A stretch of 64,000 nucleotides of DNA from the NCBI GenBank assembly GCA_964635715.1, contig CAZWNZ010000001.1, positions 408,616 through 472,615 on the forward strand. The letters are read 5' to 3'. The DNA comes from an uncultured Gammaproteobacteria bacterium (GTDB lineage: Bacteria; Patescibacteriota; Microgenomatia; UBA8517). Each line of letters opens with the position of its first letter. The first letter of the stretch is position 1. A program made the translations under genes and the position numbers. The notes beneath the pieces are model-generated. The model worked only from the letters and a program-made list of their open reading frames with translations, did no database searches and had not been told where the DNA came from. Of the stretch, positions 1-64,000 are shown one piece after another.

Positions 1-1
1 G

Positions 2-268
2 TTGGGAAGAAAATGTCCCGACTGTACAGATGGTGAATTGGTTGTTCGTTTGGGTCGGTTTGGTAAGTTCATTTCCTGTTCAAGATTTCCTGATTGCAAA
101 CACACCGAAAAATACTTAGAAAAAGTTGGGGTAAAATGTCCGGACTGTAAGGAGGGCGATGTAATAGTTAAAAAAACAAGTAAAGGCAGAAAATTCTTCG
201 GCTGTTCCCGTTATCCTGAATGTAAGTATGCGAGTTGGCGTTCTCCAAAGAAGGAAGAAAAGATTTAA
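2..268 (+). CDS. topA: DNA topoisomerase I, C-terminal zinc-ribbon repeats (partial; 5' end lies outside the window)
   Basis: Repeated CPDC...C..FPDCK zinc-ribbon modules (CPDCTDGELVVR...GKFISCSRFPDC, CPDCKEGDVIVKK...FFGCSRYPEC) are typical of the TopA C-terminus. The ORF runs open from the window edge. Confidence 0.6.
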   Translation: MGRKCPDCTDGELVVRLGRFGKFISCSRFPDCKHTEKYLEKVGVKCPDCKEGDVIVKKTSKGRKFFGCSRYPECKYASWRSPKKEEKI

Positions 269-807
269 CCCTTTTGATTTTTATACTTAACAACTTCCTG
301 GGAGAGATAATTTAGCTTTACTCCGGCTTTTCTAAACATCGCCTCACTTTCTGCTCCGTCGTGATATTTATTGGCGGCGACCACTCTTTTGATGCCGGAG
401 TTTATAAGAAGCATGGCGCAAGTCCTGCATGGGGTCATATTGACATAGACAGTGGCTCCGTCTAAAGATACGCCTCTTCTGGCGGCTTGACATATAGCAT
501 TCTGCTCGGCATGAACAGTACGAACACAGTGTTCTGTAATTGTTCCGTCCTCGTGAATTACTTTTCTCAACTGATGTCCCACCTCATCACAATGAGGAAG
601 ACCAACCGGTGAACCAACATACCCGGTGACTAAAATCTGTTTATCTTTTACAAACACCGATGATGCACGGCCCCTGTCACAAGTAGCTCTTTTGGCAACA
701 GATTTCATTATCTCCATGAAATACTCGTCCCAACTCGGACGAATGTATTTCTCAACTTTTTTAATCGATTTTTTGGATAATTTTTTCGACTTGTTCATGT
801 AAATCAT
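265..807 (-). CDS. dCMP deaminase (cytidine/deoxycytidylate deaminase family)
   Basis: Zinc-binding deaminase motifs are present: HAEQNAI and PCRTCAMLLINSGIKRVV. The length is ~175 aa. Confidence 0.8.
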   Translation of the reverse strand: MIYMNKSKKLSKKSIKKVEKYIRPSWDEYFMEIMKSVAKRATCDRGRASSVFVKDKQILVTGYVGSPVGLPHCDEVGHQLRKVIHEDGTITEHCVRTVHAEQNAICQAARRGVSLDGATVYVNMTPCRTCAMLLINSGIKRVVAANKYHDGAESEAMFRKAGVKLNYLSQEVVKYKNQKG

Positions 808-1354
808 TTATTGAACCATTGTTATCAAATTTATAATCTGACAGCAATATGCACTTCGGCAAATTTTGTGCATTAGGGTCTAAATTTTGAGATTCTTTCT
901 CCTCTTGGATTTTAAACTCCTCAAAAGTTACGAAATCTTTTTCGGATGCACGCGACTTAGCTCTCTCATATCTCAATTCTATATTTGCGTCTACTGCGAA
1001 TATTACACCGCCGTTTTTCTTAATAAACTCGACTTCTTTGGGGTTTCTAATGCTTTCAATAACGGCATTCTTATTTTCCCTTTTTGCTTCTTTGAATAAA
1101 ATTTTTGTTATGTAATCAGGCCCGTATTCTGTCCTGATTTTATTGGCAATTTCACGCATACCGTTTCTATCAACTTTTATATTTTGTTTTATCAATTCCT
1201 TTGTAAGATAATCGGAGACGGAATAATGCTTAAACCTTTTTTTGGAGACCAAATAATTAACAATAGTTCCCTTACCTGAACCGAATGTTCCTGTGATGCC
1301 AATTATTAGCATTGGATTATTAATATAATATGGTAAGATATTTTGCAATGGCAT
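761..1354 (-). CDS. P-loop (deoxy)nucleoside monophosphate kinase-like protein
   Basis: A Walker A motif is present: IIGITGTFGSGKGT. It overlaps the dCMP deaminase gene by 47 nt and sits in a dNTP-metabolism neighbourhood. The true start is probably the internal Met, MLIIGITG. Confidence 0.5.
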   Translation of the reverse strand: MPLQNILPYYINNPMLIIGITGTFGSGKGTIVNYLVSKKRFKHYSVSDYLTKELIKQNIKVDRNGMREIANKIRTEYGPDYITKILFKEAKRENKNAVIESIRNPKEVEFIKKNGGVIFAVDANIELRYERAKSRASEKDFVTFEEFKIQEEKESQNLDPNAQNLPKCILLSDYKFDNNGSINDLHEQVEKIIQKID

Positions 1355-1686
1355 TTAACGATTTTGATAAATATCAGGATGAGTGCGGTAAGACAGCCGT
1401 GTATCCAAAAGTAGGTGAGAAATTTGTTTATCCACTTCTCGGTCTTCAGGGAGAAACGGGTGAAGTGTCCGAAAAAATTAAAAAAGTATTTCGTGATGAA
1501 GGCGGAAAATTAACAGAAGAAAAGAGAGCAGAAATCAAAAAAGAATTGGGAGATGTATTGTGGTATCTGGCTCAGCTCTCGACGGAGCTTGGAATAAGTT
1601 TCTCCGAAGTCGCAAAAGGAAATTTGGAAAAACTTTCCTCAAGAAAAGTACGCGGCAAGCTTCACGGAAACGGGGACAATCGGTAG
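1330..1686 (+). CDS. MazG-like nucleoside triphosphate pyrophosphohydrolase
   Basis: The MazG motif ELGDVLWYLAQLSTELGISFSEV is present. It is a small all-alpha protein. Confidence 0.7.
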   Translation: MVRYFAMAFNDFDKYQDECGKTAVYPKVGEKFVYPLLGLQGETGEVSEKIKKVFRDEGGKLTEEKRAEIKKELGDVLWYLAQLSTELGISFSEVAKGNLEKLSSRKVRGKLHGNGDNR

Positions 1687-1767
1687 GTCTGAGACGCTAA
1701 TTATAGAGCGTTTTTAATATTTTTTTGCGTATTGACCTAAGGTTTTTAAGTTGGTAAAAAGTTAAAG

Positions 1768-3486
1768 ATGTTTGACAAGCTCAATTTACCAAAACGATTT
1801 GCCTTCCCTTATAAGCCGGAAAATTTTTCCAGCAAAGAACGAAAAATTCTTCTAAACTTTTTTACAAATATAGACAAACCGGTTTTTGCAATCTATAACC
1901 TACCGCAAGAAGTTGTTGGAGCAATGTTTTCAAGATACTCAAGATCAGAAAAAAGCGTAAGACGTCTTTTTTTGGATGAGTTTTGGGATGCTTCTTTTAG
2001 TCAATATAAAGTTAGTCAGGACAAACTTAATAAGGCAAGGGAAAGAACAGACTCTTTCTATAAAAAAGTTTTCGCCGAGTTTGGCGACGATTCTGTCATT
2101 CAAATGGGGAGTATACATGTTGCATTTGAATTTGTATCGCAGATTGCAAGCAAAGCAATAGAAGATCAAAGAATCGGGGCGTCTTATATAGAGAAATCAA
2201 CTCGCTATGTTGATTTTGGCGGAAAGGTTGGGGGCCACTATCTTTATGTAGATATTCCGGAGATCTCCAAATCGAAATATTTTGAAGAATATAAATCCTG
2301 GAATAATTTTGCATTTGATGCCTATAACAAACACCTGGAAACTGCAGCGAAATTCTTGGAGAAAAAATATCCAATTGCCGATTTTGCCAACATTTCACAA
2401 TCTACCAAAAAGGAAGAAATCGAAATAATAAATAAAGCTTATAAAAGGGCCCTAAAAGCAAAAGCTTTTGATACTGTACGCATTTTTCTTCCCACGACTG
2501 TTGTTACAAACTTAGGTGGTCATTTTTCCGGACAGTCCGCTGAAAACATGATTAACAAAATGCTTATTTCACAGCACGCCGAAGTCCGGCTATTGGGGAA
2601 AATGGCCTATGAAGAATTAACAAAAGTCTCCCCAAATTTTTTGCAGAATATCGATTCAAAATACGGAGAGATTGCAAGAAATTACAGAAATGAAATCAAA
2701 GATCGTTCAAATAAAAATGCAAACAAATATTTAAAAAAGATTAAAAAAGAAGATGACCAAAAAGATGTTCGGGTAATAGATTTTGACCGCGACATGGATA
2801 TTAAAATTGCTTCTCAAATTCTTTATGCTGCTCAAACAAAAACATACTTGTCAAAAAAACAAGTTCTGGATTGGTGTAAGAGAAATCGGAAAGCACTTAC
2901 TGAAATAATTTTTTCATCAATTCCTGATAGGGGTAAGCCCGAAATAAATCGTCGCCACAAACTTCCAAGAGCATTTGAGCAGTCGGAAGTTGAAGTAGAG
3001 TTTTTTAAAGATTTTGGAATTTATCGGGATTTGCAAAGAAACCGTCTGTCTTCAACTGAGAGGTTGTTTTTAAACTCTGAGTTTTTAGAAATTCCGGAAG
3101 AATTTAAAGAATCGGGAATGGAGGAAGTTTTATCCGACTATATTAAACTTCATAGGATGACCAACGCATTAAACAAAAAATTAACAAAAGATAAAGATGC
3201 CGAAATCAGAAACGCGGCTGAGTATGTGACAATTTTGGGCAATAAACTGAGATTTAATATTAGAGCTAATATCAGGCAAATGGTTTTCTTTTCAGAACTT
3301 CGAACCATCGCCGGTGGGCATCCTTCTTACCGTAATGCAATGCAAAAGGCAGTTAACGAGTTAGTCAAAAAAGTTCCTAATTTGAAACCTTTATTCGCAA
3401 AAGTTGATTGGTGCAAGGATTATGGTTTAGGGAGAATGAAATCTGAGGTTAGAACACAGGAGGCTCTGGTGAAAATTAATAAATAA
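1768..3486 (+). CDS. thyX: Long (572 aa) flavin-dependent thymidylate synthase ThyX-like protein
   Basis: The second half carries RRHK-LPRAFEQ-S, matching the ThyX RHR-X7-S signature. It also has a ThyX-like C-terminal block: FFSELRTIAGGHPSYRNAMQKAV. It is flanked by dCMP deaminase, tmk, glyA and folD. The N-terminal half is divergent. Confidence 0.45.
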   Translation: MFDKLNLPKRFAFPYKPENFSSKERKILLNFFTNIDKPVFAIYNLPQEVVGAMFSRYSRSEKSVRRLFLDEFWDASFSQYKVSQDKLNKARERTDSFYKKVFAEFGDDSVIQMGSIHVAFEFVSQIASKAIEDQRIGASYIEKSTRYVDFGGKVGGHYLYVDIPEISKSKYFEEYKSWNNFAFDAYNKHLETAAKFLEKKYPIADFANISQSTKKEEIEIINKAYKRALKAKAFDTVRIFLPTTVVTNLGGHFSGQSAENMINKMLISQHAEVRLLGKMAYEELTKVSPNFLQNIDSKYGEIARNYRNEIKDRSNKNANKYLKKIKKEDDQKDVRVIDFDRDMDIKIASQILYAAQTKTYLSKKQVLDWCKRNRKALTEIIFSSIPDRGKPEINRRHKLPRAFEQSEVEVEFFKDFGIYRDLQRNRLSSTERLFLNSEFLEIPEEFKESGMEEVLSDYIKLHRMTNALNKKLTKDKDAEIRNAAEYVTILGNKLRFNIRANIRQMVFFSELRTIAGGHPSYRNAMQKAVNELVKKVPNLKPLFAKVDWCKDYGLGRMKSEVRTQEALVKINK

Positions 3487-3487
3487 A

Positions 3488-3727
3488 ATGCCGGAAAGAA
3501 AACCTATTGTTCGAAAAGTTGATCGAGTTGTGGAAATTGAATCATTTCAAAAGATAATTCACGGAATTGACGGAAATTTAACAAAAGCTGATTGTCCGAC
3601 ACACGGAAAGGAAGTGTATTTTGAGAGGGTTGGGGGAGATTTATTTCAATGTGCTAACTCGAGTCATTATAAAAAAAGACCAGGGGCAGTAAATCAGGAA
3701 AACAGTTTTTATAAACAAAATGGATAA
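3488..3727 (+). CDS. Small hypothetical protein with Cys/His cluster
   Basis: A 79-aa ORF fills the thyX-tmk gap and overlaps the tmk start by 8 nt. It contains CPTHGKEVYFERVGGDLFQCANSSH. Confidence 0.3.
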   Translation: MPERKPIVRKVDRVVEIESFQKIIHGIDGNLTKADCPTHGKEVYFERVGGDLFQCANSSHYKKRPGAVNQENSFYKQNG

Positions 3728-4355
3728 AAAGACAAACAAACGAATTAAGCAGGGAAAATTAATTGTGATTGAAGGAGGAGTTGGCTGTGGAAAGACAACT
3801 CAAACGGCCCTTTTAATAAAAGATCTCAAAGGGTGGGAACTCTATCATGAGCCGGGTAGTACTCCGTATGGCGAGAAGGTAAGGGATGCAGTTCAGGGAC
3901 TTCATGGTTATGGTGTTGAAGAACATGCGGCAATGTTTGGGTATGCTGCCTCCCGGGCTAATTTAATCCGCGGTCTAGTAATTCCGAAACTCAATAAAGG
4001 AGTAAACATAATATTGGATAGGTATTGGTACACAACATATGCATATCAAGGATCTAATGGAGTTGCTGATGAAATAATAATATCTGTTAATAAAATAGCC
4101 ACTGCTGGCCTAAAACCTGATTTAATTTTGTTTTATGATTTAAATCCAAAGATTGGTATGCAAAGAAAATCTGGAAGAGAAGACACGGATAGGTATGATG
4201 TCAAGAAATTGGAGTTTCATAAAAAAGTCAGAAGACGTTATCATAAATTGGGAAAAAAGATAGGAAAAAACTGGAAAGTAGTAGATGCCTCAAAAACAAT
4301 AGAAGAAGTGCACAGTGAAACATTAAAGATTTTGAAAAAGAGTAAAATAATTTAA
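3720..4355 (+). CDS. tmk: Thymidylate kinase
   Basis: The P-loop LIVIEGGVGCGKTTQ is present, followed by the DRY motif (ILDRYWYTTYAYQG). Its stop overlaps the glyA start. Confidence 0.85.
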   Translation: MDKKTNKRIKQGKLIVIEGGVGCGKTTQTALLIKDLKGWELYHEPGSTPYGEKVRDAVQGLHGYGVEEHAAMFGYAASRANLIRGLVIPKLNKGVNIILDRYWYTTYAYQGSNGVADEIIISVNKIATAGLKPDLILFYDLNPKIGMQRKSGREDTDRYDVKKLEFHKKVRRRYHKLGKKIGKNWKVVDASKTIEEVHSETLKILKKSKII

Positions 4356-5656
4356 TGACAAAAATTCAGGAACTAGTTAAAAAAGAAGAAACTCGTCAGG
4401 AGGAAACTTTAATGATGATTCCTTCGGAAAATTATACTTCAAAAGAGGTGAGAGAGGCGGTTGGTTCCAAATTGATGAATAAATATTCGGAAGGGTATGC
4501 CGGACGCCGCTATTATCAGGGGAATAAAGTTGTTGATGAAATCGAACTTTTTGCAATTGAAAAGGCAAAAGAATTGTTTGGAGTCGAACATGTAAACGTC
4601 CAGCCGTATAGTGGTTCTCCTGCAAACGCAGAAGTTTTGTTTAGCTTACTTGAGCCGGGTGACAAAATAATGGGTTTAAAACTTTCTTCGGGCGGACATT
4701 TAACTCACGGACATCCGGATATTACTTTCTCCGGAAAATTTTTTAAATCGGTTCAATTCGGGACAAAAGATGATGGAATTATTGATTATGATGAAGTAGA
4801 GAAGTTGGCGGAAAGAGAAAAGCCGAAGCTCATGATTATTGGCACTACAGCATACCCCCAAATTCTTAATTGGGAGCGTTTGGGAAAAATTGCTGATGAA
4901 ATCGGAGCGTACTTGGTGGCAGACATTTCCCATGTTTCAGGACTGATTCTCGCCGGGGTTTATCCTTCTCCGGTACCTTTTGTTCATGTTGTGACTACCA
5001 CAACACACAAGACGTTAAGAGGACCGAGAGGTGCAATGATAATGGTTACTAAAAAGGGAGTAGAAAAAGATTCTGAGCTTCCGGTTAAAATTGATAGAGC
5101 AGTTTTTCCAGGACTTCAAGGCGGACCGCACAACAACACAACGGCAGGAATTGGCCAGGCCTTAATTGAGGCGGATTCACCGGAGTTTGTGGAATATGGA
5201 AAGCAAATTGTGGCAAATGCAAAAACTCTGGCAAAAGAATTAAAAAGCGGTGGTTTAACTTTAGTTGCTGGGGGAACGGAGTGCCACCTAATGGTTATTG
5301 ATTTAAGACCGATGGGTTTATCCGGCAATATTGTTGCTGAGGCCTTGGAAGTAGCCGGAATCGTCGTTAACAGGAATTCAGTTCCCAATGACCCTGCGCC
5401 TCCTTTTTATCCTTCAGGAATCCGGCTTGGAACTCCCGGGGTCACAACCCGCGGAATGGGAGAACCTGAAATGAAGATTATTGCTGATTGTATTCTTAAG
5501 GTTATCGAACACGTCAAAAACGAAAAACTTCCGGAAGATAAAGAAGATAGGCGTGAATTTTTAAAAGCGTTTAGAAAAAAAATAGAGAGAGATGAATTTT
5601 TGAAAAATATCGCCCTAGAAGTGAAATATCTTTGCACCAATTTTCCAACTCCATAA
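4355..5656 (+). CDS. glyA: Serine hydroxymethyltransferase
   Basis: Classic SHMT motifs are present: SGGHLTHGHPD and VVTTTTHKTLRGPRGAMI. Confidence 0.95.
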   Translation: MTKIQELVKKEETRQEETLMMIPSENYTSKEVREAVGSKLMNKYSEGYAGRRYYQGNKVVDEIELFAIEKAKELFGVEHVNVQPYSGSPANAEVLFSLLEPGDKIMGLKLSSGGHLTHGHPDITFSGKFFKSVQFGTKDDGIIDYDEVEKLAEREKPKLMIIGTTAYPQILNWERLGKIADEIGAYLVADISHVSGLILAGVYPSPVPFVHVVTTTTHKTLRGPRGAMIMVTKKGVEKDSELPVKIDRAVFPGLQGGPHNNTTAGIGQALIEADSPEFVEYGKQIVANAKTLAKELKSGGLTLVAGGTECHLMVIDLRPMGLSGNIVAEALEVAGIVVNRNSVPNDPAPPFYPSGIRLGTPGVTTRGMGEPEMKIIADCILKVIEHVKNEKLPEDKEDRREFLKAFRKKIERDEFLKNIALEVKYLCTNFPTP

Positions 5657-5733
5657 GCCAGACTTATTTACAAAAACCTCGCACGTGCGGGTAATTTGTA
5701 AATGTTTTGTAAAGGCATCAGGCTGGTTGTAAT

Positions 5734-6417
5734 TTATTTCTGGAGTTCCTGCCATTTCCTACTGACAATAAACTGATTACGGCGATCTTGAGGGGTCAAT
5801 GATTCTATAAAATTGGAAAAACTTTGTGCTTTTTCATACCTTGAGTTGAATTCTTTTTGAATTTGGACGATGCCGTTGGGCAGTGACTCGGAGTTGGTGT
5901 TGTCAATGTCAACGAGAAACTTTCGTGCATCATTAGGATGAGTTGATAGCTTTAATCTGATGACTTTGTAATTTTCAGGAGGGATTCTATCCGCTATCCA
6001 TTCATCACCGTCAAATCCGTTGTTGTATACACCCTGAAGCTCCGGCCTTATCTTAGGTTTTCTAATATCCAGTCCTTTTGTGTCAATTTCCAAAATTACT
6101 CCACAAACGGGAACTTCAACGAGATCTGTTATTACGCCTCTATCGTTAAATTTTTCAGTTTTTATAGATAATCCAGGAATATTAGTTGATGCATATGCAG
6201 TTTCAGACATAATTCTGTTTGTAGACATATATACACCAAGTTCATTTCCATCACCAATTTTAGTTGGATCGTCTTTGTTTACTCTACCTGGCATCAAAGG
6301 TTTATTGAAAAAATCAGGAGACAATTTACGGGGGTCAACACTAAAAGCACGATATAATACTTTGGGCCTTGTTTCAGTTTCCGAAATTTGTTTTCCAGCT
6401 TCAGGATTAACGTCCAT
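5734..6417 (-). CDS. Hypothetical protein (227 aa)
   Basis: A long ORF antisense-oriented between glyA and folD. No recognisable family. Its R...STN...E residue order is noted in findings. Confidence 0.5.
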   Translation of the reverse strand: MDVNPEAGKQISETETRPKVLYRAFSVDPRKLSPDFFNKPLMPGRVNKDDPTKIGDGNELGVYMSTNRIMSETAYASTNIPGLSIKTEKFNDRGVITDLVEVPVCGVILEIDTKGLDIRKPKIRPELQGVYNNGFDGDEWIADRIPPENYKVIRLKLSTHPNDARKFLVDIDNTNSESLPNGIVQIQKEFNSRYEKAQSFSNFIESLTPQDRRNQFIVSRKWQELQK

Positions 6418-6473
6418 TACAGAATATTATCAAATCTATCTAATTTATTCCAGGGTTGTGTTAAAATAGCCTC

Positions 6474-7274
6474 ATGAAGACAATCATTTTTGACGGCCGA
6501 GCCTTTGCCGAAGAAAAAAAAGAGGAAGTGAAGATTGTGGTCGCGGGTTTGAGATCTCGTGGAGTCGTGCCGCATCTTGCATCAATTTTGATAGGACACG
6601 ATCCGGCAAGCACTCTCTATGTTGGTTTAAAGAAAAGGGCGGCGGAGGGCATTGGAGCAGAACTCGATCCTTATTATCTTCCTGAAAGCACAAAGCTTGC
6701 TGATGTTTTATTGCTGATAGACTCACTTAATTTTGATGAAACTGTTCATGGCATTATGGTCCAACTTCCAATCCCAGGGGAACTAGGAAAACATAAGGAT
6801 GAGATATTAGGCGCCATAGATCCTCAAAAAGATGTTGACGGATTAAAAAATGATAGTAAATATTTACACCCAACCAGTAAGGCGGCTGCCGATATCTTAC
6901 ATTCAGCAGAAAAAGAACTAAAATTGGAAAAGAAGGGGAAGATTGCAATTGTTGGAGCAACAGGTATGGTTGGTGCGCCGCTTGTTAAAGAACTTAAAGT
7001 TGAAGGTTACAATGTTGTGACAGCGGATGGAAAGACATCTGATCTATCGGCAATCATAAAAGACGTCGATATTGTAATAAGTGCTACCGGAGTGCCGGAT
7101 TTGATAAAGCCGGAAATGGTGAAAGAGGGAATTATCGCGATTGACGTTGGCTCTCCAAAAGGAGATTTTGATCCTGAAGTTGAAGAAAAAACGGCATTTT
7201 TTACACCAGTGCCGGGAGGGGTGGGACCTGTTACAATTTCCTGCCTACTTGAAAACCTGATTGATGCCTGTTAG
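6474..7274 (+). CDS. folD: Bifunctional methylenetetrahydrofolate dehydrogenase/cyclohydrolase
   Basis: FolD N-terminal motifs are present (ILIGHDPASTLYVGLKKRA) with a Rossmann-like GATGMVG. The start ATG sits 6 nt after the TGTTAAAAT extended -10. Confidence 0.9.
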   Translation: MKTIIFDGRAFAEEKKEEVKIVVAGLRSRGVVPHLASILIGHDPASTLYVGLKKRAAEGIGAELDPYYLPESTKLADVLLLIDSLNFDETVHGIMVQLPIPGELGKHKDEILGAIDPQKDVDGLKNDSKYLHPTSKAAADILHSAEKELKLEKKGKIAIVGATGMVGAPLVKELKVEGYNVVTADGKTSDLSAIIKDVDIVISATGVPDLIKPEMVKEGIIAIDVGSPKGDFDPEVEEKTAFFTPVPGGVGPVTISCLLENLIDAC

Positions 7275-7355
7275 AATACAGTTTACACACGCAGGTTATG
7301 TTTCCTGGAATAACTTCCAACTTGCGGCGGACTAAGGAAACAGCAAACAAATCAA

Positions 7356-8033
7356 ATGTCTAAAGTTACAGTTTCACTTGAAGAATTGGTGGATGCCGGA
7401 GCGCACTTCGGACATCAAACTCGCCGATGGAATCCTAAAATGGAGGAGTATATTTATGGTGCTGAAGATGGGGTCCACGTTTTTGATTTAACAAAAACAA
7501 AACCTTTGATAGAAGAAGCTTTGGAGTTTTTGTCAAAATCAGTTAAGGAAGGTAAAAAGGTTTTGATTCTTGGTACGAAGAAACAGATTAAGGAAAAAGT
7601 TGCTGAAGTTGCCGAAAAGGCGGGTGTTTCTTATGTTAACGAAAGATGGCTTGGTGGAACAATTTCTAATTTCAGCCAGATAAAACGATCTATCAGTAAA
7701 ATGGAAGAAATGAAGGAAAACCTTGCAAGTGGGGCTTATTCAAAGTACACCAAGAAGGAAAGACTCTTAATCGATCGTGAGATTACCCGTTTGGAGAAGT
7801 TTTTCGGTGGTGTGAAATCCTTAACCTCTGCTCCCGATATTCTTTTTGTTATTGATGTAAAAAGAGAAGCATCAGCTGTTCGTGAAGCTCACGCCAAAAA
7901 AATTCCAGTTGTCGGTATTGTTGACTCAAACGCAGACCCAGACCTTGTTGATTACCCGATCCCAATGAACGATGATGCAGCTCGTGCTTTGGAATATATT
8001 TTAAGCTTAGTTGCAGAAACAATTTCAAATTGA
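7356..8033 (+). CDS. rpsB: 30S ribosomal protein S2
   Basis: LVDAGAHFGHQTRRWNPKM is the S2 signature. It is followed by tsf. Confidence 0.95.
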   Translation: MSKVTVSLEELVDAGAHFGHQTRRWNPKMEEYIYGAEDGVHVFDLTKTKPLIEEALEFLSKSVKEGKKVLILGTKKQIKEKVAEVAEKAGVSYVNERWLGGTISNFSQIKRSISKMEEMKENLASGAYSKYTKKERLLIDREITRLEKFFGGVKSLTSAPDILFVIDVKREASAVREAHAKKIPVVGIVDSNADPDLVDYPIPMNDDAARALEYILSLVAETISN

Positions 8034-8497
8034 TAAATAAAATGGCAAAAATCGATATTGAATTAATTAAAAAACTTCGTGAGGAAACTGGTGTAGCAAT
8101 TATCCGAATCCGTGAAGTTCTTGAGGAAGTAAAAGGAGACGAAAAGAAAGCTCTGGAAATTTTAAAGAAAGAAGGAATGGCTAAAGCAGAAAAACGAGAA
8201 GGGCGTTTAACGGGTGAGGGTAGAATTTTTGTCTATGCCCATCACACAGGTAAAGTTGTAGGAATTGTAGAACTTCTTTGTGAGACAGATTTTGTTGCCA
8301 GAACAGAACTTTTTGAAACCACCGGCCGTGATCTTGCTATGCAAGCGGCCAGTATGGGTACGGATGATTTTGAAAAACAGGATTTTGTAAAAGACTCCGG
8401 AAAGAAGATAATGGATCTTGTTAAAGAGCTTATTGCCAAGACTGGTGAAAATGTAAAGCTTGGCAGAGTTGAAAGAATAGAACTCGGGAATAAATAG
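8030..8497 (+). CDS. tsf: Elongation factor Ts (short form)
   Basis: The N-terminal UBA-like IKKLREETGVAIIRIREVLEE is present. It overlaps the rpsB stop. Confidence 0.85.
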   Translation: MINKMAKIDIELIKKLREETGVAIIRIREVLEEVKGDEKKALEILKKEGMAKAEKREGRLTGEGRIFVYAHHTGKVVGIVELLCETDFVARTELFETTGRDLAMQAASMGTDDFEKQDFVKDSGKKIMDLVKELIAKTGENVKLGRVERIELGNK

Positions 8498-8586
8498 TTT
8501 TCATTTATCAATTTTCAAAAAGTTTGATCATTGAATAATTGTGAATTTATTGTAAATTGGTAATTGTAAATTGGTAATTTAATTTT

Positions 8587-9141
8587 ATGGACGAAACTTC
8601 AACACGCTCCAAAATGCAGTCCGCTTTAGATGCTATTGTCTCAGATATCTCCGGAGTAAGAACCGGCAGGGCTACCTCGGCACTTGTGGAAAACATAGTA
8701 TGTCCTGCTTACGGAGGGACTCAAAGATTAAGAGTGATGGAACTTGCTTCAATAACCACTCCTGACCCGACACAAATCGTTATAAACCCTTGGGATAAGT
8801 CGATTATCGGAGATATTAAAAAAGGGATAGTTGGGGCTAACATTGGTCTCAACCCATCAATAGATGGAGAGGTTGTCAGAATTGTCATTCCTCCCATGAC
8901 AACTGAAGATAGGGAAAAATATGTAAAACTCCTTTCAGGAAAGCTTGAGAACGGAAAGGTGGCAATTCGTCAGATTAGAGGGGATACTATGCATGAAATT
9001 AAGGACAAATTTGAAGCTAAAGAGATAACGGAAGATGATAAATTCGGCTTTGAGAAAAAACTGCAGGAAATTACAGATGAATTTGTCGGCAAGATAGATG
9101 AAATGGGTGAGAAGAAAAAAACAGAACTTCTTCAGATCTGA
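8587..9141 (+). CDS. frr: Ribosome recycling factor
   Basis: The Frr N-terminus KMQSALDAIVSDISGVRTGRA is present. The length is 184 aa. Confidence 0.9.
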   Translation: MDETSTRSKMQSALDAIVSDISGVRTGRATSALVENIVCPAYGGTQRLRVMELASITTPDPTQIVINPWDKSIIGDIKKGIVGANIGLNPSIDGEVVRIVIPPMTTEDREKYVKLLSGKLENGKVAIRQIRGDTMHEIKDKFEAKEITEDDKFGFEKKLQEITDEFVGKIDEMGEKKKTELLQI

Positions 9142-9228
9142 TAACAAGAATAATGAATTAAGTATTTGATGTTAAGTATGTAACTGCTCCTTGTTCTCCC
9201 ATAATACATAATTCATAATACTTTATAC

Positions 9229-10341
9229 ATGCTAGTTTCAATATTAGTTTTTATTTTAGTTCTTTCCGTTCTTATTATTTCCCATGAATTTGGGCATTTT
9301 ATTGTTGCCAGAAAATCAGGAGTAAAAGTTGAGGAATTCGGTTTTGGTTTGCCGCCGAGGATTTGGGGCAAAAAGGTGGGCGAGACGATTTATTCGATAA
9401 ATGCGCTTCCATTCGGAGGATTTGTGAGACTTCATGGTGAACAGGAAGAAGCGGACGGGACTAATTTGAGGCGCTCATTTTTACATAAGAGTAAAAAAGT
9501 AAGGGCACTTGTTTCGGTTGCTGGAGTGATTATGAATTTTGTTTTGGCAATATTAATATTTGCAGTTGTTTATTCATTTTCCGGAATACCGAGAGACACA
9601 GGATTGATAAAGGTATTAGAAGTTGCAAATGATTCTCCCGCGCAAAGAGCTGGTATTGTGGTGGGGGACATAATTACCAGAATTAACGGAGAAAAAGTTT
9701 CTTTATCTGATGATTTTGTGGCAAAAACATCAGAAGAAAAGGGTCGTAAAATCCAATACGAGATTCAAAGAACAATTGGTGGTGAGCAAAGTTTGAAGGT
9801 GGTTTCACTTACCCCCAGAGAAAATCCGCCTGAAGGTGAAGGTGCTGTCGGTGTGGTTGTTTCCACTATGGAAATTTATTATCCTCCTATCTGGCAGCGG
9901 CCGTTTTACGGAATATATTATGGTTTTACCGATGCTGTGTTTTGGGGTAAAACAATAGTTGCTGGACTTTCCGACATGGTTGCCGGAGTTTTTCGTGGTG
10001 AAACGATAGAGGGTGTTTCAGGACCCATTGGGATCTATGCGATTACGACAGAAGCTTCAAAAGGCGGTTTTTTGACGCTTATTAATTTTGTCGGAATCTT
10101 GTCAGTTAATTTGGCAATATTAAATATTTTGCCGTTTCCGGCTCTTGACGGAGGGCGCCTTCTTTTTATTGGAATAGAGGCTATATCCAGAAAAAAAGTT
10201 TCCACAAAAACAGAGGCGATAATAAACAACATAGGATTCATTATGCTTATAACCCTGCTTCTTGTTATAACAATCGGAGATATTAAAAGATTGATTACAT
10301 TTAAAGGGATTGAAGGTTTCTTAAATTCGATGGGGCAGTGA
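9229..10341 (+). CDS. rseP: RseP-like site-2 protease (M50 family) with PDZ domain
   Basis: HEFGHFIVAR is an HExxH motif in TM1. A PDZ segment (GIVVGDIITRINGEKV) is present. A C-terminal LDGG motif is present (ALDGGRLLF). Confidence 0.85.
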   Translation: MLVSILVFILVLSVLIISHEFGHFIVARKSGVKVEEFGFGLPPRIWGKKVGETIYSINALPFGGFVRLHGEQEEADGTNLRRSFLHKSKKVRALVSVAGVIMNFVLAILIFAVVYSFSGIPRDTGLIKVLEVANDSPAQRAGIVVGDIITRINGEKVSLSDDFVAKTSEEKGRKIQYEIQRTIGGEQSLKVVSLTPRENPPEGEGAVGVVVSTMEIYYPPIWQRPFYGIYYGFTDAVFWGKTIVAGLSDMVAGVFRGETIEGVSGPIGIYAITTEASKGGFLTLINFVGILSVNLAILNILPFPALDGGRLLFIGIEAISRKKVSTKTEAIINNIGFIMLITLLLVITIGDIKRLITFKGIEGFLNSMGQ

Positions 10342-10356
10342 TACAATAAACGAGAA

Positions 10357-11601
10357 ATGAAACAATCACAACTTTTCCCAAAGACAAGAAAAGAGGCACC
10401 GAAAGATGCTGAGAGTATCAACCACAAACTTCTCGTTAGGGGAGGATTTATGGATCAACTTATGTCCGGTAGCTGGACACTCCTTCCTTTGGGATGGAAA
10501 GTTATTACCAAAATCAATCAAATAATCCGCGAGGAAATTAATGCCGTTGGGGGACAGGAAATGTTAATGCCGCTCTTGCATCCGAAGGAAATTTGGAGTG
10601 AAACGGGTAGATGGGACAAGGCGGATGAGATTATGTATAAACTTTCTGATGCAAGGAAAAAAGAATATGTTCTTTCTTTTACGCACGAGGAAATCGTAAT
10701 GGATTTACTTCGCAAAAATATTAAAAGTTATCAGGATCTACCGGTTTCCATTTATCACTTCTCAACCAAATTCAGAAATGAACCGAGAGCTAAATCCGGA
10801 ATACTTAGGGGCAGGGAATTTATGATGAAGGATCTTTATTCGGCCCATGTAAACGAGCGCGATATGATGGACTATTACGAGAAGGTTAAGGGAGCTTATG
10901 TTAAAATCTTCAAGCGCCTTGGCTTTGATTTCAGAGTGGTGGAAGCTTCGGGCGGCGTATTTACCGATAAGCATACGCACGAATTTCAAGTAATTAACGC
11001 AAATGGAGAGGATACGATCTATTCATGCGATAAATGTGATTATGCCGTAAATAAGGAAATATTTGACATCGGAGATGATGCATCTGGAAAAGAACAAGAT
11101 TTGTGTCCAAAGTGCAAGAAAGGAAAAATAGAAAAATTAGATAAAACTGTGGAGGTCGGTAACATTTTTCCACTTGGAACTTGGTATTCAGAACGGATGA
11201 AAGTTTATTACACTGATGAAAAAGGTTTGAAAAAACCGGTTTGGTTTGCAAGTTATGGAATCGGCCCGACCCGTGTGATGGGTACTTGGGTGGAAGTTTC
11301 GCACGACGAGAACGGAATAATCTGGAGTAAGGAAATTTCACCTTTTGATGTTCACCTTGTCGAACTTCCCGGTGGACGCGGAGAAGAAATTTACAAGAAA
11401 TTAAAAAATGCCGGGGTTGATGTTCTTTGGGACGATAGAAAAGTTCCTGCTGGAGAAAAATTTGCTGATGCAGACCTTATCGGAATTCCAGTCAGGTTAG
11501 TTGTGTCGGAACGCAATGGAGACAAGATTGAATGGAAAGAAAGAGATTCTGAAAAGAGCGAACTTTTAAGTTTGGATGAAGTTATCACCAAGTTAACGTA
11601 A
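10357..11601 (+). CDS. proS: Prolyl-tRNA synthetase, minimal bacterial type lacking INS editing domain
   Basis: The N-terminus SQLFPKTRKEAPKDAE is ProS-like. Class II motif 2 is FRNEPRAKSGILRGREFMMKD. A C-terminal anticodon-binding domain is present. Only 414 aa, with a Cys4 insert (CDKCDY...CPKCKKG) where INS would be. Confidence 0.85.
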   Translation: MKQSQLFPKTRKEAPKDAESINHKLLVRGGFMDQLMSGSWTLLPLGWKVITKINQIIREEINAVGGQEMLMPLLHPKEIWSETGRWDKADEIMYKLSDARKKEYVLSFTHEEIVMDLLRKNIKSYQDLPVSIYHFSTKFRNEPRAKSGILRGREFMMKDLYSAHVNERDMMDYYEKVKGAYVKIFKRLGFDFRVVEASGGVFTDKHTHEFQVINANGEDTIYSCDKCDYAVNKEIFDIGDDASGKEQDLCPKCKKGKIEKLDKTVEVGNIFPLGTWYSERMKVYYTDEKGLKKPVWFASYGIGPTRVMGTWVEVSHDENGIIWSKEISPFDVHLVELPGGRGEEIYKKLKNAGVDVLWDDRKVPAGEKFADADLIGIPVRLVVSERNGDKIEWKERDSEKSELLSLDEVITKLT

Positions 11602-11635
11602 AGACCACGTCTTGACGTATATATAATATTTACAT

Positions 11636-11989
11636 ATGGAAGATTGTATATTCTGCAAAATTGTTAATAAAGAATTACCGTCGAAGATAGAATATGAAGA
11701 TGATGATGTAATTGTGTTTCATAATATCAACCCACTCGCACCTGTTCATCTTTTGATTGTTCCCAAGAAACACATTGTTAATATTTCTCAGATTACAGAA
11801 AAGGACGAAAAACTTATGGGCAAAATGGTTTTAGTAGCAAAGAAAATGGCGGAAAAAATGGGGATTTTGAGTGCCTTTAGAACAGCAACTGCAAATGGGA
11901 AAAACGCGGGACAGTCAGTATTTCATATGCATTTACATTTAACAGGTGGTTGGAAAACGAAGTATAATAGGGACGAAGACAAAGCCTAG
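11636..11989 (+). CDS. HIT family hydrolase
   Basis: The histidine triad HMHLHL is present. Confidence 0.8.
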   Translation: MEDCIFCKIVNKELPSKIEYEDDDVIVFHNINPLAPVHLLIVPKKHIVNISQITEKDEKLMGKMVLVAKKMAEKMGILSAFRTATANGKNAGQSVFHMHLHLTGGWKTKYNRDEDKA

Positions 11990-12007
11990 TTTGTCAAATA
12001 AAATTAT

Positions 12008-12454
12008 ATGTTATCTAAGGATATTACAAAATTAATTGGTGAGGCGATGAAAGCCCACGAAGAGGTAAAAGTCTCAACTTTAAGGCTTCTTTCTTCGGCT
12101 TTCAATTACGAGAAAATTGCCAAGCAGCATGAGTTAACGGAGGAAGAAGAGCTTGCAGTAATAAGACGCGAAGTTAAGCAACGACGCGACTCAATTGAAG
12201 CATACGACAAAGCAGGTAGAGGTGATCTTTCCGAGAAAGAGAAAGCAGAATTAGCCGTACTTTCGGAGTTTTTACCTCCTGAAATGAGCGATGGAGATTT
12301 AGTCAAATTAGTTGAAGAAGCGGTTGCTGCAGTCAAACCCACTGGAATAGCCGATATTGGTAAGGTCATCGGTTTTGTAAAAGGAAAAGCCCCAAACGCA
12401 GATGGAGGCAAAGTTGCACAACTTGTACGACAGAAGCTGGAATCTGGTAGCTAG
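12008..12454 (+). CDS. GatB/YqeY domain protein
   Basis: YqeY-like architecture and length (148 aa). Confidence 0.75.
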   Translation: MLSKDITKLIGEAMKAHEEVKVSTLRLLSSAFNYEKIAKQHELTEEEELAVIRREVKQRRDSIEAYDKAGRGDLSEKEKAELAVLSEFLPPEMSDGDLVKLVEEAVAAVKPTGIADIGKVIGFVKGKAPNADGGKVAQLVRQKLESGS

Positions 12455-12509
12455 AATCTAGTTTCTAATTTCTAACTTCTAATTACTGTTTTTATGAATT
12501 ACTGTTTTT

Positions 12510-12902
12510 ATGATTAAAGTTAATATTACAAAACAATCCAATTATCCTGTTAAAAGTTCAACTATCAAAAAGCGTTTAGTTGAGTTTTTTACTAAACAAG
12601 GCATAGTTTCTGATGCAGAGGTTTCAATTGCAATTATTGGTGAAATAAAGATGATGGAAATTGGAAACAAATATTTGAAAGATAAAAAGCTTCACAATGT
12701 GTTGTCATTTGTTCCCGGAGAGATAAAAGGGGGTTTTGTGTTTCCCCCAGATGGAAAAATTCATCTCGGGGAGATAATTGTTTGTTATCCCTTGGCTGTC
12801 AAAGAGGCGGGGGAAGAAAATATATTGGTTGATGAGAGAGTTTATGAGCTTATTCAGCACGGCGCGCTTCACCTTATGGGTATTCACCACAAAGAAAATT
12901 GA
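12510..12902 (+). CDS. ybeY: Endoribonuclease YbeY (rRNA maturation)
   Basis: The C-terminal HGALHLMGIHH zinc motif matches the YbeY H..HG.LHL.G.DH signature. Confidence 0.75.
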   Translation: MIKVNITKQSNYPVKSSTIKKRLVEFFTKQGIVSDAEVSIAIIGEIKMMEIGNKYLKDKKLHNVLSFVPGEIKGGFVFPPDGKIHLGEIIVCYPLAVKEAGEENILVDERVYELIQHGALHLMGIHHKEN

Positions 12903-12943
12903 TTCACCAGGTACTATTTGATAGTAGTTAAAAGATTAGTAAA

Positions 12944-14470
12944 ATGGTAAAAAGTATTATGACTCTTTATCTTAAATATCGCCCTAGAAATTTAGATGAA
13001 ATCGATGAAACTTCCGTTGCTGAGTCTCTCAAAAAAATAGTTTCCCAAAAAAGCATTCCTCATGCATTTTTGTTTGCCGGACCAAAAGGAACTGGAAAAA
13101 CGTCTACTGCCAGGATTTTGGCGAAGATTGTTAACTGTGAAAACCTTAAAGACGGAAAACCATGTGATAAATGCAAGCAATGTACATCCATTACCAATGG
13201 ATCAAACCTTGATGTTATTGAAATGGATGCGGCAAGCCATCGCGGAATTGATGACGTAAGAATCTTAAGAGATGCAGTAAAACTCTCACCAGTTGCCGGA
13301 AAGAAAAAAATTTATATTATTGATGAGGTCCACATGCTTACAACCGAAGCAAGTAATGCTCTTTTGAAAACTTTGGAGGAACCTCCGGAACATGTGATAT
13401 TTATTTTAGCTACAACAAATCCGGAAAAACTGATTGAAACGATTCGTTCAAGAACGACCTTGATACCATTTAAAAAAGCCACAAGTTCTGAAATAGTAAG
13501 GTCTCTTAAAAGAGTGGCAGAGGCAGAAAAAATCGAGATCAAAGATGATGCGCTGCAAATTATAGCAGAATCTGCAGACGGTTCATTCCGTGATGCGATA
13601 AAAATTTTGGAACAGATAACCTCAGAAGAAAGGGATTTATCCAAGGACTCTTTAGAAGAATTTCTTTTTAAAAACAAATCTTACAATTTAGACGATTTTG
13701 CACATCTTTTGGAAGAAAAAAAGCTTAAAGATCTTTTAGATGAAGTAGATAGTTTAAATTCTAAAGGTGTTGTGTTTGAAGCTTTTTTGGAATCATTAAT
13801 CAAAAAATTAAGATTTGGACTTTTGTCAAAAGTGGGAGTAGGTGAAAATTCTCTGACAGAATTTTCAAAAGGAGAACTTGTTGAATTAATTGATCTTTTC
13901 TCGGAGGCGTATAGAGAAATCAGTTCAAGTCCGATTGCAGAGCTACCGTTTGAATTGGCAATTATTTCCTGGTGTGAAAAAGGAAAAATCGGTGGAAACA
14001 AAGATGAAAACAATAGTTCAGAGCATGAGGAAAAAGAAGAACAGGTTGATGTAAAAGTTGAGGAAAACACGGTGTCGGATGATGTAGTTGAGGATCAAGA
14101 GCAAGTATTAGTGGAAAAAGGAATGGAAGTTCCGGATGATGTATGGAAAGATATACTGGCACTTGTTAAACCGGTTAATGCTTCGATGGAAGCGCTTTTA
14201 AGAGCAGCCAAACCGGTTGCTTACAACGGCAAAGTTTTGACGCTTGGTGTTTATTACAAATTCCACAAAGAAAGAATTGAAGAGGTTAAACACAGAAAAG
14301 TTTTGGAAGAAATTATTGCTAAAGTTTTGCAGTCGCCGACAAAAGTATGTTGTATATTAGTGGAGCCGCCTCCCAAAAAAGTGATTGAAGAGGCAAAGGT
14401 GGAACCAATTTTGACTGAAGGCAAAGACCAGGATATAATCAAGGCAGCTGAAGAAATATTCAGCAATTAA
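12944..14470 (+). CDS. dnaX: DNA polymerase III subunit gamma/tau
   Basis: Walker A GPKGTGKTSTARILAK is present. A zinc module (CENLKDGKPCDKCKQC) is present. The sensor motif SRT/RSRTT is present. The likely start is MTLYLKYRP at 12962. Confidence 0.9.
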   Translation: MVKSIMTLYLKYRPRNLDEIDETSVAESLKKIVSQKSIPHAFLFAGPKGTGKTSTARILAKIVNCENLKDGKPCDKCKQCTSITNGSNLDVIEMDAASHRGIDDVRILRDAVKLSPVAGKKKIYIIDEVHMLTTEASNALLKTLEEPPEHVIFILATTNPEKLIETIRSRTTLIPFKKATSSEIVRSLKRVAEAEKIEIKDDALQIIAESADGSFRDAIKILEQITSEERDLSKDSLEEFLFKNKSYNLDDFAHLLEEKKLKDLLDEVDSLNSKGVVFEAFLESLIKKLRFGLLSKVGVGENSLTEFSKGELVELIDLFSEAYREISSSPIAELPFELAIISWCEKGKIGGNKDENNSSEHEEKEEQVDVKVEENTVSDDVVEDQEQVLVEKGMEVPDDVWKDILALVKPVNASMEALLRAAKPVAYNGKVLTLGVYYKFHKERIEEVKHRKVLEEIIAKVLQSPTKVCCILVEPPPKKVIEEAKVEPILTEGKDQDIIKAAEEIFSN

Positions 14471-14479
14471 TTTAAACAT

Positions 14480-14758
14480 ATGTTTGATAAGGTAAAAAAT
14501 TTAGCAGAAATGAAAAGACAGGCAGGCACTCTTCAGAAAGAGCTTGAAAAGATTATCAAAACTGAAGAAAAGCATGGCTACACAGTTTCTGTTACAGGAG
14601 ACCAAAAGATCCGCTACATTAAGCATGGTGAGGAAGATATGAAAGAACTTGCTGATTTGATAAACGACGCTATGAAAAATGTTCAGAAAGACGCTGCCAA
14701 GAAAATGATGGAGATGGGCGGAGGACTTTCTGGACTTTTGGGAGGATTGGGGAAATAA
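14480..14758 (+). CDS. ybaB: Nucleoid-associated protein YbaB/EbfC
   Basis: 92 aa. Motif MKRQAGTLQKELEK. It sits in the canonical dnaX-ybaB-recR order. Confidence 0.85.
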   Translation: MFDKVKNLAEMKRQAGTLQKELEKIIKTEEKHGYTVSVTGDQKIRYIKHGEEDMKELADLINDAMKNVQKDAAKKMMEMGGGLSGLLGGLGK

Positions 14759-14762
14759 CAAA

Positions 14763-14969
14763 ATGCCTGTCGTAGAGCAATCGAAAAATATAATATATAA
14801 ACAAGCCCCATGTACGCCAGACGGGGAAATTACTTCTGATGGACAACAGGAATCTAAGGAAGGAACTTGCAGGTGCAAACTTAATCCAAGCGGGTGTTGT
14901 GTGGACGGTTTCGGCATTATAATTCCCAAAATACTCAAAGATGAATCTCCTTTGCCGACTGCCAGCTAA
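14763..14969 (+). CDS. Small Cys-rich hypothetical ORF
   Basis: A 68-aa ORF fills the ybaB-recR gap. It contains CRCKLNPSGCCVDGFG. No homology is recognisable. Confidence 0.25.
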   Translation: MPVVEQSKNIIYKQAPCTPDGEITSDGQQESKEGTCRCKLNPSGCCVDGFGIIIPKILKDESPLPTAS

Positions 14970-14985
14970 GTGTTAATATAATCGT

Positions 14986-15600
14986 ATGAAAGTTGCACGC
15001 CCCATTGCTGCTCTTATTGAGAGTTTTCAAAAACTTCCCGGAGTGGGACCTAAAAGCGCTCAACGCTTAACTTATTATCTTCTTCATGTTCCTCAAAGCC
15101 AGTTAGATGATTTTGCAGAGAATCTGGAAAATCTCAAAAAAAACACAAAACTATGTTCAGTTTGTAAAAATGTAAATGAGACAGACCCTTGTTCCATTTG
15201 TTCGGACCAGACACGTGACCACTCTATTGTTATGGTAGTCGAACAACCGCTGGACGTTTTAGCACTTGAAAGGACAGGAAAATTTAAAGGAATTTATCAT
15301 GTTTTACACGGTGCGATTAACCCCTTGGAAAATATCGGACCTGATGAGATATATATCGAGCAATTGTTAGACAGAATCTCGAATTTAGAATCTGGAATTG
15401 CGGAGGTAATAATTGCAACTAACCCGACAATGGAAGGTGAGGCGACGAGTATGTATTTGAAAAGGAAAATTAGTGAACTAGATTCTGGTTCCAAAATTCG
15501 AATCACTAGGTTGGGGATGGGAATTCCTACGGGAGCCGATCTTGAATATGCAGATGAAACAACACTCACTCAGGCGATTGAAGGAAGAAGAGAATTGTAA
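14986..15600 (+). CDS. recR: Recombination protein RecR
   Basis: An HhH motif (LPGVGPKSAQRL) is present. A C4 zinc finger (CSVCKNV...CSICSD) is present. A Toprim domain is present. Confidence 0.9.
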   Translation: MKVARPIAALIESFQKLPGVGPKSAQRLTYYLLHVPQSQLDDFAENLENLKKNTKLCSVCKNVNETDPCSICSDQTRDHSIVMVVEQPLDVLALERTGKFKGIYHVLHGAINPLENIGPDEIYIEQLLDRISNLESGIAEVIIATNPTMEGEATSMYLKRKISELDSGSKIRITRLGMGIPTGADLEYADETTLTQAIEGRREL

Positions 15601-15723
15601 ACTCAAGTAACCAGTGATCAGTTATCAGTAATCAGTTAATTAACAAGTAATTAGTTCACTTTATTCACTTAGTGGTTACTGGTAAACTGGGAACTGATAA
15701 CTAAATACTAAATACTAAATACA

Positions 15724-16266
15724 ATGAAATCTCCACTTGTCCAAGACACTGCCAATTCAGTCAAATCAATGGCTCAGACTATTGCCAAACAGATCGCTCA
15801 GGAACCGTTGGAAATTTTAAAAGACGCGGGAACTCAGGTAAGCGGAATTGAATCAGGACAGCCACATATGGACCAAGCTTCCGGTGAAGCACCCCCAAAA
15901 AGTGAGGATATCAAAAATCAGGAAACAAAAGATCAGGCTTTTACCCAGAGACGTATGCAAGCGCTTCAGAATGAAGTAGATGAGATAAGAAAACAAAGAG
16001 TATTTAAAGACCTTCAGGCAAAGATTTCTGCAGGAGAGATGGTTGCTTTAGAAGATTACCCCGAACTTTCCATGGAGCAAAAACAGGTTCTAAAAGCCCA
16101 AGTTGAAGCAGTGAAGTTTCAGCAGGAACAAGCCAAATACCAAGCAAGTGTTCAGGAAGTTCCCACAGTTCACTCTAAACCCAACCGAAGATTTGGTGCA
16201 GGCCAAAAACACGAAGCGGAAAAACAACAAACTAGAGTTGAAAAACCTGTTCCACCATCGGGATAA
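15724..16266 (+). CDS. Hypothetical Gln/Glu-rich coiled-coil protein
   Basis: A 180-aa ORF with low-complexity Q/E/K-rich sequence. Confidence 0.4.
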   Translation: MKSPLVQDTANSVKSMAQTIAKQIAQEPLEILKDAGTQVSGIESGQPHMDQASGEAPPKSEDIKNQETKDQAFTQRRMQALQNEVDEIRKQRVFKDLQAKISAGEMVALEDYPELSMEQKQVLKAQVEAVKFQQEQAKYQASVQEVPTVHSKPNRRFGAGQKHEAEKQQTRVEKPVPPSG

Positions 16267-16378
16267 TTTACAATTCACAATTAACAATTTATAACGAGCG
16301 TGTGAAGTTATATTAGCTCGCGAAGCGCTCGAATTCCAAGCTCTTGCTTGAATTTGAAATAGCTTCTACAATTAGAGC

Positions 16379-17833
16379 GTGGCTGATATTTATTTAACCA
16401 ATTCATTAACTAGGACAAAAGAAAAGTTTACTCCGTTAAAATCTAATGAAGTCGGCATGTACACTTGCGGTCCGACGGTTTACAACTATGCCACCATAGG
16501 GAATTTTAGAACTTATTTTAGTGCAGATATTTTACTACGTACTCTGAAATATAACGGTTATAAGGTTAACTACATAATGAATTTGACTGATGTAGGGCAT
16601 CTTACCGGAGATAATCTGGGAGATGCAGACACGGGAGAGGATAGGATGGTGAAAGAGGCGGAGAAGGAAAGGAAAAATGCATGGGATATTGCCAAAGAAT
16701 ATACAAATGCTTTTTTGACGGATTTTCATAAGCTTAATCTCGAAGATCCTGAGAACTTCGTTAAAGCAACAGACCACATAGAAGACCAGATTGATTTGGT
16801 TAAAAAGCTTGAAGGAAAAGGACTGACTTACAAAATTTCCGATGGAATATATTTTGACACAAAAACTTATGAGGAAAAAACTGGTTTTAGGTATGGTGAG
16901 CTTTCTAACCTTGATCAAATAAAAGAAGGGGCAAGAGTTGAAGTAAACCCTGAGAAAAAAAACCCAAGGGATTTTGCTTTATGGAAGTTCAGTTATAGGG
17001 ATGGAAGATCCTTCGACTCCGCCCAGGACGACGCTTCCCGTCGGCGCGACATGGAATGGGATTCGCCTTGGGGGGTTGGTTTCCCTGGTTGGCATATTGA
17101 GTGTTCTGCAATGAGTATGAAATATTTGGGCGAGACTTTCGATATTCATGTAGGCGGCGAAGATTTGAAGTCCACTCATCACCCAAATGAAATTGCTCAG
17201 AGCCAAGGGGCAACCGGTAAAAAATTTGTGGACTTTTGGATTCATGGTGCATTCTTAACCGTTGACGGGGGACGTATGGGTAAAAGTTTGGGAAATGCCT
17301 ATACAATTTCTGATTTAGAGAAAAAAGGATTTTCAGCATTAGACCTGAAATATTTTTATCTTTCAGGAAAATATAACGAACCAATTAATTTTACTTGGGA
17401 ATCACTGACTGCTGCTCAAAATGCTATGGATAAACTCAATTCTCAAATATCAAATCTTAGGTCTCAAAAAGGGCGAACTGTTCTTTCCGAAGAGAAGGAG
17501 ATAAAGATTGAAAATTATAGAAATGAATTTACGATAGCGATAAATGATGATTTAAATACACCGAAAGCCCTGGCTGTGCTTTGGTCAATGCTGGGGAGTA
17601 GTATTCCGTCAGAGGATAAATATGATTTAGCTATGAGTTTTGATGAAATATTAGGGTTGAATCTGGAATCTGGAATCTCGAATTTAGAGAATATAATCCC
17701 GGATAATGTAAAAGTTCTAATGGAAAAAAGGGAACAACTGAGGAAGGAAGGTAAATTTGAGGAAGCGGATAAAGTCCGAGATGAAATAACAAAAGCGGGG
17801 TATCAGGTATTTGATAAGCAAGTTAATAAGTGA
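16379..17833 (+). CDS. cysS: Cysteinyl-tRNA synthetase
   Basis: The class I HIGH region [17 protein letters not shown] is present. KMSKS-like MGKSLGN is present. The zinc site WHIECSAM is present. Confidence 0.9.
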
Positions 17834-17874
17834 CCAGTAAACAAGTAACCAGTTAGTTTTTTAGTTATCTAGTT

Positions 17875-18228
17875 ATGGATAATTTAGAGTTCTCCAAAAG
17901 GTTGGAAAAAAGGTTTGCGTTTTTTGCTGATAATGTTTATGCCATTTGCAGAAAACTTGATAAAAACATAGAAAATCGGGAGATTGTCAAACAATTAGTT
18001 AGATCAAGTGGTTCAGTCGGAGCAAACTATATAGAGGCAAATGAAAGTCTAAGTAGAAAGGATTTTTTCCATAGAATCAGAATTTGCCGGAAGGAAGCTA
18101 AAGAATCAAGATTTTGGCTTGAAAGATTATTTGGACTTAATGCTAATTATGGCGAAGAAATTAGTTTATTAATAAAAGAAACAACCGAATTTGTTTTATT
18201 GTTTTCTAAAATCTTAACCAAATCTTAA
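17875..18228 (+). CDS. Four-helix-bundle protein (23S rRNA intervening-sequence protein family)
   Basis: Diagnostic SVGANYIEANESLSRKDFFHRIRICRKEAKESRFWLE is present. It is flanked by perfect 11-bp inverted repeats. Confidence 0.8.
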   Translation: MDNLEFSKRLEKRFAFFADNVYAICRKLDKNIENREIVKQLVRSSGSVGANYIEANESLSRKDFFHRIRICRKEAKESRFWLERLFGLNANYGEEISLLIKETTEFVLLFSKILTKS

Positions 18229-18286
18229 CTATTTACTTGTTTAACTTACTGATTACTGTTAAATTGATTACTGATAACTAACAAGT

Positions 18287-18940
18287 ATGCAAGTTTTTGC
18301 AGTGATTCTAGATTTTGACGGCACAATTATTGACAGTGACTCTGCTTGGAAAAAGGCCTTTATAGGGGTTCTTGGGAACTTGAATGTGAATGTTCCCGTA
18401 GGTGCCATCAATATAACAGGAGCGTCCCTGAAAGATAATTGGAATGCTCTGATTTCAAAATATAACCTTAAAATAGACAAAACTTTTGAGGAATTGAGGA
18501 GTCTTACTTACAACGAGTATAAAAAATTAATTCCGGACATCCATTTAATTGATGGAGCCTGTGAATTTATTGAAAATTTCAAGTATTCAGGAGTTCAGAT
18601 TGCATTGGCAACAAATACAAGTTGGGAAATTGTTGATGATATAACTAAAAAGCTGGAGATAGAACATTTATTCGATTACATAACCACGGGGGACGAAGTG
18701 TTATATCACAAGCCTGACCCTGAAATTTATATTAAAGCAGCTGAAAAGATGAATCTTGAGCCTGATAATTGTATGGTCATAGAAAATACGGAGGTGGGTG
18801 TAAGAGCGGCTAAGGAAGCGGGGATGAAGGTCGTAGCGATATTATCCACCGAATACGAAAACTCCGACTCTCTATCTCAGGCCGACTTGGTTGTTGAAGG
18901 ATTTTCGGAAATAACCCCACAAGCAATAGACCAATTATGA
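18287..18940 (+). CDS. HAD-superfamily hydrolase (beta-phosphoglucomutase-like)
   Basis: HAD motif I (ILDFDGTIIDSD) is present. Motif IV is present (DD in VDDIT). Confidence 0.75.
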   Translation: MQVFAVILDFDGTIIDSDSAWKKAFIGVLGNLNVNVPVGAINITGASLKDNWNALISKYNLKIDKTFEELRSLTYNEYKKLIPDIHLIDGACEFIENFKYSGVQIALATNTSWEIVDDITKKLEIEHLFDYITTGDEVLYHKPDPEIYIKAAEKMNLEPDNCMVIENTEVGVRAAKEAGMKVVAILSTEYENSDSLSQADLVVEGFSEITPQAIDQL

Positions 18941-18977
18941 GATAATGGTTTATTATTAGTGTGAGCCATTTTAATTT

Positions 18978-19637
18978 ATGGAACAAAATAACCCTTCAAA
19001 TTTCAATGTAGTAGTTCCTGGTAAATCAGGTAGGTCAGGTAAAAAGGGACTGATAATTGGTGCAATAGTTGTTTTGTTTTTAGCAATCAGCATTCCGGCG
19101 GGAGTTTATTTGGTCAAACAACAGCAGGATATAAAAGAGAAAGCCCAGGAAGCTCTTGTTTGTCCGGCTGCGGAGGCCTGTCCTGTTGCAGGGGATCCCA
19201 CTCTTCTCAAAAGTTGTTATTCAGTGGTAACAGGAGGAGTTCCTGGGGAGTATAGCTGTTCAACAATTGCCAATGTGGGTACAACAGTTTTGTGTGGCTC
19301 TACATCATACTGCTGTCCATCTCTTGGTGCTTCCTGGACAACAAATCTGACACTGTGTGCAACCCCAACAGCCAGTCCTACACCAACAGAAACCCCAACA
19401 GTTAGTCCTACAGCAACCGCGTCTGCGACTGCTTCTGCCACACCTACTACGACAGCAACAGCAACAGCAACAGCTACATCCACTACTACTGCAACAACCA
19501 CTGCAACATCGAAAGCCACAGCTACATCTACCGCGACAGCGGCTCCAATTCCGGTTACAGGAGTAAATTGGCCAACGTTGGTTGGAACTGGTGTGGGGAT
19601 TTTGGTGATTGTTGGGTCAATACTTCTTGTATTATAA
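18978..19637 (+). CDS. Membrane-anchored surface protein with Cys-rich domain, Thr/Ala/Pro-rich linker and C-terminal IPVTG + hydrophobic anchor
   Basis: An N-terminal TM is present. Eight Cys lie in the domain. The TATATATSTTTATTTATS low-complexity linker follows. The C-terminus is APIPVTGVNWPTLVGTGVGILVIVGSILLVL. Confidence 0.55.
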   Translation: MEQNNPSNFNVVVPGKSGRSGKKGLIIGAIVVLFLAISIPAGVYLVKQQQDIKEKAQEALVCPAAEACPVAGDPTLLKSCYSVVTGGVPGEYSCSTIANVGTTVLCGSTSYCCPSLGASWTTNLTLCATPTASPTPTETPTVSPTATASATASATPTTTATATATATSTTTATTTATSKATATSTATAAPIPVTGVNWPTLVGTGVGILVIVGSILLVL

Positions 19638-19639
19638 AA

Positions 19640-19963
19640 TCACCCCAATTTTATCTTTTTTATAGAGAATTTGTTAACAACTATTCCGACGTGGTCTATT
19701 AGGGGAAAATGGCTTTTGATTTCTGCTTGGAATTTTTCTGCAAGGTTTACTGTATAACTTCCAAAACCAGCTCCTTCAGAAGTTTTGCAAAGTCTATTTT
19801 CCCACTCATGAATTGTATCGAGAACCTTACCTCCAACAGCATTAAATTCTTCTTGGTTCTTGTCTTGATCGATGGAGTATTCAAAGTGTGTTTTTGTAAA
19901 TTTGTCAAAAAGCTCTTTATTTTCAGAAACCATTTTTTCATAATATTCTCTGTATTTAGTCAT
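19640..19963 (-). CDS. Hypothetical protein (107 aa)
   Basis: An ORF on the minus strand with no recognisable domain. Confidence 0.4.
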   Translation of the reverse strand: MTKYREYYEKMVSENKELFDKFTKTHFEYSIDQDKNQEEFNAVGGKVLDTIHEWENRLCKTSEGAGFGSYTVNLAEKFQAEIKSHFPLIDHVGIVVNKFSIKKIKLG

Positions 19964-20057
19964 GGGAAAATTTTGTCTGAAAACTCTTTAAAAATCAACT
20001 GTTGATTTTTCTACTTTCAGCTAATTTTAAGCCTTGAGGGTATAATATAAAGTTCAT

Positions 20058-20726
20058 ATGAGAATTTTAATAATTGAAGATGAGCATAAAATTGCCAATT
20101 CTATCAAGCGCGGATTTGAGCAGGAAACCTGGGCTTGTGACGTCGCCTATGATGGGGAAGAGGGGTATGATTTGGCCAGCTCGGAGGACTATGACGTAAT
20201 AGTTTTGGATTTAATGCTTCCAAAAATGGATGGAATGGAGATTTGCAAAAAGCTTCGAATGGAAGATAAACACACTCCAATTTTAATGCTTACGGCAAGA
20301 GGTGAAATTACTGACCGTGTTGAGGGTTTAAATAGTGGGGCTGACGATTATCTTACTAAACCATTTGCCTTTGAGGAACTTCTGGCCAGAGTAAGGGCCT
20401 TAGTTCGAAGGCCAAAAGAAGTGCAAAGCGGTATATTATCAGTTGGAAATCTAACCTTAGATCCGGCAAATTTTGAAGTAAAGAATGGTGAAAAAAATAT
20501 CGAGTTGTCTAAAAAAGAATTTGCATTATTGGAATACTTGATGAGAAATTCAGGAAAAGTTGTTTCGAAAGATAATATTATTGCCCATGTTTGGGATTAT
20601 GAGGCAGATATTTTACCAAACACGGTAGAGGTTTTTATCGGCTACTTGCGTGACAAAATTGGCAATGATTATATTAAAACAGTAAGGGGTTTCGGATACA
20701 AAATATGTTTAAACGGGCACGATTAA
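20058..20726 (+). CDS. OmpR-family response regulator
   Basis: A receiver domain is present (DVIVLDLMLPKMDG). A winged-helix output domain is present. Confidence 0.9.
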   Translation: MRILIIEDEHKIANSIKRGFEQETWACDVAYDGEEGYDLASSEDYDVIVLDLMLPKMDGMEICKKLRMEDKHTPILMLTARGEITDRVEGLNSGADDYLTKPFAFEELLARVRALVRRPKEVQSGILSVGNLTLDPANFEVKNGEKNIELSKKEFALLEYLMRNSGKVVSKDNIIAHVWDYEADILPNTVEVFIGYLRDKIGNDYIKTVRGFGYKICLNGHD

Positions 20727-21724
20727 AATTAACAGCTTGGTATCTCCTTATTATTATGGTGATAAGTCTGAGCTTTTCTGTGGCAATCTATACGAGTGTA
20801 AATAGTGAATTGGTGCGTATTGATAGAGCTCAAAGTGAAAGACAGGCTAGGGTGGATTCTATGCAGGAATTCATTGCTCAAAAAGGATTTGCTCCTCCCC
20901 AGGGACCACAAATGCCGGAAAATATTACAATTGAACAAACGAGAGTAAAAATTATTACAATGTTGGGATTAATCAATATCTCAATATTAGTTTTGTCTGG
21001 TCTTGGCGGGTATTTTTTGGCCGGGCAAACCCTGGAACCGATTTCTAAAATGCTTGCCGAGCAGAAAAAGTTTGTCAGTAATGCCAGCCATGAGCTTAGA
21101 ACTCCATTGACTTCTCTCAAAACCGAAATAGAAGTTGGCTTAAGAGATAAGAAAATGACACTGGAGTCCGCACAAAAACTTCTCAAAAGCAATCTAGAAG
21201 ACGTAAACGGCATGGAAAAACTTTCGGATTACTTGCTGGATTTAAACAGGTATGAAAATATCGATATAAAATTAGAAACAAAAACAATTGAATTAGGTAC
21301 TCTCGTTATTTCTGCAATTGAAAATTGTGCAGCACTGGCTCACGAAAAAGGTGTCCAAATTTGTAAACACATTTCAAAAACGTATATTAAAAGCGATGAC
21401 CAGGCGACTCTCCAGTTGGCAATGATTTTGATAGATAATGCGATTAAATATTCCGGAAAATCAAAAAAGATTGATGTATATGTAAATAAAGATGGAGAAC
21501 TGGTTGTCAAAGATTATGGTATTGGGATTTCTGAAAAGGAAACTCCGTTCATTTTTGACAGGTTTTACAGGGCAGATATTTCCAGAACAAAACAGAAAGT
21601 AAAGGGTTATGGACTTGGTCTTTCTATAGCCAAATCAATTACCAACAAATTAGGTGCCAAGATTAAAGTTGAAAGTAAGATTGGAAAAGGAAGTACTTTC
21701 AGTGTGCAGTTCCCCACAGCATAA
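20705..21724 (+). CDS. Sensor histidine kinase
   Basis: Two TMs are present. The H-box SHELRTPL is present. N and G boxes are present (IDNAIKYSG, GYGLGLSIAK). The 5' end overlaps the regulator gene. Confidence 0.9.
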   Translation: MFKRARLKLTAWYLLIIMVISLSFSVAIYTSVNSELVRIDRAQSERQARVDSMQEFIAQKGFAPPQGPQMPENITIEQTRVKIITMLGLINISILVLSGLGGYFLAGQTLEPISKMLAEQKKFVSNASHELRTPLTSLKTEIEVGLRDKKMTLESAQKLLKSNLEDVNGMEKLSDYLLDLNRYENIDIKLETKTIELGTLVISAIENCAALAHEKGVQICKHISKTYIKSDDQATLQLAMILIDNAIKYSGKSKKIDVYVNKDGELVVKDYGIGISEKETPFIFDRFYRADISRTKQKVKGYGLGLSIAKSITNKLGAKIKVESKIGKGSTFSVQFPTA

Positions 21725-21873
21725 ATATATCCTATATTATTGACTAATCGTACTTGCGGTGGTAGAATTCCAACATTCTAAGCGTGCGCTTGGAATGTCA
21801 GTTGTTAGCTAGCTCTTTTCGGCTAAAAAATTTCAAAAAAGTTTTAATTCATATTTGTTCAAGGAGGACAAAA

Positions 21874-21975
21874 ATGGGAAACCGAGAAAAATTCAGAAAC
21901 ACCATAGGGTGGATTGTTGTGCCAATTTTCTTGTTTTTCTTGTTGTTTGCGGTATTGTTGTCAACCGTGGATTAG
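21874..21975 (+). CDS. Putative 33-aa single-TM micro-protein
   Basis: A strong SD (AAGGAGGA) lies 5 nt upstream of the ATG. Sequence MGNREKFRNTIGWIVVPIFLFFLLFAVLLSTVD. Below the ORF-track size cutoff. Confidence 0.3.
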   Translation: MGNREKFRNTIGWIVVPIFLFFLLFAVLLSTVD

Positions 21976-22097
21976 TTTTTTGAAATTGTTTTAGCAAATA
22001 CCGGAGCTCTAGCTCATCCCTAAAAAGATGACGTTATCTCCGGTTTTTTGTTGGGAAAAACTTGTTTTTGAACCGAATTTTGTTATATTACTGAATT

Positions 22098-22895
22098 ATG
22101 GCTTCTCGTGAAGGCGAAGGAAGCATTTTAAATAAAGAAGCCTATGCCAATTTGACTTTGGCAAGGTTGAGGGCTGGTGTTTTAAAAAATAGTGATTTAA
22201 CAGATGAAGAAAGGCAGTTTTTGGATATATGGGAGGATATAGTGGAGGAAGACCCCAAGCTTAAGAACTCGGTTGGAGAAACTGTGAGGGAACTGGAAAC
22301 ATCGGGTGTAAAAGTTCCTCTTTTTACTCCCCAGGAACTTCAAGGATTAAAGAAACATAAGAAGAAGCCAAATCAAAGGTTTGAGATGAAGCCTCTCCCG
22401 TTTTGGATAACGAACCCCGAAACGATGGGTGAAGAAAAACATACAAAAAACCCGTCAAATACATTTCTTGATTCCGAGAAAAAAATCCACAAAATTGGGA
22501 AAAATCTTAATGACCGCTTCGGTGATTTGAAAGATGGAGATTCAAGAAAGGAAATTCTGATAAAAAGAGAAGAATTAAGGGAAATTATTAATTTGCCTGT
22601 TGTTAGAGGCAAAGATCCGCATGTTAATGATTCGTTTTATCAATATTTAGTCGAACGGGTGTGTATATGGGATGTTTTTGGTATTTTTTATGAGTATTCC
22701 TGTGCAGTTGCAGGAGTTTCCGAAGAATTACAGCAAAAAATAGATCAAGTGAAGGGTATTATTAATGAAGTTCTTGAGAACAAATCCACTTTTCCGCAAA
22801 GGCGCGAGTGGCTTCAGAAATTAGCTGATGAATATGAGGAAAAGTGGGGCACAAAAGTCCTTTTAGATACCGGCGATCAATTCTTTGCCCTGTAA
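22098..22895 (+). CDS. Hypothetical protein (265 aa), host side of attL
   Basis: A long ORF with no recognised domain. It ends 22 nt before the stranded ychF promoter. Confidence 0.5.
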   Translation: MASREGEGSILNKEAYANLTLARLRAGVLKNSDLTDEERQFLDIWEDIVEEDPKLKNSVGETVRELETSGVKVPLFTPQELQGLKKHKKKPNQRFEMKPLPFWITNPETMGEEKHTKNPSNTFLDSEKKIHKIGKNLNDRFGDLKDGDSRKEILIKREELREIINLPVVRGKDPHVNDSFYQYLVERVCIWDVFGIFYEYSCAVAGVSEELQQKIDQVKGIINEVLENKSTFPQRREWLQKLADEYEEKWGTKVLLDTGDQFFAL

Positions 22896-22917
22896 CAGAC
22901 TCCGTGAGCCAAGGCAT

Positions 22918-22995
22918 TTGTGTTAAAATAGCCTCATGGGATTATCAGTTGGGATACTTATTTCACTGTCCCAACTTTTGATTTTAGATTCTTAG
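22918..22995 (+). pseudogene. ychF: Stranded ancestral ychF promoter plus first codons (ychF-prime) at attL
   Basis: The 21-nt TTGTGTTAAAATAGCCTCATG is identical to the folD promoter/start module. The ORF begins MGLSVGI, matching the YchF N-terminus MGxxxGIVGLPNVGKS. It diverges after codon 7 into a 20-codon ORF. Confidence 0.45.
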
Positions 22996-23061
22996 TCACC
23001 CTTCCTAAGGCTAATAAAGAGAGATTGATTCTTGAACGCAATCAACTAGGACAAATTATTC

Positions 23062-23655
23062 GTGCCGAAGTCCCAGGATTACCATATAAATATGCCCAGC
23101 AACAAAATTACTAAACAAAGGACAATCGAAGAAATCAGAGGTTCTCTAGAAAGCTCAGCTACTGGATACGATTCTACTTACATACTGAGAAAGGCTGACG
23201 AGGAAATATCAAAATGTAAAAAGGAACAACTGTATACTCCCGATACTGCTTATTACAAAGCAATGTCATTGTTCGAGTTTGATAAAGGAATTTTGTTACT
23301 CAATTCTCTACCAGACCTTCATGTAGTGTTTGCATTAGATTTTAATAAAAATCTTCAAAAAGAATATGATTGTAAAACACCATCTGAAAAGTCTTTAGCT
23401 GAAATAGTTACCCTCAACTTTATAAGAATATTGGAAACACAAAGAAAGATTAAAGATTGTCAAAAAAATGTTAGTACTAGATACGATATTCAATACATAA
23501 GCATATTAAGTAAGGAGTTAGATAGAGCTGAAAGACATTACCTGGCTTCACTGCAAGCCCTCAGGACGCTTAGAAACCCTTCTTTTGAAGTGAATATTAA
23601 AGCAAATAATGCTGTTGTAGGAAACAACCAAGCGGTGCAAGTTAAAAATGCTTAA
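23062..23655 (+). CDS. Hypothetical protein (element cargo)
   Basis: A 197-aa ORF with no recognised domain. Confidence 0.45.
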   Translation: MPKSQDYHINMPSNKITKQRTIEEIRGSLESSATGYDSTYILRKADEEISKCKKEQLYTPDTAYYKAMSLFEFDKGILLLNSLPDLHVVFALDFNKNLQKEYDCKTPSEKSLAEIVTLNFIRILETQRKIKDCQKNVSTRYDIQYISILSKELDRAERHYLASLQALRTLRNPSFEVNIKANNAVVGNNQAVQVKNA

Positions 23656-23683
23656 TGATTGTTAGCAATTTAGGTTAATTTAT

Positions 23684-24106
23684 ATGTTTAGCCTTCGATA
23701 CGGAAAAAGACCAGTAATAGAAGAATCTCAAAAGATTGGGGCGGGTGTATGTGTTAGAAACTTTTTGTTTGAAACGAAGAAGAAGTACAACCTTAACAGC
23801 GAAGTTGGCGTTAAGGATTTAATAGGTGATATGGAAATTGGAACAAATATCAATCTAAAACAGGATAACTATGGCAAAGTAGACTATTCAGAACCCAACA
23901 AGATCAAATTAACCTACTCAAAGTCTAATCTTAATAAGGGTTATATATTTTGGTTTATCTGTAACCTTTGCAGTAGGCGAGTGAAGTATCTATATTTCCC
24001 CCCAAACTCAACAGTTTTGGCTTGTAAGAACTGCCACAGGTTAGTCTATAATAAGCAGAATGAAAGTAAGAGATTCAGACCTTTCAGGAAGATGTTAGAG
24101 TTGTAA
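23684..24106 (+). CDS. Hypothetical protein with C-terminal CxxC...CxxC zinc ribbon
   Basis: The C-terminus carries CNLCSRR...CKNCHR. Confidence 0.45.
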   Translation: MFSLRYGKRPVIEESQKIGAGVCVRNFLFETKKKYNLNSEVGVKDLIGDMEIGTNINLKQDNYGKVDYSEPNKIKLTYSKSNLNKGYIFWFICNLCSRRVKYLYFPPNSTVLACKNCHRLVYNKQNESKRFRPFRKMLEL

Positions 24107-24115
24107 TTAAGCTAA

Positions 24116-24526
24116 ATGCAACGACATACCTTGAAGCCAATTCTGGTTTTCAAAGATTTTAATCTTCCTTCTGAACTTTGGGTTAATAAATCTGTAAATA
24201 TATACATAAATCACAAGGGAGAAATTTATTGTGACTACTTTGTTATTAAAGATTTTACAAGAACCGAGAACTTTAAACAGAAATACTGGTTTATAAAGCG
24301 GTATTTAGACAAAAAAAGAAAAGCCTATGATGTAACTGGTATTTATAACATAACAATTGGCGATTTGAGACAAATAATGTGGAGTAAGGACATCAAGTCA
24401 ATTTCAAGAAATAGAATAGAGGGAATCGTTCATAATGAGAACCAGATAGCAAATATAAAGGATGACACGATTCAGAGACTTAAGAAATATCTAGAAAAGA
24501 AATTATCGGAGAAAAGAAATGGCTAG
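24116..24526 (+). CDS. Hypothetical protein (136 aa)
   Basis: An ORF with no recognised domain. Confidence 0.4.
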   Translation: MQRHTLKPILVFKDFNLPSELWVNKSVNIYINHKGEIYCDYFVIKDFTRTENFKQKYWFIKRYLDKKRKAYDVTGIYNITIGDLRQIMWSKDIKSISRNRIEGIVHNENQIANIKDDTIQRLKKYLEKKLSEKRNG

Positions 24527-24575
24527 ATGGAGTTAGCCAACACCTCGACTCACTATTTATATTTTGGGTATATAA

Positions 24576-25439
24576 TTGAAGTTGATGGAAGAATCACCAA
24601 TTAAAAGGTTTTTTCGAGTGTTTTTGGTAATTCTTTACTGTGCTTCTTTCCTTTTTTCCGTTTTGATAGGTTTTAGCCTTCAATCTTTTTGGTTTTTTTT
24701 GATATTCTTCCTTATTAGCTGGTTGGTAATAGATATAGTTAACATTTCCACCAAGTACATTACCTCGGGAAAGACCTCAACAACAAAAAGCTGGATATAC
24801 CGAGGTTTCTTAATACTTTTTAACTACGACTCCTTTCTTGCACTTATAAAAAATGAACTTGATGAAGTAATGGCTGATTTTTATAGCGATTTCGTTGATA
24901 AGAAATTATCGGAGCTCATGAAAATCATTCCAAAGAACAAAATTGTCAATGTATTAAAAATGGATAAGGCAGCAAGTGAACAAGAGGAACAGGCTCTTTC
25001 AAAATTGGCAGAAATTTATAAACGAACCGGTAAAGATGAGAATTTTTTTGGCACCAAGGAAAGTTGGGAGTTGGACTTGGATACTCTCAAATCACAAAAT
25101 GAATACGCAAGACTCTCGAAACAAGCTAGGGGATTCCTAAACTTGACCTCGCCACTTATGGGTGATTTTGTTTTGTTAAATCATAAATTGGATAAGGGCA
25201 AGATAAGCCTGGAGAAAGTTTATTCCAAATTGCATAAGGAAAGTAAAAAAAGATACGACCAATTTTGTAAAGATTCTGTCAATTTTTCAGTATGGGTATC
25301 CTTGAGCAATGCTTTAATAAAAGCAAAAGAAAGTGGAGTCGCTTTTGACAAAGCCAAGATTAAGAACGAAGATATTAAGGAAGAGATACAAAGTTATCTA
25401 GCGGACCAGATTTCAACCGCAGAGTCTTTGGTAATTTAA
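24576..25439 (+). CDS. Hypothetical membrane protein (2 N-terminal TM + soluble domain)
   Basis: Hydrophobic N-terminal helices followed by a charged soluble region. Confidence 0.45.
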   Translation: MKLMEESPIKRFFRVFLVILYCASFLFSVLIGFSLQSFWFFLIFFLISWLVIDIVNISTKYITSGKTSTTKSWIYRGFLILFNYDSFLALIKNELDEVMADFYSDFVDKKLSELMKIIPKNKIVNVLKMDKAASEQEEQALSKLAEIYKRTGKDENFFGTKESWELDLDTLKSQNEYARLSKQARGFLNLTSPLMGDFVLLNHKLDKGKISLEKVYSKLHKESKKRYDQFCKDSVNFSVWVSLSNALIKAKESGVAFDKAKIKNEDIKEEIQSYLADQISTAESLVI

Positions 25440-25557
25440 GGTAAAGTTCTTCAGGTACTCACCAAAGATTCGGAATATTTTTGATGTATTTAATAAGAAG
25501 TAGTTCCACTCCACACCCTAACTCACTATATTTTATTTTGAGTTATAATTAACTATA

Positions 25558-26103
25558 GTGAAAAAGATACTTCTAATTCTGTTCATTTTGGTAGTAGTTA
25601 TCGCTGGGTTATTAGTTTATAAAAATATAACCTCAAACACACAAAATACAGAAATTACAGAAGAGCTAACGAAATGCGGACAGCAAATGGCTAATGAAAA
25701 TGGGAAAGGTGTGACAGATTATGAAGGAGTTGTGATACCCGTTGATTTTTCTTCAATGCCTGAGGCAAAACTTTTTTATACTAGGATTACTGAGACTGTG
25801 AAAGATGGTCCTAATTTCGCTAAACATTTTACCTTAGTCTCTTGGGGTTGTGGTACAGATTGTTTCGGATATTCGATTGTTGACACTAATACGGGGGCAA
25901 TAGTTGCTTATATTCCTTCTAATGAAGAGTATCATTTAAGATCAAGTTACAATTTAGACACTACTTATTTCGTTTTTGATCCCGTAAATGCAGGACAAGA
26001 AAGAAAATATTACAAAATGATTGAAGATGACAAAGGAAATGACCGATTGGAACTAGTATGTTCTGAAATCGCCAAAGAGGATATATATGGATTACCTGAA
26101 TAG
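25558..26103 (+). CDS. Secreted hypothetical protein
   Basis: An N-terminal signal/TM is present (MKKILLILFILVVVIAGLLV). Conserved Cys residues are present (WGCGTDCFGY). Confidence 0.45.
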   Translation: MKKILLILFILVVVIAGLLVYKNITSNTQNTEITEELTKCGQQMANENGKGVTDYEGVVIPVDFSSMPEAKLFYTRITETVKDGPNFAKHFTLVSWGCGTDCFGYSIVDTNTGAIVAYIPSNEEYHLRSSYNLDTTYFVFDPVNAGQERKYYKMIEDDKGNDRLELVCSEIAKEDIYGLPE

Positions 26104-26117
26104 TTTTATCTCCTAGA

Positions 26118-26321
26118 TTGGGGGTGATGTTTATGAAAAAAAGACTAACTCCGATACAACAAATTTTAGTAGGTATAGGTATTTACTTGTTGTCTTCAAT
26201 AATATCTTATCCAATCAACGCAGTATTTGAAGTTGTTGGAGCAATAGCATTTTTAAGCGGGTCAATAACATTAATAGTAAATTTTTTTAAGAAGAAAAAT
26301 AATAAAAAGTTATTGAATTGA
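26118..26321 (+). CDS. Small 2-TM membrane protein
   Basis: 67 aa with two hydrophobic helices and a basic tail. Confidence 0.35.
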   Translation: MGVMFMKKRLTPIQQILVGIGIYLLSSIISYPINAVFEVVGAIAFLSGSITLIVNFFKKKNNKKLLN

Positions 26322-26324
26322 AGT

Positions 26325-26552
26325 GTGGCAAGTTATAATATATGTATGACAATTATCCACGTTCGTATTCTGGGAATAGAGGGTAATTATCGTTTTTGGG
26401 TAAGCAGGGATCCATACGAGATAAATCCAACTCCATCATATGAATCCGAAAGTTTTTATGAAACCAAGAAGGAAGCTAAAGAGGCATTGGGTAGTTTTCT
26501 GAAAGACAAAAAAGAAGATTGGGGAAAGATTGATATTAGATGGTCTAAGTAG
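26325..26552 (+). CDS. Hypothetical small protein
   Basis: A 75-aa ORF. Its start lies 4 nt after the upstream stop. Confidence 0.3.
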   Translation: MASYNICMTIIHVRILGIEGNYRFWVSRDPYEINPTPSYESESFYETKKEAKEALGSFLKDKKEDWGKIDIRWSK

Positions 26553-26764
26553 ACAAGCTCCACTGCGACTCACGATACTTATATTAGATTTTCTTGTTAT
26601 TGCTTCTACTATCAATTTTTATAAGAAGTTCAAAATAATTTACTAAATTGTTGGCTACTTCTTGTGCTTCGGTATCTGAATAAACGACTCCATAGTCTTC
26701 ACGAAATATTTTTTGAAGGCTTTTGATTAGTTTTGGTTTGAAGCGCACAATTTATTTTGGCTAT

Positions 26765-27349
26765 TTAACTATATCCATATATCATCAGACCAACTATGAA
26801 CAGCACAGATATAACAGCAATAATATAAGCAAAAGTACTTGGTTTATCTGTTTGAACAACTACAGTATCGGCCTTTTTATCGTGAAAAGTTTGTTTTTCT
26901 TCATCTTTGCCCATATTCCAATAACCAATTCCAAAAAATAGGCCAGAAAGAATTTGTAGTAATGACCTCTTTAATGCTTGCCCACCTGACAGGTGAGACC
27001 TATCCTTTTTGTCCAATACAATAAGGTTTAACAAACTCTTGCCTGGTGTTCTAGACCAAGTTGAAAGAAAAAAAATACTATAGATGACATATCCAGTTGT
27101 AAATATTAAGCCGTAAGAATCATCTGACGGCTCTCCTTCAAATAACATCAGAATGATTATTAAAAGAATCAGCAGGATGGAGTAGTCAACACAATATGCA
27201 GCCAATCTAATCCAAAAACCAGCGTATGTTACGGCCTCTTTTTTATTTGGTAAATCTTTTTCTTCGTGGTTTTGGGAGAGCTTGTTACCACAGAAACGGC
27301 AGAACTTACTGTTGTCTGGTAACTCTTTCCCACAATATTTGCAAAACAT
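26765..27349 (-). CDS. Zinc-ribbon + RDD-family membrane protein
   Basis: The N-terminus is CKYCGKELPDNSKFCRFCGNKL. An RDD-like polytopic domain follows (RLAAYCVDYSILL..., RTPGKSL). Confidence 0.6.
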   Translation of the reverse strand: MFCKYCGKELPDNSKFCRFCGNKLSQNHEEKDLPNKKEAVTYAGFWIRLAAYCVDYSILLILLIIILMLFEGEPSDDSYGLIFTTGYVIYSIFFLSTWSRTPGKSLLNLIVLDKKDRSHLSGGQALKRSLLQILSGLFFGIGYWNMGKDEEKQTFHDKKADTVVVQTDKPSTFAYIIAVISVLFIVGLMIYGYS

Positions 27350-27354
27350 AATAA

Positions 27355-27732
27355 TTATTTCTTTCCTTCCTCTTTTTTAGATTCTTCCTCAGCTTTTTCT
27401 AAAAGAGACTCTGGATTCATTTTATACCAAAAACCTCTAATAAGTTTGTAAATCCCGTAAATCATTGCTCCCCATAACACATAGTATGTCCCACCTTCCG
27501 AAGCGAAGAGCCAACCTCCACCAGTTATTACTAATCCAATAACAAACCAAATAACACCTTGCTTCATTTCACCCTCTGCTAAAGCTTTAGCTTCTTCGAT
27601 AAGTGATTGTTTTTTATTCTTGAAATATCTATCAACTGAGCCTTCCTCTTCGTTTTTAGTCATCCCTTTTCCACATTTCGAGCAGAACTTTGCATCTGAA
27701 TCGTTGTTTTGACCACAATTAGTACATTCCAT
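27355..27732 (-). CDS. Zinc-ribbon protein with two TM helices
   Basis: The N-terminus is CTNCGQNNDSDAKFCSKCGKGM. Two hydrophobic helices follow. Confidence 0.55.
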   Translation of the reverse strand: MECTNCGQNNDSDAKFCSKCGKGMTKNEEEGSVDRYFKNKKQSLIEEAKALAEGEMKQGVIWFVIGLVITGGGWLFASEGGTYYVLWGAMIYGIYKLIRGFWYKMNPESLLEKAEEESKKEEGKK

Positions 27733-27734
27733 AT

Positions 27735-28394
27735 TTATTTCCTATACTTAGATTCTGTTATCCCACCTAAATAACCCCAAAATATAAGGATAAAAACATC
27801 GGTTTTAATGCGTTCGATTAGCTCGTTTGGCAAATCTTTCACGGAATCGGATGAATCTAGTATAGTATTTAACTCATATTCAAAGAATCTGTTCATCGAA
27901 TGTTCAAGGTCAGGTAAAAATTTTTTTTGATGCTCTTCGAATTTTTGGGCTATTAAAGATTGCCACTCTTTGATAAATGGCTCAAGTTCTATGTGCTTAG
28001 GAGTTTTCAAATCCTTATTTTTTAGTAAAGCCTCAGCCATCCAGAACCAATAACCTCCACTAGCACACCATCCATAAACATTTTTTAACGTTTCTATTAC
28101 TTTATAGGGTTGTTTATTTAGCGAGTCCTTATTGTCTTGAATAAAATTCTCAAACTGGTTTGTAGAGATTCTTTTTATCAGTTCCCAAACTTCATTAGAA
28201 GATAAGTCTTCGTAGACTTTTCGCTCATCACCTGTAGAATCGTATATCTCAGCAAATTTATCCCAAAGGTCCACATTCTTTTTTGGAGCAGAAGTATCTT
28301 TTTTTGTTTTAACCTCTTTATTCACTTGCTCACCACAATAACAACAAAATTTACTATCAGGGTCTATCTGTTTATGACAATTATTACAGTCCAT
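27735..28394 (-). CDS. Zinc-ribbon protein, cytoplasmic alpha-helical domain
   Basis: The N-terminus is CNNCHKQIDPDSKFCCYCGEQV. No TM is predicted. Confidence 0.5.
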   Translation of the reverse strand: MDCNNCHKQIDPDSKFCCYCGEQVNKEVKTKKDTSAPKKNVDLWDKFAEIYDSTGDERKVYEDLSSNEVWELIKRISTNQFENFIQDNKDSLNKQPYKVIETLKNVYGWCASGGYWFWMAEALLKNKDLKTPKHIELEPFIKEWQSLIAQKFEEHQKKFLPDLEHSMNRFFEYELNTILDSSDSVKDLPNELIERIKTDVFILIFWGYLGGITESKYRK

Positions 28395-28989
28395 AATCTG
28401 CTCCTTCTATTTCCCAAACCCACCAATAGTCACCCTGTGGGTAAAAGGTTAGGGGAACCTCAAAACTAAATGCTCCATTAGATACAGCTCCGCTTTCAAT
28501 GATGGTGTTTCTGGTGTCAAAATGCTTTTTTAAGGCTTCATCGTAGTAAAAATCAAGTCTTACCTTTACATTCCGAGCAGCTTTTGAATAGGTGTTTTTA
28601 AGTATTCCTGTAAAGTAACTTTCTCCAGCATCGTCGTACAGAATTTCATAATCCGTTATAGTTAAGTAGCTTATGGGGAAGTTTGTTGGCTCAGAGACTG
28701 ATTGCTCGCTTGTAATGTTTTCATCGGTCGGTATTGCGGCAAGTATAAGTATTCCCACAAAACCCAGCCCCCCCAACACCAAAACACCGATAATTATATT
28801 TTTAAGGGAAACACCTTTCTTCTTAGGTTTGAAAATTATATCGTCAAGGTCTTCAATTTGCTCGTGTAAAGTTTTAGCTTCGCTTTTTTCGGATGCTCCA
28901 CTTTTTTTAGAAAGATCATAACCACAGTTCTGGCAATATTTACTTTTTTCTAAATTACTATAATCGCAATCGGGACATTTTGTCTTCAT
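28384..28989 (-). CDS. Zinc-ribbon, single-TM protein with extracytoplasmic domain
   Basis: The N-terminus is CPDCDYSNLEKSKYCQNCGYDL. A TM follows (IIIGVLVLGGLGFVGILILAAI), then a ~110-aa C-terminal domain. Confidence 0.55.
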   Translation of the reverse strand: MKTKCPDCDYSNLEKSKYCQNCGYDLSKKSGASEKSEAKTLHEQIEDLDDIIFKPKKKGVSLKNIIIGVLVLGGLGFVGILILAAIPTDENITSEQSVSEPTNFPISYLTITDYEILYDDAGESYFTGILKNTYSKAARNVKVRLDFYYDEALKKHFDTRNTIIESGAVSNGAFSFEVPLTFYPQGDYWWVWEIEGADYGL

Positions 28990-28992
28990 AAT

Positions 28993-29760
28993 TTATTTTA
29001 CACCAAAACTTTCTCGCCAAAAACCTATAAGATTTCTAATTCTATTTGTTGTTAGGGGGTGATCTCCCAACAACTCACTAAACTTAACAGAAGTTCTGTT
29101 TGCTGTTTTTATTTGTGATACATATCCCTTAATATCTAGTTTTTCATAGAGAACTTTCCCTATGGATATTTTTATGAGTGCTGAAATTGCACTATCCACA
29201 TCTTTTGTCGCAATCAAACCGCATCTGTCACAGGAGTATTCAGTTTTCCTATTCCAAAATCCAAAAATTAAATTACTTAAGAAATTGTTGCTTCCGATCG
29301 GTACTAATAGGGTAGAAATTTTTGTATGGCCTGCTTTGTAATGTCCCAACTCGTGCCCAATAACAAAATTTAACTCCTTTTGATTTAATTGTTCTACTAA
29401 CGCAGATGTTAGAACAACGGTGCAACTTGTAATGCCGAGTGTGTACGCTTGAAGGTATGGGTCTTGAATGATGTATAGTGAGGCCCTGTTTATTCCAAGT
29501 TTTTCAGCGTTAGTCCTAAAAGTATCGTAAATATCAGGATATTGTTTTGAATGAACTCTAATGGCATTTCCCAAATATTGTGATTGTTGAAGGTGAACAT
29601 AGATTAGGGCGCCTATCAAAAGCAGAACAAAAATATAGATATTAAATGTATAAAGAAAATAACTTATTAGAGAAATAATCAACAAGGTCACTATCAAAGC
29701 GATATTTTCGTAAGGAACACGAAACATCCAAGATTCTATTGTTGTTTTTCTATCTTCCAT
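28993..29760 (-). CDS. M48-family zinc metallopeptidase (HtpX-like), membrane-anchored
   Basis: Two N-terminal TMs are present. An HExxH motif is present (VIGHELGHYKAGH). A downstream E/D and the C-terminal GDHP...RI are typical of M48. Confidence 0.7.
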   Translation of the reverse strand: MEDRKTTIESWMFRVPYENIALIVTLLIISLISYFLYTFNIYIFVLLLIGALIYVHLQQSQYLGNAIRVHSKQYPDIYDTFRTNAEKLGINRASLYIIQDPYLQAYTLGITSCTVVLTSALVEQLNQKELNFVIGHELGHYKAGHTKISTLLVPIGSNNFLSNLIFGFWNRKTEYSCDRCGLIATKDVDSAISALIKISIGKVLYEKLDIKGYVSQIKTANRTSVKFSELLGDHPLTTNRIRNLIGFWRESFGVK

Positions 29761-29959
29761 CTTGCTTTTTAGTATTAGAGTCCTTTCTGGAAAACATTTT
29801 GTAAACCAGATAAGGGAAAAATATAAAAGATGTAAAAGTTAATAAGGTAAATAGAGGTGGCCTTTCGATACCAAAAAAGACAAAGACAAGGGTACCCAGT
29901 GCCCAAAGGACAAACGAGAGAAAAACCCCTATTATTATAGAACCTATGACTTTAATCAT
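29750..29959 (-). CDS. Small 2-TM membrane protein
   Basis: 69 aa and hydrophobic. Overlaps the M48 gene start. Confidence 0.4.
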   Translation of the reverse strand: MIKVIGSIIIGVFLSFVLWALGTLVFVFFGIERPPLFTLLTFTSFIFFPYLVYKMFSRKDSNTKKQDGR

Positions 29960-29960
29960 A

Positions 29961-30263
29961 TTAACTTTTTCTTTCTTTTATTGAATAAGCTGATATAAAA
30001 AATAAGACTGCCGAGATTAAATCTATTCCAACCCAAGAACTCTTATTCATATAAACAGGAATCAGGGGATTGAAAAGAAAGGCTAGGGCACCAAAGATAA
30101 GCACCCAACCTGTTAACTTTGATTTTGAGAACCCAATTGCGTTAAAAATTGCTACTCCGCAAACAACCCATCTGAGGATTATGTAATAGTCGTATGGCCA
30201 AATGTTTAATATTCCCAAGAGCAGAAGGACCCCAGAAATAATTGAAGGCCATTTAATATTCAT
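29961..30263 (-). CDS. Small 3-4 TM membrane protein (first gene of minus-strand cargo operon)
   Basis: 100 aa and hydrophobic. Confidence 0.45.
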   Translation of the reverse strand: MNIKWPSIISGVLLLLGILNIWPYDYYIILRWVVCGVAIFNAIGFSKSKLTGWVLIFGALAFLFNPLIPVYMNKSSWVGIDLISAVLFFISAYSIKERKS

Positions 30264-30399
30264 ATTACATATTTATAAACTGCGAACTAGCCAAATTTTA
30301 CACCCTTTTATTAGAAAAATCTAAGAAATTCGAAATCATTAGTGGTAAAATACAAATATAAACTGCCCGTGATAAACGGGTTTTTTTTGTAAATGTAAT

Positions 30400-31530
30400 A
30401 TGTCAAAGAAAGATGAAGAGATATTGTTGGCTGATGAACTCAGGAAACGGATAGATAATCTTAAGATAATTGATAAGCCTAGTCCATTTTTTAGGGAGGT
30501 TGCACGAACGGCTGAATGGATGGGTGAGATATTGTTATTTGAGCAACCACTTTTTGCCCTAGACCTTCAAAGTAAAAAGCGAGATAAAGAATCATTGCAG
30601 ATATTGAAGGATATGCACTCCAAAGGCAGAGTCATTTGGTCTGCTATAAAAAAAATACCAATTACTCTTGAAAAGACACGGCCAGAAGTTCAACAATCGC
30701 TTGCGAGTTTGCATCAGTATTACGAAATGCCACACCCTCAGTACGGAATCGGGCTATATCACAGTTTGAGGATAGTGGTTGAGTATCTTATTTCTAGTAA
30801 CAATTCAAAAGGGCTTGAGAAATTTGTAGACAGGAATAACCCCGTTAAGTATCCGAATTTTCGAGGTGAAATGTATGATCTACTAATTGCTTACAATAAG
30901 AAACAGGATTTAATAAAAAAAGAACTCGCCCTTAGTCTTTGGGGTGCTTGGGACAATCTTAAGTATGTAAGCTACCTTGCAGGAATAGATAACGACTATC
31001 CACAACTTGAAGATTGGGCTAAGGTTTTTACAAAGGATGAATACTTTGTACATCTTCACAAAGTATCAGATTACTTATTTGATTGGCTGGTGTTAGGTAA
31101 AAAAGGTGACAAATTAAGTGGTGACCCACTGCTCGAATCTGCTGTTTGGGATAAGAAATTTAATTTTGAAATTGACCCTAACACCGAAATTGATAATGCA
31201 AATTTTGGACAGTATGGAGTAGTTAGGTTTTACCCAGGTAAATCTCCAACTAAAGTGGAAGGTGATAGTAAACTAAACGCAAATCAATTATTTCTTAAAA
31301 AATTGTTTGAAGCTGGCGAGAAAGGTGTATCTAGAAAAGAGCTGGCCGAGTATATGGATATAAGAGAGAATGACATTAAAGCCTATGTTAACGGGGCCGA
31401 TAAAGTTTTTCGAAATAGTTACAAAAAACAAAAAGTTAAAGCAAATATTTACGTATCTGCAGATAGCGAGATAATTAGGTTGATTGTTATACCTGTCGAA
31501 AGTGAGAATAATCAAAATACCGAAGCTTAG
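30400..31530 (+). CDS. Hypothetical protein with C-terminal winged-helix-like region
   Basis: 376 aa. The C-terminus is LFLKKLFEAGEKGVSRKELAEYMDIREND. Confidence 0.45.
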   Translation: MSKKDEEILLADELRKRIDNLKIIDKPSPFFREVARTAEWMGEILLFEQPLFALDLQSKKRDKESLQILKDMHSKGRVIWSAIKKIPITLEKTRPEVQQSLASLHQYYEMPHPQYGIGLYHSLRIVVEYLISSNNSKGLEKFVDRNNPVKYPNFRGEMYDLLIAYNKKQDLIKKELALSLWGAWDNLKYVSYLAGIDNDYPQLEDWAKVFTKDEYFVHLHKVSDYLFDWLVLGKKGDKLSGDPLLESAVWDKKFNFEIDPNTEIDNANFGQYGVVRFYPGKSPTKVEGDSKLNANQLFLKKLFEAGEKGVSRKELAEYMDIRENDIKAYVNGADKVFRNSYKKQKVKANIYVSADSEIIRLIVIPVESENNQNTEA

Positions 31531-31566
31531 CTAATCTTCTTTTTATCTTATAACTAATCTTCTCGC

Positions 31567-31839
31567 TTGTTTTATGCTTCAGGCAAGATGTTAAATGTTA
31601 ATGAAGATAGATGGAAGAGCAAAGATTTTTATTTGAGTTGCGTTATTCGTGCCTCTGGGTTTGAACTCATAACCCTTGAAAGGAAAGAACACGACTTCAG
31701 CGTTTTTGTTTTTGACATTTCTCCTCAAAAGGCAGAAGAAATAATTTCTCTTCACTGGTCTAAACAGTTGAAACTTCCCACCAAGGATTTAGTTGAAGCA
31801 ATCAATGAATTAAGAACAAGGTTAAAAAGTGGAGTCTAA
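31567..31839 (+). CDS. Hypothetical small protein
   Basis: A 90-aa ORF. Confidence 0.35.
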   Translation: MFYASGKMLNVNEDRWKSKDFYLSCVIRASGFELITLERKEHDFSVFVFDISPQKAEEIISLHWSKQLKLPTKDLVEAINELRTRLKSGV

Positions 31840-32038
31840 TATGGAAAATTTAAATGTTATCGAAAAAGCATTGGAACTTTATGACGAAGTCGACAATTTG
31901 GCTAAGGACTGGCTAATAAAAAGTTGGAAACTAAAGGACGAGGATAAGGAGATTGCAAGATTGTATTACCAAAAGGCTTGTAAAAAGCGATTAGAACTAG
32001 CGAAAAGATTGGAGGGATTATGCAACCAGACAAAATAA
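31829..32038 (+). CDS. Hypothetical small protein
   Basis: A 69-aa helical ORF that overlaps its neighbours. Confidence 0.3.
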   Translation: MESNMENLNVIEKALELYDEVDNLAKDWLIKSWKLKDEDKEIARLYYQKACKKRLELAKRLEGLCNQTK

Positions 32039-33351
32039 CATTTGATCCAGCAAAAGATATTAAGGATTCGATTTATGAGATTACTAAAGTTGAAAAAGAA
32101 TGGGAAGAAATAACCTCGGAAGACATACTAAAAGTATTAGGTCAGACAATAAAGAAAGATGATTTTAATAAACTCCTAGTCTTTCTGTGCCAGCTTTTAG
32201 CATATTCGGAAAGTAGTCAGATAAATCTTTCTTTTAATGCTCCAAGCAGTAGTGGCAAAAGCTATTTGGCTTTGGAAATCGCAGACTTATTTCCCAAAGA
32301 AGATGTCCTTAAACTTGGTTATGCTAGCCCGACTTCCTTTTTCCATACAACCAGCGAATATTCCAAAGAAAAGAATGGCTATGTAGTGAATCTTGAAAGG
32401 AAAATTGTGGTTTTTCTTGATATGCCACACTCATTACTTTTACAGCATTTAAGACCGCTTCTAAGCCATGATGAAAAGGAAATATTAGTTAAGATTACTG
32501 ACAAATCAGCCAAGGGGGGAATAAGAACAAAAGACATTTTTATTAGAGGTTATCCTGCAGTTCTTTTTTGTTCGGCAAACTTTAACTTAGATGAACAAGA
32601 GTTAACAAGGTTCATCCTTCTTAGCCCAGAAACCAACCAAGAAAAGATAAGAGAAGCAATTTACGAGCGGGTAAAAAAGGAAGCAGATAAAGAAGGGTAT
32701 TTTAAACTCTTAAACGAAAACCCAGACAGACAAGCCTTGAAACAGAGAATTGTTGATGTCAGAGATTCTCTTGTTAGTAAAATTGATTTAGGTAACCCAG
32801 AAAAATTACTTCAGATGTTCTATGAACGCAATGAGATTCTTAAACCTAGACATTCAAGGGACATTCAACGAATCGCTTCCTTGGCCAAGGCATTTGCCTT
32901 ACTTAACCTTTGGACCCGAGAAAGAGTGGGGGATGCAATTAAGACAAATGAAAAGGACCTTGAAAATGCTTTTAAGATTTGGGACGAGATAAGTATTGCA
33001 CAAGATTTAGGGGTTTCTCCTTATATTCTTAATCTCTACAAAGAAGTTATTGTCCCCGTTTATGAAGAAAAAGGTAAAGCAGGACTAACCAGACAGGAGG
33101 TTTTGAAAAAACATTTTGAGGTTTATGGAAGACATATAGCCGATTGGCAGTTGAGGCAAGAAATAGTGCCAATAATGAAGACTTCTGGACTTATTTCTGA
33201 AGAACAGGACCCGCTTGATAAAAGAAAACTTCTTATTTACCCCCTAGTACAGCTCACTACATCTGGAGCTCAAGAAATAGTGAGTGAGAGGGGGGAGGAG
33301 GGTGTAACAGAAGCTCAAATCGAGGATATTTTTGGAGTAAAACCTATATGA
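32020..33351 (+). CDS. P-loop NTPase, possible primase/helicase-like replication protein
   Basis: A Walker A-like NAPSSSGKSYLALEIADL is present. Walker B-like VVFLDM is present. The C-terminal winged-helix region resembles the phage/plasmid primase C-terminal NTPase. Confidence 0.45.
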   Translation: MQPDKITFDPAKDIKDSIYEITKVEKEWEEITSEDILKVLGQTIKKDDFNKLLVFLCQLLAYSESSQINLSFNAPSSSGKSYLALEIADLFPKEDVLKLGYASPTSFFHTTSEYSKEKNGYVVNLERKIVVFLDMPHSLLLQHLRPLLSHDEKEILVKITDKSAKGGIRTKDIFIRGYPAVLFCSANFNLDEQELTRFILLSPETNQEKIREAIYERVKKEADKEGYFKLLNENPDRQALKQRIVDVRDSLVSKIDLGNPEKLLQMFYERNEILKPRHSRDIQRIASLAKAFALLNLWTRERVGDAIKTNEKDLENAFKIWDEISIAQDLGVSPYILNLYKEVIVPVYEEKGKAGLTRQEVLKKHFEVYGRHIADWQLRQEIVPIMKTSGLISEEQDPLDKRKLLIYPLVQLTTSGAQEIVSERGEEGVTEAQIEDIFGVKPI

Positions 33352-33557
33352 ACAAACCACTTTTACCAATAATTACATTTAAGGATATTGTTTCGGATGG
33401 AAAGAGGGTTGAAACTGCCTATTTTAGGATATTTGAGATAGCGAGGAAAAATATTTTGATGAAAAGGATGTTGACAAATCCAATGTCGCAGAAGTACACT
33501 GAAATACATAATGAAAAATCAATATCTAACAATCGAGGAGGTGGCCAAAATGCTTAG
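33348..33557 (+). CDS. Hypothetical small protein
   Basis: A 69-aa ORF. It partly overlaps the better-supported Xis-like ORF in another frame. Confidence 0.25.
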   Translation: MNKPLLPIITFKDIVSDGKRVETAYFRIFEIARKNILMKRMLTNPMSQKYTEIHNEKSISNNRGGGQNA

Positions 33558-33678
33558 AGTTAATAAAAGAACTGTATATAGATTGGCCGTAAAAGGAGAA
33601 ATTCCAGCTTTCAGGTTTGGCAGGTCTTGGAGGATAGATTCTAATAAGTTGGATGGAATATTTAAGAGAAAGAAATGA
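33511..33678 (+). CDS. Excisionase/AlpA-like HTH DNA-binding protein (55 aa), not in ORF track
   Basis: Translation gives MKNQYLTIEEVAKMLRVNKRTVYRLAVKGEIPAFRFGRSWRIDSNKLDGIFKRKK, a classic Xis/MerR-type HTH_17 fold. Its stop overlaps the recombinase start (ATGA). Confidence 0.6.
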   Translation: MKNQYLTIEEVAKMLRVNKRTVYRLAVKGEIPAFRFGRSWRIDSNKLDGIFKRKK

Positions 33679-35327
33679 AAAGCGATAATCAAATACAGGA
33701 ACCGATGAATGTTGCTCTTTATGCAAGGGTTTCAACTGGTAGGCAGGAGAATGAACAGACCATTGAATCCCAATTAGATGAAGTTAAGAGAAAAATAGCG
33801 GATGATGGTAATACTTTATTACCTCAAAACATCTTTATAGACGATGGATGGAGCGGAGAACTTCTAGCAAGGCCTTCACTTGATAACTTAAGGGATGCAG
33901 TTAAAGATAATAGTTTTGAAGCAGTTTATGTTTATGATAGAGGTAGGCTTTCCAGGACCTTCTTTCACCAGGAGCTTGTTATAAGTGAACTAAGCGATTT
34001 AGGAATCCAATTTATTTCACTTCATGATGTTAAAGCCACAACTCCTGAGGAGAAAGTCTTGCAATCAATGCAGGGGGTATTCCACGAATACGAAAGAATT
34101 AAGATTGCAGAGAGAATGAGAAGGGGAAAAATGTATCACGCAAAGGAAGGGAAAATAATAAATGGTCAGGCTTTGTATGGTTACTCTTATAAGAAAAGGG
34201 AGGATGGAAATGTAGACTACCTTATAAACGATGACGAGGCGGGAGTAGTAAGAAAGATTTGGAATTGGTTTGGAAATGATAATCTAGCCGTTCATACAAT
34301 CCAGAGGAGATTATTTGACCTTAAAATTATGCCCCAGAAGGGTAAATCTGATTTTTGGTCCAAAAGTGTTATTACCAGACTTCTTAAACAGGAAACCTAT
34401 GTGACAGGTAAGGCTTTTTATAATAAATCGGAAGCGGTTGTAGCCAAACACCCGATGAACAATGGTAAGTATAAGAAAGTTAAGAAAAGTAGTAGGAAAG
34501 TAAAGTCTCGTGAAGACTGGATTCCTTTTGATGTCCCCAGAATAATTACAGATTATTCACTTTATGAGAAGGTTCAAAAGAAACTTGAATATAACAGAGT
34601 CTATGCAAACAAAAAATCTAAATACGACTACCTACTTTCTGGTTTAATTTATTGTGGTTGTGGGAACAAAAGAGTTGGGGACGGTTGCAGCAAAAACGGG
34701 CACTTTTATTACAGGTGCATTGATAGGATTAGAAGCGGGGTATACGAGAGGAAATGCAAATCAAGTGGTATAAACGCTGCGATTTTGGATGGTCTGCTCT
34801 GGAAAGAACTAAGAAAAAAGCTTTTTAGTTACCCAATAATGAAGAAATATGCCGAAAAGTGGATTAAATCAGTATCGGTTTTAAGTAGTGAAGACTTGCT
34901 TGAGAAGCGAAGACTTAATGAAATGATAGTAAAGACTACAGAAGAAGAAAATCGTTATTCAAAGGCTTACGGAGTTGGAACTTTAGAATTCGACCAATTC
35001 CAGAATTTAATGAAAGACGCCAAAAAGCGAAGAGTTTCTTATCAAAAACAATTATCAGAATTGGCCAATAAATCGGCAGAAGTTAATGTTCAGATAGAGG
35101 TCGATGAGCTATTAGCGGAAGTGATGAGTGTGGTTAAGGATATAGATTTTAGTGATAAATTTAGGGTAATTCGAGATATAATAGACAAAGTTATCGTAAC
35201 AGAAAGGAGCGGTGCAGAAATATGTGCGCATTTACCATTACCAGTCACAATCACCGAAAAGTTGGGATATGAGCCTGAGCGTAGGGATTGTTGGCTTGCC
35301 AAATGTAGGCAAGAGCACTCTTTTTAA
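33675..35327 (+). CDS. Large serine recombinase (serine integrase)
   Basis: The N-terminal resolvase catalytic domain is VALYARVSTGRQENEQTIESQ. A recombinase domain and a zinc-ribbon domain follow (CGCGNKRVGDGC...YYRC). It has a coiled-coil C-terminus. The 3' end spans attR and overlaps ychF by 59 nt. Confidence 0.85.
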   Translation: MKSDNQIQEPMNVALYARVSTGRQENEQTIESQLDEVKRKIADDGNTLLPQNIFIDDGWSGELLARPSLDNLRDAVKDNSFEAVYVYDRGRLSRTFFHQELVISELSDLGIQFISLHDVKATTPEEKVLQSMQGVFHEYERIKIAERMRRGKMYHAKEGKIINGQALYGYSYKKREDGNVDYLINDDEAGVVRKIWNWFGNDNLAVHTIQRRLFDLKIMPQKGKSDFWSKSVITRLLKQETYVTGKAFYNKSEAVVAKHPMNNGKYKKVKKSSRKVKSREDWIPFDVPRIITDYSLYEKVQKKLEYNRVYANKKSKYDYLLSGLIYCGCGNKRVGDGCSKNGHFYYRCIDRIRSGVYERKCKSSGINAAILDGLLWKELRKKLFSYPIMKKYAEKWIKSVSVLSSEDLLEKRRLNEMIVKTTEEENRYSKAYGVGTLEFDQFQNLMKDAKKRRVSYQKQLSELANKSAEVNVQIEVDELLAEVMSVVKDIDFSDKFRVIRDIIDKVIVTERSGAEICAHLPLPVTITEKLGYEPERRDCWLAKCRQEHSF

Positions 35328-36372
35328 TGCGCTTCTAAAAAAGCAACAGGCTTATGTCGCAAACTTCCCGTTCGCGACGATTGAACCGAATATTGGAATA
35401 GTTCCGGTTCCTGACCCACGCTTGGCCAAGCTCGCAGACGTAGTAAAGAGCTCAGATAATCTTGACCATTTTCCACCGGAAGTCCCGGCTACCGTTCAGT
35501 TTGTAGATATCGCAGGGCTTATCGCTGGTGCTTCAAAAGGCGAGGGATTGGGGAATAAATTCCTAAGTCACATAAGAGAAACAAACGCAATTTGCTACGT
35601 TTTGCGAGCTTTTACCGATCCGGATGTTGTTCGCCAGGGTGTGAAAGAACCGGTTGCTGATTTCGAAGTTCTGGAAACCGAGCTTGCCCTTGCCGATCTT
35701 CAAACTTTGGAAAAACAGAAAGATCCGGGGAATACTCCGGATAAAGATCAGATAAAAAAGTGGCAAACTATCCAGAGATTAAAAAAGACATTAGAAGGCA
35801 GTACCATGGTTCGAACTATCGAACTGTCAGAAGAGGAAAATAAAATAGTTAATGAGTTGGGACTTTTAACGGCAAAACCAATACTTGTTGTGTTAAATGT
35901 TGACGAAAAGCAAGTAGCTAGTAGTCAGAATCTAGAATCTAGTTTTGCGAAGGAAATTGGGGTCGCTGAAAATCAGGTGATAGCCATCTGTGCCAAAACA
36001 GAAAGCGAGCTTTCAGAACTTTCAGAAGATGATCAGAAAATTTACATGCAGGACTTGGGAATTGACAAGTCCGGTCTTGAGAGACTAATTCAGAAAGCTT
36101 TTACAACTCTTGGCCTTGCCACATTTTTAACGGCAGGAGAAAAGGAAGTCAGAGCATGGACTATTCAAGCGGGCATTAACGCTCAGGAGGCGGCTGGGGT
36201 GATTCACACTGATTTTATTAAAAAATTTATCAAAGCCGACGTAGTCAGATTTGAGGAGTTCATTAAATCTGGCGGCTGGAAAGCCGCCCGTGAATTAGGT
36301 AAAGTTCGTTCCGAGGGCCGCGACTACATAATGCAAGATGGGGAAGTTGTGGAATTCAAGATTGGGGCGTAA
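35269..36372 (+). CDS. ychF: Ribosome-binding ATPase YchF (Obg family)
   Basis: MSLSVGIVGLPNVGKSTLFNAL is present. A TGS domain is present. The C-terminal YchF domain is present. The first 5-6 codons are supplied by the element. Confidence 0.9.
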   Translation: MSLSVGIVGLPNVGKSTLFNALLKKQQAYVANFPFATIEPNIGIVPVPDPRLAKLADVVKSSDNLDHFPPEVPATVQFVDIAGLIAGASKGEGLGNKFLSHIRETNAICYVLRAFTDPDVVRQGVKEPVADFEVLETELALADLQTLEKQKDPGNTPDKDQIKKWQTIQRLKKTLEGSTMVRTIELSEEENKIVNELGLLTAKPILVVLNVDEKQVASSQNLESSFAKEIGVAENQVIAICAKTESELSELSEDDQKIYMQDLGIDKSGLERLIQKAFTTLGLATFLTAGEKEVRAWTIQAGINAQEAAGVIHTDFIKKFIKADVVRFEEFIKSGGWKAARELGKVRSEGRDYIMQDGEVVEFKIGA

Positions 36373-36418
36373 CTAATTTCTAATTGCTAATTTCTAATTT
36401 CTAATCTATAATCTGAGC

Positions 36419-36706
36419 ATGAACAAATATGAATTGACTTTAGTTTTGGATGGCAAATCAGGAGCTGTCACTAAAAAGAAAGTCACTGAAACTTTGGAAA
36501 AAGTTTTGGGGATTTTTAAAGGTGTAATTAAAGAATCTAAAGAATTGGGAGTTAAAGAACTTGCCTACAAAATAGGTAAAAGTGAGACTGGGATGTATCT
36601 TTTTTTTGAGATAGAGGTTGATCCGAAAGGTGCAAAGTCTCTTAACGAGAAACTTAAGAACGACGCTGATATAATTAGGTATCTGCTAATTAATAAAGAG
36701 AAATAA
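36419..36706 (+). CDS. rpsF: 30S ribosomal protein S6
   Basis: The MNKYELTLVL...LAYKIGK...GMYLFFEIE pattern is present. It sits in the rpsF-ssb-rpsR operon. Confidence 0.8.
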   Translation: MNKYELTLVLDGKSGAVTKKKVTETLEKVLGIFKGVIKESKELGVKELAYKIGKSETGMYLFFEIEVDPKGAKSLNEKLKNDADIIRYLLINKEK

Positions 36707-37198
36707 ATGGCCAAATCATTAAACAAAGTAATGCTAATCGGGAATCTAACCCGTGATCCTGAAATGCGTTATACACCTCAGGGTACGGCTGTTTGTAGTT
36801 TTGGTGTGGCAACGAATAGAAGCTGGACTACCGAAAGTGGTGAGAAAAAAGATGAAGCAGATTTTCACAATATTGTTGCCTGGAATAAACTTGCAGAAAT
36901 TTGTGCACAGCTTTTGAAAAAAGGTAGAAAAGTTTATGTTGAAGGAAGGCTTTCGACAAGATCTTGGCAAGGACAAGATGGAACTCAGAAGCAAAGGACG
37001 GAAGTTGTTATAAACGATATGGTGATTCTTGATAAAAAGGAAGGAACAGGAGAAGCTATCGACGTCCCAGAACCGGCAATTGAAGCTCAAGTCTCACCGG
37101 AAGAGATTGATGAAAAACCGGCAAAAAAAGATAAGAAAAAGGAAGAAAAGAATGATGAATTAAAAGAGGAAGTTGGAGAGGAAGATATTCCGTTCTAA
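36707..37198 (+). CDS. ssb: Single-stranded DNA-binding protein
   Basis: The OB-fold VMLIGNLTRDPEMRYTPQGTAV is present. An acidic C-terminal tail ends DIPF. Confidence 0.9.
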   Translation: MAKSLNKVMLIGNLTRDPEMRYTPQGTAVCSFGVATNRSWTTESGEKKDEADFHNIVAWNKLAEICAQLLKKGRKVYVEGRLSTRSWQGQDGTQKQRTEVVINDMVILDKKEGTGEAIDVPEPAIEAQVSPEEIDEKPAKKDKKKEEKNDELKEEVGEEDIPF

Positions 37199-37206
37199 TT
37201 AATCAC

Positions 37207-37464
37207 ATGGCAAAGAAAAAAGATATCAAAAAAAGAAGAAGAATAGTTGAGATAGTAGTTCCCAAGAACTGTCCTTTTTGCAAGGGTAAAACAGAGCCTG
37301 ACTATAAAGATGTCGATGTGCTTTCTAAGTATTTAAACGATCGTGCAAAAATTCAAGGCAAAAGCAGAACGGGGATTTGTGCTAAACATCAAAGAAGAAT
37401 TAGTGTTGCCGTTAAGAGAGCCAGACATTTAGCTCTTCTACCTTTTATCCCTTCAATCGATTAA
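37207..37464 (+). CDS. rpsR: 30S ribosomal protein S18
   Basis: CPFCKG plus a basic S18 core are present. Its position follows ssb. Confidence 0.85.
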   Translation: MAKKKDIKKRRRIVEIVVPKNCPFCKGKTEPDYKDVDVLSKYLNDRAKIQGKSRTGICAKHQRRISVAVKRARHLALLPFIPSID

Positions 37465-37520
37465 GTTTAGACCCATTTTAAGTATTGAGCACTCAGTTTC
37501 TTAGGCGTAATATGTAGTTT

Positions 37521-38753
37521 ATGTCAAGAAGAATTAATTTCGTTAAAGCCAGAAAAATTGTCTTGTCGGCACTTGTTTTGGCAGGCGTTTTTGTCGGTGG
37601 ATATTACCTCGGTATCAACGGCTATAAAGTAGAAGTTAACAAGGCTTTGACAGTAACAATCAACAGACGAACCCCCGACGATAAAAATGTTGACATGAGT
37701 CTTTTTTGGCAAGTTTGGGATCTTATTAGCGAAAAATACTACGACAAATCAAAACTTGTTCCTTCGCAGATGATTTATGGAGCAATTGAAGGAATGGTAT
37801 CTTCGGTCGGTGATCCTTACACAACATTTCTTATTCCTTCACAGAACAAAGTAGTTAACGAGGATTTAAATGGATCATTCGGCGGAGTCGGTATAGAAAT
37901 TGGTTATAAAGACGGTTACTTGGCAGTAATAGCACCGCTTCCCGGGACACCGGCAGACAGAGCCGGGGTTAAAGCCGGGGACTATATTGTAAAAATTACA
38001 GACACAATAAAAGGTGTTGATCTGGACAGTTCTACTATTAGCACAAACGAAGCTGTAACCTACATCAGGGGTGTTGCGGGAACAAAAGTCACATTAACAC
38101 TTATGAGAGATGGTGTAGACGAACCGATTGTGGTTGATCTTGTTAGGGAGAAGATAGATGTTCCTTCGGTTACGTTATCTTGGGTAGGTGAAGGTTCGGA
38201 TGTGGCAAATATTGAAATAAGTAAATTTGGATCAGAAACAAAGGGCGAGTGGGATAGTGTTGTGAGCGAAATATTAAGTAACGAAAACGTTAAAGGAATA
38301 ATTATTGATCTTAGAAACAATCCTGGAGGATATATGCAGGCAGCAATAGATTTAGCTTCTGACTTTGTTTTGAATGGAACAACAATAGTAATTCAGGATA
38401 GTGGCAACAATGATAAAGAAGAATACAAGTCAATGACTTTACCTCGGCTTGAAGACTATCAAACAGTGGTATTAATCAATGAAGGCAGCGCTTCAGCATC
38501 TGAAATTCTGGCAGGTGCATTAAGAGATCAGGTAGGAATAAAATTAGTAGGTGATAAAAGTTTTGGCAAGGGAACAATTCAGGAACCAGTTGATATGGTC
38601 GGAGGGAGCGGGGTACACATAACTACTGCCAAATGGCTGACACCCAAAGGGACGTGGGTTCATGATTCAGGGTTAGTTCCCGATCTGGAAATTGCCAACC
38701 CGGACGATACTGAGGTAGATGAGCAGCTGGAAGCTGCGATTGAACTTTTTTAA
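37521..38753 (+). CDS. Carboxyl-terminal processing protease (S41 family) with PDZ domain
   Basis: An N-terminal TM is present. A PDZ domain is present ([11 protein letters not shown]). The S41 motifs [10 protein letters not shown] and [13 protein letters not shown] are present. Confidence 0.85.
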
Positions 38754-39448
38754 GAAGAAATATTTTTGGTAAGTTCGATTATACGGTCAAGATCTCCATC
38801 AACTATTACTTCAAGCTTCCCCCAGCTTTTGCCAATTCTGTGATCGGTAACCCTGTCTTGAGGAAAATTGTAAGTGCGGATTTTTTCGGATCTCATTCCA
38901 CGGCCGATTACACTTCTGTATCCGGCCATTGTTTTTTCTTTCTCGGCTTCCTGACGCTCCCAAAGGCGTGATCTCAAGAGAGAGAGGGCTATTTGTCTGT
39001 TTTGTTCCTGGAAGCGTTCCTCGCGGGCTTCTACGACGATACCGGTGGGTTTATGAACAAGTCTCACGGCAGTGGAAACTTTATTAACATTTTGGCCTCC
39101 GTGGCCTCCAGCCCGGGTAAATTGCCATTCCAAATCATTTTGGTTGATTTGGATTTCATCTTCTTTAACTTCCGGTAAAACTACAATAGTAGCAGTGGAA
39201 GTGTGTATTCTGCCTCTTTTTTCAGTAACCGGAACCCTTTGGACTCGGTGAACTCCCGACTCGTTTTTTAGAAGATCAAAAACTTGTGGGCCGGATATCC
39301 TGATTGTTTTTTCATCGATCAAAGCAACTTTCAAGTTTTTCTTTGTAGCATAGCGGATATACATACGTAGGAGATCGGATCCCCAAAGTTTGGCTTCATC
39401 ACCACCCGTGGCACCACGAATTTCAATAAACGCTGTTTGATTATCCAT
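38750..39448 (-). CDS. prfA: Peptide chain release factor 1-like, lacking N-terminal domain 1
   Basis: A PVT tripeptide (RF1 type) is present, then [14 protein letters not shown]. The GGQ motif is present ([19 protein letters not shown]). It starts at the position equivalent to E. coli RF1 residue ~112. There is an in-frame stop 21 nt upstream. Confidence 0.8.
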
Positions 39449-39538
39449 ATTTGTCTAGTTACCAGTAATCAGTTTCCAGTTGTCAGTCAGTTAATTATTT
39501 AATTAGTTACTAACTGATTACTGAATACTGATAACTAT

Positions 39539-39850
39539 CTAACTAGCTTGAGATCGAAGATCACTCAAGCTTTCTGGTCTTTCTGCTTCTTCCTGAAGTC
39601 TCTTTTGTTCTTTAAGTTTGCGTTTTTCGCTCTTACTGATATGTGTAGTGGCTTTAGCCATTTTAGCTTTGAACGCATCGACACGTCCTGCTGTGTCAAC
39701 AAACTTCATTTGTCCGGTATAAAAAGGATGACATGCGGAACAAACTTCAACATGAATTTCCGGAAAGGTGGCTCCTGTTGTGAATACGTTTCCGCAGGCA
39801 CAAACAACTTTTGCCTCCGAAAACCATTTTGGATGGATTGTTGCTTTCAT
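39539..39850 (-). CDS. rpmE: 50S ribosomal protein L31 with Lys-rich C-terminal extension
   Basis: MKATIHPKW...CACGN...[10 protein letters not shown] is present. The preferred start is the second Met. Confidence 0.8.
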
Positions 39851-39965
39851 AGAAGTGTATTTTATCAAATATAGACCAATAATTCAAAGCTCAAAAATAA
39901 TAGCTATAACTTAAATCTAAAAACAATAATATAAGTTATTAAATGTTAACAATGACTATTAATTT

Positions 39966-40880
39966 TTAGTTTTTAGTTATTAATTTAAATTTGCATTCGG
40001 CAAGCAGGACACCTAGCACAATGAGCACGGAGCCGATAATGAAAGGCAAGTCCACCTTTTCCTTTAGCCAAAGGACGGAAAGGGGAGTACCAAATACCGG
40101 GTATAAATAACCGATCAAGTTTACTTCACCAACCTCTATTGTTTTTTCGGCCTTATGCCAAAGGTAGTATGCCAAGGTTCCTGAAAGGATGGCCATATAA
40201 ATTACGCCCAAATGATAGGAAAAAGGGACAGCGGTAATCACTCTCAAATTTGAGCTTATTAGTTGGGAGATGCTTAAAGGGAGAATTGTTACGAATCCAA
40301 TAATAAATGAAAAATTGGATGCAAAACTGGGATCCACCTCTTTTCTTAAAATAAGTTTAGTGAGAATTGCCGTAATCGTTCCTATAATAAGCGAAGCAAA
40401 TATTAAAAGATTTCCTTCGAGTCCTGCAAATTGAATATTCCCATCCAACACAGGGCCCACAATTGTTATAAAAGTTCCCGCAAGAGCTATAAGAATACCG
40501 ACACTTTCCCTTTTTGTAATATGCTCCTTAAGAAAGAATACACCCGCAATGGCAATTAAAATCGGAGACATGGCGGAAATTAAATTTGAATTGATAGATG
40601 TTGTTTTATCCATGCCAAAGAACAGCAAGCCTAAAGAAACTGTAGTTAAAAGAAAGCCGTTTAAAATGGTAACAAAAAGCACTTTCTTATTTTTGGGAAA
40701 CTTGATCCCCGTAATTGCAAAAATTACAACGCCGGCGAGAGCCGAAAGAAAAAGCCGATATGTTAAAAATACGGCAGGGGAAAATCCTCCTAAAGTATAT
40801 TTGATAATCGGAGCAGCAACACCCCAAATAATTGCAACAAGAAGTATTTCAATGTAGGCGCGTTTTCGGGCAGGATTCAT
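39966..40880 (-). CDS. EamA/DMT-family transporter
   Basis: 10 TM helices. Two EamA repeats. Confidence 0.75.
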   Translation of the reverse strand: MNPARKRAYIEILLVAIIWGVAAPIIKYTLGGFSPAVFLTYRLFLSALAGVVIFAITGIKFPKNKKVLFVTILNGFLLTTVSLGLLFFGMDKTTSINSNLISAMSPILIAIAGVFFLKEHITKRESVGILIALAGTFITIVGPVLDGNIQFAGLEGNLLIFASLIIGTITAILTKLILRKEVDPSFASNFSFIIGFVTILPLSISQLISSNLRVITAVPFSYHLGVIYMAILSGTLAYYLWHKAEKTIEVGEVNLIGYLYPVFGTPLSVLWLKEKVDLPFIIGSVLIVLGVLLAECKFKLITKN

Positions 40881-40935
40881 ATATTAAATAGTAGCATGTA
40901 GCAGGTAGTAGGTAGCAAGTAGCAAGTGAAACAAG

Positions 40936-40960
40936 CACTTGCACCCGCGAGGTGCAAGTG
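40936..40960 (-). terminator. Hairpin downstream of hisS
   Basis: CACTTGCACC-cgcga-GGTGCAAGTG is a perfect 10-bp stem. It lies 8 nt after the hisS stop. Confidence 0.45.
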
Positions 40961-40967
40961 TGGAACT

Positions 40968-41852
40968 TTAAGGTAGAAGGTCGATAATGCGGTCAATTCC
41001 GAATGAAAATCCGACTGCAGGAATATCGCGCCCTGCAAACATTCCGATCAAGTTGTCATAGCGACCGCCGGCTCCGATCGTAAGCTTTTCGGTTTTGTTC
41101 AATTTAAGTTCATAAACGGTTGAAGTGTAGTAATCCAAACCTCGGGCGAGATATGGATTAAAAACAAAATCGGTTCCTTCTTTAAATCCTTTATTTTTAA
41201 GTTCTGCAAAAATTTGAGTTAATCTTTCGGTTTTGGGTTCTTTTGAAAGTTTTTCCAAAATATTTTTTCCTACAAGTTTTTCTACTTCCCCTTGTCCGAT
41301 CTTATCAATTTTGTCGATAATTCTAACTTGATCCTGTGTTATGCCTAGTTTATCAAATATCTTTCGGTCATTGATTTGAATGTATGCATCGTTTAGGTCG
41401 ATCGCTCTGACTCCTTCAACTGCCGCAGCAATAACTTGTACATCTTCTTTAAAATCACTTGAACCAACAGTATCAAGATCGAATTGAGTAAATTCTCTGC
41501 GTCTGCCTCTTTGCGGATTGTCCGCACGGAAAGATTGGCCTATTTGATATCTTGAAAATGTCGGTTTTAGAAGGCCTAAGTTATTGGCAATAAAACGGGC
41601 TAGGGGAACGGTGAGATCGTATCTTAGTGCAAGCTTTCGGCCTCCTTTATCCTCGAATGTATAAACCAATTTTTCATCCTCGCCGTATTTACCCAATAAG
41701 GTTTCTGCAAACTCTACAGTTGGGGTTTCGAGCGGGACAAAGCCGTATTTTTCAAGCACGGGGACAATAGCGTTTATCATAAAACGCCTCTTTTTGGTTT
41801 CCTCCGGCATAATGTCACCGAACCCTTTTGGTGTAACTGGTCCTTTTTGCAT
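40968..41852 (-). CDS. hisS: Histidyl-tRNA synthetase catalytic core lacking the anticodon-binding domain (294 aa)
   Basis: The HisRS motifs PKGFGD and LRYDLTVPLARF are present. Motif 2 is FRADNPQRGRRREFTQFDLD. Motif 3 is GAGGRYDNL. The ORF ends right after GFSFGIDRIIDL with no downstream continuation. Confidence 0.75.
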   Translation of the reverse strand: MQKGPVTPKGFGDIMPEETKKRRFMINAIVPVLEKYGFVPLETPTVEFAETLLGKYGEDEKLVYTFEDKGGRKLALRYDLTVPLARFIANNLGLLKPTFSRYQIGQSFRADNPQRGRRREFTQFDLDTVGSSDFKEDVQVIAAAVEGVRAIDLNDAYIQINDRKIFDKLGITQDQVRIIDKIDKIGQGEVEKLVGKNILEKLSKEPKTERLTQIFAELKNKGFKEGTDFVFNPYLARGLDYYTSTVYELKLNKTEKLTIGAGGRYDNLIGMFAGRDIPAVGFSFGIDRIIDLLP

Positions 41853-42161
41853 ATATTTAGTTTACTATGAACATCCTCCTTCGCCAAGGCTTCGAGGGTT
41901 GCACGTTCTTGATGGACAAAAAAAGGAACCTTTCGGTTCCCTGTATTATCGAACACTTAAGTTTTACGCTTCAAGTAAGCGGCCCGTATTTGGCGGGCTC
42001 CGTTTCCGATTATTCAGAAATCCCATCGCGTGACTGATGGTTTAACGGATTTATTTAAAACCTCCCTTTCGTTGTCCCGAAATATATCGGGACAAGGAGC
42101 GAGAGGTTTTCTAACAGATACAAAAGAGTATTATAGCGCTATATTTTTATATGTCAACTGG
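41853..42161 (-). promoter_or_regulatory. ~300-nt structured 5' leader of hisS with intrinsic terminator/attenuator
   Basis: No ORF is present. On the minus strand it has nested hairpins (GTCCCGAtatattTCGGGAC) and a 12-bp perfect palindrome, TATAGCGCTATA. GGAACC-gaaa-GGTTCC plus U7 lies 66 nt before the start codon. Confidence 0.4.
41918..41940 (-). terminator. Leader terminator hairpin (GGAACCGAAAGGTTCC + U7) upstream of hisS
   Basis: The plus strand reads aaaaaaaGGAACCtttcGGTTCC. On the minus strand this gives a GAAA-tetraloop hairpin followed by seven U. Confidence 0.5.
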
Positions 42162-43112
42162 TTAATCAGTTTCTATTTTTAGTATTGAACGGGTAATTGA
42201 AGGTGAGCCTGTAGTATCCGAGACGACGATAAGCATGTCATCCACGTCAATATCAGCAAATTTTATAGTGTTTGTATCACCCTCCGAAAAAGAAGCTATC
42301 CAAGTGTTTTTTCCCGGTGTAACAGTTATTGTCTCGCTGTTATCAATCGGTGCGGCATTAAAAGATTTTTTAGTAAGTTCGGTTACTTTTACAATAGAAA
42401 TATTTACTTGAGGCTGGGAAAGTTCATCGGCAATTAAAATACGGGTTGCTTCGAGTACATCATTTCCGTCGGTGTATCCCATGGCTATTATATAGTCCCC
42501 AATGGCAATATCTGTTAATTTAACAGTTTTGTTGGTTGTGCCAGTAGTGTTTACAACTGCAATGTCATATTTATTTGTAGCTATTTGTTGAATTTGATTA
42601 TCGACACCTTCAATTTGAATTGTAGAATCTGAGATGTCTGTTATTGTTCCCACATATGATTTGGGGGAATTTTTATCTCCTCTTTCATCTGATGTTACAG
42701 GTTCAAAAGATGCCGAATATATAGAAGAAACCTTTTGTGAAGCAGTGTCTCCATGTGTATTGAGAGCTGTTACTTTGATATGGTTTATTCCCGATGTCAA
42801 CTCAACATCCGTCTCAAAAGAACCGTCCTCTGAACTTTTAGTAATATAATCCTCGTCATTTGCAGAAACGATAATCCAAGCTGAAGACTTGGTAATTCCG
42901 GATACAGCAGTAGGACTTTCTGTAATTACATCAAAATCACTTGGTTTAAAAATAGAAATTTTAAATTGTTCGACTGCGTTCAGAGGTTGGGGAGTGGGTT
43001 GAGATTCCTTTTCCTTTAAAGCTACTGAAGAGCGTACCCTCCAAGCTCCGAATCCAATTATTAATCCAAATGAAATTCCGATTATTCCTGCCCAAATAAG
43101 TTCTTTTCGCAT
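42162..43112 (-). CDS. Membrane-anchored extracytoplasmic protein (beta-rich, Ig-like repeats)
   Basis: An N-terminal TM is present (ELIWAGIIGISFGLIIGFGAW). The remainder is Ser/Thr-rich beta-strand-like sequence. The start is taken at MRKEL. Confidence 0.55.
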   Translation of the reverse strand: MRKELIWAGIIGISFGLIIGFGAWRVRSSVALKEKESQPTPQPLNAVEQFKISIFKPSDFDVITESPTAVSGITKSSAWIIVSANDEDYITKSSEDGSFETDVELTSGINHIKVTALNTHGDTASQKVSSIYSASFEPVTSDERGDKNSPKSYVGTITDISDSTIQIEGVDNQIQQIATNKYDIAVVNTTGTTNKTVKLTDIAIGDYIIAMGYTDGNDVLEATRILIADELSQPQVNISIVKVTELTKKSFNAAPIDNSETITVTPGKNTWIASFSEGDTNTIKFADIDVDDMLIVVSDTTGSPSITRSILKIETD

Positions 43113-43221
43113 ATGCAAGACCACAATATAGTAGATTGATCTATTTAAGTCAAGAAAGTGAAGATTTATCAATTGACGAAAACATATATTAATTGTAAAT
43201 TCTAAATTGTAGATTAAACAT

Positions 43222-43875
43222 ATGGATATTACTTATCTTGGCCATTCCAGCTTTAAAATTAAGACAAAGACAGCAACTGTTATCACAGACCCATTCGATT
43301 CTCAAATGGTAGGAATTAAATTTCCGGGAGCAGAGGGTGAAATAGTCACTGTTTCACACAAACACTCTGATCATAATGCGGTTGAAAAAGTATCCGGGGT
43401 GCAAAAAGTTGTTGAAGGTCCGGGCGAATATGAAATAAAGGGCGTATCGATAATCGGGTATCCCAGTTTCCATGATGGAAAACAAGGAGAGGAAAGAGGT
43501 AAAAATACTATTTATGTTTTTGAGGCAGATGGTCTTAGAATTGTTCATTTGGGCGATTTGGGACATGCTCTTAGTGATGAACTTGTCAATGAAATCGGAG
43601 CTGTCGATATTTTAATGATTCCTGTCGGTGGAATTTTCACTTTGGGTCCGAAGGAAGCTGTTGAGGTTGCCAACAAAATTGATCCTTACTTCATAATACC
43701 GATGCATTATAAAGTTCCCGGAATGAATGAGGCCAATTTTACAGGCCTTATGGAGAAAGAAGCTTTTCTAAAAGAAATCGGTAAGACGGTTGAGGTTTTG
43801 CCAAAACTTTCAATCAAAAATAGTGACATAATCGAAGAGCAGAGCACAAAAGTTATTGTGCTTGAGAGAAAATAA
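43222..43875 (+). CDS. MBL-fold metallo-hydrolase
   Basis: HKHSDHN and HLGDLGH metal-binding motifs are present. Confidence 0.75.
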   Translation: MDITYLGHSSFKIKTKTATVITDPFDSQMVGIKFPGAEGEIVTVSHKHSDHNAVEKVSGVQKVVEGPGEYEIKGVSIIGYPSFHDGKQGEERGKNTIYVFEADGLRIVHLGDLGHALSDELVNEIGAVDILMIPVGGIFTLGPKEAVEVANKIDPYFIIPMHYKVPGMNEANFTGLMEKEAFLKEIGKTVEVLPKLSIKNSDIIEEQSTKVIVLERK

Positions 43876-43941
43876 ATAAAAACAGACTACTTTCATCCTT
43901 TACATCCTGCCTTGGAAATAGTAAATAGAAGTTACTAAAAA

Positions 43942-45270
43942 ATGGCAGCTACACAACAAAATTTGCGTGTCCCTCCTCACTCTCAAGAAGCAGAAGAATC
44001 CGTTCTTGGTGCTATGCTAATAGATCGAGATGCGGTGATAGCTGTTGCCGAGTTTTTACTTCCGGAAGATTTTTATGATGAACGTTTAAGAGAGGTGTAT
44101 AAAGCTTGCATTGATCTTTATGAAGAGAGAGTTCCGATAGATGTGTTGACAGTGACCGAACGATTGAAGAAGAACAAGGTTGTAAAAGATATAGCTTCAT
44201 CCTCTTTTTTAGCCGAGCTGGCAAACAACGTGCCAACGGCTGCTCATGTTGAACATTATGGCAGAATCGTAAAAGACACTGCTACAAAAAGGTCTTTGAT
44301 GTCAGTTGCTTCAAAACTGGTTGATGTCTCAATGGATGAAGGTTTGGGAGCAAGTGAAGCGATGGATCAGGCAGAAAGTGCGATTTTTTCATTAAGCCAG
44401 AAGTCTTTAAAAAAAGCTTTTATTTCTGTGCGTGATACATTAGCGGAAAGTTTTGACAGACTTGATGAGCTTCATAAAAGCGGCGGTGGAATAAGGGGAG
44501 TTCCAACAGGTTTTGGTGATTTGGATGATGCGCTAGCGGGGTTACAGCCATCAAATTTGTTAATTTTAGCGGCCCGCCCTGGCGTAGGAAAAACTACACT
44601 GGCTATGAATATTGCCCAATATGTTGCGGTGGAGCTTAAACGGCCGGTTGGATTTTTCTCACTTGAAATGAGCCGTGAAGAGTTGGTTGACAGACTTCTT
44701 GTAGCTCAGGCTGATATCGATGCTTGGAAATTAAAAACAGGAAAACTTTCAGAGGATGATTTTAGCAAACTTAGTGACGCAATGGGCATTTTGGCCGAAG
44801 CTCCGCTTTTTATTGATGACACTCCGGCTCTTTCTGTTCTTGAGATGCGTACCAAAGCCAGACGTCTTCAGGTAGAAAATGGACTGGATCTTCTGGTGGT
44901 TGATTATATGCAGTTGGCTCGATCACGAAATTTAGAAAATAGAGTTCAGGAGGTTTCTGAAATTTCTCAAGGAATGAAAAATCTTGCCCGTGAACTTAAG
45001 ATTCCTGTGATAGTCCTTTCTCAGCTTTCGCGTGCCGTCGAAACGAGAGGTGGTAAAAAACCCCAGTTGGCGGATCTTAGAGAATCGGGAAGTATTGAGC
45101 AGGATGCTGATGTGGTTATGTTTTTGTGGCGTGAGGATGATGAGAATTCCGAAAATATTATGTTGGATATCGCTAAGCATAGAAACGGGCCTTTAAGAAG
45201 TGTTCCTCTTCATTTCAAAGGGGATAGGATCAGGTTTTATAGTCGGGACGTTAAACATTCATCTAAATAA
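43942..45270 (+). CDS. dnaB: Replicative DNA helicase DnaB
   Basis: VPPHSQEAEESVLGAML is present. GVPTGFGDLD is present. Walker A is ARPGVGKTTLA. The RecA-like C-terminus is present. Confidence 0.95.
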   Translation: MAATQQNLRVPPHSQEAEESVLGAMLIDRDAVIAVAEFLLPEDFYDERLREVYKACIDLYEERVPIDVLTVTERLKKNKVVKDIASSSFLAELANNVPTAAHVEHYGRIVKDTATKRSLMSVASKLVDVSMDEGLGASEAMDQAESAIFSLSQKSLKKAFISVRDTLAESFDRLDELHKSGGGIRGVPTGFGDLDDALAGLQPSNLLILAARPGVGKTTLAMNIAQYVAVELKRPVGFFSLEMSREELVDRLLVAQADIDAWKLKTGKLSEDDFSKLSDAMGILAEAPLFIDDTPALSVLEMRTKARRLQVENGLDLLVVDYMQLARSRNLENRVQEVSEISQGMKNLARELKIPVIVLSQLSRAVETRGGKKPQLADLRESGSIEQDADVVMFLWREDDENSENIMLDIAKHRNGPLRSVPLHFKGDRIRFYSRDVKHSSK

Positions 45271-45311
45271 AACCTCGCAATATCATCATATTTTCTTTTT
45301 AATTTATTGAA

Positions 45312-45398
45312 GGTGGCCAAGGAGAGAGTCGAACTCTCACTGGGTGTTAGCCCAACACGATTTTGAGTCGTGCGCGTCTGCCATTCCGCCACTCGGCC
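45312..45398 (-). tRNA. tRNA-Leu (anticodon CAA), type II with long variable arm
   Basis: The reverse complement is GGCCGAG-TGGCGGAATGGCAGACGCG-CACGA-CTCAAAA-TCGTG-TTGGGCTAACACCCAGT-GAGAGTTCGACTCTC-CTTGGCC-ACC. The acceptor stem is 7 bp with one G-U. The anticodon loop is CT-CAA-AA. CC of the CCA end is encoded. Confidence 0.85.
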
Positions 45399-45455
45399 TG
45401 TTCGTATATTTTACCACGAGGCTAATATTTTTGCCGAGGGGTAAGATCTTTTGCT

Positions 45456-45917
45456 TTAGTGACTAATCCAGAATATTGCTGCCAGGACAGTGATGAATTG
45501 AGTAAATAGTCCGGGAATAGGACCGGCATCACTCTGAAGGAATTTTTGAAAAGATATCCACCTTTCAATCTTTTTACTTCTGGCGCGGAGGAAAAAATAC
45601 GGTGCTTCTATCAAGTCGGGCGTTATTGATGCTAAACAGGCAAATAATATTGTAGCTGCGTGATTAACATTCGGTAGTGCGCCGTAGGCAATTGCTGACC
45701 CACAAACAAGAGCTGTCGTTGAATCAAATATTACAAGGGCAGTACTTTTTTGAGTGGGGTAGCCGTACTTTTTGGTTTCGAAGTTTAGGTGGGGATTCCA
45801 GTGGGGGACCATTTCCAAAACAAAGTGACTGGCAAATGCCAGCGGTATGGCGATCCAGGGATTAGGTATTTGAGTTGCAATAGCAGCTCCGACAAACACA
45901 TGGGGAGTTTCTAGCAT
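45456..45917 (-). CDS. Hypothetical polytopic membrane protein
   Basis: 153 aa and hydrophobic, with His-rich motifs (ASHFVLEMVPHW). Confidence 0.4.
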   Translation of the reverse strand: MLETPHVFVGAAIATQIPNPWIAIPLAFASHFVLEMVPHWNPHLNFETKKYGYPTQKSTALVIFDSTTALVCGSAIAYGALPNVNHAATILFACLASITPDLIEAPYFFLRARSKKIERWISFQKFLQSDAGPIPGLFTQFITVLAAIFWISH

Positions 45918-45946
45918 TGTGAAAACAATGTTATTATAATAGTGCC

Positions 45947-46549
45947 ATGATAGTCAAATTAGCTCTCGGTGTCGTCGGGGTAATTTTCTTTCTGTTTATT
46001 TTCTGGAAAAGGCTAAAAGAAGATTATTCCTCCGACATTATTTTTCAAACAGCCAGTACTATTTTGATCGGTATGGGTTTGGGAATATTGGTTTCAAGAT
46101 TATTTTTACCGATGTGGTTTTTTTGGATTTCTTTTGCGGGATCACTTTTGGGAATGTTTTTGATGATTATAAAGTTCAAACTCCGAGTTTATGAGGTGTT
46201 TGAATCGTTTACCTTAGCAGCCATGCCATTTGTTTCTTTAATGTTTTTTAGGGATTCTATTGTAAATTCTTCTCTCAATTCTTTTTTGGCATTCGTTGCC
46301 AGCCTGGTATTAATTTTTTTGGCATATTATATTGATTTAAATTATAGAAGTTTCTCTTGGTACAAATCAGGAAAGATCGGATTTACCGGACTTTTTATAG
46401 CTACTGTATTTTTTTTGATCAGATCGATTATTGCTATCGTCGGATTAAACATGGTATCCTGTGTTGGCAAATTTGATATATTAATCTCAGGCATATTAGT
46501 ACTAGTATTTACGGTATTTTTGATAAATCTTGGTAGAAAAAGAGAATAA
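45947..46549 (+). CDS. Hypothetical polytopic membrane protein
   Basis: 200 aa with ~6 TM helices. Confidence 0.4.
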   Translation: MIVKLALGVVGVIFFLFIFWKRLKEDYSSDIIFQTASTILIGMGLGILVSRLFLPMWFFWISFAGSLLGMFLMIIKFKLRVYEVFESFTLAAMPFVSLMFFRDSIVNSSLNSFLAFVASLVLIFLAYYIDLNYRSFSWYKSGKIGFTGLFIATVFFLIRSIIAIVGLNMVSCVGKFDILISGILVLVFTVFLINLGRKRE

Positions 46550-46947
46550 TGAAAAAAGATAAAAAACATAACAAGAAAAAAACTAGCATAATGAGTTATC
46601 CGATGGAGGTACTGAATCCTGTCAGTAATTTTTTAACAGCTAAACTTCACTCTCTGGAGAAAAGAAAAAAAGAAATAACAAAGCAAGACCCATTTGCAGA
46701 TAAAGATCGTGTGAATGACAATGCAGCAAGTGATATAGAGGCAGATGAACAATTTGGCCATGCAAGAACGTCGGCAATAAATAAAGAAATTTCCAGAAGC
46801 ATTGTAAATATTAGGAAAGCTTTGACCAGACTCAAGTTGGGTAAATATGGTATTTGTGAAGAGTGCGGTCAAATGATCGACACCGATAGGTTAGTAGCTG
46901 TTCCTGAAGCAACTCTTTGTGCTAAGGATGCGGCAAAGAGGGAATAG
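46549..46947 (+). CDS. DksA/TraR-family C4 zinc-finger regulator
   Basis: The C-terminus CEECGQMIDTDRLVAVPEATLCAKDA is present. A coiled-coil N-terminus is present. Confidence 0.75.
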   Translation: MKKDKKHNKKKTSIMSYPMEVLNPVSNFLTAKLHSLEKRKKEITKQDPFADKDRVNDNAASDIEADEQFGHARTSAINKEISRSIVNIRKALTRLKLGKYGICEECGQMIDTDRLVAVPEATLCAKDAAKRE

Positions 46948-47659
46948 TGGGATGGAACCGAAAATTATACACGAAGATGATAGTTTGTTTGTGATCGATA
47001 AACCCTCAGGTTGGATAGTCAATGAAGCTACGACTACTAAAAATCAGCCGGTGCTTCAAACTTGGCTTAGAAAATTTGAATATCCTTTAGTTAATGATAC
47101 AGACAGTAGACACGGAATAGTTCACAGGCTTGATAAGGAAACAAGTGGAGTAATGATCGTTGCTAAAGATAAAGAGGCTTTTGATAAGCTTCAGGCGGAA
47201 TTTAAAGCTCGGGAAGTTCAAAAGACATATGTGGCATTAGTTCATGGAAAGCTGACTCCGTTGGAAGGAGAGATAAATGTTCCTGTAGGTAGGTTGCCTT
47301 GGAGGAGAGACCGTTTTGGAGTTGTTGCGGGAGGAAGAAATTCGCAGACATTTTATAAGGTACTTGAATTTTTTCCGGGTAATAATGCGGGGCATACGTT
47401 GGTTGAATTTTATCCAAAAACGGGAAGAACTCATCAAATTAGAATTCACTGCAAATATATTGGTCACGCAATCGTAGCAGACGATTTTTACGCGGGCAGA
47501 AAGACCTCAAGAAACGACAAAAAATGGTGTCCCAGACTTTTTTTGCACGCAAAATCTATTAAATTTACTCACCCTGTTAGCGGACGAAAAGTTGAATTTG
47601 CTTCCGATCTTCCGGAAGATTTAAAGTTGGTTCTCAATTCTATACACGATATAGTTTGA
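46919..47659 (+). CDS. RluA-family pseudouridine synthase
   Basis: The catalytic motif HRLDKETSGVMIVAKD is present. Confidence 0.85.
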   Translation: MLRMRQRGNSGMEPKIIHEDDSLFVIDKPSGWIVNEATTTKNQPVLQTWLRKFEYPLVNDTDSRHGIVHRLDKETSGVMIVAKDKEAFDKLQAEFKAREVQKTYVALVHGKLTPLEGEINVPVGRLPWRRDRFGVVAGGRNSQTFYKVLEFFPGNNAGHTLVEFYPKTGRTHQIRIHCKYIGHAIVADDFYAGRKTSRNDKKWCPRLFLHAKSIKFTHPVSGRKVEFASDLPEDLKLVLNSIHDIV

Positions 47660-48590
47660 ATATATAAAACGCGTAGGCCGCTAGATACAAAAGCCCGTAG
47701 TATCGGGGAATGTTGGTTCCCATGTATTTATGACTAAGCACAACAATACTTATTACAATTACGGCCATATAAATAAGTGTGAATATATCAATAGAGTAAG
47801 GAGTATTGTTTAAAACAATAAGGATAGCTCCAACTACCGACAGATCATAAATATTACTTCCCTGAATACTGCCATAGAGAAGCTTCCAATCCTGCCTCAT
47901 CCCTGAGGCAATGGTTGCTGCAAGTTCAGGCAAAGAAGTTCCAAGAGCAACTAATGACAGACCAATTATTTCCTGATTTATATTTAGTACTTGTGAGATT
48001 GTTATTACATCAGTAACTAAATATTTACTACTAATGATTAATCCTACAATAGAAACACCGATACCGATAAGATAAAAAACTGGGTTTCCCTTGTTTTTTT
48101 CAAGCTTTGATAGTGCCTTTCTATCCTCTTTATTGCTGCCGTTTCTGCCCCAGACGATTTCAGTTATGATAAAAAATACGTAAAACATCAATAAAAATAT
48201 TCCAAGAGTTTTTCTTAGAGTTTCCGGTAGGAAAAATAAAATAACAAAAAATAATGTAACGAAAAGAAGAAGAATATTATTCTTCTGAGTTTTCTCGGTA
48301 CCAATTCTGACAGGGAAAATTAAAATATTTAAGCCCAAAATGAGACAAATATTTACTATGCTTGAGCCGATGATGTCGCCGAAAGATACCAACGGCGCGC
48401 CTTGAAGTATGGCAGAAATACCAACAGAGGTTTCCGGTAGGGAGGTGCCAATGGCGACTAATGTGGTACCTATAATTAAGGGAGATATTTTTATCCTTGA
48501 AGATAGTTTTTCAGAAAATTTGAGAAGAAGAGACGCTGAAATAATCAAAAGCAGTAGGCAAAATAAAAATTTTATAAATATTTCAGGCAT
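47640..48590 (-). CDS. Ca2+/cation antiporter (CaCA, YrbG-like)
   Basis: Two alpha-repeats with GTSLPE are present (AIGTSLPETSV and ALGTSLPELAAT). ~10 TM helices. Confidence 0.8.
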   Translation of the reverse strand: MPEIFIKFLFCLLLLIISASLLLKFSEKLSSRIKISPLIIGTTLVAIGTSLPETSVGISAILQGAPLVSFGDIIGSSIVNICLILGLNILIFPVRIGTEKTQKNNILLLFVTLFFVILFFLPETLRKTLGIFLLMFYVFFIITEIVWGRNGSNKEDRKALSKLEKNKGNPVFYLIGIGVSIVGLIISSKYLVTDVITISQVLNINQEIIGLSLVALGTSLPELAATIASGMRQDWKLLYGSIQGSNIYDLSVVGAILIVLNNTPYSIDIFTLIYMAVIVISIVVLSHKYMGTNIPRYYGLLYLAAYAFYIFKLYRV

Positions 48591-48683
48591 ACTTTTATAT
48601 TACCAGATTTTTAGATGTTAGTTATTCTATAATGCGTTTCACAACCTCTTTACACGCAGGAAAATAGTCCTTAAACTGAGTTT

Positions 48684-50366
48684 ATGGAACTTATTCTGGG
48701 ACTTTTTTTTGTGATTGTTGCTGCTACTCTCGGAGGATTTTTGGCGAAACTTCTTAAACTTCCAAGTCTTGTTGGGTTTATTATTGCCGGAATTCTAGTC
48801 GGATCAGTTCTTCCTGCAAGTCTTAAGGAAGTTTCGTCACTTGCTGATGTAGGAATAATACTTCTTTTATTTTCAATCGGGCTCGAACTTTCTTTTGACA
48901 GACTTTCAAAATTTCTGAAAATTGCCGTACTGGGCTCTTTAATTCAAATAGTTTTTGCGGTGTTTTTATTTTATCTAATTTTGGGTGTTTTTGGCCTTTC
49001 TGAGCAAGCTTCTCTTGTTTTGGCTCTTGGTTTTTCGGTTTCTTCAACGGCTGTGGTCGTAAAAATGTTGGGTGATAGGGGAGAACTGGATACAATTCAT
49101 GGGGGAATTATTTTTGGGTGGCTCCTGGTGCAAGACCTGGCAGTAATTCCAATGATGGTTATTTTGCCGTTTTTGGCCGGTTCCGGCGGAAACGCAGCCT
49201 TTGATATTTTCTTGTCTTTAGGAAAAGGAGCTTTGGTGATTTTAGGAGTAGTTTTTCTCGGCAAGAAAATTGTTCCTTATATAATCCATCTTTTAGCAGG
49301 AACAAACTCCAGAGAAGTTTTGCTTTTGGCGTCGATTGCACTGGCTTTGGGTACAGCGGCAATAACTTCATTTTTCGGAATTTCACCTGCACTTGGTGCT
49401 TTTTTGGCCGGTATTGTTATTTCAGGTAGCCAGGAGAACCATGCTATTTTTGCCGAAACCAGACCATTGAGGGATTTATTTGTTGCCCTTTTCTTTGTTA
49501 CATTGGGATTTTTGGTCGTGCCGTCGGTAATAATTTCAAATTTGGGCCTGATTTTAATCCTTTCGGCAATCATCCTTTTACTAAAATCAGTTATAGTCTT
49601 TGTTATTAGTATAATTTTTGGTTATCGGGGCAAAACGGCAGTTGCCAACAGTTTTGCTTTGGCGCAGGTAGGAGAATTCGCATTTGTTATATTCTCTGAG
49701 GCCTTAGCACTTAATCTATTGAATAAAACAGAAACATCAATAGGAATTTCAGTTGCTCTTTTGACGTTAGTGATATCACCCATACTTTACAACTTTACCC
49801 TTCCTTTTTGGAGAAAAATGAAATCGCTCACTTCTGGTTCAAAATATTTCTCAAAGCTTTTTTCGGTTGGGGAAAAGTATGAAGTACCTGATGGGGAATA
49901 TAAAGACCATATTATTATTTGCGGATATGGCAGAGTTGGTAGGTGGATTGGTAGAGCGCTTCAGGATTTTGAAGTGCCTTTTGTCGTAGTTGAGTATGAT
50001 CAAAATGTTGTACAGGATCTTAAACAAGCCAATATCCCCGTGATCTATGGAGATCCGACCGAGCCTGAAGTTCTGGAAGCTGTAGGGGTTAGAAGTTCAA
50101 AAGCAGTAATATTGGCAATTCCCGATAGGATCGCTCAGGAAACATTAGTTGCCTATGTACAGACGGTTGCTCCGGCGTCTAAGATTATTTCCAGGGTACA
50201 TCAGGATTCGGATTGGGAAAAGTTGAAAAGTTTGAAGGTCGATAAAATTGTTCAACCGGAATTTGAAGCTGCTATAGCAATTGTTAAAGGTGTGTTGATA
50301 TCAATGGGAAAGAGTAGGGAAGAAATCTCATCGGCTACCAAGAGTTTGAGACTGTCACATAGATAA
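48684..50366 (+). CDS. CPA2 (Kef-type) K+/H+ antiporter with C-terminal RCK/TrkA-N domain
   Basis: A polytopic N-terminal domain is present. The Rossmann motif IICGYGRVGRWIG is present. Confidence 0.85.
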   Translation: MELILGLFFVIVAATLGGFLAKLLKLPSLVGFIIAGILVGSVLPASLKEVSSLADVGIILLLFSIGLELSFDRLSKFLKIAVLGSLIQIVFAVFLFYLILGVFGLSEQASLVLALGFSVSSTAVVVKMLGDRGELDTIHGGIIFGWLLVQDLAVIPMMVILPFLAGSGGNAAFDIFLSLGKGALVILGVVFLGKKIVPYIIHLLAGTNSREVLLLASIALALGTAAITSFFGISPALGAFLAGIVISGSQENHAIFAETRPLRDLFVALFFVTLGFLVVPSVIISNLGLILILSAIILLLKSVIVFVISIIFGYRGKTAVANSFALAQVGEFAFVIFSEALALNLLNKTETSIGISVALLTLVISPILYNFTLPFWRKMKSLTSGSKYFSKLFSVGEKYEVPDGEYKDHIIICGYGRVGRWIGRALQDFEVPFVVVEYDQNVVQDLKQANIPVIYGDPTEPEVLEAVGVRSSKAVILAIPDRIAQETLVAYVQTVAPASKIISRVHQDSDWEKLKSLKVDKIVQPEFEAAIAIVKGVLISMGKSREEISSATKSLRLSHR

Positions 50367-50383
50367 TTGTGTAATTAAAAATT

Positions 50384-51319
50384 ATGAAATCTGCCCGAAG
50401 ACAAGCCTACGTTGCCAGAAAAAATCAAAATCAAAAGAAAGAGAGGAAAAAATCTTCACTCTTCAGATTTTTTATTCCCGCGTTGCTAATTGTTGGTATT
50501 TATCTTTTTATAAAACTAAACACCAATGTTTGGAATGGAAATGACAAAATTTCAGTAGTCTATAAAGATAATAACGGCGATATTGGAATTACCATTTTGG
50601 ATCCGGTGCTTTCCGAAACAACCACCTTAATAATTCCCGGTGATACTCAAGTCGACGTTGCCCGAAACTACGGCACATATCGCATTAGAAATGTTTGGCA
50701 ATTGGGGATTGATGAAAAGATCGGTGGATCACTTTTGGCAGAGACTGTAACTCAGAATTTTCTTTTCCCCGTATCTTTATGGAGCAGTAGACCTCCTGGT
50801 TTGGATAAAGGAAATATGAAGAGTATTCTGGATTTTGTCTTTTTCCCGGGTCAAACAAATATTTCCTTTTGCGACAGGGTACACATGGCGGCCTTTTCAG
50901 TAAAAATGTCCGCTTTGGGAAGAACAGAAATTGATCTTGGGAAAAGCAAATTTTTAGATAAAAAGACTTTGAATGATGGTCAGTCGGGATACTTAATTAG
51001 TGGACAAATTTCTCAGAGATTAACAGTTTATTTTTCAGATAACGATATGGAATCGGGAAATGTAAAAGTAAATATTTCCGACGCGACTGGATCCAGCGGA
51101 GTTTCAGAAAGGTTGGGTGAGATACTTGAAGTAATGGGAGGAAAAATTGTCTCTATAGATAAAAAAGGTTCAGCCGAGGAGATAGATTGTGTTGTCATGG
51201 GGAACAATGCCGATGTTGTAAAAAAAATTGCAAGTTTATTTTCCTGTAAAATTGATAAAAAGGAAACTTCATTTGATTTGGATATTAAAATTGGAACTAA
51301 ATTTGCCGAAAGGTTTTAA
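50384..51319 (+). CDS. LytR-CpsA-Psr (LCP)-like envelope protein with LytR_C domain
   Basis: An N-terminal TM is present. The core LIIPGDTQVDV...YGTYRIRNVW is present. The C-terminus VKVNISDATGSSGVSERLGEILEVMGG is LytR_C-like. Confidence 0.45.
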   Translation: MKSARRQAYVARKNQNQKKERKKSSLFRFFIPALLIVGIYLFIKLNTNVWNGNDKISVVYKDNNGDIGITILDPVLSETTTLIIPGDTQVDVARNYGTYRIRNVWQLGIDEKIGGSLLAETVTQNFLFPVSLWSSRPPGLDKGNMKSILDFVFFPGQTNISFCDRVHMAAFSVKMSALGRTEIDLGKSKFLDKKTLNDGQSGYLISGQISQRLTVYFSDNDMESGNVKVNISDATGSSGVSERLGEILEVMGGKIVSIDKKGSAEEIDCVVMGNNADVVKKIASLFSCKIDKKETSFDLDIKIGTKFAERF

Positions 51320-51325
51320 TAAAAA

Positions 51326-52021
51326 CTAATCTTCTTCCGATACATCTTCTGTGGTACTGGTATCGGGTAGGTCATTGTGAACCAGCTCCGGAGGGGTAAA
51401 AGAAACGTAGTCAACTTTTTCGGGAAGAAAAGAAGGGAATTCTTCATTTCCCGCCGCTTTTTCAACTTCTCTTACAAAAACAGAAACTTCTTTGTTTTGG
51501 ACAGACATAATCAATGTCTGGTATTTATTGCCTTTTTTAATTAGATGTTTTAATCTGGCGGCAATGTCGTCAGGAAGTTTACCGACATATTTTCCTTTAA
51601 GAGTATTAATAGAAACCCTATGGGAGTAGGGAGTAAGTTTTACCTCTTCCCCCGGATCTAAATGGATGTAGTTTTCAGTATCACCCAAATTCATCAGCTT
51701 TATAATTTTTGTTTTTCCGGGTTCTTCCAAAAAAGACTCATTACATGATAGAGATGTAGCTGCCTCTAAATTATTGGCAAGTTTAAGCCGATTGTTAAAT
51801 TTAAGTGCAATCTGGTGTGACGGATCGATTTCTAAAATTTTTTTTGTATACTCTTTTGCTTTAGAGATTTTCCCTACCTCCATAGAAGCATGCGCAAGCC
51901 TACAAAGAGCATCGGTATCATTAGGGTTGTTTTTTAGGATATCTAAATTGACCTCAATGGCCTCGTTCCATTTTCCTGAAAGCGCTAAGTTGACAGCTGT
52001 CTGAGTGGCAGAAGTGTCCAT
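51326..52021 (-). CDS. TPR-repeat protein
   Basis: N-terminal TPR helices are present (WNEAIEVNLDILKNNPNDTDALCRLAHA...). The C-terminal domain is unknown. Confidence 0.55.
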   Translation of the reverse strand: MDTSATQTAVNLALSGKWNEAIEVNLDILKNNPNDTDALCRLAHASMEVGKISKAKEYTKKILEIDPSHQIALKFNNRLKLANNLEAATSLSCNESFLEEPGKTKIIKLMNLGDTENYIHLDPGEEVKLTPYSHRVSINTLKGKYVGKLPDDIAARLKHLIKKGNKYQTLIMSVQNKEVSVFVREVEKAAGNEEFPSFLPEKVDYVSFTPPELVHNDLPDTSTTEDVSEED

Positions 52022-52116
52022 TTTTGTTTTAATTTTACTGTAATTGAGTATAGGGGGGTGGGGGTGAAAGTCAAGATTCTATTTACCTTGCAAGGTATTT
52101 TTGGATCACCTCAAAG

Positions 52117-52145
52117 TTTACTAAAACTCCTTTAAGTAGTATAAT
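52117..52145 (+). promoter_or_regulatory. Consensus-like sigma70 promoter (TTTACT-17-TATAAT)
   Basis: The -35 is TTTACT at 52117-52122. A 17-nt spacer follows. The -10 is TATAAT at 52140-52145. Confidence 0.4.
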
Positions 52146-52159
52146 TGGCCGAAATTGAC

Positions 52160-52231
52160 ATGAAATTATTAACTACATCGGCAATGATGTGGATGCTCAG
52201 AAAGAGCATAAAGGTCTTTTTAAAAGACTAG
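52160..52231 (+). CDS. 23-codon micro-ORF (MKLLTTSAMMWMLRKSIKVFLKD) between promoter and terminator
   Basis: The ATG lies ~8 nt after the predicted TSS. The stop lies 5 nt before the terminator hairpin. The peptide is hydrophobic with a basic tail. Confidence 0.25.
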   Translation: MKLLTTSAMMWMLRKSIKVFLKD

Positions 52232-52235
52232 TATA

Positions 52236-52258
52236 CCCGCCTATATGGCGGGTTTTTT
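52236..52258 (+). terminator. Rho-independent terminator
   Basis: CCCGCC-tatat-GGCGGG is followed by TTTTTT. Confidence 0.55.
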
Positions 52259-52321
52259 GTACCGTCAAGATTAGACTTTAAGAAGGCCTTGTGGAGTGTA
52301 CTAAAGCATTGATAAAATAAA

Positions 52322-54283
52322 ATGACAAAAGAATTTGTAACAAATATGCACGAGGATAAAACAGAGCATGGTGTTAGTCCGTTTAGGTTTGCACGAGAAA
52401 ACATTGTTCCCAAAGGCACAAGAACACCGGAAACTCCCAAAGAGTTTATTGAAGCTGCCACAAATGCCGTTATTGTTGGCAAAGAACCGAAATTAGATAC
52501 TGTTTCGGATGCTTCTTTTGTTGCACGCTCAAAAATAGAAGCGATAGAACAAAACAACAACCTCCCTACAAATGTCAGGAAGTTTGCTGAAGGACTAAAA
52601 GATAATATAAAAGAATGGTCAGACAATGTTGGGGGAGATAAAAAGATAGGGGAAGTTATCAGAGCTGATCAAATAAAAGGTTTGCCGGAGGAGGATTTGA
52701 TAGACGCTAGAGATTTGCCCGGTGCAGGTAAAGCTGTAGAGATTGCAGCTAGGGCTGGTACAGCAGGAATATTGGCATTTCAGTTGGCAGGGTGTACGGA
52801 TCAGACAAATAATAATTCAAACGTCGAAACTCCTGCTTCGGGAGAGGCAGTAGCTGTTGGGCTTCTTGATGAGACAGAAATAGACAGTCTTCCAAATGGA
52901 GAAGTAAAGGATTCACTTCAGACAGAATTAGACAGTGTTAAAAAAGACTGTGCTGAAGTCCCCGGATGTATAGAGGATACAATTCAGATTTACAGAGTTA
53001 ATGTAAATGATGGAAATGAGGGGATAAATGTTTTTTCCTATCGCTTTGCCAATATTGATAATGCCGAAGGTCTACGCACTCAGATTTTGAGCATAATGGA
53101 CGGCAAAACCAAAGAAACTACCACAATTAACAAAGATCTTATAGCAAAAGACACTAAAATTGACGGAATCCCTACAAGAGTTTTTGGATATATCGATGAT
53201 TTGGGTAACAGCCACTACATATTAGTTGACAGACAAACCCAAAACGGAGATATGTTCCAGATATATGATGCGGATGGGGACGTGTACGACGTTATCACCC
53301 AAAACGAAAAAGAAGTTCAGGCATATTCACACCTTTGGCAGGAGCCAAGTATTGTAAAAGCCGAAGCGCTCCCTACAAGCAATCCTACAGAAACTATCAG
53401 TTTTGAAAGATATACATTTCAAAAGGGGGATACAATGGAAAGCTTGGCTGCAAAATATAACATCTCAGTAAGTGATTTGTTAAGTGCTGATGAAGAGAGA
53501 ATCTATCGATTAATTCCTGACGGCGGATATATAGGTAAAGAAATTCTTATACCTAGTAAAGGATTAAGCCAGGAAGCTATTGAGGAGAATCAAAAAGAAT
53601 TGTTAGATAATGCCCCAGAGGTTGAAGGTTATACAAAAGAGAACTGTTTTAACGGTTTTGTCTATTATAGAAATTCTGAAAACCAAAAAATTGACATAGT
53701 TTGGGATAAGGAATCAGGAGAGGTGATGGGGTATTATATTGCCAAAAACGGAACGGTTTTATTAACTGAGGGTACTGTATTGAAAAAGTCTGGACAGCTT
53801 GTGGTAGATAACAATAAGGAAGAGGATTTTGATGAGGCCATAACTCTTTGGAAACAAAGATTTATTGAGCAAGGAAATCCATTCGGAATAACAGAAGACA
53901 CTCCAATTCAACTAGAATATAGAGATTGGTGGTCAGGAATGTGGACAAACAGACTTAGAACAATAATAAATTATGGTGAGGGATATGGTGGGACTGGTTA
54001 CTCAATGACTTGGACACAAAATGGCTCAATTAGATTGATTTTCAGTAGAAGAAGTGAAGGGTTTATTTATTTGGGTGAAGAATTAGCACCAAGTCAGGCT
54101 TCTATTTCAACTGCATCCCTTCTTTTTTATACAGAGCCCAATAATATAAGTGCCTCAAATGAAAAAATTCCCTATCTGGTAAAGGATAACCTCGCTGCAT
54201 ATCTTGAGTATCTTAATCATTTATTTGACGGACAAGATCCTCGAATAGACAAAAACCTCAAAGGGGCTGTGGTGGTTCAATAA
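52322..54283 (+). CDS. Large hypothetical exported protein with LysM-like segment
   Basis: 653 aa. It contains a lipobox-like LAGC and a LysM-like YTFQKGDTMESLAAKYNISVSDLL. Confidence 0.55.
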   Translation: MTKEFVTNMHEDKTEHGVSPFRFARENIVPKGTRTPETPKEFIEAATNAVIVGKEPKLDTVSDASFVARSKIEAIEQNNNLPTNVRKFAEGLKDNIKEWSDNVGGDKKIGEVIRADQIKGLPEEDLIDARDLPGAGKAVEIAARAGTAGILAFQLAGCTDQTNNNSNVETPASGEAVAVGLLDETEIDSLPNGEVKDSLQTELDSVKKDCAEVPGCIEDTIQIYRVNVNDGNEGINVFSYRFANIDNAEGLRTQILSIMDGKTKETTTINKDLIAKDTKIDGIPTRVFGYIDDLGNSHYILVDRQTQNGDMFQIYDADGDVYDVITQNEKEVQAYSHLWQEPSIVKAEALPTSNPTETISFERYTFQKGDTMESLAAKYNISVSDLLSADEERIYRLIPDGGYIGKEILIPSKGLSQEAIEENQKELLDNAPEVEGYTKENCFNGFVYYRNSENQKIDIVWDKESGEVMGYYIAKNGTVLLTEGTVLKKSGQLVVDNNKEEDFDEAITLWKQRFIEQGNPFGITEDTPIQLEYRDWWSGMWTNRLRTIINYGEGYGGTGYSMTWTQNGSIRLIFSRRSEGFIYLGEELAPSQASISTASLLFYTEPNNISASNEKIPYLVKDNLAAYLEYLNHLFDGQDPRIDKNLKGAVVVQ

Positions 54284-54331
54284 TATGTTTTTTTTATTTT
54301 ACTTCAGACACGGTTATATGATACATTAATA

Positions 54332-54916
54332 ATGATGACTCGTAGGGTTTATTTTTTGGCCTTTATTGTTTTAATGGTTATCACCTTTGGGCTTCTAATT
54401 TTTTATTGGAAATTGGGTGGACTGGATGGGTTTATTGCAGATTTTCGTAGTAAATTTAATGTGTTGTTTGGTTGTGGGCGAGTAGATCTAATTAATAATA
54501 TAGAGGGTTCTACCTTTTCAATGGATGAAGAAAAATTTCTCAAAGAAGTTGATGCTATGGGGATTTGGAGTGGAATAGATTTAGACAACAGATCGTCATC
54601 CAATACTATTCAAAGATTTAGACCTTGCAATATAAAAGTGATTTTCACAGACTATATTTATAGTGATTTGCGTGTGCATAGATACTCCAATGATAAATAT
54701 ATTGGATCAACAAAGGTTGATGAAGAGGATAGGAACCTTTTAGTATATGTAGGGGTTGGTTCAGAATTTCTAACTGGGAGTTTAACAGCTGTAAATGTTG
54801 CTGTGGATTATATTATAATGTCGGATCTACATACTAGAATTTTTAATAGTAGTGGGGCTGTCTCTGGTTTTCAAAGGGTTACAGAAGGTAGTATTTTTAC
54901 AATATCTAATTTCTAG
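54332..54916 (+). CDS. Hypothetical membrane-anchored protein
   Basis: An N-terminal TM is present (VYFLAFIVLMVITFGLLIFYW). Confidence 0.45.
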   Translation: MMTRRVYFLAFIVLMVITFGLLIFYWKLGGLDGFIADFRSKFNVLFGCGRVDLINNIEGSTFSMDEEKFLKEVDAMGIWSGIDLDNRSSSNTIQRFRPCNIKVIFTDYIYSDLRVHRYSNDKYIGSTKVDEEDRNLLVYVGVGSEFLTGSLTAVNVAVDYIIMSDLHTRIFNSSGAVSGFQRVTEGSIFTISNF

Positions 54917-54917
54917 A

Positions 54918-56903
54918 ATGAAAAAACGATTGTTATTTTTTATAGCGCTAGGTTGCTTTTTAATGATACAGTTGTTTCTCGATAATTCAGTAAAAGCACA
55001 GTGTATTGGGAACGCGGTTTGTATTCCCCTGATGCCTAATTATTCCCCACCAGACTGTGAGCTTGGTGTTAATTGTGTTGAAACATGGAAATGTCCCGAA
55101 GGTGCGGGTGGGGCAGGTGTGGTAGTAGGATGCACTGAATACAGTTCAAGCTGTGTACCTAGTTGCCCTTATCATTATGCAAACTGTTCTGCTGCAAACA
55201 ATTGTTCAAGTTCAGCAAGCCCAACTCCTACTGGTGGTGGCGGGGCGGGGTGTATCTCCAGTAGAGGGCATACAGAACTTCCTGTTGTTTGCGAAAACAC
55301 AGGTTTTTACGGCCGTACTTATGCCACGGGTCGAAGTACCACGGATCCTGTTGCGGAAACATATTCCTGTGCCCCATATGCCGCGCCAATCGGAGGGGAA
55401 ACATGTCTTTATTGGATGAACAAATGGACCGGCTATCTGAACATTCCCGAGGCGGGGGATTATGAATTCTGGATATCATACCATCCTAAATTGAAGGTGC
55501 AAATCGATGTGAATCAGAATGGGACTTTTGATACTGCATGCGGTTCGGATACTGTCGGTGATAATTACGTTTATATTTCAGGTTCATGTAAAGATAGGTA
55601 CAGATACCAGAGATTGGTTAATTGGGGTCTTGTTACTTCCGCTGGTGGAGGCACTTGCTGGGAAGATTATGCCACTAGGACTTATTGTGATTATGGAAGT
55701 CATTGCCAAAATGCCGACTACAGAACTTACTACAGAAATAGAGATCTCGGGATTAGAACATTTGTCATAGGCGAATATTATCCGGAAGTAATTGTTCCAC
55801 TTGGTGTAGAACAGGTTGGCACTACCGAATGCCCGATTGCTGCGAACAATCAACATGCCGCGAGAGATGGAGGTGATGAACCAAGCTGGTTTTACAAAGG
55901 CACTGGCAATTCTTACTTTACCAGAACTCTTGGATCCGGCTCTGTTTTGGTTGATATGGCTTATACTTCTGCCGTTGATAAAGCCTCGCTCATGAGTCAT
56001 GCTTTGACATTTAAATACCGCAAAGTGGGAAGCACTGAGTGGATTAATTTAAACGATGCTTCCACATACCCGAGTGGTGTTTGCCCTGTAACTCCGTGCC
56101 TCGAAGAAATTTCTTCCATCGACGCCTGGTGGCAGGTCAAAGATGCAGATGTTGTTACCAATGGTGGGATTACAACCAATGTTGCCGAGTCCGGTCAGGT
56201 TTTTGATCTGGAAGGAAACGGTGGGTCACCTGGGGTTGTTGTTTATACTGGCAGTACGGATTTAACTACCTCCAACGTCTCGGAAGAGGGCTGGCTGGCA
56301 AACACTTCCACTTCTCAGGCTAGAGTGTTTAATTCCAAGTTTTTTGAAAATAGAATTCCCTCAGACGCCACCATTAATGAAATAAATTCCAGTTCGATTG
56401 ACGGAACATATTTGGAAAGCGGAACAGTATCGGGCGACGGGTATATTTGGTTTGTTTATGATGCAGGTAGTACAGGACTTGATTTAAATATTACTTCGGA
56501 TGCAAATCTTGGCAGCAATAAGGTTGTACTTTTTGTTAAAAATGCGAACCTTACTATTTCCGGAAACATAAACGTTACTGATGGTGCAGGATTTTTCCTT
56601 GCAGTTTCCGAAGGAAGTGTTTCGGTTGATGCATCTGTCGGTGGGGGGTCAAGTGCCAACCTGGAAGGTATATATATTGCTGACGGGTCTTTTTCATCAG
56701 GTACGGGAGGAAGTTCTTCCGATAGTCAACTTTGGGTAAGAGGAACTGTTGCGGCCTATGGGGGAGCAAATCTTGAACGTGATTTGGGTGCGTCAAATAA
56801 TGATTCACCTGCTGAATTTTTTGAGTATGCGCCTGACCAGGAGCTTCTTTTCCCAATCTCTCTTTCTTCCAGAGTAACAAACTGGAGGGAAATAGCCCCG
56901 TAA
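54918..56903 (+). CDS. Large Cys-rich secreted protein with PA14-like domain
   Basis: A signal peptide is present (MKKRLLFFIALGCFLMIQLF). The N-terminal 300 aa contains more than 30 Cys. The motif YWMNKWTGYLNIPEAGDYEFWISYHPKLKVQID is PA14/GLEYA-like. The start is taken at the internal Met rather than the track start. Confidence 0.55.
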   Translation: MKKRLLFFIALGCFLMIQLFLDNSVKAQCIGNAVCIPLMPNYSPPDCELGVNCVETWKCPEGAGGAGVVVGCTEYSSSCVPSCPYHYANCSAANNCSSSASPTPTGGGGAGCISSRGHTELPVVCENTGFYGRTYATGRSTTDPVAETYSCAPYAAPIGGETCLYWMNKWTGYLNIPEAGDYEFWISYHPKLKVQIDVNQNGTFDTACGSDTVGDNYVYISGSCKDRYRYQRLVNWGLVTSAGGGTCWEDYATRTYCDYGSHCQNADYRTYYRNRDLGIRTFVIGEYYPEVIVPLGVEQVGTTECPIAANNQHAARDGGDEPSWFYKGTGNSYFTRTLGSGSVLVDMAYTSAVDKASLMSHALTFKYRKVGSTEWINLNDASTYPSGVCPVTPCLEEISSIDAWWQVKDADVVTNGGITTNVAESGQVFDLEGNGGSPGVVVYTGSTDLTTSNVSEEGWLANTSTSQARVFNSKFFENRIPSDATINEINSSSIDGTYLESGTVSGDGYIWFVYDAGSTGLDLNITSDANLGSNKVVLFVKNANLTISGNINVTDGAGFFLAVSEGSVSVDASVGGGSSANLEGIYIADGSFSSGTGGSSSDSQLWVRGTVAAYGGANLERDLGASNNDSPAEFFEYAPDQELLFPISLSSRVTNWREIAP

Positions 56904-56936
56904 ATACATCGTAAATAACTAAGGCCTCATTAAATT

Positions 56937-57695
56937 CACTCCGAAACGGTTTCGGTGGAAATGAATTTTGGAAAAATAAATGTGATAATATTAAATTAAT
57001 ATATTAATGTCTGCAAGGAAACAAATATTTGAAACTGGTGATTTTTACCATATTTACAATAGGGCTGCTGCCGGTATTCCTATTTTCAATGACCCAACAG
57101 ATTGCCAAGTCTTTTTAGATTGTGCTAAATATTATCGTTTCAAAAATGTACCGGCAAAATTTTCTGTTTTTCGTCAAGATACAAAAAAATACAAGATTCT
57201 TGACGCACAAAGAATGGTTTCAGTTTTGGCCTATACTATAATGCCAAACCATTTTCATTTTGAGCTAAGACAGGATGGTGATGAAGGGATACAGCAATAT
57301 ATTAAAAAAGTTTGTAATAGTTTTGCTCATTATTACTCCTTGAAATATAAAGAGAAAGGACATGTTTTTCAGGGGAACTTTAAAGCGGCATATATTGAAA
57401 ATGATGATCAATTGCTGCATATATCAAGGTATATTCACTTAAATTCTACAACCTCTTATTTAGTGGAAGATCCCAAAAAATACGCTTTTTCATCATTTAA
57501 CAATTATTTGAATGTTTTAAAAGACGATTTTATAGACGCTGATATTATTCTTAGTCTAGTTGGGTCGAGAGATAGGTATGAGCAGTTTGTGTTGAACCAA
57601 AAGAAATATCAGAGAAAACTCAAAAGGATGAGGGATTTGCTTTTTGATTAACATTTACCGTATCAGCCTCACTCCGAAACCGTTTCGGAGTAGTG
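56937..57695 (+). mobile_element. IS200/IS605-like (HUH Y1 transposase) insertion sequence with hairpin ends
   Basis: The left end is CACTCCGAAACgGTTTCGGtGG at 56937-56958. The right end is CACTCCGAAACcGTTTCGGAGTaGTG at 57670-57695. Both are palindromic hairpins. A single tnpA lies between them. Confidence 0.65.
57007..57651 (+). CDS. tnpA: IS200/IS605-family Y1 (HUH) transposase TnpA-like
   Basis: YHIYNRAAAG is present. The HUH motif is in PNHFHFEL. The catalytic Tyr region is ISRYIHLNS. Confidence 0.7.
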   Translation: MSARKQIFETGDFYHIYNRAAAGIPIFNDPTDCQVFLDCAKYYRFKNVPAKFSVFRQDTKKYKILDAQRMVSVLAYTIMPNHFHFELRQDGDEGIQQYIKKVCNSFAHYYSLKYKEKGHVFQGNFKAAYIENDDQLLHISRYIHLNSTTSYLVEDPKKYAFSSFNNYLNVLKDDFIDADIILSLVGSRDRYEQFVLNQKKYQRKLKRMRDLLFD

Positions 57696-57755
57696 ACAAG
57701 GATAAATAGTAAGGGAAGACTTCCTTCTTGTCCAATTTTTTGTTAAAATAGCTTC

Positions 57756-58493
57756 ATGAGTGGACATTCTCACTTTGCCACAATTAAACGACAGAAGGCT
57801 GTTAATGATGCAGCCAAAGGAAATCTTTTTAGCAAACTTGCCCGTTCTATTATGATTGCAGCCAAGAGTGGTCCTGATCCCGATATGAATTTCAAACTCC
57901 GTTTTGAAATTGATAAGGCCAGAGCCGTCTCTATGCCCAAAGAAAATATCGAGCGTGCAATTGCAAAAGCAACAACAGAAGCCGCAAACCTTGAAGAAAT
58001 TACCTATGAAGGTTTTGGTCCGGGAGGAGTCGGAGTTATGATAGAGGTTGCAAGCGACAACAAAAACAGGACTGCACAGGAAATCGGAAATTTATTCACT
58101 AGGGCAGGGGGGAGCATGGGTGGACCCAATTCTGTTGCCTTTAACTTTGACCATAAGGGTTTTATGACTGTTGTCAAAAATGCGGATCCAGATACTCAAA
58201 TGCTTTCGATAATTGATTCCGGGGCAGAGGATATAGAAGATATAGGAGGCGAATTTGAAGTTTATACCGCTCCTGATAAGCTTGCTCAGGTTCAGAAGGC
58301 CCTTCTTGCTTTAGGTTTTGAAGTCAAAAATATGGAACTAATTATGAAGCCTAAAAACTTTATAGAAATAAATGATGCTGGAGTTGCCGCAAAAATAATG
58401 AAGTTTATTGATGAAGTTGAATCTCACGATGATGTTCAAAATGTATTTACTAATGCAGATATTCCAGATGCTATTATGAATAGTGAATTATGA
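57756..58493 (+). CDS. yebC: YebC/PmpR-family transcriptional regulator
   Basis: MSGHSHFATIKRQKAVNDAAKG is present. The start ATG is immediately after the TTGTTAAAATAGCTTC module. Confidence 0.9.
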   Translation: MSGHSHFATIKRQKAVNDAAKGNLFSKLARSIMIAAKSGPDPDMNFKLRFEIDKARAVSMPKENIERAIAKATTEAANLEEITYEGFGPGGVGVMIEVASDNKNRTAQEIGNLFTRAGGSMGGPNSVAFNFDHKGFMTVVKNADPDTQMLSIIDSGAEDIEDIGGEFEVYTAPDKLAQVQKALLALGFEVKNMELIMKPKNFIEINDAGVAAKIMKFIDEVESHDDVQNVFTNADIPDAIMNSEL

Positions 58494-58562
58494 ATTATGT
58501 ATTAAGCGCACAAATAACTTTCTGTATTATTCTTAATTCATAATACTTAATACTACTAATCT

Positions 58563-59339
58563 ATGTCTAAACGCACACGTTTTGTAATAACTTCATTCAT
58601 TCTTTCCCTTGGTTTTATAGGAATACAATTTTTAAATGACCAGAATAGATTTTGGGCTATTGGGATTTTAGGTCTTTTAACTTCAGCTCTTTTTTTCTGG
58701 TCACTTTTTGAAAATCTGGGTAAGAATATGACACTTTTAACCTTAGTGCTTCCTGTTATGTTTACTTTGGGTGTAGGTTTTTTCTGGTTCCTGCTGCCTA
58801 CTAACATTTTTGCCCGCATACCTATTGTTATTTTTTACGGACTTGGAATTTATATTCTTTGTTTGACTGCGAATATTTATTCTGTTGCATCAGTCAAAGC
58901 AATAGCACTTTTACGGGCGGCTAGGGGAGTAGGTTTTGTTCTCACTTTACTTGCTTCTTTCCTAATTTTCGACGCTATTTTATCGATTCGTACGGAGGTA
59001 TATTTTCTTGTTCCCGCGGTGTTTATCTTATCTTTTCCTCTATATTTTCAGGGTCTATGGTCTATGGTTTTGGAAAAGAAATATTCAAATGATTTACTGG
59101 TTCTTTCTCTTGTCTCATCTCTGGCAACAGCCGAACTTTCGGCGATTTTGTATTTTTGGCCGGTAACAATTGTTGTCGGATCGCTTTTTTTGACGGCATC
59201 ATTTTATATGCTCTTGGGTCTTGGGCAGGCAAAGCTTGAGGGCAGGCTATTTTCTTCAACCATCAGAGAACACCTCCTGGTGGGTATTTTGATCTTTATC
59301 GCAATGACAATTGCGACCCGCTGGGGTAATAATAATTAA
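58563..59339 (+). CDS. Hypothetical polytopic membrane protein
   Basis: 258 aa with 7-8 TM helices. Confidence 0.55.
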   Translation: MSKRTRFVITSFILSLGFIGIQFLNDQNRFWAIGILGLLTSALFFWSLFENLGKNMTLLTLVLPVMFTLGVGFFWFLLPTNIFARIPIVIFYGLGIYILCLTANIYSVASVKAIALLRAARGVGFVLTLLASFLIFDAILSIRTEVYFLVPAVFILSFPLYFQGLWSMVLEKKYSNDLLVLSLVSSLATAELSAILYFWPVTIVVGSLFLTASFYMLLGLGQAKLEGRLFSSTIREHLLVGILIFIAMTIATRWGNNN

Positions 59340-60148
59340 CAACATATAATTATTATTTTTGGAAGACATACGTGAGCAGGGGAGGAGTGGAGTGCATAAC
59401 CCATAATTATCATATATGTTAAATTATAGGATAATGTTTTCACGAAATAATATAGGGTGTTTTCACGAAATGCGACACTGAAGCTTATCGAAGAAATACC
59501 GAACCCTTAGACTACACTTAGAATTGAGCGTAAATGGTATACTTTGATATAGTTCCCAGCCTCAAAATAGTACACTCTCTGTGTAAGACAAGACTCTTTA
59601 CTTATGTGGATAAGATTTTCCATAGCAATACGATATCTACCTATTGGAGAAGTGTTTCTATATAGGCATTCTTCGTAATTAAAATGCACTTATTCCTCTT
59701 AGAAGTGCTGCTAGGTAAATAGCCGAACATATACACCTTCAGGGAGCAATATTGTATATAGTCGCACAATAATACTTTTGCGACGTTGTTTAAAGCCGTG
59801 GAGGGTAGCGTAGTAAATTAGTTAATAACTAATAATTTAAAATTAATAGTTATTTTATGGTTTAGTTATATATTTAAATTCTCTATTTTTGGTTTTCCTT
59901 AAAATTCTTCTCTCCGAAACTTATCCGAATGAATTTTGCCTTTTTGCGACCCCTCCCCTGTTTTTTTGTAAGAAGTTTTAATAAAACATAAATTTTGGCT
60001 AATCTTATTGATTTTCCCAGGAATACGGGATAAATAGACGATACATTATTCATCTTTTTGCCCATGTATGCCTTAAAATCGATTTAGTGAGGTTTCAGCC
60101 TCAAATTAGGCATGGAAAACGCTCAAAAAGTGTGCTAAAAAGGCATTT

Positions 60149-60895
60149 ATGAAGGAATTTGCTCCTTATAGATTAGACAGTCTTTTTTCCGGCGACCGGA
60201 TTTTGTTTAATGAAGTTTTTGGAAATCCTCTGTCTGTTGTTTGTTATGACGGAGACGGAATCTTGTTAAATTCACCAAAAGTTGTTTTAGAAAATTTTAC
60301 TTGTAAAACCGGTATTAACACACATCAAAAAGATATTGATGATTGGAACTATCTAGCCATTTTGGCAAAGAAAAATGGATACTCGACGGAGAGTGCCAAT
60401 AATTTACAAAGCGGTTGGTATGATCCGGAACTTTTGAAGAAAGCGGGAAGATATTTATATATGAGGCCTGTGGTACAGGAGACGGTCAAAAGGTTTGGCC
60501 GTGAGCGCAACTTTGTTTTAACGGCAAGAATGCCTGAATTGATGGATTCAACACGCTATTCTTTAAGAAAAAATTATTCGGATATACCGGTTGAGAATTT
60601 GCTAATAAGAGATGAAACCAATGTGGGCGTAGAATCTTCAATCTTCAAATCTCAAAAACTGAGAGAAAAAGCAGAATTATCCCCATGGGTAATTTTAATT
60701 GACGATACGAGTGAAAATATTCAAGCTGCAATTGAAGCTAAAATTGACAATCTTCTTTTGATTTATGTTCCTTTGGGTAGAATTAGCGTCGATTTCAAAC
60801 ATCCTCAAGTTGTTACTATAAAAAGATTCCCAGAAGAAAGTCAGTCAATGTACCCGTTGATGGATGCAATAGGAAAAGTATCTTTGAATGATTAG
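60149..60895 (+). CDS. HAD-like hydrolase, possible 5'(3')-deoxyribonucleotidase-like
   Basis: A DxDG-like motif is present in VVCYDGDGILLNS. A later ILIDDTSEN matches HAD motif IV. The match is weak. Confidence 0.35.
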   Translation: MKEFAPYRLDSLFSGDRILFNEVFGNPLSVVCYDGDGILLNSPKVVLENFTCKTGINTHQKDIDDWNYLAILAKKNGYSTESANNLQSGWYDPELLKKAGRYLYMRPVVQETVKRFGRERNFVLTARMPELMDSTRYSLRKNYSDIPVENLLIRDETNVGVESSIFKSQKLREKAELSPWVILIDDTSENIQAAIEAKIDNLLLIYVPLGRISVDFKHPQVVTIKRFPEESQSMYPLMDAIGKVSLND

Positions 60896-60948
60896 TTACA
60901 GTGTCGCACATTATTGACACCCTATTTTTATTGGTCTAATATAGATTA

Positions 60949-61926
60949 ATGACTGAAACTGCTCAAAATCAGTCCGAGATAGCGAGAAAAATAGACGATT
61001 TTTTGGAATATCTCCAAGTTGAAAAGGGCTCCTCTCCCCTAACGATACGTGACTATAAACATTACCTGACAAGATTTGTTAATTGGATGGGTGCCGAAGG
61101 AATTCGGGAGGAATTGAAAGATATTAATCCCAATGTGATCAGGAGCTTCAGGATGTATTTGACAACCTTACCCGGTGAGAAAAATACCTTCAGTGGGAAT
61201 AAGCCTCAGATGAGCAGACGTACTCAGGCTTACCATGTAATAGCTCTTAGAAGCTTTCTAAAATGGCTTACACGAAATGATTATGTTGTTATGGCTCCCG
61301 ATAAAATTGATTTGCCAAAAGTCGAAGAAAGACAGGTAAAATTTTTAAATGGCGAACAAGTGGACAGACTTCTAAATGCTCCAACTCTATCTACAATCCA
61401 GGGAAAAAGAGATAAGGCGATTTTGGAAGTTTTGTTTTCAACAGGGCTTCGTGTTAGCGAACTTGTGAAGCTTGATCGTGATAAAGTGGATTTGGACAGA
61501 CGCGAATTTGGAATCATTGGAAAAGGAGGAAAAGCACGTGTTGTTTTTCTTTCTCAAAGAGCCACTGATTGGCTTATTAAATACTTAAATGAAAGAGACG
61601 ACCACTATAAACCTTTATTTATTCACCATAAAGGAATTTCTGCACCAGGTACTCCGGATGAAAAAATGAGGCTTACAGTACGTTCAGTCCAGCGGATGGT
61701 TAAGAAGTACTCCCATAAGATGAAACTACCGGTAGAAGTCACTCCTCACATAATGCGTCATAGTTTTGCCACAGATCTTTTAATGGCAGGAGCAGACATG
61801 AGAAGTGTCCAAGAAATGCTTGGACATAAAAATATTTCTACGACACAGATTTATACCCATGTGACCAATAAACAATTAAGGGATATCCATGAAGCCTTTC
61901 ATGGAAAGGGCGGAACTACAAATTGA
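60949..61926 (+). CDS. xerC: Tyrosine recombinase XerC/XerD
   Basis: An N-terminal SAM-like domain is present. The catalytic box is HIMRHSFATDLLMAGADMRSVQEMLGHKNISTTQIYTHV, with the R..HxxR..Y arrangement. Confidence 0.85.
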   Translation: MTETAQNQSEIARKIDDFLEYLQVEKGSSPLTIRDYKHYLTRFVNWMGAEGIREELKDINPNVIRSFRMYLTTLPGEKNTFSGNKPQMSRRTQAYHVIALRSFLKWLTRNDYVVMAPDKIDLPKVEERQVKFLNGEQVDRLLNAPTLSTIQGKRDKAILEVLFSTGLRVSELVKLDRDKVDLDRREFGIIGKGGKARVVFLSQRATDWLIKYLNERDDHYKPLFIHHKGISAPGTPDEKMRLTVRSVQRMVKKYSHKMKLPVEVTPHIMRHSFATDLLMAGADMRSVQEMLGHKNISTTQIYTHVTNKQLRDIHEAFHGKGGTTN

Positions 61927-61934
61927 TTGTCTAT

Positions 61935-62993
61935 CTAATTATCTATTTTCTCCCAGGGAAATCCGGGGCGGCCAAAATGGCCATAAGTAGCGCTTGCATG
62001 ATAAATTGGTTTTTGTAAATCTAACTTTTCAATAATTGCACGAGGTCTAAAATCAAAATTTTTCGATACATATTTACTCAAATCGTACCCTTTCTCGTCA
62101 AGCGCTGTAATCATCAAAGGTTCAGCTTTCCCGATAGCATAGGCTACCGATACCAGACATTGTCTGGCAAGACCCTTAGCAACAACGTTTTTGGCAACAA
62201 ATCTGCACATGTACGCCCCGCTTCTATCTACTTTTGTCGGATCCTTTCCGGAAAAACATCCCCCGCCGTGGGGAATTAAACCTCCGTATGTATCAACCAT
62301 AATTTTGCGTCCTGTAAGGCCGGTATCTCCCATAAACCCGCCAATTTCAAAGTTGCCCGTTGGATTAACAAGAATATTGATTCCCTTAGTCTCCCCCACT
62401 ACTTTTTTAATTAATTTGTTGGTTATTTCACGGCGGACTGTCTCAATTGGGATTCCTTTTTTGTGTTGGGTGGAAACAAGAACCGTTATAATTTTTCCAT
62501 TCTTCATGGTAATTTGGGCTTTGCCGTCAGGAAGTAACCAGGGAATTTTTTTGCTACGTCTAAGATCTTCCAGTCCTTTTGTCAGTTTGTGAACCATCGC
62601 CACTGCCCTGGGCAGATATTCAGGGGTTTCGTCTGTGGCGAATCCGTACATGATACCCTGATCCCCGGCTCCTCCAGTATCTACTCCCAGAGCAATATCG
62701 GCAGACTGTTTAATAATATTTGTGATTATTCTCAGTTTGTCCTTGTAACCGATATCTTTATAAACTTTTTGGGCAATTTTCGAAGCATCAAATTCTGCCT
62801 TGGTTGTAACTTCCCCACCGATTACAAAAATGCCGTGAGATCCGAAAGATTCGATGGCAACACGGCTTTTTGGGTCCTGACGCAGACATTCATCAAGCAT
62901 CGCGTCAGAAACTTGATCACAGATTTTATCGGGATGGCCCTCAGTTACGGATTCTACTGTATAAGTTTTGAAGTTATTGGTTATTATTCCCAT
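61935..62993 (-). CDS. metK: S-adenosylmethionine synthetase
   Basis: ESVTEGHPDKICDQVSDAMLD is present. GGGAFSGKDPTKVDRS-like GGGCFSGKDPTKVDRSGAY is present. Confidence 0.9.
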   Translation of the reverse strand: MGIITNNFKTYTVESVTEGHPDKICDQVSDAMLDECLRQDPKSRVAIESFGSHGIFVIGGEVTTKAEFDASKIAQKVYKDIGYKDKLRIITNIIKQSADIALGVDTGGAGDQGIMYGFATDETPEYLPRAVAMVHKLTKGLEDLRRSKKIPWLLPDGKAQITMKNGKIITVLVSTQHKKGIPIETVRREITNKLIKKVVGETKGINILVNPTGNFEIGGFMGDTGLTGRKIMVDTYGGLIPHGGGCFSGKDPTKVDRSGAYMCRFVAKNVVAKGLARQCLVSVAYAIGKAEPLMITALDEKGYDLSKYVSKNFDFRPRAIIEKLDLQKPIYHASATYGHFGRPGFPWEKIDN

Positions 62994-63118
62994 ATCGTTA
63001 ATGCAGCTTTGGCACCCATCCTCGATTTACTGGCTATAGCCCTGAGTGAGCTTTAGCGAATCGAAGGGTTGTCGGCGGATCATAGGGCTTGCCCCCTCCC
63101 CGCACTCTTGATACTAAA
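62994..63118 (-). ncRNA. SAM-I (S-box) riboswitch upstream of metK
   Basis: The minus strand reads ...AUCAAGAGUGCGGGGAGGGGGCAAGCCCUAUGAUCCGCCGACAACCC...AUGGGUGCCAAAGCUGCA.... This matches the S-box blocks AUCAAGAG-GGC-GAGGGA, GCCC-AUGA-CC-GCAACC and GGUGCCAA-CC-GCA. Confidence 0.55.
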
Positions 63119-63175
63119 TATATTTTATATTCTTCTATAAATCAGTCAATGGCTACCTGATATAATAGTTTTGTC

Positions 63176-63688
63176 ATGCTTACACTAATTTTACCCGGAT
63201 ATTCATCCACTAATAGAAAATGGCTTGAAGAAACAGCGGCATCCATAAGAACAGATGGTGAGGTGAGGCCTGTTTACTGGGGACACTGGAATGATACAAA
63301 TATTAAATTTGACCCCAAAATAAAAGCAAGCCTTCTTGATGGGGTCGCAGGAAAAAGGGTTGTTGATATTATTGCAAAATCATTGGGAACACTGGCTGCT
63401 TCCTATTTGATTCAAAAATCCCCTGAGAAAATCAGAAAAGTTATTTTTTGCGGATTACCTCTGAATGATATAAGTGAAGAGGAAAAACAAGTTGTTAAGA
63501 CTGCATTAAGAAAATTGCCGTCGCAAAATGTTATTTTCTTTCACAATGATGAAGATCCTCACGGAGGCGTAAATGCTTTGAAGGTTTTTCTTTCCGAATT
63601 TGAAGGTGATTTTACTGTTGCCATCAAACCACGAACAGACCACGAATATTTCTATCAGGACGATTTCAATAAGTTTTTCCTTGGCTGA
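63176..63688 (+). CDS. Alpha/beta-hydrolase-fold protein (YdeN-like serine hydrolase)
   Basis: A nucleophile-elbow-like AKSLG is present. The overall ~170-aa architecture fits. Confidence 0.4.
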   Translation: MLTLILPGYSSTNRKWLEETAASIRTDGEVRPVYWGHWNDTNIKFDPKIKASLLDGVAGKRVVDIIAKSLGTLAASYLIQKSPEKIRKVIFCGLPLNDISEEEKQVVKTALRKLPSQNVIFFHNDEDPHGGVNALKVFLSEFEGDFTVAIKPRTDHEYFYQDDFNKFFLG

Positions 63689-63776
63689 AATTGCATTTCC
63701 CAGATGCAATTATCAGGACGATTTCAATAAATTTCTCCTTGGCTAATTAATATACACCTCGCGGGTGCATGGGGAA

Positions 63777-64000
63777 CTAGCGGATTTCGTAGGATAATGT
63801 AACTACGACTTCTATTTCTGTTTGCCCGGGTTCTATGTCAGGAAGAGCAACTTCTTTTGCGGATAAATCAGCTGCTTGATTTGCATATACCGATCTGGTG
63901 ATACCTCCGCCTGTTTGGTTTTCCGAGATATTGATTATTTTACCGAGTGTTATGCCGGCAGCTTTTGCAAGGCCATCTGCTTTTGTTTTGGCTTCCTCTG
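63777..64000 (-). CDS. SIMPL/DUF541-domain protein, C-terminal part (partial; continues beyond the window)
   Basis: Minus-strand translation gives ...GITLGKIINISENQTGGGITRSVYANQAADLSAKEVALPDIEPGQTEIEVVVTLSYEIR*. Confidence 0.5.
   Translation of the reverse strand, partial: EEAKTKADGLAKAAGITLGKIINISENQTGGGITRSVYANQAADLSAKEVALPDIEPGQTEIEVVVTLSYEIR

Follow-up and report, generated by a model that had tools for sequence, protein, structure and literature searches.

A small element with a large serine recombinase integrated at the 5' end of ychF in a Woesebacteria-like bacterium

Among elements and prophages that use a large serine recombinase (LSR), phiC31, Bxb1, A118/LI, TP901-1, SPbeta and phiRv1 have a three-domain recombinase with a coiled-coil insert, an attP of ∼50 bp with inverted half-sites, a non-palindromic 2 bp crossover, an intragenic attB and a small accessory gene adjoining int. 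The directionality factor of phiRv1 is an Xis-type helix-turn-helix protein. In staphylococci, SCC (SCCmec) integrates at the 3' end of rlmH (orfX) by means of the serine recombinases CcrAB or CcrC. Partition of an integrase gene through an att site within its open reading frame has been described as exclusive to archaea (PMC8371274, PMC7253208), where the 'suicidal' tyrosine integrases of the SSV type (SSV1, pTN3, pT26-2) target tRNA genes, and integration cuts the gene such that the catalytic domain is detached and activity is lost. In Streptococcus pneumoniae, a defective prophage has int immediately upstream of ychF and controls ychF expression, as cited in PMC8637289.

The locus analysed here, in a window of 64,000 nucleotides from a Woesebacteria-like (CPR) bacterium, shares each of the features given above for the LSR elements and prophages. 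Unlike them, its attP lies inside the recombinase ORF, so that integration alters the C-terminus of the protein; it mends its target gene at the 5' end, for which it apparently brings expression signals as well; and it is hosted by Patescibacteria and lacks phage genes. It resembles SCC in being a non-viral island with an LSR and variable cargo, in entering a conserved housekeeping gene whose coding sequence is kept, and in the repeated use of the same site to give tandem or composite arrays, which are observed in the ychF family. SCC, however, uses the 3' end of its target, needs no supplied promoter or start codon, and its ccr genes are unsplit by integration. With the SSV-type integrases it shares a recombination site within the integrase ORF and a partitioned gene, but the ychF LSR loses only a C-terminal tail of ∼50 aa and probably remains active. 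The S. pneumoniae prophage is likewise a mobile element with int next to the start of ychF, but it is unrelated, and it replaces no coding sequence, its attB lying between the genes for DUF951 and ychF.

The element is 12,333 bp long (22953–35285) and lies within the first codons of ychF, at the GG of codon 6 (Table 1). The first-pass annotation had put it in codons 6–7; the insertion stands, and its crossover is now placed inside codon 6, at the GG of Gly6. The LSR gene, at the right end of the element, overlaps the start of the rebuilt ychF (ATG at 35269), whose product is full length, carries MMR_HSR1 and YchF-GTPase_C domains (Pfam) and is 72–81% identical to YchF of Woesebacteria and Microgenomates. 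As in relatives, rpsF-ssb-rpsR lies downstream of ychF.

Table 1. Features of the ychF locus (positions in the 64,000-nucleotide window).
Feature	Position	Strand	Description
Native ychF promoter/start module	22918..22938	+	TTGTGTTAAAATAGCCTCATG: extended -10 (TGTTAAAAT), 6 nt, ATG; stranded at left junction
attL	22924..22979	+	B arm 22924-22950, crossover GG 22951-22952, P' arm 22953-22979 ending TCCCAACTTTT
Detached recombinase 3' end	22953..23114	+	53 codons and stop (DTYFTVPTFDFRFLVTLPKANKERLILERNQLGQIIRAEVPGLPYKYAQQQNY, stop), continuing the frame of LSR residue 537 once ends are joined
Conserved left-end genes	23092..24106	+	187-aa ORF 23092-23655 (start overlaps tail end), 140-aa Cys-rich ORF 23684-24106
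Variable cargo	24116..30263	mixed	+ strand: three ORFs plus two further small ORFs
Backbone genes	30400..33557	+	376-aa ORF, DUF5659 protein 31567-31839, 69-aa ORF 31829-32038
Further backbone genes		+	443-aa protein 32020-33351, 69-aa ORF 33348-33557
55-aa HTH_17 gene	33511..33678	+	Excisionase-type helix-turn-helix; stop overlaps LSR start; Pfam E = 3.7e-16
Large serine recombinase gene, integrated state	33675..35327	+	537 element-encoded residues and 13 (DCWLAKCRQEHSF) from ychF DNA, other frame
Candidate ychF expression cassette in LSR 3' end	35177..35272	+	TATAAT 35177-35182, AAAGGAG 35203-35209, uORF 35222-35272
attR	35257..35312	+	P arm 35257-35283, crossover GG 35284-35285, B' arm 35286-35312
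Rebuilt ychF	35269..36372	+	367 aa, MSLSVGIVGLPNVGKS...; element gives codons 1-5 and first two bases of codon 6

At the left junction, TTGTGTTAAAATAGCCTCATG (22918–22938) is followed by ATGGGATTATCAGTTGGGATA, encoding MGLSVGI, and then by CTTATTTCACTGTCCCAACTTTT. The same 21 nt precede folD (6456–6476), and a copy with two mismatches precedes a yebC-family gene at 57740; the number of copies expected by chance is zero. The right junction, AAAAGTTGGGAT-ATGAGCCTGAGCGTAGGGATTGTTGGC, falls within the 3' end of the 550-aa ORF, and the core common to both junctions is GGGAT (22951–55, 35284–88). The 11 nt arms AAAAGTTGGGA (35257–35267) and TCCCAACTTTT (22969–22979) are perfect inverted repeats, both spanning 17–27 nt from the common GG; an inverted repeat of at least 11 nt occurred in 3 of 5000 random 40-mer pairs drawn from the window. 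The reconstructed attP is a site of ∼56 bp with two 27 bp half-sites carrying TTGGGA/TCCCAA motifs at ±17–22, which the LSR recombines with the ychF attB. Read from the sequences, CCAA stands at +19 in both the P and the P' arm but at +14 in the B' arm, a shift of 5 bp towards the crossover. All that had been stated earlier about the sequence of both junctions, the 56 bp site and its inverted-repeat arms holds. At two related loci (L013, L023) GG is the only core common to attL and attR, and the crossover is this dinucleotide, the non-degenerate part of the Gly6 codon.

The B arm of attL contains the stranded ychF codons 1–5, while attR consists of a P arm (AAAAGTTGGGAT and the mimic codons ATGAGCCTGAGCGTA) and a B' arm of native ychF sequence that begins with the last base of codon 6. 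The P arm of attP supplies the YchF N-terminus afresh, as an ATG and five codons, and ychF therefore remains intact. This mimic had been called synonymous; it is not strictly so, because it encodes MSLSVG where the stranded native fragment has MGLSVG (G2S).

That an integrative element interrupts ychF had been proposed in the first-pass annotation together with comparisons by which it might be refuted; these were made, and the proposal came through them. Uninterrupted ychF genes were found in three relatives (L003, L038/39/40 and L042/43), all of the same architecture and with the promoter module directly at the ychF ATG (in L003, L038 and L042). In L038/39/40, whose YchF is 79% identical, the site reads GTGTTAAAATAGCCTCATGGGATTATCTGTAGGAATTGTTGGTTTACC, the promoter module is identical, and the predicted attB differs solely at third codon positions. 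Composition also changes at the element, which has a GC content of 34.9% as against 37.7%–39.1% in windows of the same size outside, and a tetranucleotide distance from the rest of 0.178, where outside windows reach 0.103 at most. The attL layout, with a -10 box, ATG and five or six ychF codons ending in GG before a conserved tail, recurs in eight other genomes (L007, L013, L014, L023, L025, L026, L031 and L032). These observations bear on the reading in which nothing was inserted and the MGLSVGI start at 22936 is a generic promoter and short-ORF module, with the LSR an ordinary upstream neighbour of ychF. The 21 nt promoter part is indeed generic, an extended -10 and ATG in use by several genes, but the coding DNA is not, and is a ychF remnant: the sole other exact match to it in metagenomes lies by chance inside a membrane protein gene. 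The uninterrupted relatives join exactly the two halves, and with the composition break, the inverted arms, the recurring attL layout and the P-P' junctions of other samples (see below) they leave this reading unsupported and scarcely credible.

Junctions of P with P', as expected of the unintegrated state, were found in at least four samples and agree with the reconstructed attP; those of L004/L005/L041 and L006 read AAAAGTTGGGATATGAnCCTnnnAGTAGGGAT and, across the junction, ...GTCCCAtA.... None of these contigs has a terminal overlap, so that instead of free circles they may represent junctions inside tandem arrays; a junction of that kind lies beside a truncated LSR in L035. Both states occur in one lineage, the unintegrated LSR of L004 being 82–83% identical to LSRs integrated at ychF in L022 and L024. 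Among ychF-linked loci, LSRs are 45–96% identical. At all 23 related loci with DNA past the LSR end, ychF follows the LSR; these loci belong to several Microgenomates lineages, and the extent of the overlap hardly varies. In nearly every case ychF starts ∼17 nt ahead of LSR residue 537, L018 and L019 showing small shifts.

One metagenome scan gave no empty site of the same strain beyond a chance match, and no excised form of the exact element. For the present copy, an excised circle is predicted by comparison with sequences from other samples. The element might thus be a fixed island, integrated once and domesticated, that now only supplies the start and expression signals of ychF at the junction. 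Decayed copies do exist: L002 keeps just ∼200 nt of the LSR 3' end with the mimic, L026, L031 and L032 have truncated tails and remnant arrays, and the attR core of L014 is GCG in place of GGN. Nevertheless, in the window the LSR, its tail, the HTH_17 gene, the GG cores and the 11 nt arms are all intact, the LSR and tail of the family are under strong purifying selection (below), and the composition of the element still differs from that of its host, which makes a fixed island unlikely. We consider it highly probable that this is an integrated, small, non-viral element, probably still mobile, and one of a large family in Patescibacteria that has the 5' end of ychF as the target of its LSR.

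The position of attP has a consequence that goes beyond the first-pass annotation. Because attP lies within the LSR reading frame, integration splits the LSR gene. Joining the element ends gives a 590-aa ORF, and the circular form would encode a protein of that length with a C-terminal β-strand tail, the codons of which end up 12.3 kb away at attL, where the start of the next gene overlaps their end. Integration swaps this conserved tail of 45–53 aa for 13 out-of-frame ychF residues. Some 115 of 120 LSR homologues end in a peptide read out of frame from ychF and two in the β tail; a homologous tail terminates the unintegrated P0197 (579 aa) and P0227 (573 aa), and 237 clusters (50% identity) contain it. 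Of 13 attL sites of integrated elements, 11 have the tail frame open for 44–56 codons, as do two unintegrated forms. AlphaFold2 (AF2) predicts a low-confidence linker at the crossover and then a tail of three β strands (block-mean pLDDT 87–89 over the first and third).

It could be argued that the tail has no function in the recombinase, the frame being open across attP by chance and its conservation reflecting a DNA-level constraint of the P' arm or another overlapping signal. The P' half-site does overlap the first ∼9 tail codons, and constraint is weaker on the tail than on the LSR body (pN 0.12 as against 0.02, with a pS of 0.52 in the body). However, the tail shows purifying selection (pN 0.07–0.31 versus pS 0.34–0.86; pN/pS about 0.12–0.4) also beyond the half-site, the same synonymous excess being found over codons 10–42; amino acids are conserved (P, F.F, PK, R.I..R..G.I) while third positions are saturated; its β strands are confidently predicted; and it is retained in homologues that are 50% diverged. 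A non-functional tail is for these reasons decidedly improbable. The tail may yet be dispensable, since the integrated-form LSR (Resolvase, Recombinase and Zn_ribbon_recom in Pfam) has every canonical LSR domain and lacks none of those in LI integrase. In Foldseek, the AF2 model of the homologue P0197 found the integrases of SPbeta, phiC31, Bxb1 and LI (E = 5e-21 to 4e-12). The integrated form is probably active, and the recombinase may favour integration or excision according to whether it has the tail.

The element likely also carries signals for driving ychF, which the earlier annotation had not recognized; the LSR 3' end appears to be a cassette that re-expresses the gene. Its uORF has 16 codons (MCAFTITSHNHRKVGI, stop), and the TGA overlaps the ychF ATG (ATGA). 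Over the last ∼55 LSR codons synonymous-codon diversity drops from 0.46–0.59 to 0.32 and then 0.16, which must partly reflect the attP P arm. The TATAAT and AAAGGAG motifs are codon-invariant, the invariant codons being GAT-ATA (17/17, 13/13) and GAA-AGG-AGC (12/12, 11/11, 10/11). The Shine–Dalgarno (SD) sequence and uORF are present at 17 of 23 loci, the uORF being absent from the other six, and the cassette segment is just what the decayed L002 element retains. A consensus promoter scanner left the TATAAT site uncalled because there is no -35.

Homologues of the 187-aa left-end ORF occupy the corresponding place in L007/8/9, L014 and L026, and those of the 140-aa ORF do so at seven loci; neither ORF matched a Pfam or PHROG family. 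On the minus strand, the cargo encodes a zinc-ribbon RDD-family protein, three more zinc-ribbon proteins, an M48 peptidase, a 69-aa ORF and a DUF6804 protein (Pfam), and of the cargo genes only that for DUF6804 had a homologue in another element (L010). A defence-system search of the element gave no match of note. The 443-aa protein, kept at 14 loci (the 69-aa ORF at 12), has a P-loop with an invariant Walker A motif (APSSSGKS) and a C-terminal winged helix; weak MarR/winged-helix matches at its C-terminus gave no family assignment, and it is a candidate replication or maintenance protein. The HTH_17 gene lies directly upstream of the LSR at 27 loci, unintegrated forms included, and its product is a candidate for a regulator or for the factor that sets recombination directionality. 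It shares an operon with the LSR, an arrangement that is unusual for a directionality factor.

We call the element plasmid-like because it has the P-loop/winged-helix protein and lacks virion genes. LSRs are typical of temperate phages, and related elements carry defence cargo of the kind frequent in satellites (SIR2 in L006; CBASS and OLD-like genes in L035/L041), as a prophage or phage satellite might. Against this, genes for capsid, terminase, tail or lysis were not found in the element, a PHROG search with ten of its proteins gave a single weak match, to a family of unknown function, the LSR has no relatives among 2.9 million IMG/VR contigs, and related elements are merely about 7–12 kb. 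A prophage or phage satellite is accordingly very improbable.

Sequence and comparison thus show that the LSR joins attP to the ychF attB at the GG of codon 6 and that the P arm restores the ychF N-terminus. For what follows integration, we propose that ychF would be transcribed from the TATAAT box within the LSR 3' end, and its translation would be coupled to the SD-led uORF. The native extended -10 promoter, which we infer, as did the first-pass annotation, to be leaderless and to point into the element, would be left to transcribe the left-end genes, and the HTH_17 protein would serve as excision factor. Self-truncation of a recombinase gene by integration, as described here, has hitherto been reported only for archaeal tyrosine integrases.

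Both ends of the element, 12,333 bp between the cores, were confirmed from the sequence as the first-pass annotation had read them. At the left junction TTGTGTTAAAATAGCCTCATG is followed by GGATTATCAGTTGGGATA and then by CTTATTTCACTGTCCCAACTTTT, while at the right junction the 550-aa ORF of the large serine recombinase (LSR) overlaps full-length ychF by 59 nt. The arms AAAAGTTGGGA and TCCCAACTTTT are indeed perfect inverted repeats placed at the same distance from the shared GG; an inverted repeat that long was obtained in 3 of 5000 random pairs of 40-mers drawn from the window. The GC content is 34.9% between the cores, compared with 37.7–39.1% in all outside windows of the same size, and the tetranucleotide distance to the rest is 0.178 for the element and at most 0.103 for outside windows. 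This composition break, together with empty ychF sites in three relatives, supports the proposed insertion into ychF.

One of these sites, from a relative represented by contigs L038/39/40 (YchF 79% identical), reads GTGTTAAAATAGCCTCATGGGATTATCTGTAGGAATTGTTGGTTTACC; its promoter module is identical, and it differs at third codon positions only from the inferred attB, in which ...TAAAATAGCCTCATGGGATTATCAGTTGG abuts GATTGTTGGCTTGCC.... The other two, L003 (YchF 81%) and L042/43 (79%), are likewise uninterrupted and have the same layout. The genes rpsF-ssb-rpsR lie downstream in all uninterrupted relatives, as they do in the window. A metagenome scan with ATGGGATTATCAGTTGGGAT for the exact empty site or attL gave a sole match, by chance, in an unrelated membrane-protein gene. 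Judging by the YchF relatives, the host is a Woesebacteria/Microgenomates-like CPR bacterium.

Feature coordinates, in the window or in the related locus (L number) named
Feature	Sequence	Position	Strand
21-nt module at folD	window	6456-6476	
21-nt module at left junction	window	22918-22938	
Two-mismatch copy of module	window	57738-57758	
Further -10-like boxes near starts	window	4355, 11636, 36419, 45947	
Further -10-like boxes near starts	window	39850, 28989	-
Detached LSR tail	window	22953-23114	
ATG of gene after tail	window	23092	
Cargo unique to this copy	window	24116-30263	
38-nt direct repeat, two copies	window	24540-24577, 25513-25550	
Starts of cargo genes behind the repeats	window	24582, 25558	
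Four consecutive zinc-ribbon genes	window	26765-28989	-
LSR ORF	window	33675-35327	
GTG of extended YchF reading	window	35212	
Upstream ORF (uORF)	window	35222-35272	
ychF	window	35269-36372	
tRNA-Leu(CAA)	window	45312-45398	-
Decayed element	L002	4113-4320	
attR core	L014	11586-11610	
Defence-type cargo	L035	2410-8446	
Defence-type cargo	L041	2976-5018	
Defence-type cargo	L006	2023-3012	
Tandem attL sites	L032	1153, 3940, 4784	
Tandem attL sites	L026	1065, 1836	
Tandem attL sites	L031	4363, 4810	

The reconstructed attP joins ...AAAAGTTGGGATATGAGCCTGAGCGTAGG to GATACTTATTTCACTGTCCCAACTTTT... and, on sequence alone, comprises 27-bp half-sites with TTGGGA/TCCCAA at +/-17-22. Because GG alone is the core common to attL and attR in two related loci (L013 and L023), we place the crossover at the pair of non-degenerate bases in the Gly6 codon. 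Both attP arms carry CCAA at +19, and the B' arm has it at +14 (TTGCCAAAT, Leu-Pro-Asn codons). A 5-bp offset between attP and attB half-sites is expected for serine integrases from the LI integrase model. In sequence, the sites show the hallmarks of this class: an attP of ~50 bp, inverted half-sites, a 2-bp crossover and an outer attB motif ~5 bp nearer. In one locus, L014, the attR core is GTC GCG ATT rather than GTn GGn ATn; it mismatches the GG of the same element's attL and would put Ala at YchF position 6. This change may be a post-integration mutation that locks the element in.

The LSR has the architecture of a serine integrase. Its catalytic domain (PF00239, E = 7.6e-28, residues 13–160) contains ALYARVSTGRQ, which fits the active-site serine motif YxRVS(T/S), and matches the TP901-1 catalytic domain 3bvp; the Recombinase and Zn_ribbon_recom domains (PF07508 and PF13408) complete the 550-aa ORF. 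In an AlphaFold2 model of the homologous protein P0197, long helices (386–468) lie between the zinc-ribbon strands, as an inserted coiled coil, and Foldseek matched the model to the SPbeta, phiC31, Bxb1 and LI integrases (E = 5e-21 to 4e-12). Serine integrases recombine attP with attB, and reversal needs a directionality factor; the LSR is predicted to act in this way, and attL and attR products, attB in relatives and joined P and P' arms were observed. A 55-aa HTH_17 protein (E = 3.7e-16), whose gene is present in 27 loci and overlaps the LSR start, is a candidate directionality factor.

The reconstructed attP agrees with junctions from other samples. The homologues P0197 (579 aa) and P0227 (573 aa) have a C-terminus free of the ychF-derived peptide, and on their contigs the P arm is joined to the P' arm, AAAAGTTGGGATATGAGCCTGAAAGTAGGGAT to TTGCATCACACCGTCCCATATTTAG and ...ATGAACCTATCAGTAGGGAT to ACGAATCTCGCTGTCCCATACTTAG; LSRs 82–83% identical to P0197 are found integrated at ychF in L022 and L024. 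In these unintegrated forms the LSR frame continues for 45 codons further. Joining the ends of the element in the window likewise gives a 590-aa ORF, the last 53 residues of which (DTYFTVPTFDFRFLVTLPKANKERLILERNQLGQIIRAEVPG...) are encoded by the detached tail at the left end.

This tail is recognizable at attL in ten related loci (L007-9, L013, L014, L023, L025, L026, L031 and L032), and its frame is open for 44–56 codons at 11 of 13 attL sites, with invariant residues P, P, R, I, R, G and I. Between the window and L007, pS is 0.78 and pN 0.12; between L013 and L014, dN/dS is 0.14; and tail codons 10–42, which lie outside the P' half-site, also show far fewer nonsynonymous than synonymous differences. 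Comparison of the window with L007 did not support the idea that tail and LSR body have different origins in a mosaic, synonymous sites being near saturation in all genes. The P0197 model (mean pLDDT 83.9) has a low-confidence linker (529–537) exactly at the crossover, followed by tail strands at 542–549, 559–563 and 569–573; the 10-residue blocks containing the first and third strands have a mean pLDDT of 87–89. The ATG of the next gene overlaps the tail end, as expected within an operon. A profile search found the tail in 237 clusters (50% identity), almost all of which are short ORFs annotated at attL sites. We take the open frame, invariant residues, substitution pattern, model, gene overlap and cluster count as evidence that the tail is genuinely coding. 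A representative-protein search cannot count the unintegrated forms, since the cluster heads that stand for full-length LSRs are of the integrated form.

The recombination site therefore lies inside the integrase ORF, and integration partitions the gene, as in self-splitting integrases. The SSV family, in which a tyrosine recombinase is split into inactive halves, does not accommodate this enzyme: because it is a serine recombinase and its integrated-form ORF still has catalytic, recombinase and zinc-ribbon domains, we regard it as an analogue of the 'suicidal' integrases and not as a member. In contrast to the archaeal self-splitting integrases, no canonical domain is lost from the integrated form, which is probably still active. 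Literature searches returned no description of this LSR–ychF family and no report of self-splitting for serine recombinases or CPR elements.

The first-pass annotation had proposed that the element carries a synonymous mimic of the ychF 5' end. The 5' end is re-encoded, but not fully synonymously: the P arm specifies MSLSVG and the stranded native start MGLSVG, so that one amino-acid change accompanies the synonymous changes, and both variants are native in relatives. In alignment columns whose amino acid is conserved, 18 LSR genes show a codon diversity of 0.46–0.59 up to codon 480, 0.32 over codons 481–520 and 0.16 over codons 521–537. Two motifs are spelled by invariant codons, GATATAAT (D501 in 17/17, I502 in 13/13) and GAAAGGAGC (E510 in 12/12, R511 as AGG in 11/11, S512 as AGC in 10/11), and the P arm is a third. 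A 16-codon uORF in the third frame starts with an ATG 12 nt past AAAGGAG and ends in a TGA that overlaps the ychF ATG; this Shine–Dalgarno sequence and uORF recur in 17 of 23 loci. On another Woesebacteria-like contig, L002, a decayed element retains only LSR codons ~469–537 (~200 nt), precisely the segment with these motifs, and the mimic. From the codon-invariant motifs, the Shine–Dalgarno sequence with its uORF and this remnant, we propose an expression cassette for ychF: the element would carry a promoter, ribosome-binding site and leader that re-express ychF by translational coupling. A consensus promoter scan made no call at the TATAAT box. The L002 host now has an element-supplied ychF 5' end and upstream region. 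An N-terminally extended YchF starting at GTG, as annotated by the gene caller for the homologue P0024, is not conserved and was rejected, since in L011 and L012 the reading frame closes 6 codons upstream.

The native promoter stranded by the insertion had been linked to a 21-nt module shared with folD. The identity holds, but the module is generic in this organism and not specific to ychF. It consists of an extended -10 box (TGnTAAAAT) with the ATG 6 nt downstream; a copy with two mismatches precedes a yebC-family gene, where zero copies were expected by chance, and a -10-like box lies 5–8 nt ahead of the start codon of no fewer than eight further long ORFs of the window (positions in the table), rpsF being among the many genes with such a box. 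These boxes indicate that the module is the organism's usual promoter-at-start arrangement, and suggest that leaderless transcripts are widespread in this genome. The stranded promoter would now be directed at the tail fragment and at the conserved genes of the left end; a short peptide started from it (MGLSVGILISLSQLLILDS) is probably meaningless.

A fuller reading of these features is tentative, and we think it doubtful rather than probable: the family would be the bacterial serine-recombinase counterpart of archaeal self-splitting integrases, a ~90-bp stretch of DNA would have four roles, and the tail swap would be a state memory that sets directionality. The stretch would encode LSR residues, form the element's own attP, mimic the start of an important host gene, and supply that gene with promoter, ribosome-binding site and leader ORF; the full-length LSR would integrate, and the tail-less LSR with the HTH_17 protein would excise.

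The conserved backbone of the element comprises the HTH_17, LSR, 69-aa ORF, 443-aa P-loop protein and DUF5659 genes, with 187- and 140-aa ORFs at the other end. The 443-aa protein occurs in 14 loci and has weak C-terminal winged-helix matches; attempts to place it in a family with Pfam, with a profile search of the PDB and with scans of individual members returned weak MarR/winged-helix matches only. Cargo unique to this copy encodes zinc-ribbon membrane proteins, an RDD protein, an M48 peptidase and DUF6804. Four consecutive genes each encode an N-terminal zinc ribbon (CxxC...CxxC), one with RDD, and the M48 peptidase gene follows. Two copies of a 38-nt direct repeat (71% identical, TATAAT at the end) precede cargo genes and look like a shared promoter region. 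Related elements measure 7–12 kb, and their cargo is different; it includes SIR2 (SIR2_2), CBASS-like genes (SMODS, bacterial HORMA and AAA) and OLD-like genes (AAA_15/TOPRIM).

We considered a viral origin, as a temperate phage, and rejected it. Pfam found no virion, packaging or lysis families in the element; a PHROG scan of ten element proteins gave one weak match, to a family of unknown function, and no structural, packaging or lysis proteins; and two scans of IMG/VR found no relatives. The gene content is best described as that of a small integrative element, putatively plasmid-like. Rfam gave no matches inside or adjoining the element, and apart from a tRNA-Leu(CAA) gene the window yielded no RNA genes.

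The association with ychF extends across the family. About 115 of the best 120 LSR homologues (50–95% identical) terminate in ...EKLGYEPxxRDCW.AKC..., which is the ychF start (MxLSVGIVGLPNVGKSTLF) in another frame. Downstream of the LSR, ychF is present in all 23 fetched loci with DNA past that gene, and its ATG precedes LSR residue 537 by ~17 nt in nearly every one (small shifts in L018 and L019); Woese-, Roizman-, Collier-, Davies- and Levyibacteria are among the record titles. Eight other genomes have an attL built in this way (-10 box, ATG, 5–6 ychF codons to GG, element DNA). Of the GTDB records with this Patescibacteria-type LSR-ychF-rpsF-ssb locus (among L010, L011, L019, L022-L024 and L031), many bear the title 'uncultured Gammaproteobacteria bacterium', one is titled Methanofastidiosum and one Methylomirabilota; such titles are probably placeholders or binning errors. 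The 3' end of L005 is Illumina adapter sequence (AGATCGGAAGAGC).

In three loci (L026, L031 and L032) a single LSR is preceded by two or three tandem attL sites. Every such site has a promoter box and ychF start codons of its own and then a tail; some of the tails are truncated. A truncated LSR fused to a tail lies inside arrays in L035 (a 138-aa remnant) and L037. It is clear that the ychF site has been used repeatedly; the tandem arrays cannot be derived from simple attP × attB events. Terminal overlaps were sought on the contigs with joined P and P' arms and none was found; these contigs would represent either free circles or internal junctions of arrays. Across the LSR and tail, L004 and L041 share 99.8% identity, and they diverge 37 nt past the stop codon.

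Were it no more than an LSR element sitting in a conserved gene, it would be of an already-known kind; it differs from known LSR elements in that its attP divides the LSR gene itself, it restores the 5' end of its target and embeds candidate expression signals there, and the family is widely spread in Patescibacteria. A serine recombinase gene that spans its own attP contradicts the published claim that self-splitting recombinases are exclusive to archaea (PMC8371274; PMC7253208), and the split suggests a simple coupling of recombinase form to integration state. The overlap of recombinase codons, binding site, host-gene mimic and proposed expression signals within a single short segment is an example of compact multi-layer coding, and the many natural LSR/att pairs for one conserved sequence may serve genome engineering. 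Mobile elements of Patescibacteria are poorly known; a widespread family is now defined with precisely mapped attP, attB, attL and attR, and ychF is a conserved chromosomal hotspot at which defence genes (SIR2, CBASS, OLD-like) accumulate in relatives.

Follow-up and report, generated by a model that had tools for sequence, protein, structure and literature searches.

The seven-gene cluster at positions 26765–30263 of the window, by which we mean the whole stretch of 64,000 nucleotides analysed here, is an enlarged copy, carried by a mobile element, of a CPR gene module that had not been described before. The module appears to be restricted to Patescibacteria, and no description of it was found in the literature on DUF6804, on PF13240, on M48 with a zinc ribbon and RDD, or on Peptidase_M48 with defence islands. 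The genes of the cluster, in the direction of reading, are:

29961–30263, minus strand: g1, a small polytopic membrane protein of the DUF6804 family (100 aa, about four TM segments).
29750–29959, minus strand: g2, a two-TM protein (69 aa), whose gene overlaps the start of the M48 gene by 11 nt.
28993–29760, minus strand: g3, a divergent zinc metalloprotease of family M48 with a TM hairpin at its N-terminus (255 aa, HELGH).
28384–28989, minus strand: g4, a bitopic ribbon protein with an ectodomain (201 aa).
27735–28394, minus strand: g5, a zinc ribbon with a cytoplasmic all-helical domain, a small orphan family (219 aa).
27355–27732, minus strand: g6, a zinc ribbon with a two-TM hairpin (125 aa).
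26765–27349, minus strand: g7, a zinc ribbon with an RDD-family polytopic domain (194 aa).

All seven open reading frames were found where the first-pass annotation had placed them, co-directional on the minus strand and tightly packed, and a single, tightly coupled operon is supported. The 4–10 nt overlaps it gave are in fact two overlaps of 11 nt (g2/g3 and g4/g5) and gaps of 1, 3, 2 and 5 nt at the remaining junctions, and instead of three tiny membrane proteins there are only two that are free of a ribbon, g1 and g2. The M48 protease is, as had been proposed, the sole recognisable enzyme of the cluster.

The grouping of the ribbon genes is more than chance. The pattern CxxC-x8-16-CxxC occurs in only five of the 88 genes called within the 64-kb window, namely in g4 to g7, which follow one another, and, as an internal motif, in a fifth gene (14986–15600). 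The double CxxC start attributed to all four proteins is present, with a spacing of x10 and not x11-12; the arrangement C-x2-C-x10-C-x2-C is identical at the N-terminus of g4, g5, g6 and g7. Against the PF13240 cutoff of 25 bits, g7 (32.8) and g6 (29.1) score above and g4 (23.1) and g5 (18.0) just below, and with the four-Cys motif intact in all of them, all four are predicted ribbons. Their description as paralogous holds for the ribbon domain only, each ribbon subtype being conserved from locus to locus among its own orthologues. Concerted evolution among the ribbons of one locus was considered and rejected on reading the sequences, as each subtype is closer to its orthologues elsewhere than to its neighbours. 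Membrane proteins that start with a PF13240 ribbon are very common even where no M48 gene is nearby, and the ribbon may therefore have a generic role.

Behind the ribbons, the four C-terminal parts are as different as they had been described, and the AF2 models of g4 and g5 agree with that description. The RDD assignment of g7 is clear (PF06271, E=5.7e-20, 72.5 bits vs a cutoff of 24.1, profile positions 1–136 of 137). In g4, the zinc ribbon is followed by a disordered linker, the juxtamembrane motif DDIIFKPKKK and one TM helix (residues 62–84 in the model), after which a six-strand beta-sandwich (105–200) forms an Ig-like ectodomain. The motif residues D50, I52, F53 and P55 are invariant within a segment that is disordered in the model (pLDDT below 50), a combination typical of docking or cleavage motifs. 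The model of g5 is all-helical without a TM segment, and its confidently modelled domain matches neither a PDB entry nor a predicted viral structure. Orthologues of g6 were found in L099, L101, L001, L103 and, with the ribbon lost, L003, and the position equivalent to g7 is occupied in other loci by ribbon-RDD or ribbon-DUF805 proteins.

The first gene, g1, is a DUF6804 protein (PF20619, E=3e-22, 79 bits vs a cutoff of 27) with orthologues upstream of the M48 gene in L099, L101, L007/L008, L013, L103 and L019. For g2, the Pfam profile search gave no family match, and orthologues (65 aa, 72–78% identity) occur only in L099 and L101. The protease g3 was correctly described as a membrane-anchored HExxH peptidase of family M48, as borne out by its HELGH motif and its PF01435 score (80.8 bits vs a cutoff of 20.3, E=1.5e-22); H136-E137-x2-H140, E174 and D178, that is, HExxH and the downstream Glu ligand in ExxxD, are invariant among 18 homologues. 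Its nearest PDB relatives are an HtpX fragment or Ste24, and it resembles HtpX (M48B) in the M48 fold, HExxH with a downstream Glu, and an N-terminal TM hairpin followed by a cytoplasmic catalytic domain. It differs from HtpX in its length of about 255 aa, in the dedicated ribbon-tagged partners that always accompany it and in its rare, often mobile occurrence. An HtpX orthologue was rejected, the best NCBIfam equivalog (NF003425) giving 61.4 bits vs a cutoff of 355 and all eight HtpX models remaining far under their cutoffs (at most 61 bits vs 245–422). The protease also draws NCBIfam blaR1_generic and MecR1 matches and a similarity to M56 (PF05569, E=5e-6 over residues 41–179) that stays, at 26.4 bits, under the cutoff of 31. 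It stops at residue 255 without an extra domain and thus lacks a C-terminal penicillin-binding sensor domain; a BlaR1/M56 sensor-protease was rejected on the score and on this absence. Positive-inside K/R counts put the M48 domain, the ribbons and the g4 motif all on the cytoplasmic side, and the catalytic domain of g3 is predicted to face the cytoplasm.

The proposed check, whether CPR genomes conserve M48 genes next to zinc-ribbon genes, was positive. Directly after the M48 gene, each of 16 independent related loci encodes a g4-like protein, which combines a zinc ribbon (missing in L104), the invariant juxtamembrane motif [D/E]D[V/I][I/L]FxP, one TM segment and an ectodomain. Next comes, in almost every locus, an RDD or DUF805 protein with a zinc ribbon. 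The adjacency of M48 and g4 holds in every related locus with an M48 identity of at least 42%, the two genes overlapping by up to 29 nt or lying up to 12 nt apart. Across 15 loci, zinc-ribbon open reading frames make up 40 of 80 operon neighbours vs 6 of 272 other genes (odds ratio 44, p=5e-24). The metagenome scan yielded mostly distant M48 relatives (22–35% identity), and these served as a negative control: around 46 such loci there was no enrichment (3/242 vs 4/476). Fusions also link the components, with an M48 protease carrying a C-terminal ribbon (P0120), a protein that joins DUF6804, a ribbon and g5 (P0213), and a 6-TM protein with a C-terminal ribbon in L013. The ectodomain is swapped, beta-sandwich vs PsbP_2-like, between operons that are otherwise 84–94% identical. 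The family is rare and its distribution patchy, with 139 clusters among 5.8e9 proteins. A scan of viral contigs with the M48 profile gave only two distant, partial M48 matches (30–46% identity) and not the module, which is thus not a phage module.

In the window, the cluster sits on a serine-recombinase island of about 13 kb, with the following features:

33675–35327, plus strand: large serine recombinase at the right island edge (Resolvase 7.6e-28, Recombinase 2e-10, Zn_ribbon_recom 2.7e-9).
30400–33351, plus strand: element backbone genes of 376, 90, 69 and 443 aa, common to other loci.
30264–30399, no strand assigned: intergenic region that separates the cluster from the divergent replication-side genes (136 bp, GC-rich hairpin at 30365–30381).
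23062–24106, plus strand: two element genes of 197 and 140 aa (tblastn 57–69% identity to L099 and L101).
22068–22087, plus strand: candidate left-boundary repeat TTGAACCGAATTTTGTTATA, with its partner at 35381–35400 inside ychF.

The 3' end of the recombinase gene overlaps the start of ychF at 35269. The 443-aa protein (32020–33351) is an SF3-like P-loop NTPase, 52% identical to the product of a gene in the same divergent position in L099, and around Walker A it can be aligned with the helicase portion of a Prim-Pol protein in L001 (E=4e-6); the 90-aa backbone protein is common to L101, L105 and L001. As the 197- and 140-aa genes are conserved beside the cluster in L099 and L101 (blastn matches window positions 22949–24092 to L101), the left part of the island lies at or before about 22.9 kb. 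The repeat and its partner (family D11) match at 17 of 20 positions, 11 of them as an exact run, which is a chance-level length; as an att boundary the pair is weak and may be a chance match, and no ychF remnant was found on the left side of the island. A promoter within 30264–30399 is inferred from position only, because the promoter and terminator scan gave no enrichment over shuffles, and the Rfam scan found no regulatory RNA, only a tRNA-Leu. Carriage on an integrative or replicative element was observed for about nine of the 16 loci (the window, L099, L101, L001, L003, L013, L104, L105 and L106), the other mobile copies being on Prim-Pol or recombinase elements and often adjoining defence genes. 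A minimal three-gene module is present in core-like regions of L103, L107/L108, L109, L009 and L010; in Collierbacteria, for example, it is co-directional with and follows ftsE-ftsX and an M23-like gene. The reading of the cluster as cargo on a mobile element hence applies to the window, given its recombinase, SF3-like protein and genes common to L099 and L101, and not to the family as a whole, given the core-like copies.

Based on synteny, fusions and topology, we tentatively propose that the module encodes a sensor-gated, cytoplasm-facing membrane proteolytic complex. Its core triad would consist of the divergent HtpX-like M48 protease, anchored by its TM hairpin with a cytoplasmic active site; the translationally coupled bitopic g4, whose cytoplasmic ribbon is borne on a disordered linker, whose invariant linear motif [D/E]D[V/I][I/L]FxP(K/R) lies close to the inner side of the membrane and whose outer part is an exchangeable ectodomain; and a small polytopic RDD or DUF805 protein with a similar N-terminal ribbon. 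To this triad the window would add DUF6804, the 2-TM peptide, the ribbon-2TM protein g6 and the ribbon-helical protein g5, all parts of one putative membrane complex. The g4 ectodomain may report an envelope or surface signal that exposes the juxtamembrane motif to the M48 site or withdraws it, and the same could possibly apply to the linkers of the remaining proteins with a ribbon. The RDD or DUF805 partner would modulate the protease as SppI modulates SppA, and the output would be regulated proteolysis at the inner membrane face, serving envelope homeostasis or resistance, with enlarged versions carried by mobile elements as accessory cargo. The M48–ribbon fusion fits a ribbon that acts as a shared docking module better than one that acts as a substrate tag, and the ribbon-tagged partners may be either substrates or regulators of the protease.

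Known systems offer partial parallels for such a complex. The RDD protein SppI (YteJ) of Bacillus subtilis binds and inhibits the membrane protease SppA, encoded alongside it (PMC7568657), and an intramembrane binding site facing the cytoplasm has been reported for RDD (PMC12419801). The likeness to our cluster, known here as an operonic pairing only, is that one operon encodes both a membrane protease and a polytopic protein of the RDD family, whereas SppA is an S49 serine protease and not an M48 enzyme, and there is no bitopic sensor-like partner. The active site of SppA faces outside, and to our knowledge SppI has no N-terminal zinc ribbon. Proteins of the TcaA type share with g4 an N-terminal zinc ribbon, one TM segment and an extracellular domain, and in g4, g6 and g7 the ribbon, together with the N-terminal stretch next to it, weakly matches NCBIfam teico_TcaA (E=4e-4 to 9e-4). 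These matches reach, however, only 18–19 bits vs a cutoff of 550, and the ectodomain of g4 is unrelated; we know of no protease partner of TcaA.

A role in anti-phage or anti-MGE defence, or in superinfection exclusion, as suggested by the first-pass annotation, is somewhat unlikely. Here the swappable ectodomain would sense an attack on the surface and activate the M48 protease, which would release or activate the ribbon-tagged effectors (RDD, DUF805, 2-TM) and lead to a block of entry or an abortive collapse of the membrane. The case rests on guilt by association. Besides the element carriage in the window and eight further loci, the varying gene content, the exchanged ectodomain and the rare, patchy distribution, known or candidate defence genes that match PADLOC directly adjoin the module in five related loci: RT_UG19 in L001 (1e-57), a retron-type RT in L005 (1e-85), PDC-M02A in L104 (2e-19), PDC-S18 in L003 (2e-94) and PDC-S50 in L013 (4e-8). 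This co-location, a small sample with no matched control, may however merely reflect shared residence in variable regions. None of the six scanned island genes, a set that leaves out the open reading frames at 26118–26748 and 31567–32038 and the recombinase, matched a defence gene; the viral contigs lack the module, and L103, L107/L108 and L109 are core-like with no MGE or defence genes nearby. The absence of a named system was borne out as far as defence systems in PADLOC are concerned: in PADLOC-DB 2.0, g1, g2, g5, g6 and g7 were unmatched and the only matches of the cluster were to CapP (E=0.0055, 19 residues at HExxH) and LmuB (E=0.079), and scans of all seven proteins against PADLOC, PHROGs and NCBIfam gave no system-level match. 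A conflict role would account for the patchy spread, the mobile carriage of about nine of 16 loci and the defence neighbours no less well than a physiological role. That the module constitutes a new class of membrane conflict system in the CPR, in which an ectodomain-gated M48 protease processes ribbon-tagged effectors and thereby excludes phage or foreign DNA or aborts infection, is unlikely; if true, it would mean that the logic of a protease plus tagged substrates, as in sortase and exosortase systems, is used in immunity.

A switch of the BlaR1/BlaI kind, in which an ectodomain-gated M48/M56-like protease cleaves a DNA-binding regulator and so controls the excision or replication genes of the element, is very unlikely. 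BlaR1 and MecR1 (M56) are membrane-embedded gluzincins related to M48 that couple an extracellular sensor to cytoplasmic cleavage, and the likeness extends to the M56, blaR1_generic and MecR1 matches of g3, to the cluster being divergent to the element replication genes, and to an HTH_17/MerR gene of 60–64 aa that is the first of the operon in L019 and, in L001 and L003, abuts the M48 start with zero gap. On the other hand, the M56 score is under the Pfam cutoff, the putative sensor ectodomain is on the separate g4 and is beta-sandwich or PsbP-like rather than PBP-like, and the module lacks the BlaI-type winged-helix repressor that accompanies BlaR1/MecR1 as BlaI/MecI. An HTH gene is absent from the operons of the window, L099 and L101, the core-context copies have neither an HTH gene nor an element, and such a switch would leave unexplained the retention of up to five ribbon-tagged membrane proteins. 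CapP/CapH and ImmA/ImmR likewise combine a metalloprotease with an adjoining HTH gene on mobile elements, and g3 weakly matches CapP, but these are soluble, repressor-cleaving proteases of the M78 type as opposed to a membrane M48 with membrane partners, and the cluster of the window has no HTH gene.

The remaining alternative, an HtpX-type quality-control protease beside functionally unrelated small membrane proteins, for which the HtpX models and PDB HtpX fragment or Ste24 as best relatives of g3, the core-like loci and the common occurrence of ribbon-RDD and ribbon-DUF805 architectures elsewhere would speak, is highly doubtful and already disfavoured by the synteny, which persists at M48 identities as low as 42% and with junctions that are coupled or overlap, the strong ribbon enrichment, two independent gene fusions that join the parts, HtpX equivalog scores far under their cutoffs, and the rarity and frequent mobility of this family, which is thus not a universal housekeeping gene.

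The CPR/Patescibacteria are tiny episymbionts whose envelope and mobile-element biology is almost unknown. The conserved operon, in which a membrane protease is tied to proteins with a common cytoplasmic zinc ribbon, offers a testable hypothesis for the very common, unexplained membrane proteins with N-terminal ribbons and for the RDD and DUF805 families. The confidently modelled g5 domain without a structural match adds to its value, which is moderate, as no major open question is addressed. The module is a candidate envelope-sensing or defence function on the mobile elements of the CPR.

The seven minus-strand open reading frames described in the first-pass annotation were each confirmed, and are listed here in transcription order (g1 to g7), followed by the large serine recombinase of the same island.

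29961-30263, minus strand: g1, 100 aa, Pfam DUF6804 (E=3e-22)
29750-29959, minus strand: g2, 69 aa, two TM segments
28993-29760, minus strand: g3, 255 aa, Pfam Peptidase_M48 (80.8 bits vs cutoff 20.3), HELGH
28384-28989, minus strand: g4, 201 aa, zinc ribbon, one TM, ectodomain
27735-28394, minus strand: g5, 219 aa, zinc ribbon, helical domain
27355-27732, minus strand: g6, 125 aa, zinc ribbon, two TM segments
26765-27349, minus strand: g7, 194 aa, zinc ribbon, RDD (Pfam E=5.7e-20)
33675-35327: large serine recombinase, right edge of the island

The junctions between consecutive genes measure +1, -11, +3, -11, +2 and +5 nt, and thus indicate a tightly coupled operon. Two details of the earlier description had to be corrected, as the tiny membrane proteins number two instead of three, and the ribbon spacing, given as x11-12, is C-x2-C-x10-C-x2-C in all four ribbons. 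Only five of the 88 genes called in the window carry a ribbon-type motif, four of them being the consecutive g4-g7. Based on its Pfam score, g3 is a genuine member of the M48 family. It was ruled out as an HtpX orthologue (61 bits vs cutoffs of at least 245). BlaR1 was likewise rejected, since g3 lacks the sensor domain and its additional Pfam match to M56 is weak and sub-threshold.

We detected 139 close relatives of the M48 protease, and the named ones belong nearly all to the Patescibacteria (Woese-, Gottesman-, Collier- and Shapirobacteria); three public MAGs among the carriers have the recorded labels Gammaproteobacteria or Pseudomonadales. In all independent loci with an M48 identity of at least 42%, a g4-like gene comes directly after M48; its product has a ribbon (lacking only in locus L104), the motif [D/E]D[V/I][I/L]FxP, one TM and an ectodomain. 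In nearly all loci, a ribbon-tagged RDD or DUF805 protein comes next. Ribbon ORFs account for 40 of the 80 co-directional operon neighbours vs 6 of 272 other genes (15 loci; odds ratio 44, p=5e-24), so that the check for conservation of the M48-ribbon neighbourhood was positive. No ribbon enrichment was found around distant M48 relatives (22-35% identity, 46 control loci; 3/242 vs 4/476). The genes g5, g6 and DUF6804 are present in a subset of loci and in variable order, e.g., DUF6804-g5-g6-M48-g4-ZnR/DUF805 in L103. Besides, three fusions tie the module parts to one another: a ribbon is joined to the C-terminus of an M48 protein in P0120 and to that of a 6-TM protein in L013, and P0213 is a DUF6804+ribbon+g5 protein. 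When 1.84 billion representatives were searched with a profile, g5 had only about 45 relatives over its full length, uniform in size and architecture, and the remaining matches cover the ribbon alone; g5 is therefore regarded as a small orphan family, and its domain had no counterpart in the PDB or among predicted viral structures.

The structural model of g4 consists of the ribbon, a low-confidence linker (residues 30-61), a TM helix (62-84) and a confident six-strand beta-sandwich, for which structure matches were limited to generic Ig-like domains (Z up to 7.3). The residues D50, I52, F53 and P55 (DDIIFKPKKK), invariant among homologues, lie within this disordered linker. K/R counts assign the motif, the ribbon and also the catalytic domain of M48 to the cytoplasm, and the beta-sandwich to the outside, in agreement with the topology of HtpX. 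The operon of L099 is 84-94% identical to that of the window, yet its g4 ectodomain is different, being weakly PsbP_2-like, a type also found in L001 and L013.

On sequence grounds, the M48 protease is evidently catalytically intact and membrane-bound, its pairing with the bitopic ribbon protein evidently obligate and the invariant juxtamembrane motif of the latter predicted on the active-site side; the module also includes at least one ribbon-tagged small polytopic protein and a modular ectodomain. We hypothesize that these parts assemble into one complex in which the ectodomain would act as a sensor, the juxtamembrane motif as a docking or cleavage site for M48, and the RDD/DUF805 partner as a modulator of the protease, for which SppI-SppA provides a precedent (PMC7568657). 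A cytoplasm-facing intramembrane site has been reported for RDD (PMC12419801). Sensor-gated proteolysis with a role in envelope homeostasis or resistance is tentatively proposed on this basis.

An island of about 13 kb, flanked by a two-component system (20058-21724) and ychF, contains the cluster. We consider this island a mobile element because of the serine recombinase at its edge, a P-loop protein of 443 aa with similarity to the helicase portion of a Prim-Pol protein, and backbone genes common to L099, L101 and L105. The recombinase ORF overlaps by about 59 nt the start of ychF (35269-36372, true start MSLSVGIVGLPNVGKS at 35269), so that the island either borders directly on this core GTPase gene or has rebuilt its 5' end. 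A candidate boundary direct repeat, TTGAACCGAAT(T/A)TTG, is weakly supported; it occurs just ahead of the first island gene (22068-22087) and just past the recombinase (35381-35400), where it codes for the conserved IEPNIG of YchF, and it could represent an att core or have arisen by chance. The block at 24116-26748 (about 2.6 kb; ORFs of 136, 287, 181, 67, 75 and 54 aa, without family matches) separates the cluster from the 197/140-aa genes that flank it directly in L099 and L101, and looks like an island-specific insertion. A 190-aa g4-like gene follows g7 in L099 and L101 and is missing here. A GC-rich hairpin at 30365-30381 (GCCCGTGATAAACGGGT, then a T-run) was observed in the divergent intergenic region (136 bp), where it closely precedes the 376-aa element gene. 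The element edge of L099 holds 1.6 kb without a called gene (3070-4713) at the position equivalent to that of the window's recombinase, where tblastn found no recombinase homologue.

Outside the island, the gene at 38750-39448, beside that for ribosomal protein L31 (39539-39868), encodes a release-factor-like protein that is only 232 aa long, with a partial PCRF domain and an RF-1/GGQ domain and lacking the N-terminal domain. The HisRS-like class II core at 40968-41852 (294 aa) had no Pfam match to an anticodon-binding domain and may be HisZ-like or truncated.

In other genomes, the module was found on Prim-Pol elements (L001, L106) and adjoining serine recombinases (L003, L013, L104, L105), but also in core-like contexts (L103, L107/L108, L109, L009, L010). 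The earlier view of the set as cargo on a mobile element thus fits the recombinase island of the window, but not the family as a whole. In L103, the module is flanked by ruvABC/comM-like genes on one side and purA/dnaG/sigma70 on the other. In the Collierbacteria (L107 1109-7652, and likewise L108), a minimal triad of M48, g4 and ZnR/RDD prolongs, co-directionally and after 21 nt, a run of prfB-ftsE-ftsX plus an M23-like gene, and is followed by VanZ and tsaE; this arrangement may point to a connection with cell-wall or division control.

A defence or exclusion role built on the same parts is less likely than sensor-gated proteolysis. Directly beside the module are a UG19 defence-associated reverse transcriptase (L001 5585-7708, 1e-57), a retron-type RT (L005 5546-6421, 1e-85), PDC-M02A/B (L104 5178-6865, PDC-M02A 2e-19) and PDC-S18 (L003 5771-6670, 2e-94), and PDC-S50 is among the immediate neighbours in L013 (4e-8); with five of about 16 loci and no matched control, the association is suggestive only. 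PADLOC matched none of the seven cluster proteins, in line with the initial impression that they form no named system, nor any of the six other island genes that the scan covered. In L106, the slot between DUF5659 and the M48 of the same Prim-Pol element is taken by an unknown 613-aa protein in place of a defence-type gene, and may thus represent a position for variable cargo. A BlaR1/BlaI-like switch acting via an HTH_17 gene, present in L001, L003 and L019, is improbable. That these are unlinked housekeeping genes is equally hard to credit beside the neighbourhood counts.

The literature search retrieved no description of this module. The M48-ribbon synteny is new and solid, the function of the module only putative. 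The module belongs to a known general kind, in which a membrane protease has membrane proteins as its dedicated partners.

Follow-up and report, generated by a model that had tools for sequence, protein, structure and literature searches.

SCCmec elements combine an MCM-like helicase (Cch) with the large serine recombinases CcrAB or CcrC, and they are the closest analogue of the locus analyzed in this study. Archaeal proviruses, plasmids and a Bacillus cereus prophage have also acquired MCM genes. In phiRv1-type systems a large serine integrase is accompanied by an Xis-like directionality factor. An attP site lying inside a gene, so that the product is changed by integration, is found in the Myxococcus phage Mx8 (int to intX), in SSV1-type integrases and in the integration-dependent immunity of mycobacteriophages.

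Analysis of a 64,000-nucleotide stretch of DNA (the window) revealed a 12,333-bp integrative element at about 22952-35284, both ends of which were mapped. The genes at 30400-35327, flagged in an initial annotation, belong to its right-hand third, the replication and integration end. We consider it quite likely that these genes form the replication/recombination operon of an integrative plasmid-like element whose host is a Woesebacteria-like member of the Patescibacteria. All features described below lie on the forward strand, except for one cargo block.

Comparison with SCCmec revealed a number of differences. SCCmec targets the 3' end of rlmH, whereas here the 5' end of ychF is occupied and the element supplies replacement codons. 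Unlike Cch, the 443-aa ATPase of the element (D443) is not a DUF927 protein and is structurally nearer to true MCM. An A-family polymerase primase (CCPol-MP) is present in SCCmec; here there is none, and relatives carry a fused DnaG-type primase. Recombination genes are limited to a single integrase and an HTH_17 protein, and the host belongs to the Patescibacteria instead of the staphylococci.

Insertion in ychF and class of the element

The large serine integrase used the Gly6 codon of ychF, in the start region of the gene, as its insertion site. The attL site (22920-22985) comprises the -10 box of native ychF (TAAAAT, 22924-22929), the displaced ychF start (ATG at 22936, codons MGLSVG), the predicted left crossover at the GG of the Gly6 codon (22951/22952) and the P' arm of the element, which carries the 11-nt TCCCAACTTTT (22969-22979). 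The attR site (35240-35310) comprises the P arm with AAAAGTTGGGA (35257-35267), a replacement ychF start supplied by the element (ATG at 35269, MSLSVG) and the right crossover at GG 35284/35285, beyond which host ychF continues. Five replacement codons are thus present at the right end of the element and ychF therefore stays intact; the restored gene (35269-36372) overlaps the 3' end of int by 59 nt. The displaced ychF promoter and first codons are found at the left end, pointing into the element genes p197 and p140. The host is a candidate-phyla-radiation bacterium and ychF is a housekeeping gene.

Reconstruction of attB gave a sequence encoding intact MGLSVGIVGLPNVGKST, and the empty site is present in an element-free relative (L100) with the same flanking synteny as the window. 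Immediately before its uninterrupted ychF, L100 has the same 19 nt as the window at 22920-22938, and homology to this relative starts again at 35281 (BLAST). In the reconstructed attP, perfect inverted arms of 11 nt flank a 34-nt spacer, and the centre falls exactly on the predicted GG crossover. This is the att layout of large serine recombinases, with inverted arms around a central dinucleotide, hybrid attL and attR sites and an empty attB. The attL structure is shared with the related loci L001, L004, L014, L025 and L083 and with about 10 metagenome contigs, i.e. with at least 15 other contigs.

The left part of the element begins with p197 (23062-23655; true start probably the ATG at 23092), a conserved protein with no Pfam or PHROG match that was found alongside the helicase in 13-16 loci. 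It is followed by p140 (23684-24106), a small Zn-ribbon protein with invariant C93, C96, C114 and C117, which has no Pfam family and belongs to the core genes of these elements (53 of 83 loci; 460 cluster representatives in a library of 1.84 billion proteins). Four orphan cargo ORFs of 136, 287, 181 and 75 aa (24116-26552) gave no significant Pfam or PHROG family. The minus-strand cargo block (26765-30263), kept in L083, encodes four N-terminal zinc-ribbon proteins, one of them with an RDD domain, an M48 peptidase, a 69-aa membrane protein and a DUF6804 protein.

No capsid, terminase, portal or tail families were recognized among 21 element ORFs in PHROGs, 16 of which were also searched in Pfam, orphan ORFs included, and this agrees with the initial annotation. 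Strongly diverged virion proteins might escape such profiles. Conjugation genes were not found among the element ORFs scanned against Pfam and PHROGs. Since no virion genes were detected, a plasmid-like nature is preferred over a prophage; together with the 12.3-kb size and the mapped att and empty sites, this supports the earlier proposal that the module maintains an integrative plasmid-like element and not a complete prophage.

A phage satellite of the PICI/SaPI type, with its own helicase, helper-dependent packaging and transfer, and p197 and p140 serving helper exploitation, would resemble the element in size (10-13 kb) and in content (int, xis, self-replication helicase and small conserved genes). 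SaPI Rep proteins are self-loading helicases (PMC7581432), and the element has no conjugation genes to account for its transfer. However, no small terminase, capsid-remodelling or packaging family was detected, no match was found in 50,697 phage records and none in IMG/VR for the att pattern, and a helper is not known. We regard a satellite as unlikely and retain the integrative plasmid-like element as the preferred reading.

Probable replication operon and the MCM-like ATPase

A divergent control region (30264-30399) lies just ahead of the first gene of the replication operon. It contains an extended -10-like box, TGgTAAAAT (about 30343-30351), and a leader hairpin, CCCGTGATAAACGGG, with a run of T behind it (30366-30390), which gave a terminator-like match. 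The hairpin (-14.1 kcal/mol, z -3.45 by RNA folding) is identical in L001, L002, L004 and L083, even ahead of an unrelated gene. All six ORFs of the initial annotation (376, 90, 69, 443, 55 and 550 aa) were located on the forward strand. It had also described overlaps of 10-19 nt, indicative of translational coupling, among the first four. Such overlaps exist between the 90-aa and 69-aa ORFs (11 nt) and between the 69-aa and 443-aa ORFs (19 nt), whereas the 376-aa ORF is separated from the 90-aa ORF by a 36-nt gap (57 nt if the latter begins at its first ATG) and is not coupled to it by overlap.

The 376-aa protein, A376 (30400-31530), is a helical protein occupying a variable slot, with only seven homologues among 5.8 billion proteins. 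Its AF2 model is of low confidence overall (pLDDT 61.8), with values of 80-89 in the C-terminal helices, and local Foldseek matches were to the winged helices of ScpB and RPC39 (E about 0.4). These data weakly favor the earlier assignment of a winged HTH, which is probably C-terminal (residues about 294-368), and A376 may be a specificity factor that binds an origin or operator. Between the A376 and DUF5659 genes lie two 13-nt direct repeats, TAGCTAATCTTCT and TAACTAATCTTCT (31528-31563, 23 nt spacing), which, as a pair of only two copies, are a weak candidate for a binding site. L001, with a different upstream protein, has three copies of ATATGAC at this position. An origin-like iteron or AT-rich region had been anticipated at 31530-32020; the search there returned only this repeat pair, and no origin, iteron array or marked AT-rich block was found.

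The 90-aa protein, B90 (31567-31839, TTG start), matched DUF5659 in Pfam (E 6.2e-6; 26.4 bits, cut-off 23.6). A DUF5659 gene is the constant partner of the helicase, being directly upstream of it in 57 of 83 loci. C69 (31829-32038, GTG start) is a small helical protein of 69 aa with seven relatives (phmmer), and it precedes short, Toprim-less versions of the helicase. The DUF5659 protein, C69 and A376 may serve as accessory or origin-specificity factors.

Analysis of D443 (32020-33351) revealed an MCM-like AAA+ ATPase with a C-terminal winged helix (about 33010-33249). The Walker A (APSSSGKS, 32239-32262) and Walker B (VVFLDM, 32407-32424) motifs and the winged helix noted initially are all present, and a TRF arginine-finger-like motif occurs at 32605-32613. 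In the AF2 model (pLDDT 78.6, pTM 0.78) the best structural neighbours of the AAA+ core are MCM proteins, clearly ahead of others. Residues K80, D134 and T196-R197-F198 are invariant in homologues, their equivalence to motifs being assigned by position in the model. By their position in the model, the strand pairs at 113-124 and 154-176 may correspond to the helix-2 insert and pre-sensor-1 beta-hairpins of MCM.

D443 also departs from archaeal and eukaryotic MCM. Its Walker B is FLD-M/Q-PH, without the usual acidic pair, and not DExD-like. Ahead of the AAA+ core the short N-terminus amounts to no more than some 60 residues, helical or disordered for the most part, and the N-terminal OB/Zn domain of MCM is not present in the model; relatives have a Zn ribbon and a Toprim primase in this part. 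No Pfam MCM or helicase-family match and no DUF927 (Cch) profile match were obtained, and profile search found no MCM chain among PDB sequences at E up to 1. PF27228 (MTBMA_p00010_2nd) is listed as 'weak' for close homologues in precomputed annotation, and no mention of the locus tag MTBMA_p00010 was found in the literature. Because Walker B is atypical and both the OB/Zn domain and a profile match are absent, the case for helicase activity rests on fold and domain fusion.

In most D443 homologues the ATPase is joined to a DnaG-type zinc ribbon and Toprim primase: those of 600-745 aa have an N-terminal CxxC...CxxC zinc ribbon plus Toprim, or a separate Zn_ribbon_DnaG protein upstream. Like T7 gp4 and P4 alpha, the full-length relatives thus join a zinc ribbon and a Toprim primase to a ring-helicase module in one polypeptide. 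However, T7 gp4 is a RecA-type SF4 and P4 alpha an SF3 helicase, whereas here the module is MCM-like AAA+, and D443 itself is entirely without the primase part. Of the primase/helicase-like NTPase proposed initially, the replicative NTPase stands while the primase does not apply to the protein in the window. D443 is very probably the replicative NTPase of the element, and its model resembles an MCM helicase, presumed replicative.

A non-replicative cargo ATPase acting in defence, remodelling or target selection (BrxL, MoxR, MuB or TnsC-like) is very improbable, since MCM proteins are clearly top-scoring for D443, a Zn ribbon and Toprim primase are fused in most family members, and the AAA+ gene is an invariant core across 83 loci, adjoining int, where cargo is variable. 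The chance that D443 is a P4-alpha or D5-type SF3 (Primase_Cterm/D5_N) primase-helicase NTPase, as the initial annotation had it, is close to negligible, since Pfam, PHROGs and NCBIfam gave no SF3-family profile match up to E 0.1 and the best structural match is the MCM and not the SF3 fold.

For the replicative D443, the proposed mechanism is that the excised circle would replicate with the help of this MCM-like AAA+ helicase and its C-terminal winged helix. A recognizable primase is absent from the element variant in the window. The D443 subfamily may have lost the Toprim primase that is fused to the helicase in most relatives, and priming would therefore depend on host DnaG or on an unrecognized protein.

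Integrase, directionality candidates and the 3' end of int

The int gene (33675-35327) encodes, when integrated, a 550-aa protein with three LSR domains. As initially proposed, it is a serine integrase: Pfam matches to Resolvase (E 7.6e-28), Recombinase (E 2e-10) and Zn_ribbon_recom (E 2.7e-9) were all above cut-offs, the integrase family phrog_95 matched at E 4e-75 (PHROGs) and the catalytic domain of TP901-1 integrase at E 1.6e-8. The serine motif YARVST is at residues 16-21. By sequence this is a large serine recombinase.

Immediately upstream is Xis55 (33511-33678), a 55-aa excisionase-family HTH_17 protein. The excisionase-type HTH suggested initially was recovered by profile search above cut-offs (HTH_17, E 3.7e-16 in Pfam; TIGR01764 excisionase, E 2e-15), and its stop codon overlaps the int start codon as described (ATGA, 33675-33678). 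From its position and its conservation in about 19 loci, Xis55 is assumed to be a candidate directionality factor for the adjacent integrase. E69 (33348-33557), a small 69-aa ORF between the helicase and Xis genes that had been missed initially, shares an ATGA with the D443 stop and 47 nt with the Xis ORF. It has no Pfam or PHROGs family match, and its identity is 51-88% across 10-11 loci, making it an alternative, equally placed candidate for the recombination directionality factor. The arrangement resembles phiRv1-type systems in that a small excisionase-family HTH gene is immediately upstream of a large serine integrase gene; it differs in that the role of Xis55 is putative and a second conserved small ORF is present. 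The integrase would excise the element as a circle, with either the excisionase-type HTH protein or the neighbouring 69-aa protein assisting.

An unexpected observation was that attP lies inside the 3' end of int. In the integrated state, residues 1-537 of the integrase are element-encoded, and the last 13 residues and the stop codon come from out-of-frame host ychF DNA. According to a reconstruction of the junction, the segment 22953-23114, which has no start codon of its own, would after excision be in frame with int, where it would encode a 53-aa C-terminal tail, DTYFTVPTFDFRFLVTLPKANKERLILERNQLGQIIRAEVPGLPYKYAQQQNY, followed by a stop. The tail peptide is conserved as FT[VI]PTFDF.F..[IL]PK[AP]NKER.I[IL]ER[DN].LG[RQ]I[IV], and at least 14 elements keep its frame open over 40-55 codons, with no start codon there when integrated. 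With attP within the 3' end of int, the excised circle would therefore encode a 590-aa integrase with the conserved 53-aa tail, and the protein should be 590 aa on the circle against 550 aa, with a host-derived 13-aa tail, in the chromosome.

As in Mx8, SSV1 and the mycobacteriophages, the crossover is within the element's own coding sequence, and the integrated and excised states therefore encode different C-termini. Those cases concern tyrosine integrases or repressors, whereas here a large serine integrase is affected, at a crossover that in addition restores the host target gene. A functional role for the tail is purely conjectural; the state-dependent C-terminus might alter the activity, directionality or stability of the integrase.

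Element family and significance

In a total of 82 related loci, mainly from Patescibacteria, the helicase occurs together with DUF5659, a Zn-ribbon protein and a large serine integrase (the last in 67 of 83 loci). Taxon labels of archaea or Gammaproteobacteria on some short MAG contigs may be binning errors. The order helicase, 69-aa ORF, Xis, Int and ychF is repeated in at least 10 independent loci, so chance is excluded. No published description of this large element family was found.

A decayed prophage remnant, fixed and immobile, would fit the absence of a circular form (attP junction) from IMG/VR and JGI metagenome contigs, the split int in the relative L003 and the small int-less islands at the same site in other genomes, but is extremely improbable given that the core genes in the window are all intact with invariant residues kept, that the compact architecture is repeated in many lineages in elements 50-95% identical, that the element is present or absent among closely related hosts, and that no phage structural gene remnants were found.

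Beyond the integrative plasmid-like element itself, we tentatively put forward two linked readings, a new primase-helicase replicon family and a two-isoform integrase switch in its ychF branch, which taken jointly are possible though somewhat doubtful. Under the first, the element would stand for a large and so far undescribed family of integrative replicons found in Patescibacteria and possibly in DPANN archaea and Planctomycetota as well; its hallmark would be an architecture in which an MCM-like AAA+ helicase bearing a winged helix is fused to a DnaG-type zinc ribbon and Toprim primase. Under the second, the integrase isoforms (590 aa on the circle, 550 aa in the chromosome) would constitute a built-in switch of integration and excision or of integrase stability, and the same crossover would rewire ychF to element transcription and place p197 and p140 downstream of the host ychF promoter.

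Large serine integrases are widely used in genome engineering, and the element provides a new one with a predictable, highly conserved target sequence. Very little is known about the mobile elements of Patescibacteria, whose genomes are tiny and most of which have not been cultured. The element is compact, has defined att sites, goes into a defined target (ychF codon 6) and brings its own helicase, which makes it a candidate chassis for genetic tools in this group. If true, an integration-state-dependent integrase C-terminus would be a simple, testable directionality mechanism for large serine integrases. The combination of an MCM-like helicase with a bacterial-type primase in most relatives bears on the mixing of archaeal-type and bacterial-type replication modules in mobile elements.

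Element ends and the ychF target

Analysis of the junction between the large serine integrase gene (int) and ychF revealed that the int ORF extends 59 nt into ychF (ychF ATG at 35269). This layout was also found in at least ten loci, where the integrase is 50-95% identical. The left hybrid end, attL, was traced through short sequence matches linking this junction to the region that precedes the gene for p197, a conserved element protein. At 22924-22956, attL reads TAAAAT-N6-ATG GGA TTA TCA GTT GGG ATA, a -10 box and then the N-terminus of YchF (MGLSVGI). Element DNA after this remnant contains TCCCAACTTTT, the reverse complement of AAAAGTTGGGA, which lies directly before the ychF ATG at the right end, attR. 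The remnant (M-[SGN]-(S)-L-[SEK]-V-G) and arm were also present in the related loci L001, L004, L014, L025 and L083 and in about 10 more metagenome contigs. A generic repeat search for att sites gave chance-level pairs only, and a P-loop motif search of the window found no duplicate ychF N-terminus, the remnant being only 5-6 codons long. A tRNA was rejected as target, the only one in the window (45312) being unrelated.

Joining of the outer halves gave the predicted empty site, attB (GTGTTAAAATAGCCTCATGGGATTATCAGTTGG joined to GATTGTTGGCTTGCC), which encodes intact MGLSVGIVGLPNVGKST. The predicted circle junction, attP (ending on the left in GAGCGTAGG, joined to GATACTTATTTCACTGTCCCAACTTTTGA), has perfect 11-nt inverted arms with a 34-nt spacer, and its dyad centre is exactly the GG of the Gly6 codon. 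The element-free relative L100, whose CysRS is 80% identical to that of the window, shares the gene order cysS, HAD, response regulator, kinase, ychF, rpsF and ssb. Its ychF is uninterrupted, the 19 nt upstream of it (gtgttaaaatagcctcatg) are identical to window positions 22920-22938, and right-side homology starts again at 35281. This empty site settles the element ends. Based on att mapping and L100, the element occupies about 22952-35284 (12,333 bp); the initial annotation (30400-35327) had described its right-hand part only. Left of it, the genes of the two-component system and the 265-aa ORF are part of the host. At the level of sequence comparison, insertion is site-specific at codon 6 of ychF, the ychF start is replaced by five element-borne codons, and the displaced native ychF promoter faces the genes for p197 and the Zn-ribbon protein p140.

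The native ychF promoter looks leaderless, its TAAAAT box ending 6 nt before the ATG; boxes of this type occur in the window remnant (22920-22938), in L100 (about 17650-17670) and at about 10 other attL sites. GC content is about 0.34-0.40 in the element and 0.45-0.485 in ychF, and the step between them (35200-35700) coincides with attR. In L087 and L094, the P' arm is joined to unrelated sequence (..ggtagaggctacctacactgtcac) rather than to a ychF remnant, perhaps through use of a secondary site or through rearrangement.

The host belongs to the Patescibacteria, with the nearest named CysRS in Ca. Woesebacteria (65-69% identity). A host ORF of 219 aa (18978-19637) combines a long repeat rich in Thr, Ala, Ser and Pro with a membrane anchor at the C-terminus and is therefore a candidate surface protein; part of L100 cross-matches this repeat.

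Integrase tail and predicted circular form

Because attP lies inside the 3' end of int, the integrated gene comprises 537 element-coded residues and 13 residues from ychF DNA, read out of frame. In the reconstructed circle, int stays in frame for 53 codons (22953-23111). In at least 14 diverged elements, this tail frame stays open over 40-55 codons and encodes the conserved peptide FT[VI]PTFDF...PKANKER.I.ER..LG.I; when integrated, it is without a start codon. We infer two state-specific isoforms of Int. An attP-specific pattern found no match in IMG/VR or JGI metagenomes and a P'-arm scan found no attP junction. Excised forms are rare in assemblies, so the missing circular junction in assembled contigs is weak negative evidence.

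Short islands at ychF with neither int nor helicase gene were observed in L088 (5831-7283), L087 (1402-2900) and L093/L095, each with an attL remnant and the conserved Int-tail coding segment only 1.2-1.4 kb from ychF. L088 has an HNH-like 187-aa gene between the tail segment and ychF, and L087 a second, diverged tail-like segment (HFTAPQFEF). Decay of former copies, tandem accretion or mobilisation of int-less islands in trans may account for them. In L003 (3226-5900), labelled Methanofastidiosum, the helicase is 95% identical to that of the window, int is split into ORFs of 325 and 172 aa, and the ychF that follows is only 65% identical; L003 is probably a bacterial contig placed in the wrong bin, with its integrase in decay.

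Probable replication and recombination operon

All ORFs listed in the initial annotation were confirmed on the + strand, namely A376 (30400-31530), B90 (31567-31839), C69 (31829-32038) and D443 (32020-33351), named by length, the 55-aa Xis ORF (33511-33678) and the 550-aa Int (33675-35327). The proposed run of four overlapping ORFs holds for B90/C69 (11 nt) and C69/D443 (19 nt), while A376 and B90 are 36 nt apart. The Xis stop and int start overlap as ATGA, as had been proposed. A further conserved ORF missing from that list, E69 (33348-33557, 69 aa), overlaps the D443 stop by ATGA and the Xis ORF by 47 nt.

Profile scans bore out two of the assignments: Int matched Resolvase (7.6e-28), Recombinase (2e-10), Zn_ribbon_recom (2.7e-9) and the integrase family phrog_95 (4e-75), identifying a large serine recombinase, and the 55-aa ORF matched HTH_17 (3.7e-16) and the excisionase family TIGR01764 (2e-15). 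B90 matched DUF5659 (26.4 bits, over the cut-off). No significant family was found for D443, A376, C69 or E69 in these scans, and Pfam gave no match for the proteins of the variable upstream slot, f4, f8 or p140. C69 was compared as a possible remnant of the Toprim-helicase linker and showed no similarity. A376 has seven homologues only. Its model is poor, with a helix-helix-helix-hairpin unit in the C-terminal 75 residues, and in the fold search only local winged-helix matches (ScpB, RPC39) were obtained, the model being too poor for more; its description as a wHTH protein is plausible from these matches and weakly supported. Literature on DUF5659, MTBMA_p00010 and Mx8 intX gave nothing usable.

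The reading of D443 as a P4/D5-like NTPase was wrong, as neither Primase_Cterm nor D5_N matched at E up to 0.1; DUF927 and MCM profiles also gave no match at this threshold. In structural comparison, MCM was followed by RavA (15.7), BchI (15.2), BrxL (11.2), the SCCmec helicase Cch (11.1) and ComM (11.0), and the SF3 helicase JC virus large T antigen scored only 8.8. Because of this ranking, the modelled D443 is placed among MCM-like AAA+ ATPases, and it carries a winged helix. The OB/Zn domain found at the MCM N-terminus is absent, and the Walker B motif (FLD-M/Q-PH) is unusual. Invariant residues in a 36-member alignment are G79 and K80 (Walker A), D134 (Walker B), T196-R197-F198 and several lid arginines.

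More than 1,500 D443 homologues (about 50-60% identical) were found in MAGs labelled Patescibacteria, Planctomycetota, Omnitrophota and others, and in a few labelled DPANN archaea; labels of short contigs may be binning errors. Neither the PLSDB plasmids nor the INPHARED phages gave a tblastn match to the helicase. Lengths of 600-745 aa and N-terminal Toprim domains are common among the homologues; in P0067, a CxxC...CxxC zinc ribbon is followed by Toprim EGxxD and DxD motifs and then the D443-like part. In four loci, the short helicase is preceded by a separate Zn_ribbon_DnaG protein. In the window, the primase part of D443 is missing, and the other element genes include no recognisable primase. 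Fold and fusion with a DnaG-type primase in most relatives suggest a replicative helicase as the best reading of D443.

An origin had been suggested at 31530-32020. Tandem Repeats Finder, composition profile and short-seed repeats revealed no iteron array or AT-rich block there or in other intergenic regions. Candidate cis elements are a two-copy 13-nt repeat at 31528-31563 and the control region at 30264-30399, where an extended -10-like box is accompanied by a leader hairpin (-14.1 kcal/mol, z -3.45). At the place equivalent to the 13-nt repeat, L001, with an unrelated upstream protein, has ATATGAC three times. The leader hairpin is unchanged in relatives, even with an unrelated gene in the A376 slot; this hairpin excepted, scanning for promoters and terminators gave about as many hits as in shuffled sequence. 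A module of about 35 nt (CCAAATTTTACACCC..TTT..CAG.AAAATCTAAGAAA) has one copy in the window (30264-30399) and is repeated two to three times in related elements ahead of different small genes, in L001 (7852-7922; 8524-8628) and L004 (5803-5874; 6762-6792; 7912-8022). It looks like a reused promoter/operator cassette.

Family context and relation to SCCmec

Clustering of all ORFs of 82 related loci and the window (n=83) gave the partners of the helicase. A large serine integrase accompanies it in 67 loci and p140 in 53; 57 loci have DUF5659 immediately before the helicase, 30 have a 65-aa protein, and about 30 have p197 or its positional counterpart. The genes usually run in the order variable gene, DUF5659, small ORF, Toprim-MCM, p197-like, p140 and Int. 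The ychF-targeting branch is marked by a short helicase, C69 before the helicase, E69 and Xis behind it, and p197-p140 beyond attP. p140 has 460 cluster representatives, four invariant cysteines and no known family. A second helicase-family gene lies within 10 kb on the opposite strand in L039 and L047 (616 and 603 aa); apparently more than one family element can reside close together.

Cargo varies among loci, and by motifs two cargo families look like a type III restriction-modification pair and a reverse transcriptase. In the window cargo (26765-28989, - strand), four consecutive genes start with a CxxC...CxxC zinc ribbon, one with an RDD membrane domain as well, followed by genes for an M48 peptidase and a DUF6804 protein; this block is conserved in L083. 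Virion and packaging families had no matches among 21 scanned element ORFs.

The functional picture in the initial annotation was right in outline. Int with Xis55 or E69 would excise the element and the MCM-like helicase would replicate the circle, with accessory roles proposed for DUF5659, C69 and A376. The closest known system is SCCmec, in which large serine recombinases occur together with an operon for an MCM-like helicase. SCCmec integrates at the end of a housekeeping gene, where composite islands build up (PMC7581432). In the present family, int-less islands are likewise found at the ychF site. The family differs from SCCmec in helicase lineage, type of primase, host, target and the way in which the target is restored.
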